DNA from: a virus
Lineage: Duplodnaviria > Caudoviricetes
IMG/VR virus record: IMGVR_UViG_3300025718_000006
Location: 1,916-65,915 of that record
Reading direction: 5' to 3' (one strand)
Length of the DNA stretch: 64,000 bases
The notes below the pieces were generated by a model, which worked only from the letters and a program-made list of their open reading frames with translations, did not search any database and was not told the DNA's origin. Shown piece after piece: positions 1 to 64,000 of the stretch. The translations under genes and the position numbers were made by a program. Every line of letters starts with the position of its first letter. Position 1 is the stretch's first letter.

Positions 1-2
1 AT

Positions 3-359
3 TCCGAAAAAATAAGTTTACCAACGGATTATTTTGAATTAGTTGAAATAAAACATTCTAGTTATGGAATTTTAGCTAAGACAGATTATTTAATCGAAGG
101 TGATTTGTTGATACCTAAAGTAGGCGAAATAACTACAGGCACATTTACCTTAACATATATATTTATACCTGTATTTGTAACTGCTGAAACAACTGCGCTA
201 GGATTAAAAGATATATATTGTACAAGTTTGGCGGCTTATGCTGCTTACCAGTACATGTTAAGCCAGAAACAATATCAAAGCGCAACTATGTTTCTTAATG
301 AATTTAATATGATACTAAATTCTAATACAACCAAAGGAGGAATTATCAATGAAGCTTAA
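3..359 (+). CDS. Head-tail adaptor/ring protein paralogue 1 (5'-truncated by window edge)
   Basis: The frame is open from base 3 (SEKISLPTDYFELVEIK...), upstream of the TTG at 105. It shares LPxD[FY]...L.Y...P...LAAY.AY.Y...A...LNEFN with the next two ORFs. Confidence 0.65.
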   Translation, partial: SEKISLPTDYFELVEIKHSSYGILAKTDYLIEGDLLIPKVGEITTGTFTLTYIFIPVFVTAETTALGLKDIYCTSLAAYAAYQYMLSQKQYQSATMFLNEFNMILNSNTTKGGIINEA

Positions 360-873
360 ACAAATTTACAAATTAGCACTTAATAGAATCAATGCAAAAG
401 AGGGCGATAAACAAATTGAATCAGTAGTAATGGCCGGAATAAATGCCGGTATTAAACTTATTGCTACTCAAAGTAAGAAATCTAAAACGGTGGATGTTAC
501 TGTAGTTCAAAATATTCCATCAATTATGCCAGTGGATTTTTTAACATTGTCAATGCTCTTAACAACAGATGGTATGAAACTTTCTGAAAATGATTTTTAC
601 TTAGAGGATGATTTTATTATGATTTCTGATAGCGATATAGTCGGGCCTTTAACTATGATCTATAATTATGTACCTATTGATATGGACCTAAAAGTGGATG
701 GAGACAAAGAGCCAGAAGCAAAGACTATTTACCATTCGGTACTTGCAGCTTATGGAGCATACCATTATCAAACATTGGTTAATAACTTCAATGCAGCAAA
801 CGCCCTTTTAAATGAGTTTAATTCAATAATTGGTATCAATAAACCAGCGGCTGCAACAAAGGCTGCTAAATAA
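349..873 (+). CDS. Head-tail adaptor/ring protein paralogue 2
   Basis: 174 aa, same motif set (MPVDF...IYNYVP...YHSVLAAYGAYHY...LNEFN); lies upstream of the nozzle gene as podoviral adaptors do. Confidence 0.65.
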   Translation: MKLKQIYKLALNRINAKEGDKQIESVVMAGINAGIKLIATQSKKSKTVDVTVVQNIPSIMPVDFLTLSMLLTTDGMKLSENDFYLEDDFIMISDSDIVGPLTMIYNYVPIDMDLKVDGDKEPEAKTIYHSVLAAYGAYHYQTLVNNFNAANALLNEFNSIIGINKPAAATKAAK

Positions 874-1418
874 TGAGGTTTAAAGATATTCAAGATATTA
901 TAAAGGGCAAACTCAAATTGAAGGGTAATGAAAATTCTGAAATGGCACTTATTAAAAGTGCTATTAACCAGGCTTATGTTATATTTGCAGAAAAAGATTG
1001 TATTATCAAAGAGACAGAATTTTTGTCTCCTTCTAATACTTTGGATTTACCTGTAGACTTTTTAGTATATCATTCACTTTATGTCACTGTAACTGACATA
1101 GATTTACTAGAGACTACAATTAAAATCCCCAGGCATTATTTAGAAGTTAAAGCTAACAAAATAATGATACGTGATGATCTATTACTAGATTGTAATGTTA
1201 TCAGCATAAAATTAGTATATGGAATAAAACCGGAAGAACTAAAAATTGATGCTGACGTTCCTGTTATCAAAACAGTATTCCATCAAGGGTTAGTTTACTA
1301 TGCTTTATTTCTAATAACGGACAATACAGTGTATTACGATTTATATATGAGTATTTATAATTCAATTCCAATAGATAATTATGTTTCTAGTTATTCTGAC
1401 GTAATTGATATTTTGTAA
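873..1418 (+). CDS. Head-tail adaptor/ring protein paralogue 3
   Basis: 181 aa, LPVDF...LVYGIKP...DVP...FHQGLVYYA; translationally coupled (TAATG). Confidence 0.65.
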   Translation: MRFKDIQDIIKGKLKLKGNENSEMALIKSAINQAYVIFAEKDCIIKETEFLSPSNTLDLPVDFLVYHSLYVTVTDIDLLETTIKIPRHYLEVKANKIMIRDDLLLDCNVISIKLVYGIKPEELKIDADVPVIKTVFHQGLVYYALFLITDNTVYYDLYMSIYNSIPIDNYVSSYSDVIDIL

Positions 1419-1430
1419 GGAAGTGGGAAT

Positions 1431-2960
1431 ATGGGAGAGCAAAAAATAATATTAGGGTTTGATGGTGGCATTAACGAATCTAAAGATCCACAATATTTAA
1501 AAGCAAACGAAGCTTGCGAATCTAAAAATTGTGATATTACTAAAGGTAACGTAAGTTTGTGTCAAGGATATTCGGCATTTAATCCGGCTTTTTTCGGAAC
1601 TTATGATGAAACTTTACGTATTGGCCTTATGTCGATATTTAGTTATTCAGATGCTACTTCAAACTCTTATAGTTCTAATGCAGATTATTCAAATGATATA
1701 GTCGGTGTCATAATAATTACTGATATGAAAGGTGAAAATTATATTTTAAATCAACAAGCCAATACATTTGTAAAGTTGTTAGATGATGATGTTGGAAATA
1801 ATAGTTCTGAAACAGATTCTATAAATTATCAATCTGGTGATGTGTTTATGACTATTATTACAAACAGATGGTCAGTGGTAAAAGTAATTGAACATCTTGA
1901 TATTACGCCAGGTGGCGTTGGTTCTAATAAAATCAGGAGACTAAAAAAAGATGGTAGCGGCTCTGTTATGTCTAGTGGTAATTCCGCACCACCGGCTCGT
2001 TATATTGAATTATTTAAAGAACGTTTGTGGTTGGCCGGTGGAAGTTTATTTAATACTGTATGGTTTTCTAAAGATTTTGATCCAGAAGACTTTACCATGC
2101 CAATAACCGAAGGCCAAGCCAATAGACATGGTGGTTTTGTAGAAATACCCACATGGGATAATGGCATTATTGTCGGTATTAAAGGTTTATTTGATGATAT
2201 TATCGTGTTTAAGACTAATAATGTTTACCGCATATACGGTAGTTCACCAATCAACTATACTGTGGCACAAATTGCAGACAATGTTCAAGGAGTAATAGTT
2301 AATAAGACGATCAGAAGTTTTAATACTGGTATATTTTTTGCAACAAATATGGGAATATTCCTCTTTGATGGTGTAAGTATAAAATATTTATCAGAAAAAA
2401 TTAAAGATGAATTTGAAGCTTTGCCAAGAGGTGAAGTTGATATGTCGGTAGCAGTTGCAATCATATTCAAACAAAAATATATTTTGGCAATCAAAGGGCC
2501 AGGATCAGTTTGGCGTAACAATGTCGTAATTGAATATGACATGATCCAAGATACTTTTATGATTAAACGAGGGTTCGAGGTTAATGATTTTTTAATTCAC
2601 AATAGTAAACTATTATTTATAAATAATGAAAATGTAGTGTTTGAATATGATGATTTAGTTTCAACATTTAATAATAAAGCAATTGATGCTACTTGGCATA
2701 CTGGTGATTTCACTTTTGGAGAATTAGATTTAAAAAAGAGCGTTCAATCATTGCATTTTGTAGCCAAAGGCACCGGATCTATTATTATAAGTGTTATTTC
2801 TGAAAAGAAAATTAAGACTAAAACAATAGCTTTAACTACTACATTTCAACCTTATAAAGTTAAACTTAAAAATAAAGGTAAGGTAATAAGCTTTAAATTC
2901 CAAAATGTTAGTGGTTCAGATTTCACAATTAAGCAAATAGAAGTTATATATTCAATTTAG
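1431..2960 (+). CDS. Tail nozzle/stabilisation protein (P22 gp10 / T7 gp12-like beta-propeller)
   Basis: 509 aa beta-rich; FDGGIN N-terminus, FKERLWLAG, VWFS...DPEDF and IVFKTNNVYRIYG motifs; follows the adaptors. Confidence 0.7.
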   Translation: MGEQKIILGFDGGINESKDPQYLKANEACESKNCDITKGNVSLCQGYSAFNPAFFGTYDETLRIGLMSIFSYSDATSNSYSSNADYSNDIVGVIIITDMKGENYILNQQANTFVKLLDDDVGNNSSETDSINYQSGDVFMTIITNRWSVVKVIEHLDITPGGVGSNKIRRLKKDGSGSVMSSGNSAPPARYIELFKERLWLAGGSLFNTVWFSKDFDPEDFTMPITEGQANRHGGFVEIPTWDNGIIVGIKGLFDDIIVFKTNNVYRIYGSSPINYTVAQIADNVQGVIVNKTIRSFNTGIFFATNMGIFLFDGVSIKYLSEKIKDEFEALPRGEVDMSVAVAIIFKQKYILAIKGPGSVWRNNVVIEYDMIQDTFMIKRGFEVNDFLIHNSKLLFINNENVVFEYDDLVSTFNNKAIDATWHTGDFTFGELDLKKSVQSLHFVAKGTGSIIISVISEKKIKTKTIALTTTFQPYKVKLKNKGKVISFKFQNVSGSDFTIKQIEVIYSI

Positions 2961-2970
2961 GGGTGATAAA

Positions 2971-3240
2971 ATGGCATTTGATAGATTTCTTAAAAATCAA
3001 ATAAGAGATACGTCACCACAGAGTTTAAAAATGTTAAACGATACTTTTGACTATCTATATCAACACTTAAATGAAACCTTAGACGTTAATAATGTAAGCA
3101 GTATAGATTTTATTAATCCGGATATATTTGACATAATTTATGAAAATACATTAACTGAAACGTACTATGTATCAAGGAATACAGAAGGATTTATTGATAA
3201 CCTTTCAGATGGTACTTTAGATATATCAATAACAAGATAA
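2971..3240 (+). CDS. Small tail protein sharing its N-terminal attachment segment with the downstream fibre
   Basis: FLKNQIRDTSPQSLKMLNDTFDYLYQHLN versus YVKNSIRDTTPNSLKLIEENIDYLYQNLN in the next ORF. Confidence 0.55.
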   Translation: MAFDRFLKNQIRDTSPQSLKMLNDTFDYLYQHLNETLDVNNVSSIDFINPDIFDIIYENTLTETYYVSRNTEGFIDNLSDGTLDISITR

Positions 3241-3253
3241 TGGAGGTATTTAG

Positions 3254-5053
3254 GTGAATAGATATGTTAAAAATTCAATAAGAGATACTACTCCTAATAG
3301 CTTAAAACTTATAGAAGAAAATATTGATTATTTGTATCAAAACTTAAATGGCATTAATCCAAAGAAAAAAATAATATCTATTAGCGTTGGTACAGAAGAT
3401 TATCCTACTGTTGGATATAGTGATGATACTTTTTTACATTTACAACTTATTAGGAACACCGAAAGGCTATTCATAGATAAAGCAGTGGATATTGATACAT
3501 TAGAAGAAGCTATTTTTAATCATTCTAGTAGGATTAAACCTGTACCAATTTTAGAACTTAAAGCTGATTTTTACGCTTCTGTTAGATCATTTGCTAGTGA
3601 TATTCCCACACACATGATTCAATTTAATATTGCTAGTGGCAATAACTCTGTATATGGAGATATTAATGGAACGTCATGCTTAAACTTTCACTTTGAAATG
3701 GTTAATGGAGAATACTATTTTAGGTATGAAATTACTCCTTTTACTTCCAGTACACCAGAATACCCAGATAATGAGTATACTTTTGGCGATATCGAAATAA
3801 ACGGATCTTCTTATAAAAAGTTTGTTCCGCTTAATGAAAAATTAATATATTTAACAGTTAATGTAGCCGGTAGGGCGTATCAAAACGATGTTGATGTTTC
3901 TTATTACACAGTAAATGTGGTCAATAATACAGATAGAATATTTTATTTTGGCACTGACGATTCTATAAGACCTAGATTTACTGGTGCAACTGCTCATGGT
4001 ATTGTCCACCAGGGTTTAGTTGGTGCGGGTGGAGTTCCAGCTAGAACAGAACTTATAAATTCTATACCTTTTATACCTTCCACACAAAGTAATTGTACTT
4101 GTTCGATGAATTGGTATTTACCGATAATAACTTATGATAATGTTGCATTATTCCAATATCCTTATAAGATTTCAATGAAAATAAAATGTCCGATGGTAGT
4201 TGATGGCTACACCTATGCAAAGGATGCAACAGAATTAATTATAGGCGATTCTGCGGTTACTGCTCCATATAAACTATTACAAAATTGTGTATATTATATT
4301 TATAGCAATAAAATATATAGAAAAAATATAGTATATAACACTAGTGTTACTTTGTACGCTTCGTTAGGTATAATATATGATTTTGCTATTTTAAACAACA
4401 ATGTATTTTCGTTAGAAAAAAGAAATAATGTATTTCAAATAGTCATATATGATATATCTCGCAGTTATGTAATAGCAACATTTTGCAACGGTGTTGTAAA
4501 TTTCTCACTTTACAACGGATATATTTACGCTATGAAAGATAACGGTTCTGGTGTAATAGGCTTATATAGATACACTCAAAGTGGTTCTGGTGAAATTTTG
4601 CTTACTACTATAGGACCAACTGCCACAACAGGTAAAGAAATAGAGATTGTAAATGGTGAGTTGTATTTTTGCAGATTTACAAGGTGGGAATATGATATAT
4701 ACCATCCTTTGCAAAGGTATGATACTCTTTATAAAATCAATTTAAGTACTTTAATTGAAACTAAAATTAACGATAACCCTTGGCTTACTATGAGCAGAGG
4801 AATTGTCATTAGAAATAATAATTATTATTTTGAGTATAGTAATATATATGGCATAAATGGCACTGAAAATTATGCTCATAAAATTGATTTAACTACTAAA
4901 AAACAGTTAACCGTTGATAACAGTTATACAAGTTGGAATGCTTATAATGTAATTCCGGTTTTCAACCGTATCTATCTTTTGGTTGAACAGGATAATTCTA
5001 AACGTCCTACTAAATTCTTTGGTCCACTTAAAAAAGCAGATTTAACATATTAA
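3254..5053 (+). CDS. Putative tail fibre/receptor-binding protein
   Basis: 599 aa, Tyr/Asn/beta-rich C-terminal half with propeller-like periodicity; located in the tail module; GGAGG RBS. Confidence 0.55.
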   Translation: MNRYVKNSIRDTTPNSLKLIEENIDYLYQNLNGINPKKKIISISVGTEDYPTVGYSDDTFLHLQLIRNTERLFIDKAVDIDTLEEAIFNHSSRIKPVPILELKADFYASVRSFASDIPTHMIQFNIASGNNSVYGDINGTSCLNFHFEMVNGEYYFRYEITPFTSSTPEYPDNEYTFGDIEINGSSYKKFVPLNEKLIYLTVNVAGRAYQNDVDVSYYTVNVVNNTDRIFYFGTDDSIRPRFTGATAHGIVHQGLVGAGGVPARTELINSIPFIPSTQSNCTCSMNWYLPIITYDNVALFQYPYKISMKIKCPMVVDGYTYAKDATELIIGDSAVTAPYKLLQNCVYYIYSNKIYRKNIVYNTSVTLYASLGIIYDFAILNNNVFSLEKRNNVFQIVIYDISRSYVIATFCNGVVNFSLYNGYIYAMKDNGSGVIGLYRYTQSGSGEILLTTIGPTATTGKEIEIVNGELYFCRFTRWEYDIYHPLQRYDTLYKINLSTLIETKINDNPWLTMSRGIVIRNNNYYFEYSNIYGINGTENYAHKIDLTTKKQLTVDNSYTSWNAYNVIPVFNRIYLLVEQDNSKRPTKFFGPLKKADLTY

Positions 5054-5060
5054 TAAGGGG

Positions 5061-5189
5061 ATGATTAAAATAGATACTAAAACGGTGGCACTTGCACTGA
5101 TAATTCAATGTGATGATAAAATCAAGAAATTAGAAAAAGCTCTTGCAGAATTAACCGCAAAAGTTGAAGCAATGAATACAACACCTTAA
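5061..5189 (+). CDS. Small coiled-coil protein (42 aa)
   Basis: MIKIDTKTVALALIIQCDDKIKKLEKALAELTAKVEAMNTTP, not in the ORF track; followed by a terminator. Confidence 0.5.
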   Translation: MIKIDTKTVALALIIQCDDKIKKLEKALAELTAKVEAMNTTP

Positions 5190-5215
5190 AAGACTTTTAT
5201 AGGTCTTTTTTATTT
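5188..5215 (+). terminator. Intrinsic terminator
   Basis: Stem AAAAGAC/GTCTTTT followed by a T-run. Confidence 0.6.
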
Positions 5216-5231
5216 CAAAGGAGGTTTTAAT

Positions 5232-6155
5232 ATGGCAACGTCTTACGCAGAAAAGCTTAAATCATTTAATTCAGTGGCTACAAATGAAATCAATCCTCAA
5301 TATAATAGCAAAGTCACTGCTCTTAAAAATTCATTGGCAGCCAATAAACTAGCATTAACTAATCAAAAAACTGGTGTAAATCAAAATTATGATACACAAG
5401 TTGCTAATCAAAATATAAGTAACGATACCTCTAAAGGTAATTTTAGCGATTCTACTACAGATAGAGGACTTGGACGTAGTTCGGTTGCGGTTACTGGACT
5501 TGCGGAAATGGACCAGGTTAATAATAGATATGTTGGTGCTATAAATAGTAATAGAACAGGCGCACTTGGGCAAATAGATAGTAATATAGCTTTGGAAGAT
5601 TCTAATTTTAATAATACCTTTGCAACTATGGAAGCTGATAAGCAAACAGAAATTAATAATTTGGCACATACTTACGCAGATAAACAAGTTGCTACAGAAT
5701 ATCAAGCCGGAAGAGACAAAGTTGCGGATAATCAGTGGACTAGTACAAATAATTATAATATTGGTAGAGATAAAGTTGCGGATACACGTTATAATAATGA
5801 ACAAGCAACAGATAATTCGAGATACGCTCAAACATTAAAAGATTCGCAAGCTGCAACCGCAACCGATAATTCAAGATATAAATCAGAGCAAGCAACAGAT
5901 AATTCGAGATACCAGGATACTTTAAATACTGCAAGTGCAAAAGCTAAAGTTGCTGAAATTGATTCAAAAATAACTACAGTTGTTGATGATAGCAAGATTT
6001 ATTTTGGTGATAGAATTGATGCTTTAACTACACAAATGAACGCATATAATTCAATGGGTACGACTGATTCTAAATACTTGGTAGGTCAATTTAAAAAGGC
6101 GATAACTGCTATTAAGGCACAAGAAGCAGCATATATCAAGAAAGAACAATATTAA
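5232..6155 (+). CDS. Internal virion/DNA ejection protein with repeats
   Basis: 307 aa, Asn/Ala/Thr-rich and helical; GRDKVAD x2 and ATDNSRY x3 repeats; directly precedes the giant protein. Confidence 0.6.
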   Translation: MATSYAEKLKSFNSVATNEINPQYNSKVTALKNSLAANKLALTNQKTGVNQNYDTQVANQNISNDTSKGNFSDSTTDRGLGRSSVAVTGLAEMDQVNNRYVGAINSNRTGALGQIDSNIALEDSNFNNTFATMEADKQTEINNLAHTYADKQVATEYQAGRDKVADNQWTSTNNYNIGRDKVADTRYNNEQATDNSRYAQTLKDSQAATATDNSRYKSEQATDNSRYQDTLNTASAKAKVAEIDSKITTVVDDSKIYFGDRIDALTTQMNAYNSMGTTDSKYLVGQFKKAITAIKAQEAAYIKKEQY

Positions 6156-6178
6156 AATAATCCGTTTTGGAGGTTATT

Positions 6179-9100
6179 ATGGCAACTAAAAGAAAAAGCG
6201 CAGATAGTATTATGAAAGAATGGAATACTAATTATGTATCAAGCAATGAAGAAACAGAACACGTATATACGCCAGCTGAAACTGTTTTAAAGGAATGGAA
6301 CTCTAAATATGTACCTGCTAAAGTTCGGAAAAATGAGCCAGTTAGTGCTTCTCTTCCTAAGACAAGTTCAACATCAAATTCAGCAACACCAAACGCAAGT
6401 AAAACTTCTAAATTTGCTCAATCTCTTTATAAAGGATTTTCTGCTTTTGGTGATACTGAGGAAGAAAAAGCTGCTAAACTTGCTAAAGAAAAGGCTGATA
6501 AAGAAAAATCCGATAAATCAACTAAAGAAGCTATTGCAAAAACTCTAGCTAATTCAAAAGTATCAACTAAAATTAATCCGAATACAGGTAAAGCAGAAAT
6601 TGCTTTGCCTTACCTTAAAACTGACAATACTAATATGGTTAATAGCTCTGACAAAACAAATAATGCTACAAAATTACCGATGCTCAATAAAGATTATTTG
6701 AATGAAATATTACAACCTAAAAATCAGGTTAAAATAGCTGACGATAAAATAAACCAGGATGAAAATAAAATTACACCAATTAAAAAAGTTACCGGAACAC
6801 CTGCGGAAAATGATCCAGCTATGGCCATGAGTTATAGAGGTAAAAAGTTCTCAACAAAAGATATTAAAACCATGAATACTGAAATAGATAAAGAAACAAA
6901 CCCTTTCAAAAGAACTGCTCTTAAATTAACACAAAATTTAGGGTATATACTTGATACACCTGACAGAAATACATTTATAAACAGAACTTTAGAAACTGGA
7001 AGAAGTACTGCTACAGGTGGAGCTTATAAAAGTGAAGCTAAAACAACTGGTAATGTAGTAACTGATTTTGTAGCTGATATGATAGGTTCCGTTGGAGGGT
7101 TTAATAGTCTTTCAAATGCTGGCCTTAAATTAGGGCAAGTAGAAAATGCAGCCACTGGAACAATAGCAAAAGTAACCGGAAAAACTGCTGGAAATTATGC
7201 TACAAATAAAATAGCAAATAAAGCTATTGAATATGGTATTAAAGGAGCATCAACAGGAACAGAATTCGCTGGACTTAATGCAACTGAAACCGCTTTGCAA
7301 GGTGGAACATTAAAAGAAACCACAGATAGTGCTACTAAAGGATTTTTAAGTGGTGCAATATGGGGAATGGGTGGTAAAGCTCTAGGAGAAACTTCTAAAT
7401 ATGTTAAAACTGAATTGCCAAAAGTTGTATTGAAGAAAAAAGGATATGTAGAAGTTGTTCCAGATACCGGCTATTGGGTAAAATATTCAGAAACACCAAC
7501 CAATAGTACCTCAGTAGGAAAAGTAAAACCTAGTATTGACAGTGTATTCATGGAACATTCTAATTTTGTTGATGCTAATGGAAATAAAGTTCCTAAATGG
7601 CAAATTAAATTAACAGAAGCGTTGGAAACTGCTAAGAATAAAGATGAAATTGCCAATATTATAGATGGGTACCAAAAAGGAATGAATCAAGTTCCAAAAT
7701 TAAACTCTAGTAATCCTGTTAATGCTACAACTCCTGAAACTAATTTAGGCGGTTTAAATGCTGTTACACCGGTTAGTAATCCCAAATTTGATATTTCTAA
7801 GATCGTTACAGTAAAAGGTATGGGAGATTTAACGGTAATAAGTAAACAAAAAGGTAAAATTAGTTTAAAGGATGAAAGCGGTAGTATTATTAATATGTCT
7901 GAAAATGATTTATCACAATTATCAGATGAAGGTAAATATGATATGCCTAAAAATGAAGATATTCCTCAGGATCAAATTAACTTTATGGAAAATGGCGATT
8001 TCGATATGGCTCAAGGCCTTGCAGATATTTCAAATGAATTAGAAAAAATTCCTCAATCAAGTGATATTATGGAATCAACTAAGCAAAAAGTTATTGCAAT
8101 CAATAGAAATAACGCTAACAGAGTGTTGAGCGCAGTAGAAGCACAGAATACTAAGGCCACAGAGACTATGCCACAAGCAGCTGATAATAAAGATATAATT
8201 AGTACACCTCAAACTAATATTCAACAGAACGGAAGTAATGAGGGTTTAAATACTATGGAGGATATTTATAATAGTAATAGAAATGTTCCTATAGAAAATC
8301 AACAACCAAGTAATGCTAGTGAGTTACAACAGAACATACCTCAGAACGTCACTAACCAAGAGTTAGATAATTCTAATGTAAATGTACCTTTAACTGAAAA
8401 CATTCAACAAAACGTTGATAACAGTGGATTAGATCATATTGCCGACGTCAGCAAAATGGTAGCTACTGATAGCAATGGAATTTCTGATAGCCAAGAAGTT
8501 AAAGCGGTAAATGTAAAGTCTATCGGTGTTGATCCTCAGAGATTTCAATTTAAAGCTGATACCAATAATTCTACAGGCACCGGAGAAAAACTTACAGGAA
8601 CAGAAAAATTTGATAAAAATAAAGCTGGTGTTGTTACAGTGTGGCAAGATAACCAGGGTAAAGCCTGGGTAGTTAATGGCCATCACAGAGTAGAGCTTGC
8701 TAATAGGACTAATACAGAGAATGTGAATGCAATAGTCTTAAAAGAGAGTGACGGAATTAGTGATAAACAAGCCAGGACAATTGGAGCATTGCAAAATATA
8801 GGTGAAGGAATGGGAACGCCTAAAGATGCTGCACAAGTATTCAAAGAAAATAATTATACATTGGAAGATTTAAAAGATACTGGATTATCTACTAAAGATA
8901 AATTTGTTGAACAAGGATATAATATATCAAAACTAAACGATAGGCTATACCAACATGTAACAAACGAGAATTTAAGCTATGATAAAGCTTCTATAATTGG
9001 TAAAGCATTTCCAAATGTATCAAAGGAAAACGATGCTAACCAAAATGCGGTTATGGATTATATACAAGAAAATAATCCGAATAAGAATGAACTTACAGAA

Positions 9101-18053: not shown

Positions 18054-19052
18054 ATGCGTGGTATAGATATTGCAGTTTATCAAATTAACACAGATTTTAA
18101 AAAAGTAAAAGCAAGTGGCGTAGAAATTGTATACATAAAAGCTACAGAGGGCATTACGTATGATTCGGCTCCGTTTAGATTACAATATGCACAAGCCAAA
18201 GCAGCAGAATTAAAAGTTGGATTTTATCATTATATGAGGACCAATGATCCAGTCAAAGAAGCTCAACATTTTCTTAGTTCTACAAACGGCTTACAAGTTG
18301 ATTGCAAATATGCTATAGACATTGAAGAAACAGAAGGTCGTAACTCAACTCAGATTAGTTCCGGCGTTAGAAAGTTTGCTGATTATATGTTAAGTCAAGG
18401 TAAGGAAGTTTGCATTTATACAGGCGATTCGTTTTATGCTAACAACTTGAATCAAACGGTTAAAGATATACCATTGTGGGTTGCTCATTACGGAGTTGTT
18501 AAACCAAATGTAAAAGTATATGCCGGATTTCAATATTCCTCTACAGGCGATGTAAGCGGTGTTAATGGGCATGTTGATGTAAATGTATTTTATGATGATA
18601 TTCTTATAAAAGGTAAAAGCAATGTAACTCTTTTAGGCAAACCTATTTCAGCTATTAAAGAAACTATTAAATATGGTTATGTTACTGCAACTGTACTAAA
18701 TGTTAGAAGTGGTTCTGATATAGATTTTAATACTATAGGTCAGTTTAAAAAAGGTGATAAAGTTAGGCTAGGCAACAAGGTTGGAAATTGGATAAACGTA
18801 TATTTTGGCGATCATGGTGGTTGGTGTAGTTCTGAATTTATTAGCAATGGAGCTGCTTCAATTAAATATCCTATTACTAAAACAGTAATTGCAGATGTTT
18901 TAAATGTTAGGTCCGGAGCCGGAACAAACTTTGCAGATATAGGCAATAAAATTAATGGAGAAAAAGTCATTGTTGAGCGTGTTTCTAATGGATTTAGTAA
19001 TATTCGTTTTGGCAATCATGGCGGTTGGGTATCAAATCAGTATCTTAGATAA
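18054..19052 (+). CDS. Endolysin: GH25 muramidase with two SH3b cell-wall-binding domains
   Basis: GIDIAVYQ, YIKATEG, AIDIEE, LWVAHYG, FQYSSTG..SG..G.VD.N; two LNVRSG...GGW repeats. Confidence 0.92.
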   Translation: MRGIDIAVYQINTDFKKVKASGVEIVYIKATEGITYDSAPFRLQYAQAKAAELKVGFYHYMRTNDPVKEAQHFLSSTNGLQVDCKYAIDIEETEGRNSTQISSGVRKFADYMLSQGKEVCIYTGDSFYANNLNQTVKDIPLWVAHYGVVKPNVKVYAGFQYSSTGDVSGVNGHVDVNVFYDDILIKGKSNVTLLGKPISAIKETIKYGYVTATVLNVRSGSDIDFNTIGQFKKGDKVRLGNKVGNWINVYFGDHGGWCSSEFISNGAASIKYPITKTVIADVLNVRSGAGTNFADIGNKINGEKVIVERVSNGFSNIRFGNHGGWVSNQYLR

Positions 19053-19144
19053 TGTAAACAATATGTGTACATGAAGAAATCAGCATTTACAATGTGTTTA
19101 CGTATGTGTACATATATTACAAATTAAAATTGGAGGTTTTATTA

Positions 19145-19342
19145 ATGGATATAAAAGCAAGATTAAGAAACAAAGCATTTTTATTAAGTTTAGTAGCTTT
19201 TTTGGTATTGGTAATTAAGACGTTTACAAAAATAGAGTTACCGGCTAATTTTGATACGTTGGTAGATATGCTATTAACAATATTAGTGGGTTTGGGTGTT
19301 GTAATAAATCCATTAACCGAAGGAATCACAGACAAAGAATGA
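19145..19342 (+). CDS. Holin (phiLC3-like)
   Basis: MDIKARLRNKAFLLSL...GLGVVINPLTEGITD; ATG 19145 follows GGAGG. Confidence 0.85.
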   Translation: MDIKARLRNKAFLLSLVAFLVLVIKTFTKIELPANFDTLVDMLLTILVGLGVVINPLTEGITDKE

Positions 19343-19358
19343 TTACATACAATAGAAT

Positions 19359-19435
19359 AAGAGGTAACTAGTTGCAGCTACCTCTTTATAATATATTTTC
19401 CTATGGAGCTACTTAGTTGTGGCTCTTATTTTTAT
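19359..19435. terminator. Paired terminators between the convergent lysis and leftward operons
   Basis: AAGAGGTA/TACCTCTT and GAGCTAC/GTGGCTC plus T-runs. Confidence 0.6.
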
Positions 19436-19444
19436 TTCTTGTCA

Positions 19445-19690
19445 TTAAAATTCAACCTCACCATTTATTATTTCATCAATGCGAAAATCTTTTTCAGTAT
19501 CCGTTAAACTATCTAATTCATTTGTACCTACCTGTAATTCTAATTGTAGATTACAAAGATTACAGAAAACCGAATCCAATGTATTAAATCTTTTATATTT
19601 TTCATCAGTATCAATATCTTCTTCTAATTTATCTTTTTCAGTTAACATTTCATTTCTTAATTTGTCTATTACATCAATATATTTCTGCAT
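19445..19690 (-). CDS. Small acidic hypothetical protein
   Basis: 81 aa, Asp/Glu-rich, RBS upstream on the minus strand. Confidence 0.6.
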   Translation of the reverse strand: MQKYIDVIDKLRNEMLTEKDKLEEDIDTDEKYKRFNTLDSVFCNLCNLQLELQVGTNELDSLTDTEKDFRIDEIINGEVEF

Positions 19691-19702
19691 TTAACATGCT
19701 CC

Positions 19703-19849
19703 TTATTTATTATTTTCATTTTGTTCAACAATTTCATTTAACGTTTTATATATACCATATTCAAATTGAGTATATCCCTTTGTTTCTGATAATACGTCTA
19801 TTAGATATTCTATTTCATCCATAGTCAACTTAACATTGTATTCATTCAT
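19703..19849 (-). CDS. Small acidic hypothetical protein (48 aa)
   Basis: MNEYNVKLTMDEIEYLIDVLSETKGYTQFEYGIYKTLNEIVEQNENNK; RBS GAGGGGAG; not in the track. Confidence 0.6.
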   Translation of the reverse strand: MNEYNVKLTMDEIEYLIDVLSETKGYTQFEYGIYKTLNEIVEQNENNK

Positions 19850-19861
19850 TTTACACTCCCC

Positions 19862-20047
19862 TCACACGCAACTTTTAGATTTTTCAACTCTAATAATTAT
19901 TGTATCGTTTGTTACATTTTCATCATTTCCAAATATCAATTCATAATGTAATTTATCATCCTCATAATAACCGGATTCTACCATTTCTTTCGTGTCTTCA
20001 TTTTCTAAATTGGCACCTACACTTAATAGAAATTCTTTAACATTCAT
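19862..20047 (-). CDS. Small acidic hypothetical protein
   Basis: 61 aa, RBS AGGAG upstream. Confidence 0.6.
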   Translation of the reverse strand: MNVKEFLLSVGANLENEDTKEMVESGYYEDDKLHYELIFGNDENVTNDTIIIRVEKSKSCV

Positions 20048-20070
20048 TTTTGCACTCTCCTTTAATGTAT

Positions 20071-20247
20071 TTATATTACTTTAAATGCTATGACACTTGC
20101 ACTAGGCATTCCTAATATACTTGTTAATGTAATCGCACCTATTAAAATTAAAACTCTATTGCGTACCTTTAAATGGTGGTTACGGTCATTGATTGCAGTT
20201 TGTAATCCCTTATAAGATAGAGGATAAGTTTTTTTGCTATTTAACAT
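20071..20247 (-). CDS. Small membrane protein (58 aa)
   Basis: MLNSKKTYPLSYKGLQTAINDRNHHLKVRNRVLILIGAITLTSILGMPSASVIAFKVI; RBS GGAAGGAG. Confidence 0.5.
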   Translation of the reverse strand: MLNSKKTYPLSYKGLQTAINDRNHHLKVRNRVLILIGAITLTSILGMPSASVIAFKVI

Positions 20248-20326
20248 GTATTTGCTCCTTCCATATCGGTCATACTTTATACTATGTGTTAATTACAAAT
20301 GTGTTACCGAATATTAAATAAAAATC

Positions 20327-20355
20327 TTGCACATTAAATAATAATGGAGTATAGT
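20327..20355 (+). promoter_or_regulatory. sigmaA-type promoter
   Basis: TTGCAC-17 bp-TATAGT. Confidence 0.6.
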
Positions 20356-20388
20356 ATGTATAAAGGAATATAAAGGGAGGGGAACATC

Positions 20389-20526
20389 ATAATAAAGAAA
20401 AAGACATTTTCAATAGACGAAGTAATTTTAGCGAAGTTTACTAAAAAGGCTAAAGGAAATTCTATTAATATGAGCAACTGGATTCAAAAGCATATGGAAG
20501 AATATATAAAGGAAGAAGTGAAATAG
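20389..20526 (+). CDS. Ribbon-helix-helix (CopG-like) regulator, probable ATA start
   Basis: IIKKKTFSIDEVILAKFTKKAKGNSINMSNWIQKHMEEYIKEEVK; RBS GGGAGGGG; beta-strand KKTFSID then two helices. Confidence 0.65.
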   Translation: MIKKKTFSIDEVILAKFTKKAKGNSINMSNWIQKHMEEYIKEEVK

Positions 20527-20868
20527 ATGGCTTTTGAAACTATAAAAGCAACTAGAAAGTTTGGTGAGGGTGTTAAAGTACTGAAAGACTATAATAAAGA
20601 TATTTACAATCCGTTAGAAGATGGAACTTCTGAAATGGTTAAAAATTCAAGTGACATTATAGATAAGGCAATTAAAGAAAATGTAGAAGCTGGGTTTAAT
20701 TATATGGTAGTTAAAAGAGAAACTGTATACGAAGAAAATAAAGCAACAATGAAAATTCAATATAAAGGGTTTTATGATAAGAGTGCAAAATTATTTGCAG
20801 AGCAAGGTTATGAAGTGTTCGACTTATCAAAAGCTAGAGAATATTTAAAGAAAAGAGAGAACTATTAA
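20527..20868 (+). CDS. Hypothetical protein
   Basis: 113 aa, coupled to the RHH gene. Confidence 0.65.
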   Translation: MAFETIKATRKFGEGVKVLKDYNKDIYNPLEDGTSEMVKNSSDIIDKAIKENVEAGFNYMVVKRETVYEENKATMKIQYKGFYDKSAKLFAEQGYEVFDLSKAREYLKKRENY

Positions 20869-20889
20869 TTTATATTTTAAAAATTCATT

Positions 20890-20918
20890 TTACACATAAC
20901 GTTGAAATGTTGTATAAT
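20890..20918 (+). promoter_or_regulatory. Replication-gene promoter overlapped by an operator copy
   Basis: TTACAC ATAAC GTTGAA (20890-20906); TATAAT at 20913-20918. Confidence 0.6.
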
Positions 20919-20935
20919 GGGGATATGCCAATTTA

Positions 20936-21011
20936 CAAAAAAAATAAAAAGCATCAGCGGGCATCGCAAATGCTATTTAGGTTTATATTCTATATGCTTT
21001 TAAAAATATCT
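20936..21011 (-). ncRNA. Candidate countertranscript (antisense) RNA in the rep leader
   Basis: Minus-strand TGA-TATAAT (21026-21018). Minus-strand hairpin AGCATT.GCG...CGC.GATGCT followed by a long U-tract (20975-20936). Confidence 0.55.
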
Positions 21012-21092
21012 AATTATATTATATCACATTTTCTTTAAAAGTATACTGGTTATTTAACCTAAAATTAAAAAATTTTAGGAGGAATTAATATT

Positions 21093-21989
21093 ATGGACAA
21101 AAGCGTTATAAGAGTAAAGAAGGATTCGGATAATCCTTATGTAATGATGAATAAATTGTTTTTAAGTGAAAAAGGACTTAGTTGGAAAGCAAAAGGGTTA
21201 TTGTCTTACTTATTAAGCAAGCCGGATGATTGGAAAATAATTATTGAAAGCTTAATTAAGCAAAGCACAGATGGAGAGAGAGCTACCAGGTCGGCATTAA
21301 ATGAATTAAAAGAGTTTAATTATATTCAACGGTATCCAGTATTTATAAATAAAGTTATAGATCATTGGGAGAGTGTAGTTTATGAAAAACCTAATCAAGA
21401 TGGTAAAATCAAGTCTATTTTTATACTAGAAAATGGAAAAGAAATAGTAAATATGGAATACAATAACGTACAAAGCGAGGAAACATCACTACTTGTGCGA
21501 AACGTAGATGTACCTAACGTAGATGTACCTAACGTAGATGTAGGAAACGCAGGACTACTAATAAATGATTTAACTAATAATGAAATTACTAATAATGATA
21601 ATACTAATATATATATACCTTTTTCTGAAATAGTTGATTATCTTAATTTGAAAGCGGACACAAAATATAGAGCTACAAGCAAAGCTACTAAAGATTTAAT
21701 TAAAGCTAGGTGGAATGAAAAGGCTACACTAGAAGATTTTAAAAAAGTAATTGATATAAAAACGACAGAGTGGAACAAAGAACCTTTACCTAATAAAGAA
21801 GATATGCGTATATATTTAAGACCTCAAACTCTTTTTAGTAATAAGTTTGAAGGATATTTAAACCAGAAACCGCAAAGAGCTTCTATACCTTACAATAAAA
21901 AGAAAAGCGATTTTGCAGAAAATTGTAGCACTAGAGAACAAGTACCAGGAGAATTAGAAGCTTTAGAAAAGCAATTATTAGGATGGTAG
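21093..21989 (+). CDS. Replication initiator (N-terminal HTH plus conserved phage C-terminal domain)
   Basis: LSWKAKGLLSYLLSKPDDW...RSALNELKEFNYI; C-terminal EIVDYLN...LIKARW...FKKVID.K...YLRPQTLF..KFEGYLNQ. Confidence 0.85.
   Translation: MDKSVIRVKKDSDNPYVMMNKLFLSEKGLSWKAKGLLSYLLSKPDDWKIIIESLIKQSTDGERATRSALNELKEFNYIQRYPVFINKVIDHWESVVYEKPNQDGKIKSIFILENGKEIVNMEYNNVQSEETSLLVRNVDVPNVDVPNVDVGNAGLLINDLTNNEITNNDNTNIYIPFSEIVDYLNLKADTKYRATSKATKDLIKARWNEKATLEDFKKVIDIKTTEWNKEPLPNKEDMRIYLRPQTLFSNKFEGYLNQKPQRASIPYNKKKSDFAENCSTREQVPGELEALEKQLLGW
21501..21545 (+). repeat. Three tandem 15-bp repeats inside rep (candidate origin iterons)
   Basis: AACGTAGATGTACCT x2 then AACGTAGATGTAGGA; encodes NVDVP NVDVP NVDVG. 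Confidence 0.75.
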
Positions 21990-22486
21990 ATTATCATTGG
22001 TATATAACTCCTAAAGAATATGATTTAGCTTTAAACAATGGAATATCGAACCACGTTTTAGAAAATCGCATACATGAGTATGGGTGGGATATTAAAAGAG
22101 CTTGCACAGAACATTTGCATAGACAAGGACTTAAAAACATATTAACCGATGAAATAAAAGAAACTTTGAAAATAAATAATATAAAAATAGCTACTTTTAG
22201 TGCTAGGGTATTACGACTTGGATGGACCACAGAAAGAGCTATGAACACACATACGTTAACTGCTAAAGAATCAATAAATCTTGCAGTTGAAAGTATACGT
22301 AAAATTTCTATAGAGCAATACGAGGTAGCTAAGAATAATGGTATTAAGGTAACCACATTGCAATGCAGGGTTAAAAGAGGTTGGAATCCAGAGAAAGCAA
22401 GTACAACTCCAACTATGACAAAAACAGAGGTTGCTAATTCAGGATATTTCCATAAACTCAATACATTGGTATATACAAAGATATGA
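21983..22486 (+). CDS. PVL ORF50-like repeat DNA-binding protein
   Basis: Three repeats of A..NGI....L..R....GW..E(R/K)A.T.P. Confidence 0.6.
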   Translation: MVDYHWYITPKEYDLALNNGISNHVLENRIHEYGWDIKRACTEHLHRQGLKNILTDEIKETLKINNIKIATFSARVLRLGWTTERAMNTHTLTAKESINLAVESIRKISIEQYEVAKNNGIKVTTLQCRVKRGWNPEKASTTPTMTKTEVANSGYFHKLNTLVYTKI

Positions 22487-22496
22487 GGGGGAAAAT

Positions 22497-22838
22497 ATGA
22501 AAGGTTTGATAATAAAACCAAAGTGGGCAGAATTAATTTTAAGCGGTGAAAAAACAATTGAGGTCAGAGGTAGTAAAACTAATATTCATGGGAAAATAGG
22601 GATAATTGAAAGTGGTAGTAAAAAAGTGTTTGGTACAGTTTTCTTATACCATTGTTTTAAAATAAACAGACACAATTTTGGGATAATGCAAAGCAGCCAC
22701 ATGTTAACTATAACTTACGAGGAATTGCTTGAAATATATCCTAATCCTTATGGATGGTGTATTGAAGATGCTAAAAGATATGATATTCCAGTTTCTTATG
22801 AGCATAAACAAGGCTGCGTAATTTGGGTGAATCTATGA
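22497..22838 (+). CDS. ASCH domain protein
   Basis: GLIIKPKWAELILSGEKTIEVRG...G.V....C...YGW......Y..P..Y..KQGCVIW; ATG 22497 follows GAGGGGG. Confidence 0.8.
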   Translation: MKGLIIKPKWAELILSGEKTIEVRGSKTNIHGKIGIIESGSKKVFGTVFLYHCFKINRHNFGIMQSSHMLTITYEELLEIYPNPYGWCIEDAKRYDIPVSYEHKQGCVIWVNL

Positions 22839-23091
22839 AAGATATAGTAAAACAGGTTAATGTGGTCAAAGCAACTTCATATGATTATAATTGCAATCAA
22901 ATTGTTGATGCCAACGATAGAAGAAAAATGAGTAAGATGTTAAATAGATATTCCAGAAGAAAATTAAAACAAGAGTTAAATAAGGATATTTAGAGACACA
23001 CTGAGAGTAATAAAAATAATAAGGCGTAATTATGTAATGATTAAATAAAAGTTCAGTACAAACGAAATTTAAGGACTTGGGAGGTATTCAG

Positions 23092-23463
23092 ATGCTATCA
23101 AGAAGCACAAACGGAAAATTAAGGCTAAAAGATTTTACATTAAGCGTTATTTTAGACGATTTATTTGAAATATGTGAGAATGAGGAAGAAGTTAAGTTTT
23201 TATTTAATAATTTGAAATATGTTGCGGATAAATCGGCAACAAGAAGACTTGAAGAATTAGACAATGATCCAGGAGAAATAATCTTTAAGGAAGTTTCTGA
23301 GGACAAAACTGAAACTTTGGATTTTAAGGGATTTTGTAAAGATTGCAAGCATTTAGTGAAATCTTATCGTAAAGGACATCACTGTCCAAATGGGAACGGA
23401 ACTTCTAATATAATTGAAAATATAGATACTGAGTTTTGTAGCGGATTTGAAATAAAAATTTAA
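23092..23463 (+). CDS. Hypothetical protein with C-terminal Cys motif
   Basis: ATG follows GGAGG; CKDC...C...C near the C-terminus. Confidence 0.6.
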   Translation: MLSRSTNGKLRLKDFTLSVILDDLFEICENEEEVKFLFNNLKYVADKSATRRLEELDNDPGEIIFKEVSEDKTETLDFKGFCKDCKHLVKSYRKGHHCPNGNGTSNIIENIDTEFCSGFEIKI

Positions 23464-23476
23464 TTATAAAATATAT

Positions 23477-23517
23477 TTCAACATAACGTTGTAATTAGCA
23501 ACTTTAAGGTATATAGT
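23477..23517 (+). promoter_or_regulatory. Early promoter with operator
   Basis: TTCAAC ATAAC GTTGTA (23477-23493); TTGTAA-17 bp-TATAGT. Confidence 0.7.
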
Positions 23518-23557
23518 ATAAATATGGTAAAAACAAATTCTGAGGGGGATTATTTAC

Positions 23558-24178
23558 ATGAATTATAAAGAAACGGAAAAGGAAATTAAAGAATGGTTTG
23601 AAAAACATGTTGCGGAATTTAAAAAATATGATGATAGGGTTTCTGCTTTGAGCTGGGGTGAACCAGGTTCAAGTTCTTATTATACTAGGTTTGTATTTGA
23701 TGGTTCAAGAATGTATGTTACTGGTGATATAGGTGATGCAGTATTTTGTTTTACTGAAAAGGCTAGCGTTGAATCAATTATAAGTTATGGACTTGATTAT
23801 TTTCATGGAAAACTATCTGCACTTGACGAGGATAAATATTCTTTTGATACTGATGATGCTAAAGCAAGAATAAAAGAGGAAATAGATAATATAAATGATG
23901 ATGATTTTGATTTAGATAATAAAAAAGATATTGAGAGAAAGGAAAGAATAGATAATCACGTTAAACTATTAAGAGAATTGATAGTAGCTGCTGAAAATTG
24001 TACTTGTAAAAGTAATTGGGATTATGAAGTTAATCAAGTTTACGATGATTTAACTGATTATGATTGTGATATAGCTGAATGGATATTTAAAGCTGGCGAT
24101 ATTATACCTTATAGAGTTCAAGCTTACTTGGTAGGCTTAAAAATGGCATATGAACAATTTAATAAGGGGGATAAATAA
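23558..24178 (+). CDS. Conserved phage hypothetical protein
   Basis: 206 aa acidic; W..PGSS.Y..RF.FDG..MYVTGDIG.AVF pattern. Confidence 0.7.
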   Translation: MNYKETEKEIKEWFEKHVAEFKKYDDRVSALSWGEPGSSSYYTRFVFDGSRMYVTGDIGDAVFCFTEKASVESIISYGLDYFHGKLSALDEDKYSFDTDDAKARIKEEIDNINDDDFDLDNKKDIERKERIDNHVKLLRELIVAAENCTCKSNWDYEVNQVYDDLTDYDCDIAEWIFKAGDIIPYRVQAYLVGLKMAYEQFNKGDK

Positions 24179-24179
24179 C

Positions 24180-24728
24180 ATGGAAAATAAAGATATAAAA
24201 AATGTTCTAGGTTCAATATTTGATGGATTAATTAATGCGGAGGAAACGGAAACTAAAAAAGGGTTTAGTGATAAAATTGAAAGCTTGGTAAATTCAAAAT
24301 ACGACTTAAAAGATATGGAGAAATTTGATGTATTTATTAAATATCCATTAAAAAAAGTGCTTAGGGCGGTTGCAAATGGGTTGAATCCAGAAGTAACGGA
24401 CCGCAATAAATTATCAAAACTATTTTTCATATATGACAATTATAATTATATTGATAGAAGTTTAGCGAATTTGATTTCTGCAAAAGAGGGCGGAGGTTGC
24501 AGCGTAGATAAATCAAGGTGGATTATTAAAAGTTATAGGGAATATATCATTAATGGCATCATTCCGGACATGACAATAGAAGATAGATGTTATTGGAAAC
24601 CACATTATGGAACAGGGGAACAATGGATGTTTTTCTGCACTGGGTTAATGAATTTGTATCATGGTGATCCTAAAGAATATTTACTTTCTCTTATGGGTTT
24701 GAAAAATGCAGAAGGCGTTAAGTTATGA
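24180..24728 (+). CDS. Hypothetical protein
   Basis: ATG 24180 follows AAGGGGG. Confidence 0.65.
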   Translation: MENKDIKNVLGSIFDGLINAEETETKKGFSDKIESLVNSKYDLKDMEKFDVFIKYPLKKVLRAVANGLNPEVTDRNKLSKLFFIYDNYNYIDRSLANLISAKEGGGCSVDKSRWIIKSYREYIINGIIPDMTIEDRCYWKPHYGTGEQWMFFCTGLMNLYHGDPKEYLLSLMGLKNAEGVKL

Positions 24729-24982
24729 AGATAGAGCTATTAAATACCGTAGAGCAGTTTGAAAAACTCAACAAAGGTGAATCAATACTTGTAAAATGGA
24801 ACGATTATTTTGTGAAACATACTCCTAAGTCTAAAAACATTATGTTTTATAATATTTACGAGAATAAAAAAAATCAAGAGGAAATTATATGCCAAATTAA
24901 AGACAATCATTTTTTTAATTATGATAGGTATTTACAAGAATTAAGCAATGCGTTAGAAGTTTATAAAGTTAATGAATTTTAA
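24725..24982 (+). CDS. Hypothetical protein
   Basis: 85 aa, ATGA overlap. Confidence 0.6.
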   Translation: MKIELLNTVEQFEKLNKGESILVKWNDYFVKHTPKSKNIMFYNIYENKKNQEEIICQIKDNHFFNYDRYLQELSNALEVYKVNEF

Positions 24983-25212
24983 AAGTCAAGGAGAGAAATA
25001 TGGTAGAAACAAAAGTAAATCCAAATATAAGAGTTCAACCGCGAGTTTGTAAAAGATGTTTTGATTTTATATATACACCTATTTCAGAACAGATATGTGT
25101 ATTCAAAGATATTAGGCATAATGATTTTATAGAGGTGTGTAATAAGAACTGCAAAGGTAAATAGCGTGGTACGTAATATGATTATAATGCGACTTAAAAA
25201 AGGAGATATTTT

Positions 25213-25410
25213 ATGTTAGATAAAATGAAAAAAGAATTATTAGATAAAATTGAAGGCACAGACGAATTGTGCAATTATTGCTCGTGGACACGTGGTGGAA
25301 ACATAAACACTTGTATGGGAATGTGTGAAGGCAGATGGTGTAAAGAAGCCTCTGAAACGTATTTAGATGAATATATAGAAGTGGAGGATAAAAATGTTAG
25401 AACAAAATAA
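25213..25410 (+). CDS. Small Cys-rich hypothetical protein
   Basis: CNYC...C..MC....C; AGGAG RBS. Confidence 0.55.
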   Translation: MLDKMKKELLDKIEGTDELCNYCSWTRGGNINTCMGMCEGRWCKEASETYLDEYIEVEDKNVRTK

Positions 25411-26131
25411 AATTTATTTAGGCAATTGCCTAGAAATAATGAAAGATATAGATAGCAAATCAATAGACATGATTCTTTGCGACTTACCTTATGGAACTAC
25501 TAAATGTAAATGGGATAGCGTAATTCCATTCAAAGAGTTGTGGGAGCAATATAATAGGATTATAATCCCTAATGGTGCAATTGTATTATTTGGCAGTGAA
25601 CCATTCAGCAGTAAGCTAAGACTAAGCAATGAAGTGATGTATAAGTACGATTGGTATTGGAGAAAAAGCAAAGCAAATGGTTTTTTAAATGCAAAAAAAA
25701 TGCCATTGAAAGATATCGAGACAATATCAGTATTTTATGCTAAACCTCCTAATTATAACCCACAAGGAATATTACTATACAATAAAGAGATAGTTAATCC
25801 TAAAGGCAAATTAGATAATACAAAACATGTTTCAGGACATAATGGTGGAGCAATTAAAGAAAAAAGTTATATTAGAAAATTCACTAATTACCCACATCAA
25901 GTATTGGACTTCCAAGGTGTGGCAAGACCTATACACAATACTCAAAAACCCGAAGAGCTATACAAATATTTAGCAAAAACTTATACAAACGAAGGTAATT
26001 TAATATTAGATAACTGTTGTGGCAGTGGAACTATAAAAACAGTAAGTACTATAGGCAGAAATTATATTGGAATTGAGAAAGAAGAAGAATTTTATAATAT
26101 GGCATGTGAGCGAAAGTTTGAAGCTAGTTAA
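25394..26131 (+). CDS. Orphan DNA N4/N6 methyltransferase (beta class)
   Basis: DMILCDLPYG (motif IV) precedes H.TQKP and ILDNCCGSGT (motif I); no cognate nuclease nearby. Confidence 0.9.
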   Translation: MLEQNKIYLGNCLEIMKDIDSKSIDMILCDLPYGTTKCKWDSVIPFKELWEQYNRIIIPNGAIVLFGSEPFSSKLRLSNEVMYKYDWYWRKSKANGFLNAKKMPLKDIETISVFYAKPPNYNPQGILLYNKEIVNPKGKLDNTKHVSGHNGGAIKEKSYIRKFTNYPHQVLDFQGVARPIHNTQKPEELYKYLAKTYTNEGNLILDNCCGSGTIKTVSTIGRNYIGIEKEEEFYNMACERKFEAS

Positions 26132-26169
26132 GTCGTAATTCAAAAATATTTTGCACTAAGGGGGTAAAA

Positions 26170-26496
26170 ATGAATTACAGTTATTATATATCACCAGAGC
26201 AATACACTTTAGGATTAAGCCATGGTATAGCCAATCAAACATTAACGCATAGAGTACGTATTTATGGTTGGGATATAGAAAGAGCGTGTACAGAACATAT
26301 TAAGCATATTGACATAAACATTACTGACGAAATGAAACTAATGCTAAAAAACAATGATGTAAGTATAAAAATATACAAGAATAGAGTTAAAGCTGGATGG
26401 AGCGAAGAAAAAGCTCTTAATACTCCGCGAATGAGCAAACAACAATCTCTAGCATTAATAATTGAAAGTAGACGTAAAATTAGAGAAGGAATATAA
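26170..26496 (+). CDS. Second PVL ORF50-like protein (paralogue of 21983..22486)
   Basis: YYISPEQY...GI....L..R...YGWDIERACTEH is near-identical in pattern. Confidence 0.6.
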   Translation: MNYSYYISPEQYTLGLSHGIANQTLTHRVRIYGWDIERACTEHIKHIDINITDEMKLMLKNNDVSIKIYKNRVKAGWSEEKALNTPRMSKQQSLALIIESRRKIREGI

Positions 26497-26597
26497 AAAT
26501 AAGTTTGAATATGCGTTATAATAATAGTTGGAAATATAAACTAAAAACCTTTGTGTTCACTTTAAGGCGGTGGATATGGAGGTTTTTTTATTTAGTG

Positions 26598-26626
26598 TTG
26601 ACATTCTGTAGTAATTTTCATATAAT
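26598..26626 (+). promoter_or_regulatory. Consensus sigmaA promoter of the par operon
   Basis: TTGACA-17 bp-TATAAT. Confidence 0.85.
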
Positions 26627-26670
26627 ATATTACAAAGCATATATTACAAAGTCATAAATATACTACAAAG
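26625..26670 (+). repeat. Candidate parC centromere/ParR operator
   Basis: ATATATTACAAAG at 26625 and 26639, ATATACTACAAAG at 26658, between the -10 box and the RBS. Confidence 0.65.
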
Positions 26671-26682
26671 GGGCGATATATA

Positions 26683-34825: not shown

Positions 34826-35713
34826 ATGAATAAAAGAATTATAAAATGCGTTTTATCTAAAAAATTTAATGAGTTACTTGAAAGTGTTGAGGATATAAAA
34901 GTAAAAAAACTTATGAAACAAAATTCAATTATAACAGGTGGTGCAATTGTTTCACTCTTACTGAATGAAGAAGTTAATGATTATGATATTTACTTTACTA
35001 ATAAAGAAACTTGTTTAGAGGTTGCAAAATATTATGTAAATAAGTTCAATCAAGCACATGAGAACGTAGGCGCAAAAATAGTAGAAGATGGTGACAGAAT
35101 AAAAGTATTTATCCAATCTGCTGGCGTAGCTGGGAATGATGAAACAGAACCTAATTTAGAAAGCTACGAGGAACATGACACTATGCAAACCAATATAACG
35201 CCTGAATCTGATTTAGAGAATATTCCGGTAAAGCCAAAATACAAGCCTGTTTATTTATCTTCTAATGCAATAACCCTTTCGGACAAAGTTCAATTAGTAA
35301 TCAGATTTTATGGTGATGCTGAAAACATTCATAAAAATTATGATTTTGTACATTGTACAAATTATTGGACTAGTGGTGATAATGAATTAGCTCTGAGACA
35401 AGATGCTTTAGAAGCTATCTTAAATAAAGAATTAAGGTATGTAGGTAGTAAATATCCTTTATGTTCTATTATAAGAACTAGAAAATTTATAACTAGAGGA
35501 TGGACAATAAACGCTGGTCAATATTTAAAAATGTGTATGAATCTTCAAGACTTTAATTTAAAAGATATAAAAACTTTAGAAGATCAACTTGTCGGTGTTG
35601 ACAGTGGTTATTTCGCAATATTAATAAATGATCTTCAAAAACAAAAGGAAGGAAATCCTAATTTTGAAGTTGATAATTCTTATGTTGCTCAAATTATAGA
35701 TAAGATATTTTAA
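34826..35713 (+). CDS. Pol-beta superfamily nucleotidyltransferase-like protein
   Basis: ITGGAI...EEVNDYDIYF (GG/S...DxD) and later FDFV-like YDFVHC. Confidence 0.65.
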   Translation: MNKRIIKCVLSKKFNELLESVEDIKVKKLMKQNSIITGGAIVSLLLNEEVNDYDIYFTNKETCLEVAKYYVNKFNQAHENVGAKIVEDGDRIKVFIQSAGVAGNDETEPNLESYEEHDTMQTNITPESDLENIPVKPKYKPVYLSSNAITLSDKVQLVIRFYGDAENIHKNYDFVHCTNYWTSGDNELALRQDALEAILNKELRYVGSKYPLCSIIRTRKFITRGWTINAGQYLKMCMNLQDFNLKDIKTLEDQLVGVDSGYFAILINDLQKQKEGNPNFEVDNSYVAQIIDKIF

Positions 35714-35725
35714 GGGGGTATATAA

Positions 35726-36532
35726 ATGAAAAGAAGCGAAAGTATTAAAGAAATTGCAGGCGCATTAAGTAAATTCCAGGGTGAAGTTACTAATCCGAAG
35801 AACTCGGCAAAGAATCCTCAATTTAATAGTAAGTACGCTCCACTACAAGATATTTTAAGTTTGGTTAGACCGATACTAGGTAAATACGGATTAAGTATAT
35901 TACAAAGTACCACAGGAGACTTAGAAAACGTTACTATTACAACTATGTTATTACATGAGAGTGGTGAGTTTTTAGAAATGGAACCATTCGTTTTAAAAGG
36001 CGAACAGACGTTAAAAGGTGGGGCAAAAGTATTAAATGTACAAGGCGCTGGGAGTATGATCACATATGTTCGCCGTTATCAGGCATCTGCAATGTTAGGG
36101 TTAGCAAGCGAAGATGATGATGGAAACCATGCAAGCGGTAAAGACGATAATGTACATGATGATACAGAAAAAGAAGAGACTACAGTTACTGCAAAGATGT
36201 TAATTGATATGGCGAAATCCAAAGGAATTGATGAAGCTTCAATCTGTAAAAAATATAAAGCATCAGAAATTAAATTTATAAAACAAGAAGATAAAAAAGC
36301 AGAATATGAAAGTTTAAAACATGAAGGAGAAAAATTACCACTAATAGATAAGAATAAAATTGAATCAATCCAAATATTAGCAGAAAAAAAAGGTGTTAAA
36401 GAAGCTAGTATATGTGCAGCTTATAATATTACAAAGTTTGAACAAATGAATTTTGATAATTGGAAACTAGCAACGGATAAATTAAACTTAAAACCGGATC
36501 ATGTAAAAAACGATTTAGATGGCATCATATAA
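35726..36532 (+). CDS. erf: ERF-family single-strand annealing protein
   Basis: K.A.NP.F.SKYA.L..I..., TTMLLHESGEF, Q.AGS.ITY.RRY.....LGLA.EDDDGN. Confidence 0.9.
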   Translation: MKRSESIKEIAGALSKFQGEVTNPKNSAKNPQFNSKYAPLQDILSLVRPILGKYGLSILQSTTGDLENVTITTMLLHESGEFLEMEPFVLKGEQTLKGGAKVLNVQGAGSMITYVRRYQASAMLGLASEDDDGNHASGKDDNVHDDTEKEETTVTAKMLIDMAKSKGIDEASICKKYKASEIKFIKQEDKKAEYESLKHEGEKLPLIDKNKIESIQILAEKKGVKEASICAAYNITKFEQMNFDNWKLATDKLNLKPDHVKNDLDGII

Positions 36533-36587
36533 GCTACAGAATATGAGAATATGGCGATTCAATAAAAATATTTAGGAGGTTTTTAAT

Positions 36588-36821
36588 ATGGAAGAAAAAG
36601 TATTAACCTATGAGCAATTAATAAGAATGAATGGCAATTATGTAAAGGTGGTAGCAAAGGGTAAAGAAGAATTAAATCCTTTGAAATTAAGGGTGTCAGT
36701 AGATGATTCTAAGGGTTATTTTATAAATTTGAAATCAAATGATGAAGTTCATGCCTACGGATTTCCAAATGGAGATTTAATAAATAAAGGTACATGGATA
36801 GATATTTATAAAATAAGTTAG
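36588..36821 (+). CDS. Hypothetical protein
   Basis: 77 aa; GGAGG RBS. Confidence 0.6.
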   Translation: MEEKVLTYEQLIRMNGNYVKVVAKGKEELNPLKLRVSVDDSKGYFINLKSNDEVHAYGFPNGDLINKGTWIDIYKIS

Positions 36822-36879
36822 TAACGCATTTCAAAAATATTAGGATGTATAAAGTGATAAAAAATAGGGGGAATTAATA

Positions 36880-38067
36880 ATGTTAGATATTAAACTAGAA
36901 AAGAAATTACCTGTGGTACAAATGAATTTTGAAGAGGTAAAAGCTTCATTAATAGCCGGTGCTGAAAAATATAGAGGAATAATTGTAACGCCAGAATCAT
37001 TAAAAGATTGCAAAATTATGCAAAAGGAACTTTCTAAAACTAAAAATGATCTGGATACCTACAGAAAAGGGATTAAAAAGGAAATGTTAATTCCGGTAAC
37101 TGCTTTCGAGTTACAGTGCAAAGAGTTGATTAGTTTGGTGGTAGAAGTTGAATCTCCTATTAAAGATGCAATTTTAATATTTGATGATGCAGAGAAAGAA
37201 AAAAAGAAACTGGTAGCTATAGAACACATAAATAAGACCATCACAGAGCTTGTGTTAACTGATAAATATAGTGTCCAACTAACTGTATTAGATACTTATA
37301 CAAACGTCTCTATGAGCATTAAGAAGCTTAAAGAGGATATAGAAAAAAGAGGTTATCTATTACAACAAGAGCAACAACAAGAAAAAGAAAATATGCAAAT
37401 AATAAAAGATACTATTGAGAATTGCAACAAGTCAATTGATGCCAAAATGTATATAGAAGATTTCCAAGTTTTGATTAATGCAAATGAATCTTTACCGATA
37501 ATTTTAAATAGTATAAATGGCAGACTAGAGAGAATTAAAGCTAACGAGCTAAAGGCGGTTGCTGATAGAAAAGTTCAGGCAGAAAAAGAAGTGTTAGAGA
37601 GAATTGCAAAGGCCGAACGTGAGGCAGCAGAGAAAACGAGAATAGAGGAAAGAAATATAAGGATTGCTAAAGAAGAAGCAGAGTATAAAGAACATGCAAG
37701 GTTAAAAGTTATAGAAGAAGCCAAAGAACATGAATATAAACTTAAAATGAAAGCTTTAGAAGCCACTGAAAGAATGAAAATTGAAGAAGAAAATAAAGAA
37801 GCTAAATTAAGGGAAGAAGCAATAAAGCAGATTGAAAATGATAAATTAGAAAAAGAAGCTGCGATAAGATCACTTAATCAAAATATTGTAATAGATACAA
37901 AGGTACCTGCTACATTAGAAGAAGAAATTCCATTTTCAGAAATTGAAACAATGTACTTTATTGAAAGCAGAATCGAGGGAACACTTCAAGAAATTAAGAA
38001 TTTAAGCAAGTTTTTAAAAGAAAATAATTATAATTATGTAGCAACTAGCAAAGGGTTGTTGAAATAA
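36880..38067 (+). CDS. DUF1351-like coiled-coil protein
   Basis: NFEEVK...Y.G..VT..SLKD.K....EL.K....L...RK..KK...P...FE...KEL; lies beside erf. Confidence 0.75.
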   Translation: MLDIKLEKKLPVVQMNFEEVKASLIAGAEKYRGIIVTPESLKDCKIMQKELSKTKNDLDTYRKGIKKEMLIPVTAFELQCKELISLVVEVESPIKDAILIFDDAEKEKKKLVAIEHINKTITELVLTDKYSVQLTVLDTYTNVSMSIKKLKEDIEKRGYLLQQEQQQEKENMQIIKDTIENCNKSIDAKMYIEDFQVLINANESLPIILNSINGRLERIKANELKAVADRKVQAEKEVLERIAKAEREAAEKTRIEERNIRIAKEEAEYKEHARLKVIEEAKEHEYKLKMKALEATERMKIEEENKEAKLREEAIKQIENDKLEKEAAIRSLNQNIVIDTKVPATLEEEIPFSEIETMYFIESRIEGTLQEIKNLSKFLKENNYNYVATSKGLLK

Positions 38068-38126
38068 TTGAATTGAATAATATGAGAAAAGTGTGCAACA
38101 ACAAATAAAAATAAAAGGAGAATATT

Positions 38127-38486
38127 ATGAAAGATAAATGGATGTATAACTTAGATGGTGGCGAAATATGGCAAGGAGAAGAATTTGATACAAAAGAAGA
38201 AGCAATAAAGTTTGGAAAAGAAGAAGCAGATGATAATTTCAGAGTAGGTCAAATTAAAGAAGTTCCAGTAAGCGGGATAGATGTTGACTTTATATTAGAA
38301 AATGTAGCCGAGAACACAACAAATGATATTGGAGAAGTTGGAGAAGATTATCTTTGTGATGTTGCGAATATTCATAGTTCAGAATTAGAAGAAAAACTTA
38401 ATGTAGTATTGTTTGCATGGATTAAAAAATATAAGTATGAGCCTAATTTCTTCCAAATTAACAATGAAGAAACAATAGAGGTTTAA
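38127..38486 (+). CDS. Acidic conserved phage protein
   Basis: FDTKEEAI..GK, VGQI, E.YL pattern. Confidence 0.65.
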   Translation: MKDKWMYNLDGGEIWQGEEFDTKEEAIKFGKEEADDNFRVGQIKEVPVSGIDVDFILENVAENTTNDIGEVGEDYLCDVANIHSSELEEKLNVVLFAWIKKYKYEPNFFQINNEETIEV

Positions 38487-38532
38487 GGCACATTTCAAAA
38501 ATAGTTTGTAATAAACAAAGGGGGAAATAACA

Positions 38533-39135
38533 GTGAAAAGTTTTAGCCAGCCAATTCAAGTTACCAGTATAAAGGAAGTTGAAGGGAAAACATATCTTAC
38601 GGTTGGCTTAGAAATTACTAAAGATGAAGTATTAAAATACTCTACCAATAAAGGTATACATGGAGAAATAACGTTTGATGATGGTAGAAGGATCAATGCA
38701 GAGCAAAGGAAGAAGTTATATGCTACATTTAAAGATATTGCAGACTGGACGGGGGATGTTCCTGACTACATTAAGGAATTATTTAAGTTTAATTTCTGTA
38801 TGGAAAGTGGAATTGAAGATTTTAGCTTATCTAACTGTACACTAGAGATTGCTAGGGAGCTTATATCATTTCTAATAGAGTTTATAATTGTAAATGATAT
38901 TCCACTCATGGTGCCAGGTATTGAGCGTACAGATGATATAAACAAATTTTTATTTTATTCGTTAAAACACTCTCATTGTTGTGTCTGTAACAAAGAAGGT
39001 ATTATTTATACAATGGATGTCGATAAAAATAAAATGTGTCTTTGCGAAAAACATCATTCTCAGGCGAAAACAAAAGGACTAAAAGAATTTAATGATATTT
39101 ATAAAGTGTATGGAATCGAATATAAAAGATTATAA
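38533..39135 (+). CDS. Putative HNHc-type nuclease family protein (possibly degenerate)
   Basis: EQRKKLYA...DIADWTG, FSLSNC....AR..I, CCVC...CLC..HH. Confidence 0.6.
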   Translation: MKSFSQPIQVTSIKEVEGKTYLTVGLEITKDEVLKYSTNKGIHGEITFDDGRRINAEQRKKLYATFKDIADWTGDVPDYIKELFKFNFCMESGIEDFSLSNCTLEIARELISFLIEFIIVNDIPLMVPGIERTDDINKFLFYSLKHSHCCVCNKEGIIYTMDVDKNKMCLCEKHHSQAKTKGLKEFNDIYKVYGIEYKRL

Positions 39136-39142
39136 AATATAT

Positions 39143-39182
39143 TTCAACGAAGTGTTGCAATTTTCAACGTATAGTATATAAT
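39143..39182 (+). promoter_or_regulatory. Early promoter with operator
   Basis: TTCAAC GAAGT GTTGCA (39143-39159); TTGCAA-16 bp-TATAAT. Confidence 0.65.
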
Positions 39183-39215
39183 GGTAATATAAGAAGTTGG
39201 GAAATTGAGGGGGAA

Positions 39216-39557
39216 ATGGAAATGATAATTATTGATAACCATATCGAACATGAAACAAGTGCTAGATTAGAGTTAGGCGGTTTGAAAACAGATAGTTTAT
39301 GTACTCCATACAGACCATTAAGTATAGGAGAGGTTACAAACTATTTAACACCGGATCAGATTGAAGAATTATTCGAAGAAGTAGACACAAAACTTCATAT
39401 AGAAACTGAAACAAGTGAGTGGATGAAAGGCAGAATTGAAGAATTAGAAAATAAAATTTCTGATTTAGAAGAAATAATCGAAGAAGCGGTTGAAGAATCT
39501 GCATCAACTTGTGCAATTGATTATAACGATGCTGAATATGACTTTTGTGAAAAATAA
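39216..39557 (+). CDS. Acidic hypothetical protein
   Basis: 113 aa; first gene after an operator-controlled promoter. Confidence 0.6.
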   Translation: MEMIIIDNHIEHETSARLELGGLKTDSLCTPYRPLSIGEVTNYLTPDQIEELFEEVDTKLHIETETSEWMKGRIEELENKISDLEEIIEEAVEESASTCAIDYNDAEYDFCEK

Positions 39558-39571
39558 AAAAAGACTCTTTC

Positions 39572-39754
39572 GTGAGAGCCTTAATTAAAAAAAAGTTGGG
39601 TGATTTTGCAGTTATCCAACTTCATTATAACACGATGAAGGAGAAATTAAATATGAAAAATACAAGCAGATTAAATTACTTGGAATACTGCAAGAAAAAT
39701 AATGTAGTTGCTACTATGAAAGGCTTGAAAAAATGGAGTTTCATATGTAGATAA
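39572..39754 (+). CDS. Small basic hypothetical protein
   Basis: 60 aa; in operon context. Confidence 0.45.
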   Translation: MRALIKKKLGDFAVIQLHYNTMKEKLNMKNTSRLNYLEYCKKNNVVATMKGLKKWSFICR

Positions 39755-39838
39755 GATATAAGAACGTGTCGTACTAGCTAAATATTATGTCTCAAAATAT
39801 TAAAAAATAAAAATTGAAGTAATCTAGATTAAATAAGT

Positions 39839-41137
39839 GTGATCACACCTTCAGACGTGGAGGGTAAATTGAAGTTTGTTGATATGTTTTGTGGAATTGG
39901 TACCGTAAGAATGGGATTTGAACAGGCAGGGCATGAATGCGTTTATAGTATTGAGTGGGATAAATTTAAAAGGGGGATTTACAATGTTATATTCGGAAAT
40001 GAGCCAGAAGGTAGGGATATTCGGGAATGCAGAGCAATTGACATTCCTCAATCCGATTGTTGGACATTCGGAGCACCTTGTCAAGATTTCAGCTTGGCAG
40101 GAGCAAGATCAGGACTTGAAGGAGATAGAAGTTCTTTGGTACGAGAAGTATTTAGACTCGTTAGGGAAACTAAAGAAGAATACAGACCAAAATGGTTATT
40201 ATATGAAAATGTTGGAGGAATGCTTTCATCAAATAAAGGACTTGACTACTTCAAAATACTCATTGAAATGGAATCGTTGGGGTACGATATTGAATGGCAA
40301 ATGCTCAACTCAAAAGATTTCGGAGTTCCCCAAAATAGGGAAAGAGTGTTCACTCTTGGACATCTTAGAGGACAAGGTGGACAAAAAATATTTCCTATCG
40401 GAGGAATTACAGAATCGGCTAACATTAAGGTAATAGGTACTACTGCTGAATCAACAGTTAGAAAAGACGGTTCGATAATAATGGATAAATCTACTAGAGC
40501 GTGGGTACATGATACTTCAGGCATTATAGGTGCAATAGGGGCAATGGAATATAAGCAGCCTAAACAAATATTAGTTAAAGGTCAAGTTAGTAATGAGGGA
40601 AGTCAAGCAGGTAAAGTTTATGGAGAAGAGGGTATTTTCCCAACTATATGCGCAGGAACTCATGGATATGCTAATGGAAATGTATTAGTAAAAGAAGCCA
40701 CGAAAAAAGGCTATGCTGAAGCAAATGAGGGAGACAGTATAAATCTAGAGCGTCCTAATTCAAAGACTAGGAGAGGCCGTGGACATCAACAAGCTAATAC
40801 ATTAACTACCTCATGCAATCAAGCAGTAGTTTTACCTTGTATTGCAGCATCACGAGGAAGATACACAAGTGAAAATTCAACAGAACAAAGACTTGAAATT
40901 AATAAAACAGGGAATTCCAATACAATTACAACAGTACAAAAAGACAATTTGCTACTGACACCACAAAGCAGAATAAGGCGGTTAACACCTAAAGAATGCT
41001 GGAGACTACAAGGGATTGATGATTCAATAACAAATAAGGTAATGGCATCGAAAACATCAGATACTCAAATGTATAGAGGTGCAGGAGATGCTTGTACTGT
41101 AAATGTAATTTATGAAATAGCTAAGAGGTTAATATAA
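39839..41137 (+). CDS. dcm: DNA (cytosine-5) methyltransferase, alpha chain
   Basis: DMFCGIG (I), GAPCQDFS (IV), YENVGG (VI), PQNRERVF (VIII), RRLTPKECWRLQG (IX), MYRGAGDA (variant X). Confidence 0.92.
   Translation: MITPSDVEGKLKFVDMFCGIGTVRMGFEQAGHECVYSIEWDKFKRGIYNVIFGNEPEGRDIRECRAIDIPQSDCWTFGAPCQDFSLAGARSGLEGDRSSLVREVFRLVRETKEEYRPKWLLYENVGGMLSSNKGLDYFKILIEMESLGYDIEWQMLNSKDFGVPQNRERVFTLGHLRGQGGQKIFPIGGITESANIKVIGTTAESTVRKDGSIIMDKSTRAWVHDTSGIIGAIGAMEYKQPKQILVKGQVSNEGSQAGKVYGEEGIFPTICAGTHGYANGNVLVKEATKKGYAEANEGDSINLERPNSKTRRGRGHQQANTLTTSCNQAVVLPCIAASRGRYTSENSTEQRLEINKTGNSNTITTVQKDNLLLTPQSRIRRLTPKECWRLQGIDDSITNKVMASKTSDTQMYRGAGDACTVNVIYEIAKRLI
39984..40433 (+). CDS. Overlapping +1-frame ORF: probable beta subunit of an EcoHK31I-type C5 MTase
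   Basis: AGGGGG RBS at 39971-39976 before ATG 39984; ends KWNRWGTILNGKCSTQKISEFPKIGKECSLLDILEDKVDKKYFLSEE. Confidence 0.7.
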   Translation: MLYSEMSQKVGIFGNAEQLTFLNPIVGHSEHLVKISAWQEQDQDLKEIEVLWYEKYLDSLGKLKKNTDQNGYYMKMLEECFHQIKDLTTSKYSLKWNRWGTILNGKCSTQKISEFPKIGKECSLLDILEDKVDKKYFLSEELQNRLTLR

Positions 41138-41602
41138 TGGAAAATAAAGAAGAGGTTGAAAAAGGAATACCATTTTCAGAGAAAAGGACATTTGATTGCA
41201 TGGATTGTTGTGAATGCTGCCAAGAGTTTGAATGTCCAAACAATCTAACTAGGTGCCAGTAGTTGCTACAAAATATGAGAATATGATGCAACAAATTTAA
41301 GGGGGAATAAACAATGGTAGGCGATATATTAAAAGATAGAATGATGACAATTAGAAAGCATAAATACACTGAATATATGAGGTCAGATAAAGGATTTAAA
41401 ATATTAAAAGAAAACGAACAAGGTAGGATAATTTCATTTAAAAACCTTGATACAGGCAAAATTATTAAAATTAGTTAGTTGCATAATACAAAAACAGTAC
41501 GACTTAACCAAAAAATAAAAAAGGACCGCTCGCCTAGATAACTGTTGGCCCTTTTTTAAATCAACTAGGATTACATTATAACATACAAAGGGGGATTAAA
41601 TA

Positions 41603-42400
41603 GTGCAATACGACAAGAAATATCCGTTATTAACTGCAATAGAAGAAAGAAATCTTATTACAAAAGCTCAGAACGGTGATAAAAGTTCATTTGATTATTT
41701 AATAATGTGTAACATGGGATTGGTAACTGTAACTGCTAAAAAATTTAGGGACAAAGGTATGGATTTTGACGATTTATTCCAGGTGGGTATTATGGGCCTA
41801 ATGGTAGCTATACAAAAGTTTGATTTAAGCAAAGAATTAAAATTAAGTACATATTCATATATTTGGATTAGGCAACGGATGATAAGATTAATACAAAATG
41901 ATTCTAGGACAATTAGAATACCCTGCCACACGTTTGAAAGAAATTTCAATTTAATAGTAGATAATAAAAAATTAGAGCAAGAACTTGAAAGAGCCGCTAC
42001 TAATCAAGAACTTGCAGACTATAGCAAGCAATCACTTAAAAATGTTGAAAACTTTAAAAAAGATATGATTGAAATGTATTCTCTTAATAAATTAACTGAT
42101 AATAACGAAATAGGTACCGAGGTTATCGAATTTGTACATGACGTTAATTCTGTAGATATAGTAACAAGAATAGCTGGTGAAATGGTAGGAGAAGAACTTA
42201 CAAAACTTATACGGTCCATATTAAATGAGAAAGAATTTAACATATTTTCGCAAAAAGTTGGGTTGAGTTATGATGCAAAGAGTTTTAAAGATTTGGCTAC
42301 TGATTTTGATTTAACTAGTAAAAAGGTGACTGCAATTTATAGGAATGTTGTAAATAAACTAAAAAATAATAGAAGAATTTGTGAATACAGAGTTTCATAA
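41603..42400 (+). CDS. Phage-encoded sigma70-family sigma factor
   Basis: DDLFQVGIMGLMVAIQKFD...STY..IWIRQ...RTIRIP.H (regions 2-3); diverged region 4. Confidence 0.9.
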   Translation: MQYDKKYPLLTAIEERNLITKAQNGDKSSFDYLIMCNMGLVTVTAKKFRDKGMDFDDLFQVGIMGLMVAIQKFDLSKELKLSTYSYIWIRQRMIRLIQNDSRTIRIPCHTFERNFNLIVDNKKLEQELERAATNQELADYSKQSLKNVENFKKDMIEMYSLNKLTDNNEIGTEVIEFVHDVNSVDIVTRIAGEMVGEELTKLIRSILNEKEFNIFSQKVGLSYDAKSFKDLATDFDLTSKKVTAIYRNVVNKLKNNRRICEYRVS

Positions 42401-42466
42401 GTAGAAAATGAGTTGTTTGGAATTTTCGTATAACTGATATATATAAATAAGAAGGAGTGATTTATT

Positions 42467-42868
42467 ATTAATAAGGCAATAATGACTAATGCGTATATAG
42501 GTAAAAAAGGTGTAGAGCTAAAAATAACTTCCGGTGACAAACAAGTGGCTTCATTTACTATAGCAGTTAAAAAGGATTTTAAGGATAAAGAATATAATTA
42601 TTTCAGTTGCGTTCTTTGGGGCAAGATGGCAGAATGGCTTTCGGTCAATCAAGATAGAATTAGCAAGATTGGTGTTGAGGGCAGATTAGAAACCAGAAGT
42701 TATGAAAAAGATGGTGAGAAAAAATATGTAACTGAAATTATCTGTAACCATGTAGAGGTAGAAGAGTGGAAAAAAGAAGATGTTCCATATGATGAAACAA
42801 AGAACGAAAGTAGATTCGGTAGCAATGATGGCGTTACTCCGGTGGATGATTCTGACATCCCGTTTTGA
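42467..42868 (+). CDS. ssb: Single-stranded DNA-binding protein (probable ATT start at 42467)
   Basis: VASFTIAV, V.GRLETRSYEKDG.K.YVTEI, C-terminal DDSDIPF. Confidence 0.92.
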   Translation: MNKAIMTNAYIGKKGVELKITSGDKQVASFTIAVKKDFKDKEYNYFSCVLWGKMAEWLSVNQDRISKIGVEGRLETRSYEKDGEKKYVTEIICNHVEVEEWKKEDVPYDETKNESRFGSNDGVTPVDDSDIPF

Positions 42869-43018
42869 AGAATTTAGGTTAATATCATAAATTTAATATT
42901 TATTTCAACATTACGTGTCATTTACCTAAAATATATGTTATAATCATATTTAAGTAGTAAAGATAAATAGTAAGGCTTGAAAAATAGTCTTACTATAAAA
43001 ACTAAGGGGGAATATATT

Positions 43019-43258
43019 ATTAAATCTTTAGGCACAACGAGGACAATTGATAATTTAGGCAGAGTCGTGTTGCCTGCTGAATTAAGAAAAACACTAGGGT
43101 TGAAAGAAAAAGACACTATGGAGATTTATACTGAGGGCGAATTTATTATGTTGAAAAAATTTGAAGCTGGATGCACATTTTGCGGAGAAGTAAGAGATAT
43201 TATCAATTATAAAGGTAAAAACATTTGTAAGAAGTGTAGGAAAGAACTAAAGCTATAA
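43019..43258 (+). CDS. abrB: AbrB-family transition-state regulator with Zn ribbon (probable ATT start at 43019)
   Basis: KSLGTTRTIDNLGRVVLPAELRKTLGL...MEIY.EGE.I.LKK...CTFC...CKKC. Confidence 0.88.
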   Translation: MKSLGTTRTIDNLGRVVLPAELRKTLGLKEKDTMEIYTEGEFIMLKKFEAGCTFCGEVRDIINYKGKNICKKCRKELKL

Positions 43259-43276
43259 TTTTATTTTAAGATACAT

Positions 43277-43293
43277 TTCAACGTAACGTTAAA
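43277..43293. promoter_or_regulatory. Dispersed operator copy
   Basis: TTCAAC GTAAC GTTAAA upstream of dUTPase; a weaker copy TTCAAC ATTAC GTGTCA lies at 42904-42920. Confidence 0.6.
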
Positions 43294-43330
43294 GTTATAA
43301 ACAATATTATCAACAGAGAGGGGATAACTT

Positions 43331-43873
43331 ATGAAAGTAGGAGAATTATTTGAGGAACAACAGGATTTAGACAATTACATCATGGACAATTTGAAGTTAA
43401 AAGGAATGCCTATATTGGACAAGCAAAGATTAATTGCATATAGATTACTTGCGATTTCGGTCGAGTTGGGTGAGTTAGCAGGTGCCGGAGAAAGTGAAAA
43501 ACTAGGGGAATTAGTAGACATTTATCATTTTGTAATGTCAGTAGCGTTAGCGGCACAACTTGACATTCCTTACAGAGATACAGAATTTAAAATTATGTAT
43601 GACATATTAGCTTGCAAAGTAATAACATGGCCAGAAGCATTGGAAGATTTTATAATCAAATTCTCACAGGTAGCAAACGTTAGTCGTTCATTTAAGTACT
43701 GGAAATCAAGCGATACAGAGCCTATCATGGACTATTTTAACGTAGAGTACATTAACATGTTTGTTTCATTTATTCGTCTTGGTCACGCTCTAGGGTACTC
43801 TGCTAAAGAAGTTGAAAGTGCTTACTTAAAGAAAAACAAAATTAATTATAATCGTCAGCAAAGTGGGTATTAA
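43331..43873 (+). CDS. dut: Dimeric (all-alpha) dUTPase
   Basis: VELGEL, ELVDIYHF, FKYWK, AYLKKN.IN..RQ.SGY. Confidence 0.8.
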   Translation: MKVGELFEEQQDLDNYIMDNLKLKGMPILDKQRLIAYRLLAISVELGELAGAGESEKLGELVDIYHFVMSVALAAQLDIPYRDTEFKIMYDILACKVITWPEALEDFIIKFSQVANVSRSFKYWKSSDTEPIMDYFNVEYINMFVSFIRLGHALGYSAKEVESAYLKKNKINYNRQQSGY

Positions 43874-44041
43874 TATGAATCAAATATTTATTCGAGTTAA
43901 AAGAGAAGATGGAACTTATTACGATAAAGATTTTAATAATTGTAATGAAAAAGAAAAAGATGATTTTTATGATAGCTGCTCAAAAGGTCAAATTGTTGGA
44001 TTATTGAAAAGCATTGTTTTAAATATGAAGGGGTGTAAATA

Positions 44042-45094
44042 ATGGAATATATTAAAGAAATCAATATCAATGAAGCGATAATTCATGTATTAGATAATAA
44101 CTCAGATGAACCGATACTTAACGAATATGCTTTAGATTTAGATGAAACAAAATATAATCTCCTATTGAAATTAATTAAGAAATGTTTAAAAGATGAAAAA
44201 TTAAGGTATGCAGCTTACAAAGGTCCAGATAGATACGGTTATATGGAGAACACTGTTAAAACTAACGCTGAACATTATCTAAATGGTGAATGTAATTTGT
44301 TAGTTGCTTCTAAAAAACTTGCTGAGTATCTATTCAACATAATGAAAATCAATAATGATATACCTTCATGTGACTTTATAACTGTATCATTTTCTACAGA
44401 GCTCGGGCCTATGCTTGGAATATTTAAAATGGATTATATTGAAAACTTTACTCACTCAATAAGGATATTAGATAACAAAATGAGTGTTGACATAGTTCCT
44501 CAAATTGCTTGTTTATCCGGTGGGAGCCAAAAGGTTCAAAAGTGTGCATTTATAAAAGCATACAGAGCTGAGAACAGTTTCGATTTAATGGTTATTGATA
44601 ACCAGGGCAAAAACAAAGTTGATGAAGAATATGGAGCTAGATATTTTACAGACAATTTTTTGACTTGTGATTTAGTAAATAATGAAAGAGATATGACTAA
44701 AAGTTTTATAGCTGCTACTGAAAATTTTGCTCGTAACAATTTCAGAGAAGATGCTTCAAAGCAAGAAATGTTCAGGAAAGATGTAAAAAGGCAGTTAGAA
44801 GAAAAAGATAATATTGATATTAAGAAATTTGCTGAAACTATATTTGAAGATGATGAAGAAATGGAAAATTTCGTTGACAACATGGAAAAATATGATGTAC
44901 CTGGAATTGTAACGGTCGATAAAGAGTATGTTGACAAGAAGCTCAGAAGGACTAGGCTACAAATAGATTGCGGTATAGACATTTATATCGACAAAGAAAC
45001 TTACGAGGATCGTAGCATGTTTGAGGTACAAAGAAATGGTGATGGAACAATTAATATGATAATTAAAAATATTAGCAACTATGTAGAGAAATAA
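44042..45094 (+). CDS. Nucleoid-associated protein (NdpA/YejK-like, clostridial type)
   Basis: MEYIKEININEAIIHVLDNNSDEPILNEY...GIFKMDY...KVQKCAFIK...YF...FL.C...TK.F. Confidence 0.75.
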   Translation: MEYIKEININEAIIHVLDNNSDEPILNEYALDLDETKYNLLLKLIKKCLKDEKLRYAAYKGPDRYGYMENTVKTNAEHYLNGECNLLVASKKLAEYLFNIMKINNDIPSCDFITVSFSTELGPMLGIFKMDYIENFTHSIRILDNKMSVDIVPQIACLSGGSQKVQKCAFIKAYRAENSFDLMVIDNQGKNKVDEEYGARYFTDNFLTCDLVNNERDMTKSFIAATENFARNNFREDASKQEMFRKDVKRQLEEKDNIDIKKFAETIFEDDEEMENFVDNMEKYDVPGIVTVDKEYVDKKLRRTRLQIDCGIDIYIDKETYEDRSMFEVQRNGDGTINMIIKNISNYVEK

Positions 45095-45390
45095 TGGACA
45101 AGAAAATATATAAGTCGGTTAGTGAAAAGGCAGAAGGAAAATGTGGTGTATGTGGTGGATATTTTGGTGAAAGGTTAGAACTCCACCATATACTCAGAAG
45201 GAAAGTTCCAGTTACAGTTGACAACTCTATAATGCTATGTGCTTCATGCCATAGGTTAGACCAAGGAGTCCATGGAAGAGACGGACACGAGTTAGATATT
45301 AAACTCAAATTACAAGTGCAAAACTGTTATTTTGAAATTGGTAAAACTGAAACAGAAACAAGGGAATTAATGGGAGGGAGATTATATTGA
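45094..45390 (+). CDS. Small HNH endonuclease
   Basis: CGVCG...LELHHI...N.IMLC..CH....GVH. Confidence 0.8.
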   Translation: MDKKIYKSVSEKAEGKCGVCGGYFGERLELHHILRRKVPVTVDNSIMLCASCHRLDQGVHGRDGHELDIKLKLQVQNCYFEIGKTETETRELMGGRLY

Positions 45391-45614
45391 ATGAAAAAGC
45401 TTTAATAATATTAATAATTGCATTGGTTGTATTCTGCAGCTTGGTAATAATGAAACTTAATATGGCAATTAAAGAAATAGAAATAGCCAGGGTAAGAATT
45501 ATAACTTCTACAGATAAATTAAATAAGGTAAAAGATGAAGTAATCAAAGAGTTTAAGTATGAGGTTAAAAAAGAAATGTTTAATCTTGCGTTACTGAATA
45601 TAAGGGTTAAGTGA
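45387..45614 (+). CDS. Small membrane protein
   Basis: N-terminal TM helix. Confidence 0.55.
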   Translation: MNEKALIILIIALVVFCSLVIMKLNMAIKEIEIARVRIITSTDKLNKVKDEVIKEFKYEVKKEMFNLALLNIRVK

Positions 45615-45685
45615 TAATTATGGAGCCTGAAAAGGCTTCTCTAGGATGGAGATATAGACAATTAAAGTTCATAGGGGAGGGGAAA

Positions 45686-46069
45686 ATGATTAATTTAATT
45701 ATTGAGGGGCGACCTATTACTAAAAAAAATAGCCAAAGAATACTTAAAAACTTTAAAACAGGTAGAAGATTTATTGCTCCAAGCGAAAACTTTATTAACT
45801 ATCAAGAAATGAGCTTATATAAGCTTAATAGCCAATATTATGGTGAAGCGGTAGAAATACCCGTCAATGTTAAATGTCTTTACTACATGCCAACTAGAGG
45901 GCTTGTAGACTTAACTAATTTAATGGAAAGCACTCACGATATTCTTGTTAAGGCTAAAATACTTAGCGATGATAATTCAAAAATAATAATTAGTGTAGAT
46001 GGTTCCAGAGTTCTATATGATAAGAAAAATCCTAGGGTGGAAATTGAAATAACTGAGGTAGTTGTATGA
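45686..46069 (+). CDS. rusA: RusA-family Holliday junction resolvase
   Basis: G.PITKKNS, DLTNL..S..DIL.....L.DDN, YDK.NPRVEI. Confidence 0.85.
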   Translation: MINLIIEGRPITKKNSQRILKNFKTGRRFIAPSENFINYQEMSLYKLNSQYYGEAVEIPVNVKCLYYMPTRGLVDLTNLMESTHDILVKAKILSDDNSKIIISVDGSRVLYDKKNPRVEIEITEVVV

Positions 46070-46263
46070 TACCTAAGGGAAGTATGGCTATTATAGTTGA
46101 AGAACTTGCTAGAATAAAATTTATGCAACATTGCAGAATATTAGATACAACCATCGAAATAGAATTAAGAAAATCATTCGGAACTGAAAGAATAAGCAAA
46201 GTTGGAATCGATAGAATAGTTAAAGAATTTGCTAAAAATATGGGGGCGAAGGATGAAAGCTAA
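46066..46263 (+). CDS. Hypothetical protein
   Basis: 65 aa, coupled. Confidence 0.5.
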   Translation: MIPKGSMAIIVEELARIKFMQHCRILDTTIEIELRKSFGTERISKVGIDRIVKEFAKNMGAKDES

Positions 46264-46727
46264 TAAAATTAATTTAGATGGAAAATGCGATACTTGCAAA
46301 ACTTATATACCTTATATGAAATTAAGTAAAAGCGGTGAAATGTACGCGCAATGCTCTGGAAGATGTTCAAAACTTAATATAGGTACTAAACGAACTTGTA
46401 AATGCACAAATTTCTACGAAAGAGCAGAAATATGAGGGCGATAATTATTTTGATTATAGGCATGGCAATGGGTGCCTGGGGATCACATATTGTTCGCAGT
46501 GAAACTGAATATGTGGATGATGATTACAATGAATACTAAAGCTTAATGAAGCAATTAAAAATAAGGATTGGGCAAAACTTGCAATGTTAACAAGTAAAGA
46601 TATTGAGAAAACAAAAGCAAAAGAACGTCTCAAAGAAGATAAAGCGTTTAAAACTTATCTAACTAACAGAAGCAAGGAAAGAAGGAAAGCCAGGGCCACC
46701 GGACACAATAAAGACTAGGGGGAAATT

Positions 46728-46991
46728 ATGAAAGACTACATTGAAGAAAGAGTAAAAGAAACTGCTGATTTTATAATTAAAAATAACTGTACGATAAGAG
46801 CTGCGGCTAAAAAGTTTGGAGTATCTAAAAGTACAGTACATAAAGATATAGTCCAGAGACTAGAAGAAATCAATCCTAAACAAGCGAAAGTAATTAGAGA
46901 CATATTAGAACTCAATAAAGAAATAAGAGCAGTGCATGGCGGTGAAGCTACTAGAATACTATACTATAATTTAAGACAAGTGAAGTTATAG
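46728..46991 (+). CDS. spoIIID: SpoIIID-like sporulation transcription factor
   Basis: MKDYIEERV...A.FII....TIR.AAK.FGVSKSTVHKD...RL..INP...R..HGGEAT. Confidence 0.92.
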   Translation: MKDYIEERVKETADFIIKNNCTIRAAAKKFGVSKSTVHKDIVQRLEEINPKQAKVIRDILELNKEIRAVHGGEATRILYYNLRQVKL

Positions 46992-46992
46992 G

Positions 46993-47415
46993 ATGAATAA
47001 AAATAAAATTAAATATCTATTATCGAATAAAGTCTATATTATAGCAGAAATTGAGGACCTGCAGCTACAAATTAATGAGTTAGAAAGTCGTGAGAGTGTA
47101 TCTATACAAGGCGTGAGTTATGAAGAGAGAACACAAAGTAGCACGATAAGCAATACTACAGAGCAACAAGCAATCTCTAATATGAGCAAAACTATGGACC
47201 TGAAAGAAGAACAATTAACTCTAGTTACACAATTAAAAAGATTAAATAGAGGAATGGAAGTCCTGGAAGAAATAGAATTTAAAATACTAACCGAAAAATT
47301 TATTGATAATTGTAAATGGGAAACTGTTATTAAGAAACATAGAAAAGAAACCAAATATAATATAAAGTACTTGGCAGATAGAGCAATTTTAAAATTGAGC
47401 AAGGTTATGAAGTAG
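46993..47415 (+). CDS. ArpU/RinA-like late transcriptional activator
   Basis: GVSYEE.......S..TEQQA...RGMEVLEE.E..IL..KF.....W pattern at the end of the early region. Confidence 0.65.
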   Translation: MNKNKIKYLLSNKVYIIAEIEDLQLQINELESRESVSIQGVSYEERTQSSTISNTTEQQAISNMSKTMDLKEEQLTLVTQLKRLNRGMEVLEEIEFKILTEKFIDNCKWETVIKKHRKETKYNIKYLADRAILKLSKVMK

Positions 47416-47440
47416 GGTGCTGGGAGGTATCCTTTTTTTA
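47414..47440 (+). terminator. Intrinsic terminator
   Basis: AGGGTGCT/GGTATCCT plus T-run. Confidence 0.6.
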
Positions 47441-47507
47441 TTTATTTTGGAAAAACGCTTGTAAAGTTAAGATAAATGGTGTACACTTATACAAAGAGGT
47501 GATAACA

Positions 47508-47672
47508 ATGGATAATATATTAACTATGAAAGAATTATGTGAAAAACTAAAATTTAGCAGAGTAACAATTTCTAATTGGAGAAAACAAGGGATGCCATGT
47601 ATTAAAATAAATAGAGCTATTCGGTTCGATGAAGAGAAGGTGATGAAATGGATAAATGAGCAAAAAAAATAA
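47508..47672 (+). CDS. Small MerR/excisionase-like HTH protein (54 aa)
   Basis: LTMKELCEKLKFSRVTISNWRKQGMP.IKI.RAIRFD...V..W; not in the track. Confidence 0.75.
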   Translation: MDNILTMKELCEKLKFSRVTISNWRKQGMPCIKINRAIRFDEEKVMKWINEQKK

Positions 47673-48006
47673 ACCTATGTTTTCGGCATAGGCAAGGGGC
47701 TTGTGAATAATAATATGCCTTAATTATATCACGACTTCCCTAAGTATGATAGGGGGTACGCCAAAATGAGGTTAAAGAAACGATAATCAGCAAAGAAATT
47801 AAAATAGATAAAATGGATTTTACAAATATGGTAGCTGATTGTTTTGAGGGTTTGAAGTCTGATAAAGATATTAATATAAGGGCAAGAGAAATGATACAAC
47901 ATATCGAAATATATACGATAAAAGTAAAGGAATATTTGAAACATGGTATTTTATAATCTCATTTAATGATGGTTGGAGAACATACAAAAGAAAGGGAGGG
48001 TTAAGA

Positions 48007-48252
48007 ATGACCAAAATAGAATTGCAAGAATCAATTAAACATTTAACTAAAGTAATTGTTAAAATGCAACATGAAATAGAACAACTAAAAGAAGAACATG
48101 CACACTTGCATAATTTTGAATATTCTTTAGAAATTATGAAACAAGAATTAAATAATAAATACACCTCGGCAGAAATACAATATGCTTTTAGAGCTAGCAT
48201 TGAAGCGATGGAAATATTAATTAAGAGAAAATCAAAACACAAGGAGGACTAA
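48007..48252 (+). CDS. Hypothetical coiled-coil protein
   Basis: GGGAGGG RBS; 81 aa. Confidence 0.55.
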   Translation: MTKIELQESIKHLTKVIVKMQHEIEQLKEEHAHLHNFEYSLEIMKQELNNKYTSAEIQYAFRASIEAMEILIKRKSKHKED

Positions 48253-48255
48253 TAA

Positions 48256-48444
48256 ATGGAACATTATATAGAAATGATAAAGCAAACTGTAAAGGCTATA
48301 AATAAAAATATAAGAGAAGATAGGCTTAAATTAGAAGCAACCACCGAAGCGAGACAGTTGGAAATAAATAGATTAGAAGCTATACAATGGGAAATGGAAA
48401 AAGAAATAATTGACAATAAAGACAAACAAATTAGCATCGTATAA
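48256..48444 (+). CDS. Hypothetical protein
   Basis: GGAGG RBS; 62 aa. Confidence 0.55.
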   Translation: MEHYIEMIKQTVKAINKNIREDRLKLEATTEARQLEINRLEAIQWEMEKEIIDNKDKQISIV

Positions 48445-48495
48445 GCCACCGCAGACACTTTAAAGAATGAAAAGTACAATAGGGAGGGTTAAGAA

Positions 48496-48684
48496 ATGAA
48501 GTACAAGGAACACTGTAAAAAACTAGCTTGCCAATTATCAATATGTGACAATGCTATATTTGAATTATTAAAACTTTTAGATAACAAATTGAAAGTAAAT
48601 TCCCTTACAAGCGATGAATTAAAAATGGTAGAAGAGATAAGTAAAACGAGAAAAGAAATAATGCCGTTAATAATGGAGGGTTAA
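48496..48684 (+). CDS. Hypothetical protein
   Basis: Upstream GGGAGGGTTAAGAAATG resembles the leader of 48007. Confidence 0.55.
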   Translation: MKYKEHCKKLACQLSICDNAIFELLKLLDNKLKVNSLTSDELKMVEEISKTRKEIMPLIMEG

Positions 48685-48686
48685 AC

Positions 48687-49082
48687 ATGAATGATTGCTG
48701 CAAAGATAGAGATAACTTTTTCACATTACCAGGAACACAATTTTATAATTTAAACGGACGCATCATAAAATTCACGTGTAAATGCAAAGTCTGCGGTAAG
48801 AATGAAAGATGGGCTTATGTTGAATCAATAGATAAATGGAAAAGAATCAATATAGGTAGATATAAAAAGAAACCTGAACTATTCCATAAATTTGTGGTTA
48901 TAAAGGCAGAAGATGCAGCAGAATGTTTAAGCTATGAAGAAAGAATACAATTTTCTGGCATATTTGAAAAGATTGAAAAGTATAGAAAGAAATGTGGTAA
49001 GGACATGAATGAATATTTAGTAGTTAATCGTGATGAAAAGTATGCGGCAGAAGTTGAAAAAATGATATTGGGCGGTGAATAG
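48687..49082 (+). CDS. Two-part protein: Cys-rich N-terminus plus conserved phage C-terminal domain
   Basis: CKVC; KFVVIKAED...R...GK..NEYLVVNRDE.YA.EV. Confidence 0.65.
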   Translation: MNDCCKDRDNFFTLPGTQFYNLNGRIIKFTCKCKVCGKNERWAYVESIDKWKRINIGRYKKKPELFHKFVVIKAEDAAECLSYEERIQFSGIFEKIEKYRKKCGKDMNEYLVVNRDEKYAAEVEKMILGGE

Positions 49083-49265
49083 ATGTTAGAAGCAAGAATC
49101 AGTTATATAAATGGTAGGACACATATTGTAGAAGCAGGTAATATAGAAACACTTAAAAGCAAGTGTAAGCCTTTTATTGAAGATAGAAAGGTATATGACA
49201 TATGGGTGGTTAAAATAGAGGGCATCGGGTGGCTTAAAAGTGAATTGTCACCAGAACTACTATGA
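49083..49265 (+). CDS. Hypothetical protein
   Basis: 60 aa, coupled. Confidence 0.5.
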   Translation: MLEARISYINGRTHIVEAGNIETLKSKCKPFIEDRKVYDIWVVKIEGIGWLKSELSPELL

Positions 49266-49486
49266 ACGAAACTGAGAGAATAAAATTATTAAGGATTGAA
49301 AGATTAGTTGATGATTTAGATGGTGAAATAAAAACGATAAAAGTTGATTATAAGAAGTTGGAACATGAAAAAGATTACTGGAAAGAATGTTATGAAATTG
49401 CTATAGGACATCTAAAAGAAATCGAAAAAAAATACTTTATAGAGCATACAGAAGGGTTTTTATATAAAGATGGAATTAAGGGGTGA
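49262..49486 (+). CDS. Hypothetical protein
   Basis: 74 aa, coupled. Confidence 0.5.
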   Translation: MNETERIKLLRIERLVDDLDGEIKTIKVDYKKLEHEKDYWKECYEIAIGHLKEIEKKYFIEHTEGFLYKDGIKG

Positions 49487-49490
49487 TTGA

Positions 49491-49820
49491 ATGTATGAAG
49501 CAAATATAATAGCAAAACAATTAATTGAAAATAAAGAGCTGCGTGACGAAAACGAAATATTAAAAAATGAATTACTTCTGGAAAAAGAAACAAAGGAAAT
49601 GAGTATAAATTCTTTAATGAAAGCTTTCAGGAAATTGCAGGCAAAAGAAAAACTCCATATAAAAATAATAATGGAGCTAACTACAGTGATTGAAAAAGAT
49701 TTATTACCTTCTTTAAAATTATTATATAGTTGTGGTGGTGAAAGTCATTCGCCAGAAGAAACTAACGAGCTATTAAAGGAACATGATAAAATAGTAAAGT
49801 TTGCTAAAAAGATTAATTAG
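49491..49820 (+). CDS. Hypothetical coiled-coil protein
   Basis: 109 aa; GGGGTG RBS. Confidence 0.55.
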   Translation: MYEANIIAKQLIENKELRDENEILKNELLLEKETKEMSINSLMKAFRKLQAKEKLHIKIIMELTTVIEKDLLPSLKLLYSCGGESHSPEETNELLKEHDKIVKFAKKIN

Positions 49821-50117
49821 CATACGGAATCTGATAATAATGCGTAACAAAATAGGAGGAATTTTTATGGGATGGAAAGCAGAAGCAAAAGAATGTGAAC
49901 ATCAATATTATGGTTGGTATTGCAGTGATGCGAAAGAAAAAGGATTTGAGCCATTAAGTTATAGTGAGTGGCAAAAATCTGATTGTCCAAAAAAATTTAT
50001 AAAAAGTTAGTTTCGCACTTCAAAAATATCAGGCAACGAGTGGTTAATGCCATTTTGGAAAATACCACATAAATTAAGAGAGAAGATAAAACCTTTCTTT
50101 TTTTATTTAAAATATAT

Positions 50118-50158
50118 TTCAACATAGGGTTGTTTTACTCAACGTTAAGGCATATAAT
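50118..50158 (+). promoter_or_regulatory. Early promoter with operator
   Basis: TTCAAC ATAGG GTTGTT (50118-50134); TTGTTT-17 bp-TATAAT, spacer carrying TCAACGTTAAGGCA as at the cro promoter. Confidence 0.7.
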
Positions 50159-50204
50159 AAGAATATAAACAAATTGCAGAAAATAAATTCTGAGGGGGAT
50201 TTAC

Positions 50205-50663
50205 ATGAAGTATCTTAAAAATATTAAAACTATTGAAGAGTTGAAAACAGAATATAGAAGGTTAGCTTTCTTACATCATCCAGACAAGGGCGGCAGCTTA
50301 GAAGCTATGCAGACATTAAACGGCGAGTATGATATGTTACTTAAAACATTAAAGAGTACTGCAAACGTAGATTATAACGAATTTGAGTATGCTGAGAACT
50401 TTAAGGAAGTAATAGAAGAATTAATAAAATGCGCTGGACTTGAAATTGAAATTTGCGGTTCATGGATATGGTTAACTGGTAATACTAAACCTTATACCAA
50501 TATTTTTAAAGAATTAGGATTTAGATGGAGAAAGAAAAAAATAGCTTGGAGCTTGGGAGATTCGGCAAAGAAACATTATAAAGAGTTGTCAATGGATAAG
50601 ATCAGGGAGTTACATGGTAGTCAATTATTAAAGGGAAATGGTAGGACTGCAATAGCATCATAA
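50205..50663 (+). CDS. J-domain (DnaJ-like) protein
   Basis: ELKTEYRRLAFLHHPDKGG (HPD motif) plus a C-terminal GSWIW..G.T....FKELGFRW domain. Confidence 0.82.
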   Translation: MKYLKNIKTIEELKTEYRRLAFLHHPDKGGSLEAMQTLNGEYDMLLKTLKSTANVDYNEFEYAENFKEVIEELIKCAGLEIEICGSWIWLTGNTKPYTNIFKELGFRWRKKKIAWSLGDSAKKHYKELSMDKIRELHGSQLLKGNGRTAIAS

Positions 50664-50925
50664 TAAATAAGGTTGGCAGTAAACCTCAAACTGTCACTAA
50701 ATAAAAGGGGTGTTAATATGAATAAGAATTTATTGAATGATGATATGCTATATAAATGTACTGCTTTGATTGAAAGAGGGTACAATGCGGACTATATTAA
50801 AGAACTATATGAAATAGATGATGTTGACCAGGTGAATGAGCATATCACAATAGAATTAACATTTATAGGAGCAATTTAGAGACTTAGAAATAAGTTTCTT
50901 TTTTTCTGCGAATTTCTGCAAAGAT

Positions 50926-50942
50926 TTTAACGTTATGTTGAA
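50926..50942. promoter_or_regulatory. Dispersed operator copy
   Basis: TTTAAC GTTAT GTTGAA, followed by TGTGATATAAT. Confidence 0.6.
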
Positions 50943-51061
50943 AAAGTGTGATATAATTTAGTTATGTAAATATATTCAAATCCCCCTTTGAATGAAAGGC
51001 ACCGGCTTTAACTAGTTGGTGCTTATTTTAATGTGTGGGAAATGTATAAGGCGGTTATTGA

Positions 51062-51244
51062 ATGAATAAAGAAAATGAATGTTGTATAGGCACAGGAAAT
51101 ATAAGTTATGAGCCTGTTAAGTGTGGACCAACACTGGATTATGTTGAACAATTCTATATGAACAGAGAAGAAATAAAAAGATTAATTGAAGAAAATGAGA
51201 AATTAAAGGTAGCATTATTAAATGTTAGCTTAAAATTGAGATAA
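51062..51244 (+). CDS. Hypothetical protein
   Basis: 60 aa before terS. Confidence 0.45.
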   Translation: MNKENECCIGTGNISYEPVKCGPTLDYVEQFYMNREEIKRLIEENEKLKVALLNVSLKLR

Positions 51245-51328
51245 ATGAAGCCACCAGAGAGACACAGAGAGCTTTAAACAATGTGAGTGGTGTGATTGTA
51301 CCTATAGAATATAAGGGAGGTTAGTCCA

Positions 51329-51769
51329 TTGGGTAAAAGTAAATGGGAATCAGTAAAAGAAAAGTTACCATTAATAGAATCGTGGTGTCGCGATGGACTA
51401 ATCGAAATTGAAATATGTAAAAGATTAGGTGTTAGTGTTAAAACATTTAATGTATATAAATTAGCACACAGTGAGTTAGGTGAGACCTTAAAAAGAGGTA
51501 AAGAGGTAATAGACTATGAGGTAGAACAAAAGCTACTTAAAAGAGCTATGGGATATGACTATGATGAAGTAACAAAAGAAAATGTGTTTGATGCTGAAAC
51601 TAAGTCTAGCAGTTTAGAGGTTACAAAGATTGTTAGAAAGCATGTGTTGCCAGATACCACCGCACAAATATTTTGGTTGAAGAATCGCAAGCCTAAACAA
51701 TGGCGAGATAAACAGGAGATTGATCTTAATGCTACTGTAAATAAGAAATTAGAAGACTACATTGAGTAG
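51329..51769 (+). CDS. terS: Terminase small subunit
   Basis: HTH N-terminus; LLKRAMGY, PDTTAQIFWLKNRKP..WRDKQE; directly upstream of terL. Confidence 0.85.
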   Translation: MGKSKWESVKEKLPLIESWCRDGLIEIEICKRLGVSVKTFNVYKLAHSELGETLKRGKEVIDYEVEQKLLKRAMGYDYDEVTKENVFDAETKSSSLEVTKIVRKHVLPDTTAQIFWLKNRKPKQWRDKQEIDLNATVNKKLEDYIE

Positions 51770-53627
51770 TATAAAAGCTATAGACATTATAAAGAAACGC
51801 CAGGAGTTATGGAATAAAGAATTTAATATAGATAAGGATAAAGACTTTATAAATTCTATAGCTGAGTATCTAATAAGTGATAAGGGTGAGGATCTAAGAA
51901 AAGAAATACATTCTAATCCTGAATACCTGGTTGAAATGTGTTTTGTAATAGTTAATAAAGAGCAAGACACAATACCATTTTTTATTAATTCTGTACAATG
52001 GGAACTGGTTAATAAACTTAATGAAGCTAAAAAAGATTTTGATAATGGCAAGAGATTGCAGCTTAATTTTTTAGTACTGAAAGGTAGGCAACAAGGCCTA
52101 ACTAGTATTATAACCGCTTACCAATTAGCATGTAGTATTACTCAAAGAAACTTCGCAGGTTTTACGTTAGCTGACGAGAAAGATAATACAGAAGCAATAT
52201 TTACAGACAAAGCAAAGTTTCCCTATGATGCGTTGCCAGAACAGTTAAGGCCACGTGAGAAATTTAACAATAGAAGAGAACTTCATTTTGAAAACATTAA
52301 TAGTAGATGGAGAGTTGCCACCGCAGGTAGTAAAAACGTAGGTAGATCCAAAACGTTAAACTTTTTTCATGGTAGTGAATCGGCTTTCTGGGGTAATCTT
52401 AAAAAGATATTAACCGGACTAAAGCCAGCACTTACTAAGAATAGTATTAAGATACTTGAAAGTACTGCAAATGGTATTAATGAGTTTTGTGAGCTATGGG
52501 AAGAAGACAACAATTGGGAATGCTTATTTTATGAGTGGTGGAAAACACCAGAGTACTTTGAGAACTTTGAGAGTGACTACAAAGAAGAAAGATTTAAGTC
52601 TAGGGTATTAGAGAGTACAGAGAATACAGATGCAGCCACAGAACGCTGGGCATACTACCGCTGCAAATGGTTATTAGAAAACATACACCTACAATGGAAT
52701 CAGCTCTATTGGTATTATAATCAATGGAAAGATTTCAGGGGTGATATTAAACAAGAGTATCCATGCTCTGCAGATGAAGCGTTCATTGCATCCGGCTTAT
52801 GTATATTTGATAAAGAAAAGATCGTATTAAGAAAAACAGTACTAAAGAATAAATATGAGAAGAATCCTTATAAGTTAGGCTATTTCACATTTGAATGGGA
52901 TAATGCAGCAACTAAGAATAAGATTATTGATAAAAGTATTAAGTTTACTGAGGATCAGAACGGATTTATAAGATTATATGAAGATGTAAAGCCCGGTTAT
53001 CCTTATGTTGTAGGTGGAGACACTAAAGGCGAAGGATCAGATTTCTTTACGTCTACAGTAATTAATAACGTTACTGGTAATAGGTGCTTAACGTTGCATG
53101 GTTACATTGAATCAGACCAGTATGCACACCAGATGTATTGCATAGGAACATACTTTAATATTGCTCTAATAGCTATAGAATCTAACTTCAATACTTATCC
53201 GTTAGAAGAGTTAAAGCGGTTAGGTTATCATCATCAGTACATAAGGAAGAAATACGATAGCATAAGTGGAGAGTATCAACGTAAGTATGGTTTTAAAACA
53301 GATGGTAATACAAGACCATTGATTATAGATAGAGAAATTGTAATCATAAGAGACAATATTGATTGTATTAATGATATAGGATTTCTTAATGAATGTTTGA
53401 CCTTTATTAATAAAGAGGGTAGACCAGATGCGGAATCCGGAAAGCATGATGATATTATATTCAGTGATATGATTGCAGAAGAAGCAAGAGTTCAACAAGT
53501 TAAATCTATTAAGATGGATAAAGATACTTCGTTCTTGGATAAATTACCACCTGACTTAGTTCAAGATTTATTAGATGATCCGAAAGCAATGGCAGCTTAT
53601 ATTGCTAAAAATAATATAGTCCAATAG
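51762..53627 (+). CDS. terL: Terminase large subunit
   Basis: LKGRQQGLTS (Walker A), FHGSESAFW (Walker B), ESTANG, nuclease GGDT...SDF and HDD. Confidence 0.93.
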   Translation: MSSIKAIDIIKKRQELWNKEFNIDKDKDFINSIAEYLISDKGEDLRKEIHSNPEYLVEMCFVIVNKEQDTIPFFINSVQWELVNKLNEAKKDFDNGKRLQLNFLVLKGRQQGLTSIITAYQLACSITQRNFAGFTLADEKDNTEAIFTDKAKFPYDALPEQLRPREKFNNRRELHFENINSRWRVATAGSKNVGRSKTLNFFHGSESAFWGNLKKILTGLKPALTKNSIKILESTANGINEFCELWEEDNNWECLFYEWWKTPEYFENFESDYKEERFKSRVLESTENTDAATERWAYYRCKWLLENIHLQWNQLYWYYNQWKDFRGDIKQEYPCSADEAFIASGLCIFDKEKIVLRKTVLKNKYEKNPYKLGYFTFEWDNAATKNKIIDKSIKFTEDQNGFIRLYEDVKPGYPYVVGGDTKGEGSDFFTSTVINNVTGNRCLTLHGYIESDQYAHQMYCIGTYFNIALIAIESNFNTYPLEELKRLGYHHQYIRKKYDSISGEYQRKYGFKTDGNTRPLIIDREIVIIRDNIDCINDIGFLNECLTFINKEGRPDAESGKHDDIIFSDMIAEEARVQQVKSIKMDKDTSFLDKLPPDLVQDLLDDPKAMAAYIAKNNIVQ

Positions 53628-53878
53628 TTCAACGTTAAGAGAAAAATAATATACAAAATATGTAACCATACAATATAATTTTTGTTATATTGAATGGTTT
53701 TTATACGTTATTATAACAAATATTACTAATTTAAGAATGAGTTGTTTTCAACGTTCTGTGACATACGCTCACCATCCGGACACAATATGAATATAATAAT
53801 AGTGTATAAAGGTATGATTTAATGTATATTCTCAATTAGAAAGTGTAATTTAAAATAAAATTTAAGGAGTGGATAGCA

Positions 53879-54361
53879 ATGGAATTTGCAGAAGTCTGGA
53901 AGACTATACCTAATTCTAAATATCAAGTTAGTAATAAAGGAAGGGTATGTAGTCCACGTAAGATGTTAAAACCTTATTACGATAGATACGGATATTTGAA
54001 AGTTTGTATATTTAAAGACAACGGGAGAAGACAAGTAGAAAGCGTTCATAGATTAGTAGCATTATCGTTTGTACTTAATCCATTTAAAAAACCAGTAGTA
54101 AACCATTTGGATGAAATTAAAGATAACAATTATTATAATAATTTAGAATGGTGCACTGTTGGAGAAAATAATATTTATGGTAAAGAAAGAAAAAAAACAG
54201 AACAACCAGTTTTAAATATGACAACCGGCAAAGTATATTCGAGCATAAAAAAGGCATCTATTGATTGCAATATTAAAGTACCAAGTAATATTTGCAGAGT
54301 ATGCAGAGGTACCGGAACGTGTGGTGGATATATGTGGAGATACTACGATTTAGATATATAA
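53879..54361 (+). CDS. NUMOD4-HNH homing endonuclease
   Basis: EVWKTIP..KYQVSNKGRV, VHRLVA..F, VNH.DE.K.NN...NLEWCT...N, C-terminal NUMOD1-like segment. Confidence 0.88.
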   Translation: MEFAEVWKTIPNSKYQVSNKGRVCSPRKMLKPYYDRYGYLKVCIFKDNGRRQVESVHRLVALSFVLNPFKKPVVNHLDEIKDNNYYNNLEWCTVGENNIYGKERKKTEQPVLNMTTGKVYSSIKKASIDCNIKVPSNICRVCRGTGTCGGYMWRYYDLDI

Positions 54362-54419
54362 TAACCAACAATTAACGCTCACCTTTTAGGTGGGTATTTT
54401 GTTTTAAGAGGGCGTATTT

Positions 54420-54605
54420 ATGAAAATAGAAAAAGTTAAAACAATAGTTAAATATAATGTTGAAATTGATGAAGATGAATTGACTTGCATTTATGAATTA
54501 GCAAAAGCAAAAGTAAATACCGGGGAACCTTGCAGTAATGTTCTTTTAGATATTTACACCGAAATGGAATCTTTAAGAGAAGAGTTAGTGATACATAGAA
54601 GATAG
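54420..54605 (+). CDS. Hypothetical protein
   Basis: 61 aa. Confidence 0.5.
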   Translation: MKIEKVKTIVKYNVEIDEDELTCIYELAKAKVNTGEPCSNVLLDIYTEMESLREELVIHRR

Positions 54606-54657
54606 TTTTACATAATTAAACATTATAGCTTAATCGCTATGCACATATTATTTTATA

Positions 54658-56784
54658 ATGAAAGTGGGTGATATATTGTTTGAGAAACTGAAAGAAAAGG
54701 TTAAAGGTAAACAGGTAGAAGCAAAAGAGAAAAAAGAGATTGAAAATGTATTAATGGATTGGAAACAGAAATTAAGTGAAGCAATGACTTCGCATGAAGA
54801 GTTCAGAAATAATAGTAATGCTTGGGATACGCAATACAATGATCCAACAGATAAATACAGTACTGCTGCTTATATGTCTAATAAAAATAAGGCAATAGAT
54901 GAAGAAACAGAGAGCAATGTTAATATCACAATGCAACTTATAGAAGGTAGTATTGATATTACAGTTCCTAAACCAGCAGTTAGTGCAATAGAAGCAGCAG
55001 ATGGACAAGAAAATCGTAAAATGATTGAAGGTATTCTCACATACATGACAGAGGGAGCCGAACTTCAAAGGATTGTATCAGAAAATGAACGTATTACTAA
55101 GAAAAATGGTATGTCTGTTTTAAAAGTTTCATATAATCCTGATTTTGATGGTAGAACTTATAGAGGAAGATTAGAAGTAAGCAATCCGCATCCAGTAAAT
55201 TTTATTCCTCAACCAAATATAGCTAGAATATCTGATATGGATTATTGTTTTCAGATTGAGAATAAAACAATAGATCAAGTATGCCGGACATATGGTGAAG
55301 AGTTTAGAAAAGAATTAGAGCTTGAAGGTAATGAGTACGGATTTCTCGAAGATTTCGGAAGTGAAAATAACAATAGGACCGATAACATGGTTTCAATCAT
55401 TGAATGTTGGTATAAAGATAAGGACGATGAAGTTTGTCTATTAACTTGGGCAGACGATACAGTTATAAGAGATTTGCCTAAATTCTATTATCCTCGTGGA
55501 GAAGATGGAAAGATTGAGGAAATGGAGACGTTAGAAGTTGAAGCACAACAAAACGTACCTACTCAGATGCCGCCAGGTCAACAACAAAATGAATTAGGTA
55601 CTATTGCACCACCACAATCAAGTGAGGTTCAAGTAAAACGCAAGGTACCTGATAGATTTCCGTTTGTATTATGGTATAACATTCCAAAGGAAAAATCCAT
55701 TTATGGTATTAGTGATTGTCAAATAGTTAAACGTCAACAAGATAGTATTAAAAGGTTAGTTACTAAGGAAGAACGTAAACAGAATAAAGGTACAACAAAG
55801 ATAATTACTCGTAAAGGCTCTGGAATGATTGGCAAGATTAAAGATGCTGAGTCTCAAATAATTGAAACAGATGATCCAACTGGTGACGTTAAAGTAATTG
55901 ATATGAAAACTCCTTCAAATGGAATGTATGATTTATATTCATTACAATTACAAGCTGCCAAAGATGCGGTAGGAGTTACAGAAGCAAGCCAGGGCAGATT
56001 AGACAGTGCTAACATGAGTGGTAAAGCACTAGAAGCACTAACCGCTAATACTGCAGCTAGATTAAACATTAAAACAAATGAAAAATATATAGCATTTAGA
56101 GAGTTGTATTCACTATTCTATGAATTTCTCATTGCATATTATGACGATCAAGTTCCTTACAGAGTTGAAGGTGCGGCCGAGGTGGAGTATGGATATTTTG
56201 ACAAATCTTTATTATTAAAACAAGACATAACAGGCGAGTACTATTATCCCGACTTCGATATTTATATCAACGCAGATGCCGGAATGGCAAAGGATAAAAA
56301 CTTTATGATACAGGTTGCAGATAAGGCAATGGAGCAAGGCGCAGCGGATGCAATAGACTACTGGACCATAATGAATAGCATTAATATGCCGATGGCTAGT
56401 TTTATTTTAGAGAGAGCTAGAGAACGTGCAAAGATTGCAGAACAACAAGCTCAAATGGTTCAGCAACAACAACAAGATATTACAACTCAGAATCAGAATG
56501 ACATAGAAGGAAAAGCAGATGCAGTTATAAAAGAGAATGAAGGATTAAAGAAGCAATTAAGCAAAGGTCAAGCGGTCACAGGAGAACAACAAGTACCTCA
56601 GGAGCAATTACAACAAGAAGGTCAACAAGTTCCTACAATGAGTGCAGATGAAATGGCTGGTATCATTGCGCAGTTGGATCCGGAAGAACAGAAAGCGTTC
56701 TTCGACCTTGACGAGCAATCCCAACAACAAATGTTAATGGAAATGGAATCGGCACAAGAAGATGGAGGCCAAAACAATGGATAA
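54658..56784 (+). CDS. Portal protein (podovirus/P22-like) with Gln-rich C-terminal tail
   Basis: 708 aa after terL; helical; SNPHP..F, DAVGVTEASQG, SGKALEAL, Q/E-rich barrel-like tail. Confidence 0.82.
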   Translation: MKVGDILFEKLKEKVKGKQVEAKEKKEIENVLMDWKQKLSEAMTSHEEFRNNSNAWDTQYNDPTDKYSTAAYMSNKNKAIDEETESNVNITMQLIEGSIDITVPKPAVSAIEAADGQENRKMIEGILTYMTEGAELQRIVSENERITKKNGMSVLKVSYNPDFDGRTYRGRLEVSNPHPVNFIPQPNIARISDMDYCFQIENKTIDQVCRTYGEEFRKELELEGNEYGFLEDFGSENNNRTDNMVSIIECWYKDKDDEVCLLTWADDTVIRDLPKFYYPRGEDGKIEEMETLEVEAQQNVPTQMPPGQQQNELGTIAPPQSSEVQVKRKVPDRFPFVLWYNIPKEKSIYGISDCQIVKRQQDSIKRLVTKEERKQNKGTTKIITRKGSGMIGKIKDAESQIIETDDPTGDVKVIDMKTPSNGMYDLYSLQLQAAKDAVGVTEASQGRLDSANMSGKALEALTANTAARLNIKTNEKYIAFRELYSLFYEFLIAYYDDQVPYRVEGAAEVEYGYFDKSLLLKQDITGEYYYPDFDIYINADAGMAKDKNFMIQVADKAMEQGAADAIDYWTIMNSINMPMASFILERARERAKIAEQQAQMVQQQQQDITTQNQNDIEGKADAVIKENEGLKKQLSKGQAVTGEQQVPQEQLQQEGQQVPTMSADEMAGIIAQLDPEEQKAFFDLDEQSQQQMLMEMESAQEDGGQNNG

Positions 56785-56908
56785 AAACCAATTTACACAA
56801 ATGCTTAATGATATAAAAGATAAAAAGAAAGTGGCTGTAAAGAAAGCTCCTGTTAAAAAGGCAGCTAAAAAGGTTGTTAAGAAAGCAGTTAAGAAGGTGA
56901 AAAAGTAA
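56777..56908 (+). CDS. Histone H1-like Lys/Ala/Val-rich peptide (43 aa)
   Basis: MDKNQFTQMLNDIKDKKKVAVKKAPVKKAAKKVVKKAVKKVKK; overlaps the portal stop and the next start. Confidence 0.7.
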   Translation: MDKNQFTQMLNDIKDKKKVAVKKAPVKKAAKKVVKKAVKKVKK

Positions 56909-57258
56909 TGGAAAGTGACAGGAAAGTCAATCCTCAGTTAGAAAACAATTTTAAATATCATACTCCCAAAGCAGATCAACCAGAAAAATATAATAAGATT
57001 AGAGAAAAAGCTAAAGAGTTGGCGTATTTAATTGACTGTGTGTGTCCTAACGGCAGAGAAAAGTCCTTAGCTATGACTAAATTGGAGGAAGCTTCAATGT
57101 GGGCAAACACAAGTATAGCAAGAGACACAAGTAAATTACCCAATACTGTACCTGAAAAATGTAAAGCAGTGTATGGTCAAGATTTAGATAGTTGCTCTAC
57201 ACAAGAAAATGAAGGTTGTATGAGATGCTCTATATATAAAGGGGAGGTAGAAGTTTAA
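56908..57258 (+). CDS. Acb2/Tad1-like helical-hairpin protein (candidate immune-signal sponge)
   Basis: NNFKYH.P...Y..IR...KELA......P..REKSLAMTKLEEASMWAN..IAR. Confidence 0.62.
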   Translation: MESDRKVNPQLENNFKYHTPKADQPEKYNKIREKAKELAYLIDCVCPNGREKSLAMTKLEEASMWANTSIARDTSKLPNTVPEKCKAVYGQDLDSCSTQENEGCMRCSIYKGEVEV

Positions 57259-57533
57259 TGAATAAGTTAGAAAAGTTAGAAAGATGTTTTGATACCGCAA
57301 TAGAAACTAATCAAAAATTTATAGGCATTTTGATTGAAACTAAAGGTTCGCCTAAAGCAGAATTGATTATAAACGAACGTGAAAACTTTGAAATAAAATT
57401 AGCTTATTATAAAAAGGTTTATGATGAAAACTTAGTTCTTAAAACTTTTAATGGTATTAAGATAATTGGTTATGCAATGGGTGATGATATTAACAACATG
57501 TATGATTACTTAAAACAGGTATCAATTAATTGA
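57258..57533 (+). CDS. Conserved Firmicute-phage small protein
   Basis: ELIIN..ENF..KLAYYKK.YDENL.LK.FNGIKI. Confidence 0.65.
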   Translation: MNKLEKLERCFDTAIETNQKFIGILIETKGSPKAELIINERENFEIKLAYYKKVYDENLVLKTFNGIKIIGYAMGDDINNMYDYLKQVSIN

Positions 57534-57817
57534 ATATACCTACTACTGTAAAAATAGGTGGTCATATTATTGATGTTGTATTTACTAACAATTGTGATGA
57601 AATCAGTTTTGATGAAATTGGAAAAACTATATTAGCTAAAAACATAATTAGAATAAATACTAACTACCCTAAGAGCAGACAAGAAGAATGTTTGTTACAT
57701 GAGTTAGTACATAACTGCTTATATGATTTACACGAAGAACAAGATGAAGCTATGGTCGAAAGATTAGGTACTATGTTTTATGCGATCATAAAAGATAATC
57801 CGAATATATTTAAATAA
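57530..57817 (+). CDS. Small HExxH metalloprotein
   Basis: LLHELVH...E..V.RL. Confidence 0.65.
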   Translation: MNIPTTVKIGGHIIDVVFTNNCDEISFDEIGKTILAKNIIRINTNYPKSRQEECLLHELVHNCLYDLHEEQDEAMVERLGTMFYAIIKDNPNIFK

Positions 57818-57818
57818 A

Positions 57819-58085
57819 TTGGAGGTATTAATTATGAAATTGAATGAAACCGTAAAAATGATGGATAGCACAGAATACAAAGAAAGATTCAGAGCTGAAT
57901 ATTTTCAATTAAAGATAAGAATGACCGGGTTGGGTTCGATGCTTAAAAAATACAAAGCAGAAACTTTGCCGTTTAAACCTTCTTGTAGTTATGATTTATT
58001 AAACGGTCAATTTAAAGCCATGGATTTATATGCTTCATATCTTGAAGAACGTGCCAAAATTGAGAATATAGATTTAGATATTTAA
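57819..58085 (+). CDS. Conserved phage helical-hairpin protein (crAss001_48-like)
   Basis: YKERF.AEY.QL.IR...L...Q..AM..Y...LE.RA..E.I.L; family assignment from memory. Confidence 0.55.
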   Translation: MEVLIMKLNETVKMMDSTEYKERFRAEYFQLKIRMTGLGSMLKKYKAETLPFKPSCSYDLLNGQFKAMDLYASYLEERAKIENIDLDI

Positions 58086-58239
58086 CCATACGTAGGTGGG
58101 GTATAAGTTGAAAGCATTTCCCTATTAAGTAAACAATTAATGCACAATATAAAAAGGATAGTCAAGAATACTCTTTATATTGATATTACGGTTTTACCTA
58201 TAATGATTTAAAACAGTGGTAATATTGTTATTTATAACA

Positions 58240-58361
58240 TATAATACTAATATAGGATAGGTTGAGATTAATTACCTCAATTGATAAAGGAACGTCAGAC
58301 ACTCCTTTCCTTTTAAATTTTAAAATTAAATATGTCTGAAACTCTAATCTAAGTCTGGAGG
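58240..58361 (+). ncRNA. Candidate structured leader RNA of the HNH gene
   Basis: TATAAT at 58240; hairpins TTGAG/CTCAA and AAAGGA/TCCTTT; loop TCAGACA (58295-58301) is complementary to TGTCTGA (58333-58339). Confidence 0.5.
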
Positions 58362-58370
58362 TTATTTGTT

Positions 58371-59279
58371 ATGCCTAAATCAATACCACATACATTTATA
58401 GAAGGCGTAGAATATAAAAAATGTACTGAATGTTTGAAATTAAAAGAACTAGATTATTTTACCAAAGCTAGTAGAGCAATTGATGGATTATATTATCAAT
58501 GCAAAGAGTGCAACTCTAAAATTAGAAAAGCAAAACAAGCCAAAGAAATAAAAAAGCCTTACTTATCCAAAGATAAACACATTATTGTTGATGGTATAGA
58601 GTGCAAAGTATGTTCAAAGTGTAAAAGAATTTTACCTACCAGCAACAGATATTTTAATAAAAATGGTCTTGTTTCTGATAAATTGAGGGCAGAATGTAGA
58701 GAGTGCGCCGGTAGAAAGTTTATAACTATTAAAGCTGGCTATAAATTATGCACTAGATGTAATAGAGAACTTCCGATGACCATTAAATATTTTAGGGAAG
58801 TATCACCCAGGAATAACCAATTTAGTTCACCTTGCAGAGGATGTTTAACCGTAGGCTCAAAGAAATATAGAAATAATAATATCGATAAGTGCAAAGAATT
58901 AGAAAAGGCATGGGCTATAAAAAATCACGCTAAAGTTAGTGTTTATAGAAACCGTAGACGTAGCCTAAGGAGAAATGCCATTGCTACCTTAACATGTGAA
59001 GAGTGGAAAGAATGCTTAATTTATTTTGGGAACAAAGATGCTTACACAGGCCTGGCACTATCGTGTTCAACTCAGGACCATGTAATTCCTTTAATAAAAG
59101 GTGGTTATTTTAGTAAACACAATATAGTTCCTTGTGAAATGTCTGTTAATTCTAGTAAAAATAAATCTGATATGGAAACATGGTACCGCAAGCAAACTTA
59201 CTTTTCAGAAAAACGATTAAAAAAAATATATAAGTGGATTGGCTATAAAGATGGTATACAACAATTAGGCTTATTTTAA
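58371..59279 (+). CDS. HNH endonuclease with multiple CxxC Zn-finger repeats
   Basis: CTEC/CKEC/CSKC/CREC/CTRC/CRGC; QDHVIP..KGG....NIVP...VNSSK; ends QQLGLF. Confidence 0.85.
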   Translation: MPKSIPHTFIEGVEYKKCTECLKLKELDYFTKASRAIDGLYYQCKECNSKIRKAKQAKEIKKPYLSKDKHIIVDGIECKVCSKCKRILPTSNRYFNKNGLVSDKLRAECRECAGRKFITIKAGYKLCTRCNRELPMTIKYFREVSPRNNQFSSPCRGCLTVGSKKYRNNNIDKCKELEKAWAIKNHAKVSVYRNRRRSLRRNAIATLTCEEWKECLIYFGNKDAYTGLALSCSTQDHVIPLIKGGYFSKHNIVPCEMSVNSSKNKSDMETWYRKQTYFSEKRLKKIYKWIGYKDGIQQLGLF

Positions 59280-59331
59280 CACTCATTTATGGGTGTTTTC
59301 TTTATATAGTGATATTAAAGGAGGTGATAAT

Positions 59332-59472
59332 ATGAGTACAAAACCAGGTGTAGGCAATCAAATGCCAGTATCTACGAAATCTGTTTCTGGCAAAGCAACA
59401 GGTCAAGCAGCAGAAACCTCAGTATGGATTACTGGCAATGATTTAAGAAGTGGTAAAGGCGGTAAGAAATAG
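59332..59472 (+). CDS. Small Gly/Ser/Lys-rich probable virion protein (46 aa)
   Basis: AGGAGGTG RBS; ends TGNDLRSGKGGKK. Confidence 0.55.
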   Translation: MSTKPGVGNQMPVSTKSVSGKATGQAAETSVWITGNDLRSGKGGKK

Positions 59473-59631
59473 AATTTACTTAATTGTAAGTTCTTTTTTA
59501 ATGTCCAAATTTAACTACTTTTCGTTTTAACTTAATTAGAATTTAATTAAATTTAACTGACACGTAGCAAAGACTATGTTCAATTGCAATAATACATTCC
59601 CACCTTAATGGGTAAAAATTAGGAGGATTAT

Positions 59632-60621
59632 ATGACTACTCAAAATATAGTACCAAAACTAGTAATGAATTTACAACTATTTGCTGAAAAAGGTGATAAG
59701 GCAGAATCCACCGAACTGCAAAGTGATACGAGCGAATTTGTTTATGATGAAAATTTCTTCACTGGCGGTAAGGATGATGAAACACCGGATTGGCTAAAGG
59801 ATGATGAAGAAGTTAAGGACACAGAAGTTAAGGAAGAAACTGAGGAAACCGAAGAAGCTGACGTAGTGGATGAAGTTGACAAAGAAGAAACTCTTGACGA
59901 TAAGCAAAGTGATAAAACAAATGCTAAATTCGCCGATATGCGAAGAAAGCAGAAAGTTTTTGAAGCTAAACAAAAAGAATTTGAAGCAAAAGAGAAAAAA
60001 TATAATAAGTGGGCAAAGGATAATTTCAATCTTGATAGTTTTGAATCTTATCTAACTACAATGGATGGCCAGATCAGTGAAAATAAGATCAAAGAGCTTG
60101 AAGAAAAAGGGTATGATGTTAAAGCTATTCAAGAAGCAGTTAAACTTGATCCTACTTACCAGAGCATGAAAGATATGTTAGAAGCTGCTAAAACATCAGA
60201 AGTAAATGAAGATGTAGAGGAAAGTGCTGAGACTAAAGAAAAGCCTATTGATGAAGTTAGATTAAATGCTGAGTATAATGCTTTGCAAAGTAAACTACCT
60301 CAATTTGTGACTAAGCCAGAAGACATTTCAAACGATGTTTGGGACCTTTACGATAAAGGTGTTAATTTAACTACTGCTTATAAGGTAATTAACGAAGAAA
60401 AGATTTCCAAAGAATCTACTAAAAAAACAAAAGAAATAGCCAGGCAAGAAACTTTAAACAAACTTGGCTCTAAGTCTCATTTAAAAACAGAAAAAGAAAG
60501 CAACTCTAATTCTGCTAATGATGTATTTATAGACAAAGATACAATGTCTGTTTATAAATCAATGGGGATTACTGAAAAGCAAGCTATAAAATTTGAAAGA
60601 CAATTAAAAGGAGGAAAATAA
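59632..60621 (+). CDS. Capsid scaffolding protein
   Basis: NLQLFAE N-terminus, very acidic, coiled coil, located before the capsid genes. Confidence 0.8.
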   Translation: MTTQNIVPKLVMNLQLFAEKGDKAESTELQSDTSEFVYDENFFTGGKDDETPDWLKDDEEVKDTEVKEETEETEEADVVDEVDKEETLDDKQSDKTNAKFADMRRKQKVFEAKQKEFEAKEKKYNKWAKDNFNLDSFESYLTTMDGQISENKIKELEEKGYDVKAIQEAVKLDPTYQSMKDMLEAAKTSEVNEDVEESAETKEKPIDEVRLNAEYNALQSKLPQFVTKPEDISNDVWDLYDKGVNLTTAYKVINEEKISKESTKKTKEIARQETLNKLGSKSHLKTEKESNSNSANDVFIDKDTMSVYKSMGITEKQAIKFERQLKGGK

Positions 60622-61008
60622 ATGTTTGATTTTCATAGTGCGATATACAATCCAAATATGTTAACAGAGAGTGGAATATTAATGAAGGATGCAGAAGCTG
60701 GGGTGTCCGGTGAATTAGTCATGGTGGTTGCTGGTAGGCTTACAAAAGCTACACCACTTGTAACACCTTATGCAATCCTAAATGCCGATACGGTGGCTGG
60801 CACTAATGTAGTAACCGAGTATCTAAAGGTTAGAAAAGACAATAGATATAAATGCGATGTTACAGGCACAGGAACACCTACAATTGGTGTGCAAACTGCT
60901 GCAATATCCGCAGATGGATTAAGTGTTGATGCTGCAAATCTAACTACCGGAAAGATTGAGATAGTTGGGTATGATGCAGTTAATAAAAAAGCAATAGTAA
61001 CGTTTTAA
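60622..61008 (+). CDS. Capsid decoration/cement-like protein
   Basis: 128 aa, beta-rich, G.LV...G.LTKA pattern, between scaffold and MCP. Confidence 0.6.
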   Translation: MFDFHSAIYNPNMLTESGILMKDAEAGVSGELVMVVAGRLTKATPLVTPYAILNADTVAGTNVVTEYLKVRKDNRYKCDVTGTGTPTIGVQTAAISADGLSVDAANLTTGKIEIVGYDAVNKKAIVTF

Positions 61009-61064
61009 TTTAGAAGTTCTGCTGATGTAGGACTTTTTTTAATGCACAAAAATAAAAACTAGGA

Positions 61065-62018
61065 GTGATAAAATTGATAATTAAAGCTACCGCGGGAAAA
61101 ATAGATTTAGCTATTGGCAGATTTGAAGGACCTTTAATGGCCTATATGATTAAGGAGGAAGCAGATTTTGCGGCTGACTCATTACTTAAAGAATTTTACA
61201 CGGTTCAAAACTCTAAACATTATTCAGAATCCATCGGAGGAATGACCGGTATCGGTGAATTTGAAATGACAGATGCAGAGGTGCCATTTGAAGGTATGGA
61301 AGAAGGATATACTAAAACTTTCGTACCAGAGGTATTTAAGAAAGGTATTTCCATTAAAAGGGAAACAATAGACGATTCACAATTAATTGATATGAAAAAT
61401 CAAGCTGCTAATCTTATGGATAGTGCTAACAGAACAAAAGAAAAATTTGTTCATTTACCTTTTAACTTCTGTACTGCTGATTCTTACAAAACTGTTAATG
61501 GTAAAGAATATTCATTACTTGGAGCTGATGGTAAATGTCTAGTATCTGCTACACATCCTTCAAAGACTAAGAAAGGTAAAGTACAAAGTAATTCTACAGT
61601 ATTTGCACTTACACCTGAAAATCTTACTTTAGTTGAAAATATGTTCAAGAACTTTGTAACTGATAGTGGTATTAAAGGTAATTTCAAAATGGATACACTT
61701 GTTATTCCTTTCGAGTTAAGAGACATTGCTTGGGAAATTCTTGGAACACCTAATGGACTTGGAACACCTAATGGCAACGTAAATGCTAAATTCTCTAAGT
61801 ATAAATTAATAATTTCTGATTACTTGGATGATGCTAAAGGCTGGTATGGTGTGGATTCTCGTAGCATGAAGAAAAATCTTTTCTGGATAGATAGAACAGA
61901 ATTAGAAACTAAGTCATGGGTAGACCTAAATACTGACAATTGGATGATTAGAGGATATATGAGGTTTAGCAATGGTTTCAATGATTGGAGATGGATCATA
62001 GGTAATAAACCAGTTTAA
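61065..62018 (+). CDS. Major capsid protein (Mu gpT-like HK97 fold)
   Basis: FKKGISI.RETIDD, LL..DG..L.SA.HP, LVIP..L...A.EI, W....R.....W...RG..RFS.GF.DWRWI.G; the start may be TTG 61074. Confidence 0.85.
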   Translation: MIKLIIKATAGKIDLAIGRFEGPLMAYMIKEEADFAADSLLKEFYTVQNSKHYSESIGGMTGIGEFEMTDAEVPFEGMEEGYTKTFVPEVFKKGISIKRETIDDSQLIDMKNQAANLMDSANRTKEKFVHLPFNFCTADSYKTVNGKEYSLLGADGKCLVSATHPSKTKKGKVQSNSTVFALTPENLTLVENMFKNFVTDSGIKGNFKMDTLVIPFELRDIAWEILGTPNGLGTPNGNVNAKFSKYKLIISDYLDDAKGWYGVDSRSMKKNLFWIDRTELETKSWVDLNTDNWMIRGYMRFSNGFNDWRWIIGNKPV

Positions 62019-62023
62019 TTAAT

Positions 62024-62055
62024 AGGGAGGGCGATTGCTCTTCCTTTATTTTTTT
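62024..62055 (+). terminator. Capsid operon terminator
   Basis: AGGGAGGGC/GCTCTTCCT plus T-run. Confidence 0.7.
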
Positions 62056-62097
62056 AATATTTTTCTAAATGTTATATAAAAGAATGGAGGATTTAAT

Positions 62098-62343
62098 ATG
62101 ATTAAAACAGGTATTATTTCAGCAACAATAACCGAGAGTGCGACTGCTATAGATAGTGATCTTTCTTCAACTTTAATAATTACGTCTGATACTGATTGTA
62201 TGATAAGTATTAACGACAATTTACATTATCAATTATATAAATCTGGTGAAATGCTTCCATTGCAAGACCGTAAAGGAACGTTTGATAATTTATATTGTAA
62301 ATCGGTTAGTGGTACTTCGATAGTGCGATATTGGTTAATGTAA
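62098..62343 (+). CDS. Small beta-rich structural protein
   Basis: 81 aa; GGAGG RBS. Confidence 0.55.
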   Translation: MIKTGIISATITESATAIDSDLSSTLIITSDTDCMISINDNLHYQLYKSGEMLPLQDRKGTFDNLYCKSVSGTSIVRYWLM

Positions 62344-62482
62344 TGAAAAAGATTATGGATATTAAATTAATGAGTTTAATATTAAAAAATAATAAAAATA
62401 GTAATGTAGTAGTAGGTCCAAAGACTATTAGAATAGGTAGTCAAAAAATTGGTACTTTCTTAATAGGAGGGGTGGTTGAATA

Positions 62483-64000: not shown

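Follow-up and report, generated by a model that had tools for sequence, protein, structure and literature searches.

A giant polyvalent protein with a conserved helical C-terminal module in a podovirus-like structural operon: a candidate ejection protein of Firmicute phages

The window analyzed here is a 64,000-nucleotide stretch of a 65.9-kb, AT-rich viral contig. Reading of its open reading frames (ORFs) revealed a single stop-free frame on the plus strand (6167..17440) that extends for 11.3 kb. A frame of this length without stops in DNA of 30% G + C rules out chance, and the giant ORF is therefore real. The start of the gene is likely the ATG at position 6179, preceded by a GGAGG ribosome-binding site (6169-6173) that ends 6 nt before it. 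The first-pass annotation had recognized the uninterrupted frame, although its length of 3757 aa was counted from an upstream TTG (6167) and does not fit its own start coordinate; the ATG gives a plus-strand gene of 3753 aa plus stop (6179..17440). A scan of the gene ends found no promoters or terminators above shuffles.

The giant gene is the final gene of a podovirus-like structural operon and lies directly ahead of the lysis genes, a position that is observed directly. Upstream of it are an adaptor-like gene (873-1418), an internal-virion-like gene (1431-2960), a 599-aa gene and a plus-strand DUF7934 gene (5232..6155; 307 aa) located 23 nt before the giant gene, and a GH25 + SH3 endolysin gene follows downstream at 18054. 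The earlier assignment of the gene to the ejection-protein position is borne out by this arrangement. In one relative, L001, the giant protein carries a second DUF7934 copy as an N-terminal fusion. Terminase, portal, capsid and fibre genes occupy 51762-63793, including a separate collagen-like fibre gene at 62483. The late, virion-gene context of a portal-terminase phage found in the window also occurs in relatives, where the giants hold the same slot in a podovirus-type module with a P22-type portal (L003) or lie ahead of holin or lysin genes (L001, L002 and L142). The contig also encodes ParM, a T4 coupling protein (E 4e-49) and a Mob_Pre relaxase (E 9e-29), and the nearest genome-borne relatives are found in metagenome-assembled genomes of both Clostridia and Bacilli, so that its initial description as a clostridial phage-plasmid is plausible.

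A conserved N-terminal region of the giant protein (6566..7528, plus strand; aa 130-450) was delineated using tblastn, hmmsearch and hydropathy. The core of this region (aa 266-415), rich in Gly and weakly hydrophobic, is kept in an enzyme-free, 1429-aa relative. A protein-atlas search with aa 130-460 returned unnamed viral clusters and sub-threshold leads only (LPD22, PT-TG and a P22 gp16 domain at 0.88), and the profile of the Gly-rich region gave non-significant matches to other giants, suggestive in that they cluster at aa ~200-400. The hydrophobic segments of the giant protein are weak, peaking at 1.29 on the Kyte-Doolittle scale.

A ParB/Srx-like domain with a helical extension follows at 8480..9508 (plus strand; aa 768-1110; phrog_21, E 6.5e-33), carrying the motifs DPQRFQFK (aa 785) and VNGHHR (aa 832-837), and is common to 73 IMG/VR loci. 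When a 35-sequence profile of this domain (A5) was compared to the PDB, ParB/Spo0J structures were matched (4umk, E 8.8e-6, then 6t1f, 6sdk and 7bnr), with NGHHR of the giant protein aligned to GERR of the ParB structures, the GxxR arginine motif. The GHxR motif is kept across the family of the domain. The Pfam models ParB_N (PF02195) and ddrB-ParB (PF18763) gave no match at E <= 10, whereas the ParB_N model matched in 11 of 14 genomes as a control. Thus, the ParB-like domain first noted at ~8500-8900 stands at the superfamily level, as judged by profile comparison, and is not recovered by Pfam; membership of aa 768-1110 in the ParB/Srx superfamily is confirmed as a superfamily assignment only.

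A Lys/Glu-rich linker (10331..10774, plus strand) contains two copies of a ~30-aa motif, E-x-H-x2-A-x3-AI-x2-GK-x-V-x2-x-V/L-x2-Y (aa ~1385-1415 and ~1502-1532), which is found in 2-6 copies in unrelated proteins. The region beyond it (10811..11338, plus strand; aa ~1545-1720) is a divergent ART-PolyVal-like ADP-ribosyltransferase domain. It matched the Pfam-validated ART-PolyVal domain of protein P0032 by phmmer (E 1.2e-5), and alignment of its profile (A10) to the validated ART-PolyVal profile (A11) using hhalign gave 98.5% probability (E 2.9e-15). The structural model of the domain found 6kyf by Foldseek (E 4e-3, probability 1.0), and VIA returned AcrIF11, NatT, MbcT and ParT at middling Z-scores of 6.2, 6.1, 6.0 and 5.5, respectively, over 112-128 residues. 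The best fold matches are ART enzymes, with DT and PARP also among the matches. The ART-PolyVal model itself (PF18760; Tox-ART-HYD2 clade) matched neither the protein at E <= 5 nor the genome at E <= 10. The ART-like domain reported earlier at ~10850-11330 is thereby upheld by profile-profile comparison and by fold, although not by the Pfam model. In the active site of the ART-PolyVal family, H (strand 1), Y (strand 2) and D (strand 5) are expected. This H-Y-D site is absent from the giant protein, and the aligned positions are R1564 (in Y-R-G, as opposed to Y-H-G of ART-PolyVal), Y1583 (in K-Y-Y) and E1708 (in L-E-F-A-V-F), all of which are kept across the subfamily. Arginine and glutamate occur as active-site residues in other ART clades. 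The R/Y/E pattern reads as a variant and does not in itself indicate inactivity; the exchange of the strand-1 His for Arg nonetheless means that ADP-ribosyltransferase activity is not to be assumed. In IMG/VR, a single-sequence scan with the ART region found nothing, and an alignment-based scan found one further locus, L146, that encodes the same protein as L142.

A beta-rich domain to which no function is assigned (11501..11953, plus strand; aa ~1775-1925) is modelled at pLDDT 70-94 and has stand-alone homologues (222 and 302 aa), one of which adjoins TraC/TraG-like genes. No fold match to the domain was visible, the VIA list being filled by the long C-terminal helix of the model.

The methyltransferase module (11972..14188, plus strand; aa 1932-2670; phrog_15406, E 4.7e-140) consists of a charged helical N-terminal part and a class-I amino-methyltransferase core (aa ~2495-2670), and is 81.5% identical to that of L001 over 735 aa. 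The core carries motif I (LEPSAGTGHI) and motif IV (NPPF, aa 2585), and Pfam MTS matched aa 2520-2616 at 26.7-30.9 bits against a cut-off of 23, which confirms the methyltransferase initially placed at ~13670-14175. The module profile (A8) matched MJ0882, KsgA/Dim1, ErmC' and the DNA m6A methyltransferases 7vru and TaqI in the PDB, where a whole-protein phmmer search gave only a weak KsgA match. The nearest solved relatives thus include both rRNA and DNA adenine methyltransferases, and from its sequence the core is assigned as an N6-adenine-type class-I methyltransferase, whose substrate may be DNA or possibly RNA. Whole-protein and segment-wise Pfam scans and PHROGs showed no helicase family beside the methylase, neither SWI2/SNF2 nor another SF2 helicase of the kind that typically partners DarB-type methylases.

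The remainder of the protein forms an all-helical, conserved C-terminal module (C-module; 14396..17437, plus strand; aa 2740-3753) of ~1000 aa with no Pfam model. It comprises aa 2740-2900, a lineage-specific insert (~2900-3120) and a core (3138-3750) with the motifs RISMLFNP and PFAKTPAN, a Gly-rich helix (3442-3465) and an acidic cluster; model pLDDT is 70-90 over aa ~3140-3753. A scan of IMG/VR that used the C-terminus as a single sequence found nothing, but the alignment-based scan identified the module in 63 IMG/VR loci, and a genome scan in 52 genome loci, among them prophages of Christensenella hongkongensis HKU16, Paenibacillus macerans and Cohnella. Searches of INPHARED phages and PLSDB plasmids for near-identical DNA and by tblastn found neither the giant gene nor its C-terminus. 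The C-module profile gave only spurious matches to PDB sequences, and its model gave only generic helical matches in Foldseek PDB and VIA-wide searches (Z <= 7.4), with no match to any solved ejectosome chain, including those of T7 and A4. No solved fold can therefore be named for the modelled C-module, from which novelty of the fold does not follow. Against BFVD, Foldseek matched the C-module at E 1e-34 to 1e-10 to C-terminal portions of polyvalent proteins other than this one and to proteins named "internal virion protein", the latter from a Pelagibacter phage and Synechococcus podophages (E 5e-15 to 1e-9). Because no solved structure matches the C-module, its link to ejection proteins rests on these predicted-to-predicted matches, whose TM-scores are modest (0.3-0.54).

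The C-terminus had been described at first as LPD38-like and channel-type. Membership in LPD38 is not supported, although a conserved helical module is really present, and the suggested channel role is hypothetical. The LPD38 model (PF18857) matched nothing in the entire genome at E <= 10 and none of 39 C-module relatives, whereas it recovered phi24B gp48 at E 8.5e-49 as a positive control. Alignment of the C-module profile (A2) to a true LPD38-module profile (A12) using hhalign gave 0.7% probability. Trimmed cores of the two, with collinear motifs, reached 24.6 (P 0.02), a value attained in 0 of 60 column shuffles (15.2 +/- 2.1), with a reversed control nearly as high at 21.3. Any remote likeness of the C-module to LPD38 modules is thus at most marginal at the sequence level.

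More than 100 giants encoded by Firmicute phages and prophages, with other polyvalent cargo, share the C-module. Among 21 C-module relatives, the cargo includes ART-PolyVal (6), LPD23 (5), MuF_C (3), NTase (2), ParB_N (2), PBECR3 and LPD3, and relatives that share modules with the giant protein also carry DarA_C. BLAST found that separate blocks of the giant protein are shared with different giants. The enzyme-free relative, L005, consists of the Gly-rich N-terminal part and the C-module only, at 67-69% identity. An HExTHD motif is present in most relatives; in the giant protein itself, neither a peptidoglycan hydrolase nor a zincin peptidase was found. The modular structure of the family is observed directly, as are the superfamily-level identities of the domains, and we propose that the N-terminal Gly-rich region and the C-module are its constant frame, with exchangeable cargo.

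We consider it probable that this polyvalent protein is packaged as the largest internal (ejection) protein and leaves with the DNA, with its cargo acting before phage transcription. Packaging and delivery with the DNA are inferred from gene position, the Foldseek matches of the C-module and virion proteomics of JC1 gp69 and phi24B gp47; enzyme activity, substrates and any membrane-conduit role are likewise putative. In the proposed sequence of events, the giant protein would be packaged inside the capsid and exit through the tail together with the DNA, its Gly-rich N-region and ~1000-aa helical C-module acting as a frame for exchangeable cargo. The cargo in this case would be a ParB/Srx-like NTP-binding or nicking domain, a divergent ART-PolyVal ADP-ribosyltransferase and an N6-adenine-type methyltransferase, which would act after ejection and ahead of phage transcription. 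The methyltransferase may modify the incoming DNA, following the anti-restriction logic of P1 DarB, or possibly RNA; the ART domain may modify a host protein or nucleic acid; and the ParB-like domain may sense NTPs or else act on nucleic acid, by binding or nicking it. More tentatively, and with considerable doubt, the Gly-rich N-region and C-module could represent a single-chain ejection scaffold of Firmicute podovirus-like phages with effector cassettes inserted between them. This scaffold may correspond in function to T7 gp15/gp16 and to the giants of Gram-negative podoviruses that end in LPD38. If so, the scaffold family would amount to a modular chassis of natural origin for delivering proteins into Gram-positive cells, and the chassis of this element might serve both virion and conjugative routes.

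It is unlikely, but worth weighing, that the protein is mainly a structural ejectosome or internal-core component whose enzyme-like domains are decayed or non-catalytic spacers that add mass or length or bind capsid DNA. The failure of Pfam models to detect the ParB, ART and C-terminal parts, the Arg in the ART-like domain where ART-PolyVal has His, and the long low-complexity linkers of the protein are all in keeping with such a role. The enzyme-free relative retains the frame, suggesting that the frame is the essential part, and large ejection proteins of cyanophage A4 bind DNA within the capsid (PMC12002296). Intact and strongly conserved methyltransferase motifs I and IV, in a module so close to that of L001, argue against decay, as does the family-wide conservation of the ParB GHxR and ART R/Y/E positions, and cargo turnover among relatives is the expectation for effectors under conflict-driven selection.

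Two other readings are more improbable still. Delivery could also, or instead, occur via a helper type IV secretion system, with the element moving as a mobilizable plasmid. Polyvalent proteins of conjugative elements are delivered in this way, ~40% of polyvalent proteins lie in such elements (PMC5512222), the T4 coupling protein, Mob_Pre relaxase and ParM genes are present on the same contig and in the closest relative (L001), and a stand-alone homologue of the beta-rich domain neighbours conjugation-type genes. This is countered by the placement of the giant gene within the virion operon, 23 nt past a structural gene and ~12 kb from that of the T4 coupling protein, and by the many C-module phages with no conjugation genes in their fetched flanks (L003 and L142). 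A similarly small chance attaches to a late non-virion protein or to a component of the tail exterior, for instance a giant fibre, a needle or an analogue of the tape measure. Many phages have fibre genes where this gene lies, at the distal end of the structural module and beside the lysis genes. Yet neither fibre-like repeats nor collagen or beta-helix signatures occur in the giant protein, its C-module model is all-helical and matches internal virion proteins, and a collagen-like fibre is encoded elsewhere. Cytoplasmic-type enzyme cargo (methyltransferase, ART and ParB) would also make no sense outside the cell. An internal protein ejected with the DNA is the reading that we prefer.

Phages are predicted to use polyvalent proteins as a first-strike arsenal, but these proteins have hardly been tested so far. 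To our knowledge, experimental hints come almost entirely from Gram-negative systems, namely P1 Dar, N4 vRNAP, Bcep22/JC1 and phi24B. The giant protein reveals no new principle; together with its more than 100 relatives, it defines a Firmicute-phage family with a constant, unannotated C-module and changing enzyme cargo. This family offers a handle on cargo function and on what a protein needs in order to be packaged and then ejected across a Gram-positive envelope, and the divergent ART-PolyVal and ParB-like subfamilies, missed by current Pfam models, are useful for annotation.

The designation of the protein as a large polyvalent protein (Iyer et al. 2017, PMC5512222) is well founded, as three unrelated enzyme-type domains (methyltransferase, ParB/Srx-like and ART-like) reside in its 3753 aa, where at least two unrelated activities per chain define the class, and polyvalent families occur in its relatives. 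Like phage-type polyvalent proteins, which are predicted to be injected (PMC5512222), it joins unrelated enzyme domains in one giant chain encoded among late virion genes. It differs from typical members in that polyvalent-specific Pfam models all miss it, it has no zincin MPTase or SF2 helicase, and its C-module lies outside Pfam. The suggestion in the first-pass annotation that the domain combination may be undescribed was overstated, since ART, adenine methylase and ParB domains all appear in the 2017 survey (PMC5512222); the exact domain set and C-terminal family found here are a variant of known polyvalent proteins.

Its gene slot, after adaptor and nozzle genes, is that of T7 gp15/gp16-class internal virion proteins, and its C-module has a predicted fold like that of modelled internal virion proteins from Pelagibacter and Synechococcus podophages. 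Packaging and ejection of an enzyme of ~3500 aa have a precedent in N4 vRNAP (PMC13434306). Unlike T7-like ejection proteins and N4 vRNAP, the giant protein has neither a lytic transglycosylase nor an RNA polymerase. A further giant podovirus polyvalent protein with a conserved C-terminal module is gp47 of phi24B/933W (2811 aa, LPD-bearing), which in phi24B is abundant in virions, invisible in cryo-EM and a proposed ejection protein (bioRxiv 10.64898/2026.04.10.717836). A Pfam check of gp47 found LPD5, LPD1, MuF_C and LPD38, none of them in common with the giant protein, and it is to this type of C-module that the 0.7% comparison refers. For JC1 gp69 (4515 aa), a DarB-like podovirus protein, mass spectrometry of virions purified on CsCl yielded 51 unique peptides (PMC9144972). 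As with JC1 gp69, Bcep22 gp75 and P1 DarB, the gene described here is the largest of its virion module, lies directly upstream of lysis genes and encodes a methyltransferase. Those DarB-type proteins have a methylase-helicase dyad and an LPD38-containing end, whereas the giant protein lacks a helicase and LPD38 is not detectable in its C-module. DarB-like giants are found in Gram-negative hosts and the giant protein in a probable Firmicute host, yet the anti-restriction logic of methylating the incoming DNA would apply to JC1 gp69, Bcep22 gp75, P1 DarB and the giant protein alike.

A single uninterrupted open frame lies on the + strand of the window at 6167-17440. The probable start is the ATG at 6179, with GGAGG (6169-6173) just 5' of it, and the product (the giant protein) has 3753 aa; the first-pass annotation recognized the one open frame, and its length of 3757 aa corresponds to counting from an upstream TTG. 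Since G+C content is ~30% all along the window, an 11.3-kb stop-free frame is no chance product. The protein has just one cysteine, and long linkers rich in Asn, Gln, Ser and Thr occur at aa ~450-765 and ~1110-1240.

The window represents bases 1916-65915 of one 65,915-bp viral contig, classed as linear by IMG/VR and estimated by CheckV to be 74% complete. At its right end are the terminase gene (51762), the portal gene (54658) and those for the major capsid protein (61065) and a collagen-like fibre (62483). On the left, the structural module resumes with a gene resembling the SU10 adaptor (873-1418). Next come a 509-aa gene (1431-2960) with matches to PHROG families annotated "internal virion protein" and "virion structural protein", a gene of 599 aa, and one of 307 aa that encodes a DUF7934 protein (5232-6155); the giant gene (6179-17440) starts 23 nt past the latter. 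A GH25+SH3_3 endolysin gene (18054) and then a replication initiator follow. The module is split over the contig ends (capsid and fibre at 61065-63793, adaptor from 873); 1915 bases precede the window, and the record may represent a permuted genome or only part of one. The best portal identity in INPHARED is only 27%, so the phage is not near any described one. Between the portal and scaffold genes, a 95-aa ORF (57530-57817) contains an HExxH motif (LLHELVHN) and could be a candidate trans-acting processing peptidase.

By sequence comparison, the giant protein is a mosaic. BLAST found aa 128-1234 in common with four other giants (P0003, P0004, P0005 and P0007), aa 1932-2666 in common with P0003 (81.5% identity), and the C-terminal module (aa 2740-3753) in ~20 giants without the middle part. 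A 1429-aa relative (L005) consists of a Gly-rich N-region (giant aa 266-415, 37-38% identity) and the C-terminal module (67-69% identity), with none of the giant's enzyme blocks. In 21 further relatives of the module, Pfam detected ART-PolyVal (6), LPD23 (5), MuF_C (3), nucleotidyltransferase (2), ParB_N (2), PBECR3, DUF3990 and LPD3, and most have a zincin-type motif, HExTHD, that hardly varies; HExxH is absent from the whole giant protein. These alignments describe a family built of a constant frame and exchangeable cargo. The closest relative, L001, has two homologues of the DUF7934 protein, one a separate upstream gene (L001:1094-1933, 63% identity) and the other (L001:1963-2775, 47% identity) the first ~270 aa of its 3983-aa giant; L070 likewise has two copies. 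This Rosetta-stone fusion in L001 ties the DUF7934 gene functionally to the giant.

The ParB-like domain proposed earlier can be placed securely in the ParB superfamily on profile evidence. It is not the Pfam ddrB-ParB family; neither that HMM nor ParB_N matches the giant. The block (aa 768-1110) matches PHROG phrog_21 (E 6.5e-33) and is common to 73 IMG/VR loci. A 35-sequence profile matched solved structures including Helicobacter ParB (4umk, E 8.8e-6), Caulobacter ParB (6t1f) and Bacillus Spo0J (6sdk), and its invariant N-G-H-x-R pairs with the GERR arginine motif in the ParB/Spo0J alignments.

Pfam ART-PolyVal was equally silent in the giant, and the proposed ART-like domain was recovered by other means. 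In an exhaustive phmmer search with aa 1500-1960, six giants aligned to aa ~1535-1724, among them P0032, whose aligned stretch is its own Pfam-validated ART-PolyVal domain. A subfamily profile made without any Pfam-validated sequence matched one built from three validated ART-PolyVal domains at 98.5% probability (E 2.9e-15). An AlphaFold model of aa 1535-1960 had a mean pLDDT of 69 (ART part mostly 65-92), and ART enzymes were its best domain-covering matches in both aligners: AcrIF11 (6kyf, E 4e-3, probability 1.0), MbcT, diphtheria toxin, tankyrase, PARP1 and NatT with Foldseek, and AcrIF11 (Z 6.2), NatT (6.1), MbcT (6.0) and ParT (5.5) over 112-128 residues with VIA-align, scores that are middling and consistent. 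The catalytic positions are R1564, Y1583 and E1708 in place of the H-Y-D of ART-PolyVal (PMC5512222), which makes this a divergent subfamily.

The ART-region model also matches chain B of the cyanophage A4 pre-ejectosome (9k3a_B; Foldseek E 0.027, probability 0.95; VIA-align Z 7.8, but rmsd 25.6), a hint from modelling that this solved ejection protein may contain an ART-like domain; the published text on this pre-ejectosome does not mention ADP-ribosylation. A ~30-aa motif (...ExH..A...AI..GK.V..EVL.DYP...) occurs twice in the pre-ART linker (10331-10423 and 10682-10774), as 2-6 repeated phmmer stretches in the unrelated P0028, P0030, P0036 and P0038-P0042, and after the ART domain in P0034 (L150). 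A beta-rich domain at 11501-11953, modelled with good confidence, matched no assignable family or fold; its two stand-alone homologues are a 222-aa protein adjoining TraC/TraG-like conjugation genes (L148) and a 302-aa protein close to PLD-nuclease and Uma2 genes (L147).

The N6-adenine methyltransferase was borne out at class level. Pfam MTS scored above cut-off at aa 2520-2616, phrog_15406 ("DNA methyltransferase") spans aa 1973-2670 (E 4.7e-140), and motifs I (LEPSAGTGHI) and IV (NPPF, aa 2585) are intact and kept in seven relatives. Because, among solved structures, the family profile matches MJ0882, KsgA/Dim1, ErmC' and DNA adenine methyltransferases (7vru, TaqI, type I M subunits), we assign the predicted enzyme to the amino (N6-adenine-type) class, with DNA or RNA as substrate. 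It has no helicase partner beside it.

The C-terminal module is the most widely shared block (BLAST, tblastn), present in 63 IMG/VR loci and 52 loci of GTDB genomes, the latter genomes being without exception bins or isolates of Bacillota type (Clostridiaceae, Clostridia, Christensenella, uncultured Bacilli, Paenibacillus, Cohnella, Oscillospiraceae). Its description as LPD38-like and channel-type was not supported. No Pfam model, LPD38 (PF18857) included, matched the module in 39 members, nor did LPD38 match anywhere in the genome, and the positive control, phi24B gp48, was detected (E 8.5e-49); the module is therefore not assigned to the LPD38 family. Against an LPD38 C-terminus profile (phi24B, Vibrio phage D80, Ralstonia PY045S1, BcepIL02, Bacteroides BKO1-TP3), hhalign gave 0.7% probability. 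Trimmed cores scored 24.6 (P 0.02), reached by none of 60 column shuffles (15.2 +/- 2.1), but a reversed control gave 21.3; the permissive alignment is collinear at several landmarks (PFAKTPAN versus NAAiQGTAN, a Gly-rich helix then a DDD cluster, a PT..K motif). The signal for a possible remote relationship to LPD38-bearing C-termini is thus at most marginal. Hydrophobicity is modest (top segment aa 3447-3465, Kyte-Doolittle 1.29), so a channel role has no support from sequence alone. The 1014-residue model is all-helical (mean pLDDT 62.6; 70-90 over the last ~600 residues) and had no convincing match among solved structures. In BFVD it matched C-terminal pieces of other polyvalent proteins (E 1e-34 to 1e-21) and the "internal virion protein" of Pelagibacter phage EXVC018P and Synechococcus phages S-RIP1, S-CBP3 and S-CBP2 (E 5e-15 to 1e-9).

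The suggested phage-plasmid nature is consistent with an actin-like ParM (26683-27585, Pfam ALP_N), a type IV coupling protein (29440-30876, T4SS-DNA_transf, E 4e-49) and a Mob_Pre relaxase (31376-32356, Pfam, E 9e-29) on the same contig; L001 likewise encodes ParM and the coupling protein. Delivery of the giant by a helper T4SS through this coupling protein is given low weight, as are an external tail component and a protein of chiefly structural role whose domains have decayed. On the best-supported reading, the giant would be the largest of the internal virion proteins in a podovirus-like phage and would be expelled along with the DNA. Position, homology and modularity are the observed basis of this reading. 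By analogy, the giant would be packaged, processed or not, and would leave the particle together with the DNA, bringing three effector domains; the activities and targets of these domains and any membrane role are likewise putative.

Injection has been predicted for polyvalent proteins (PMC5512222), and proteomics has detected giant virion proteins at this position in other podoviruses. Phage N4 carries an enzyme of ~3500 residues in its particle and ejects it (PMC13434306). In cyanophage A4, large ejection proteins that bear enzymes are packed about the axis of the portal (PMC12002296), and gp47 of phi24B, plentiful in virions, has been proposed as an ejection protein (10.64898/2026.04.10.717836). 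The DarB-like JC1 gp69 (4515 aa) occupies an equivalent gene slot and is virion-associated by mass spectrometry (PMC9144972). The LPD38-bearing C-terminus of phi24B/933W gp47 (L151:36046-37569; also L210-L213) recurs in the "DarB-like" giants of Bcep22/BcepIL02, Ralstonia phages, ~100 records of Vibrio phages and a Bacteroides phage (CDS of 16.7 kb), and in Gram-negative systems is a counterpart to the constant module at the giant's C-terminus. The kind of protein is already known, with all domain types inside the repertoire listed in 2017. What is new is a large family in Firmicute phages whose defining C-terminal module lacks a Pfam model, a minimal enzyme-free form revealing the frame-plus-cargo layout, divergent ParB-like and ART subfamilies that escape current HMMs, a helicase-less methylase in a chain lacking a peptidase, and the presence of a giant in an element with genes for plasmid partition and mobilisation as well.
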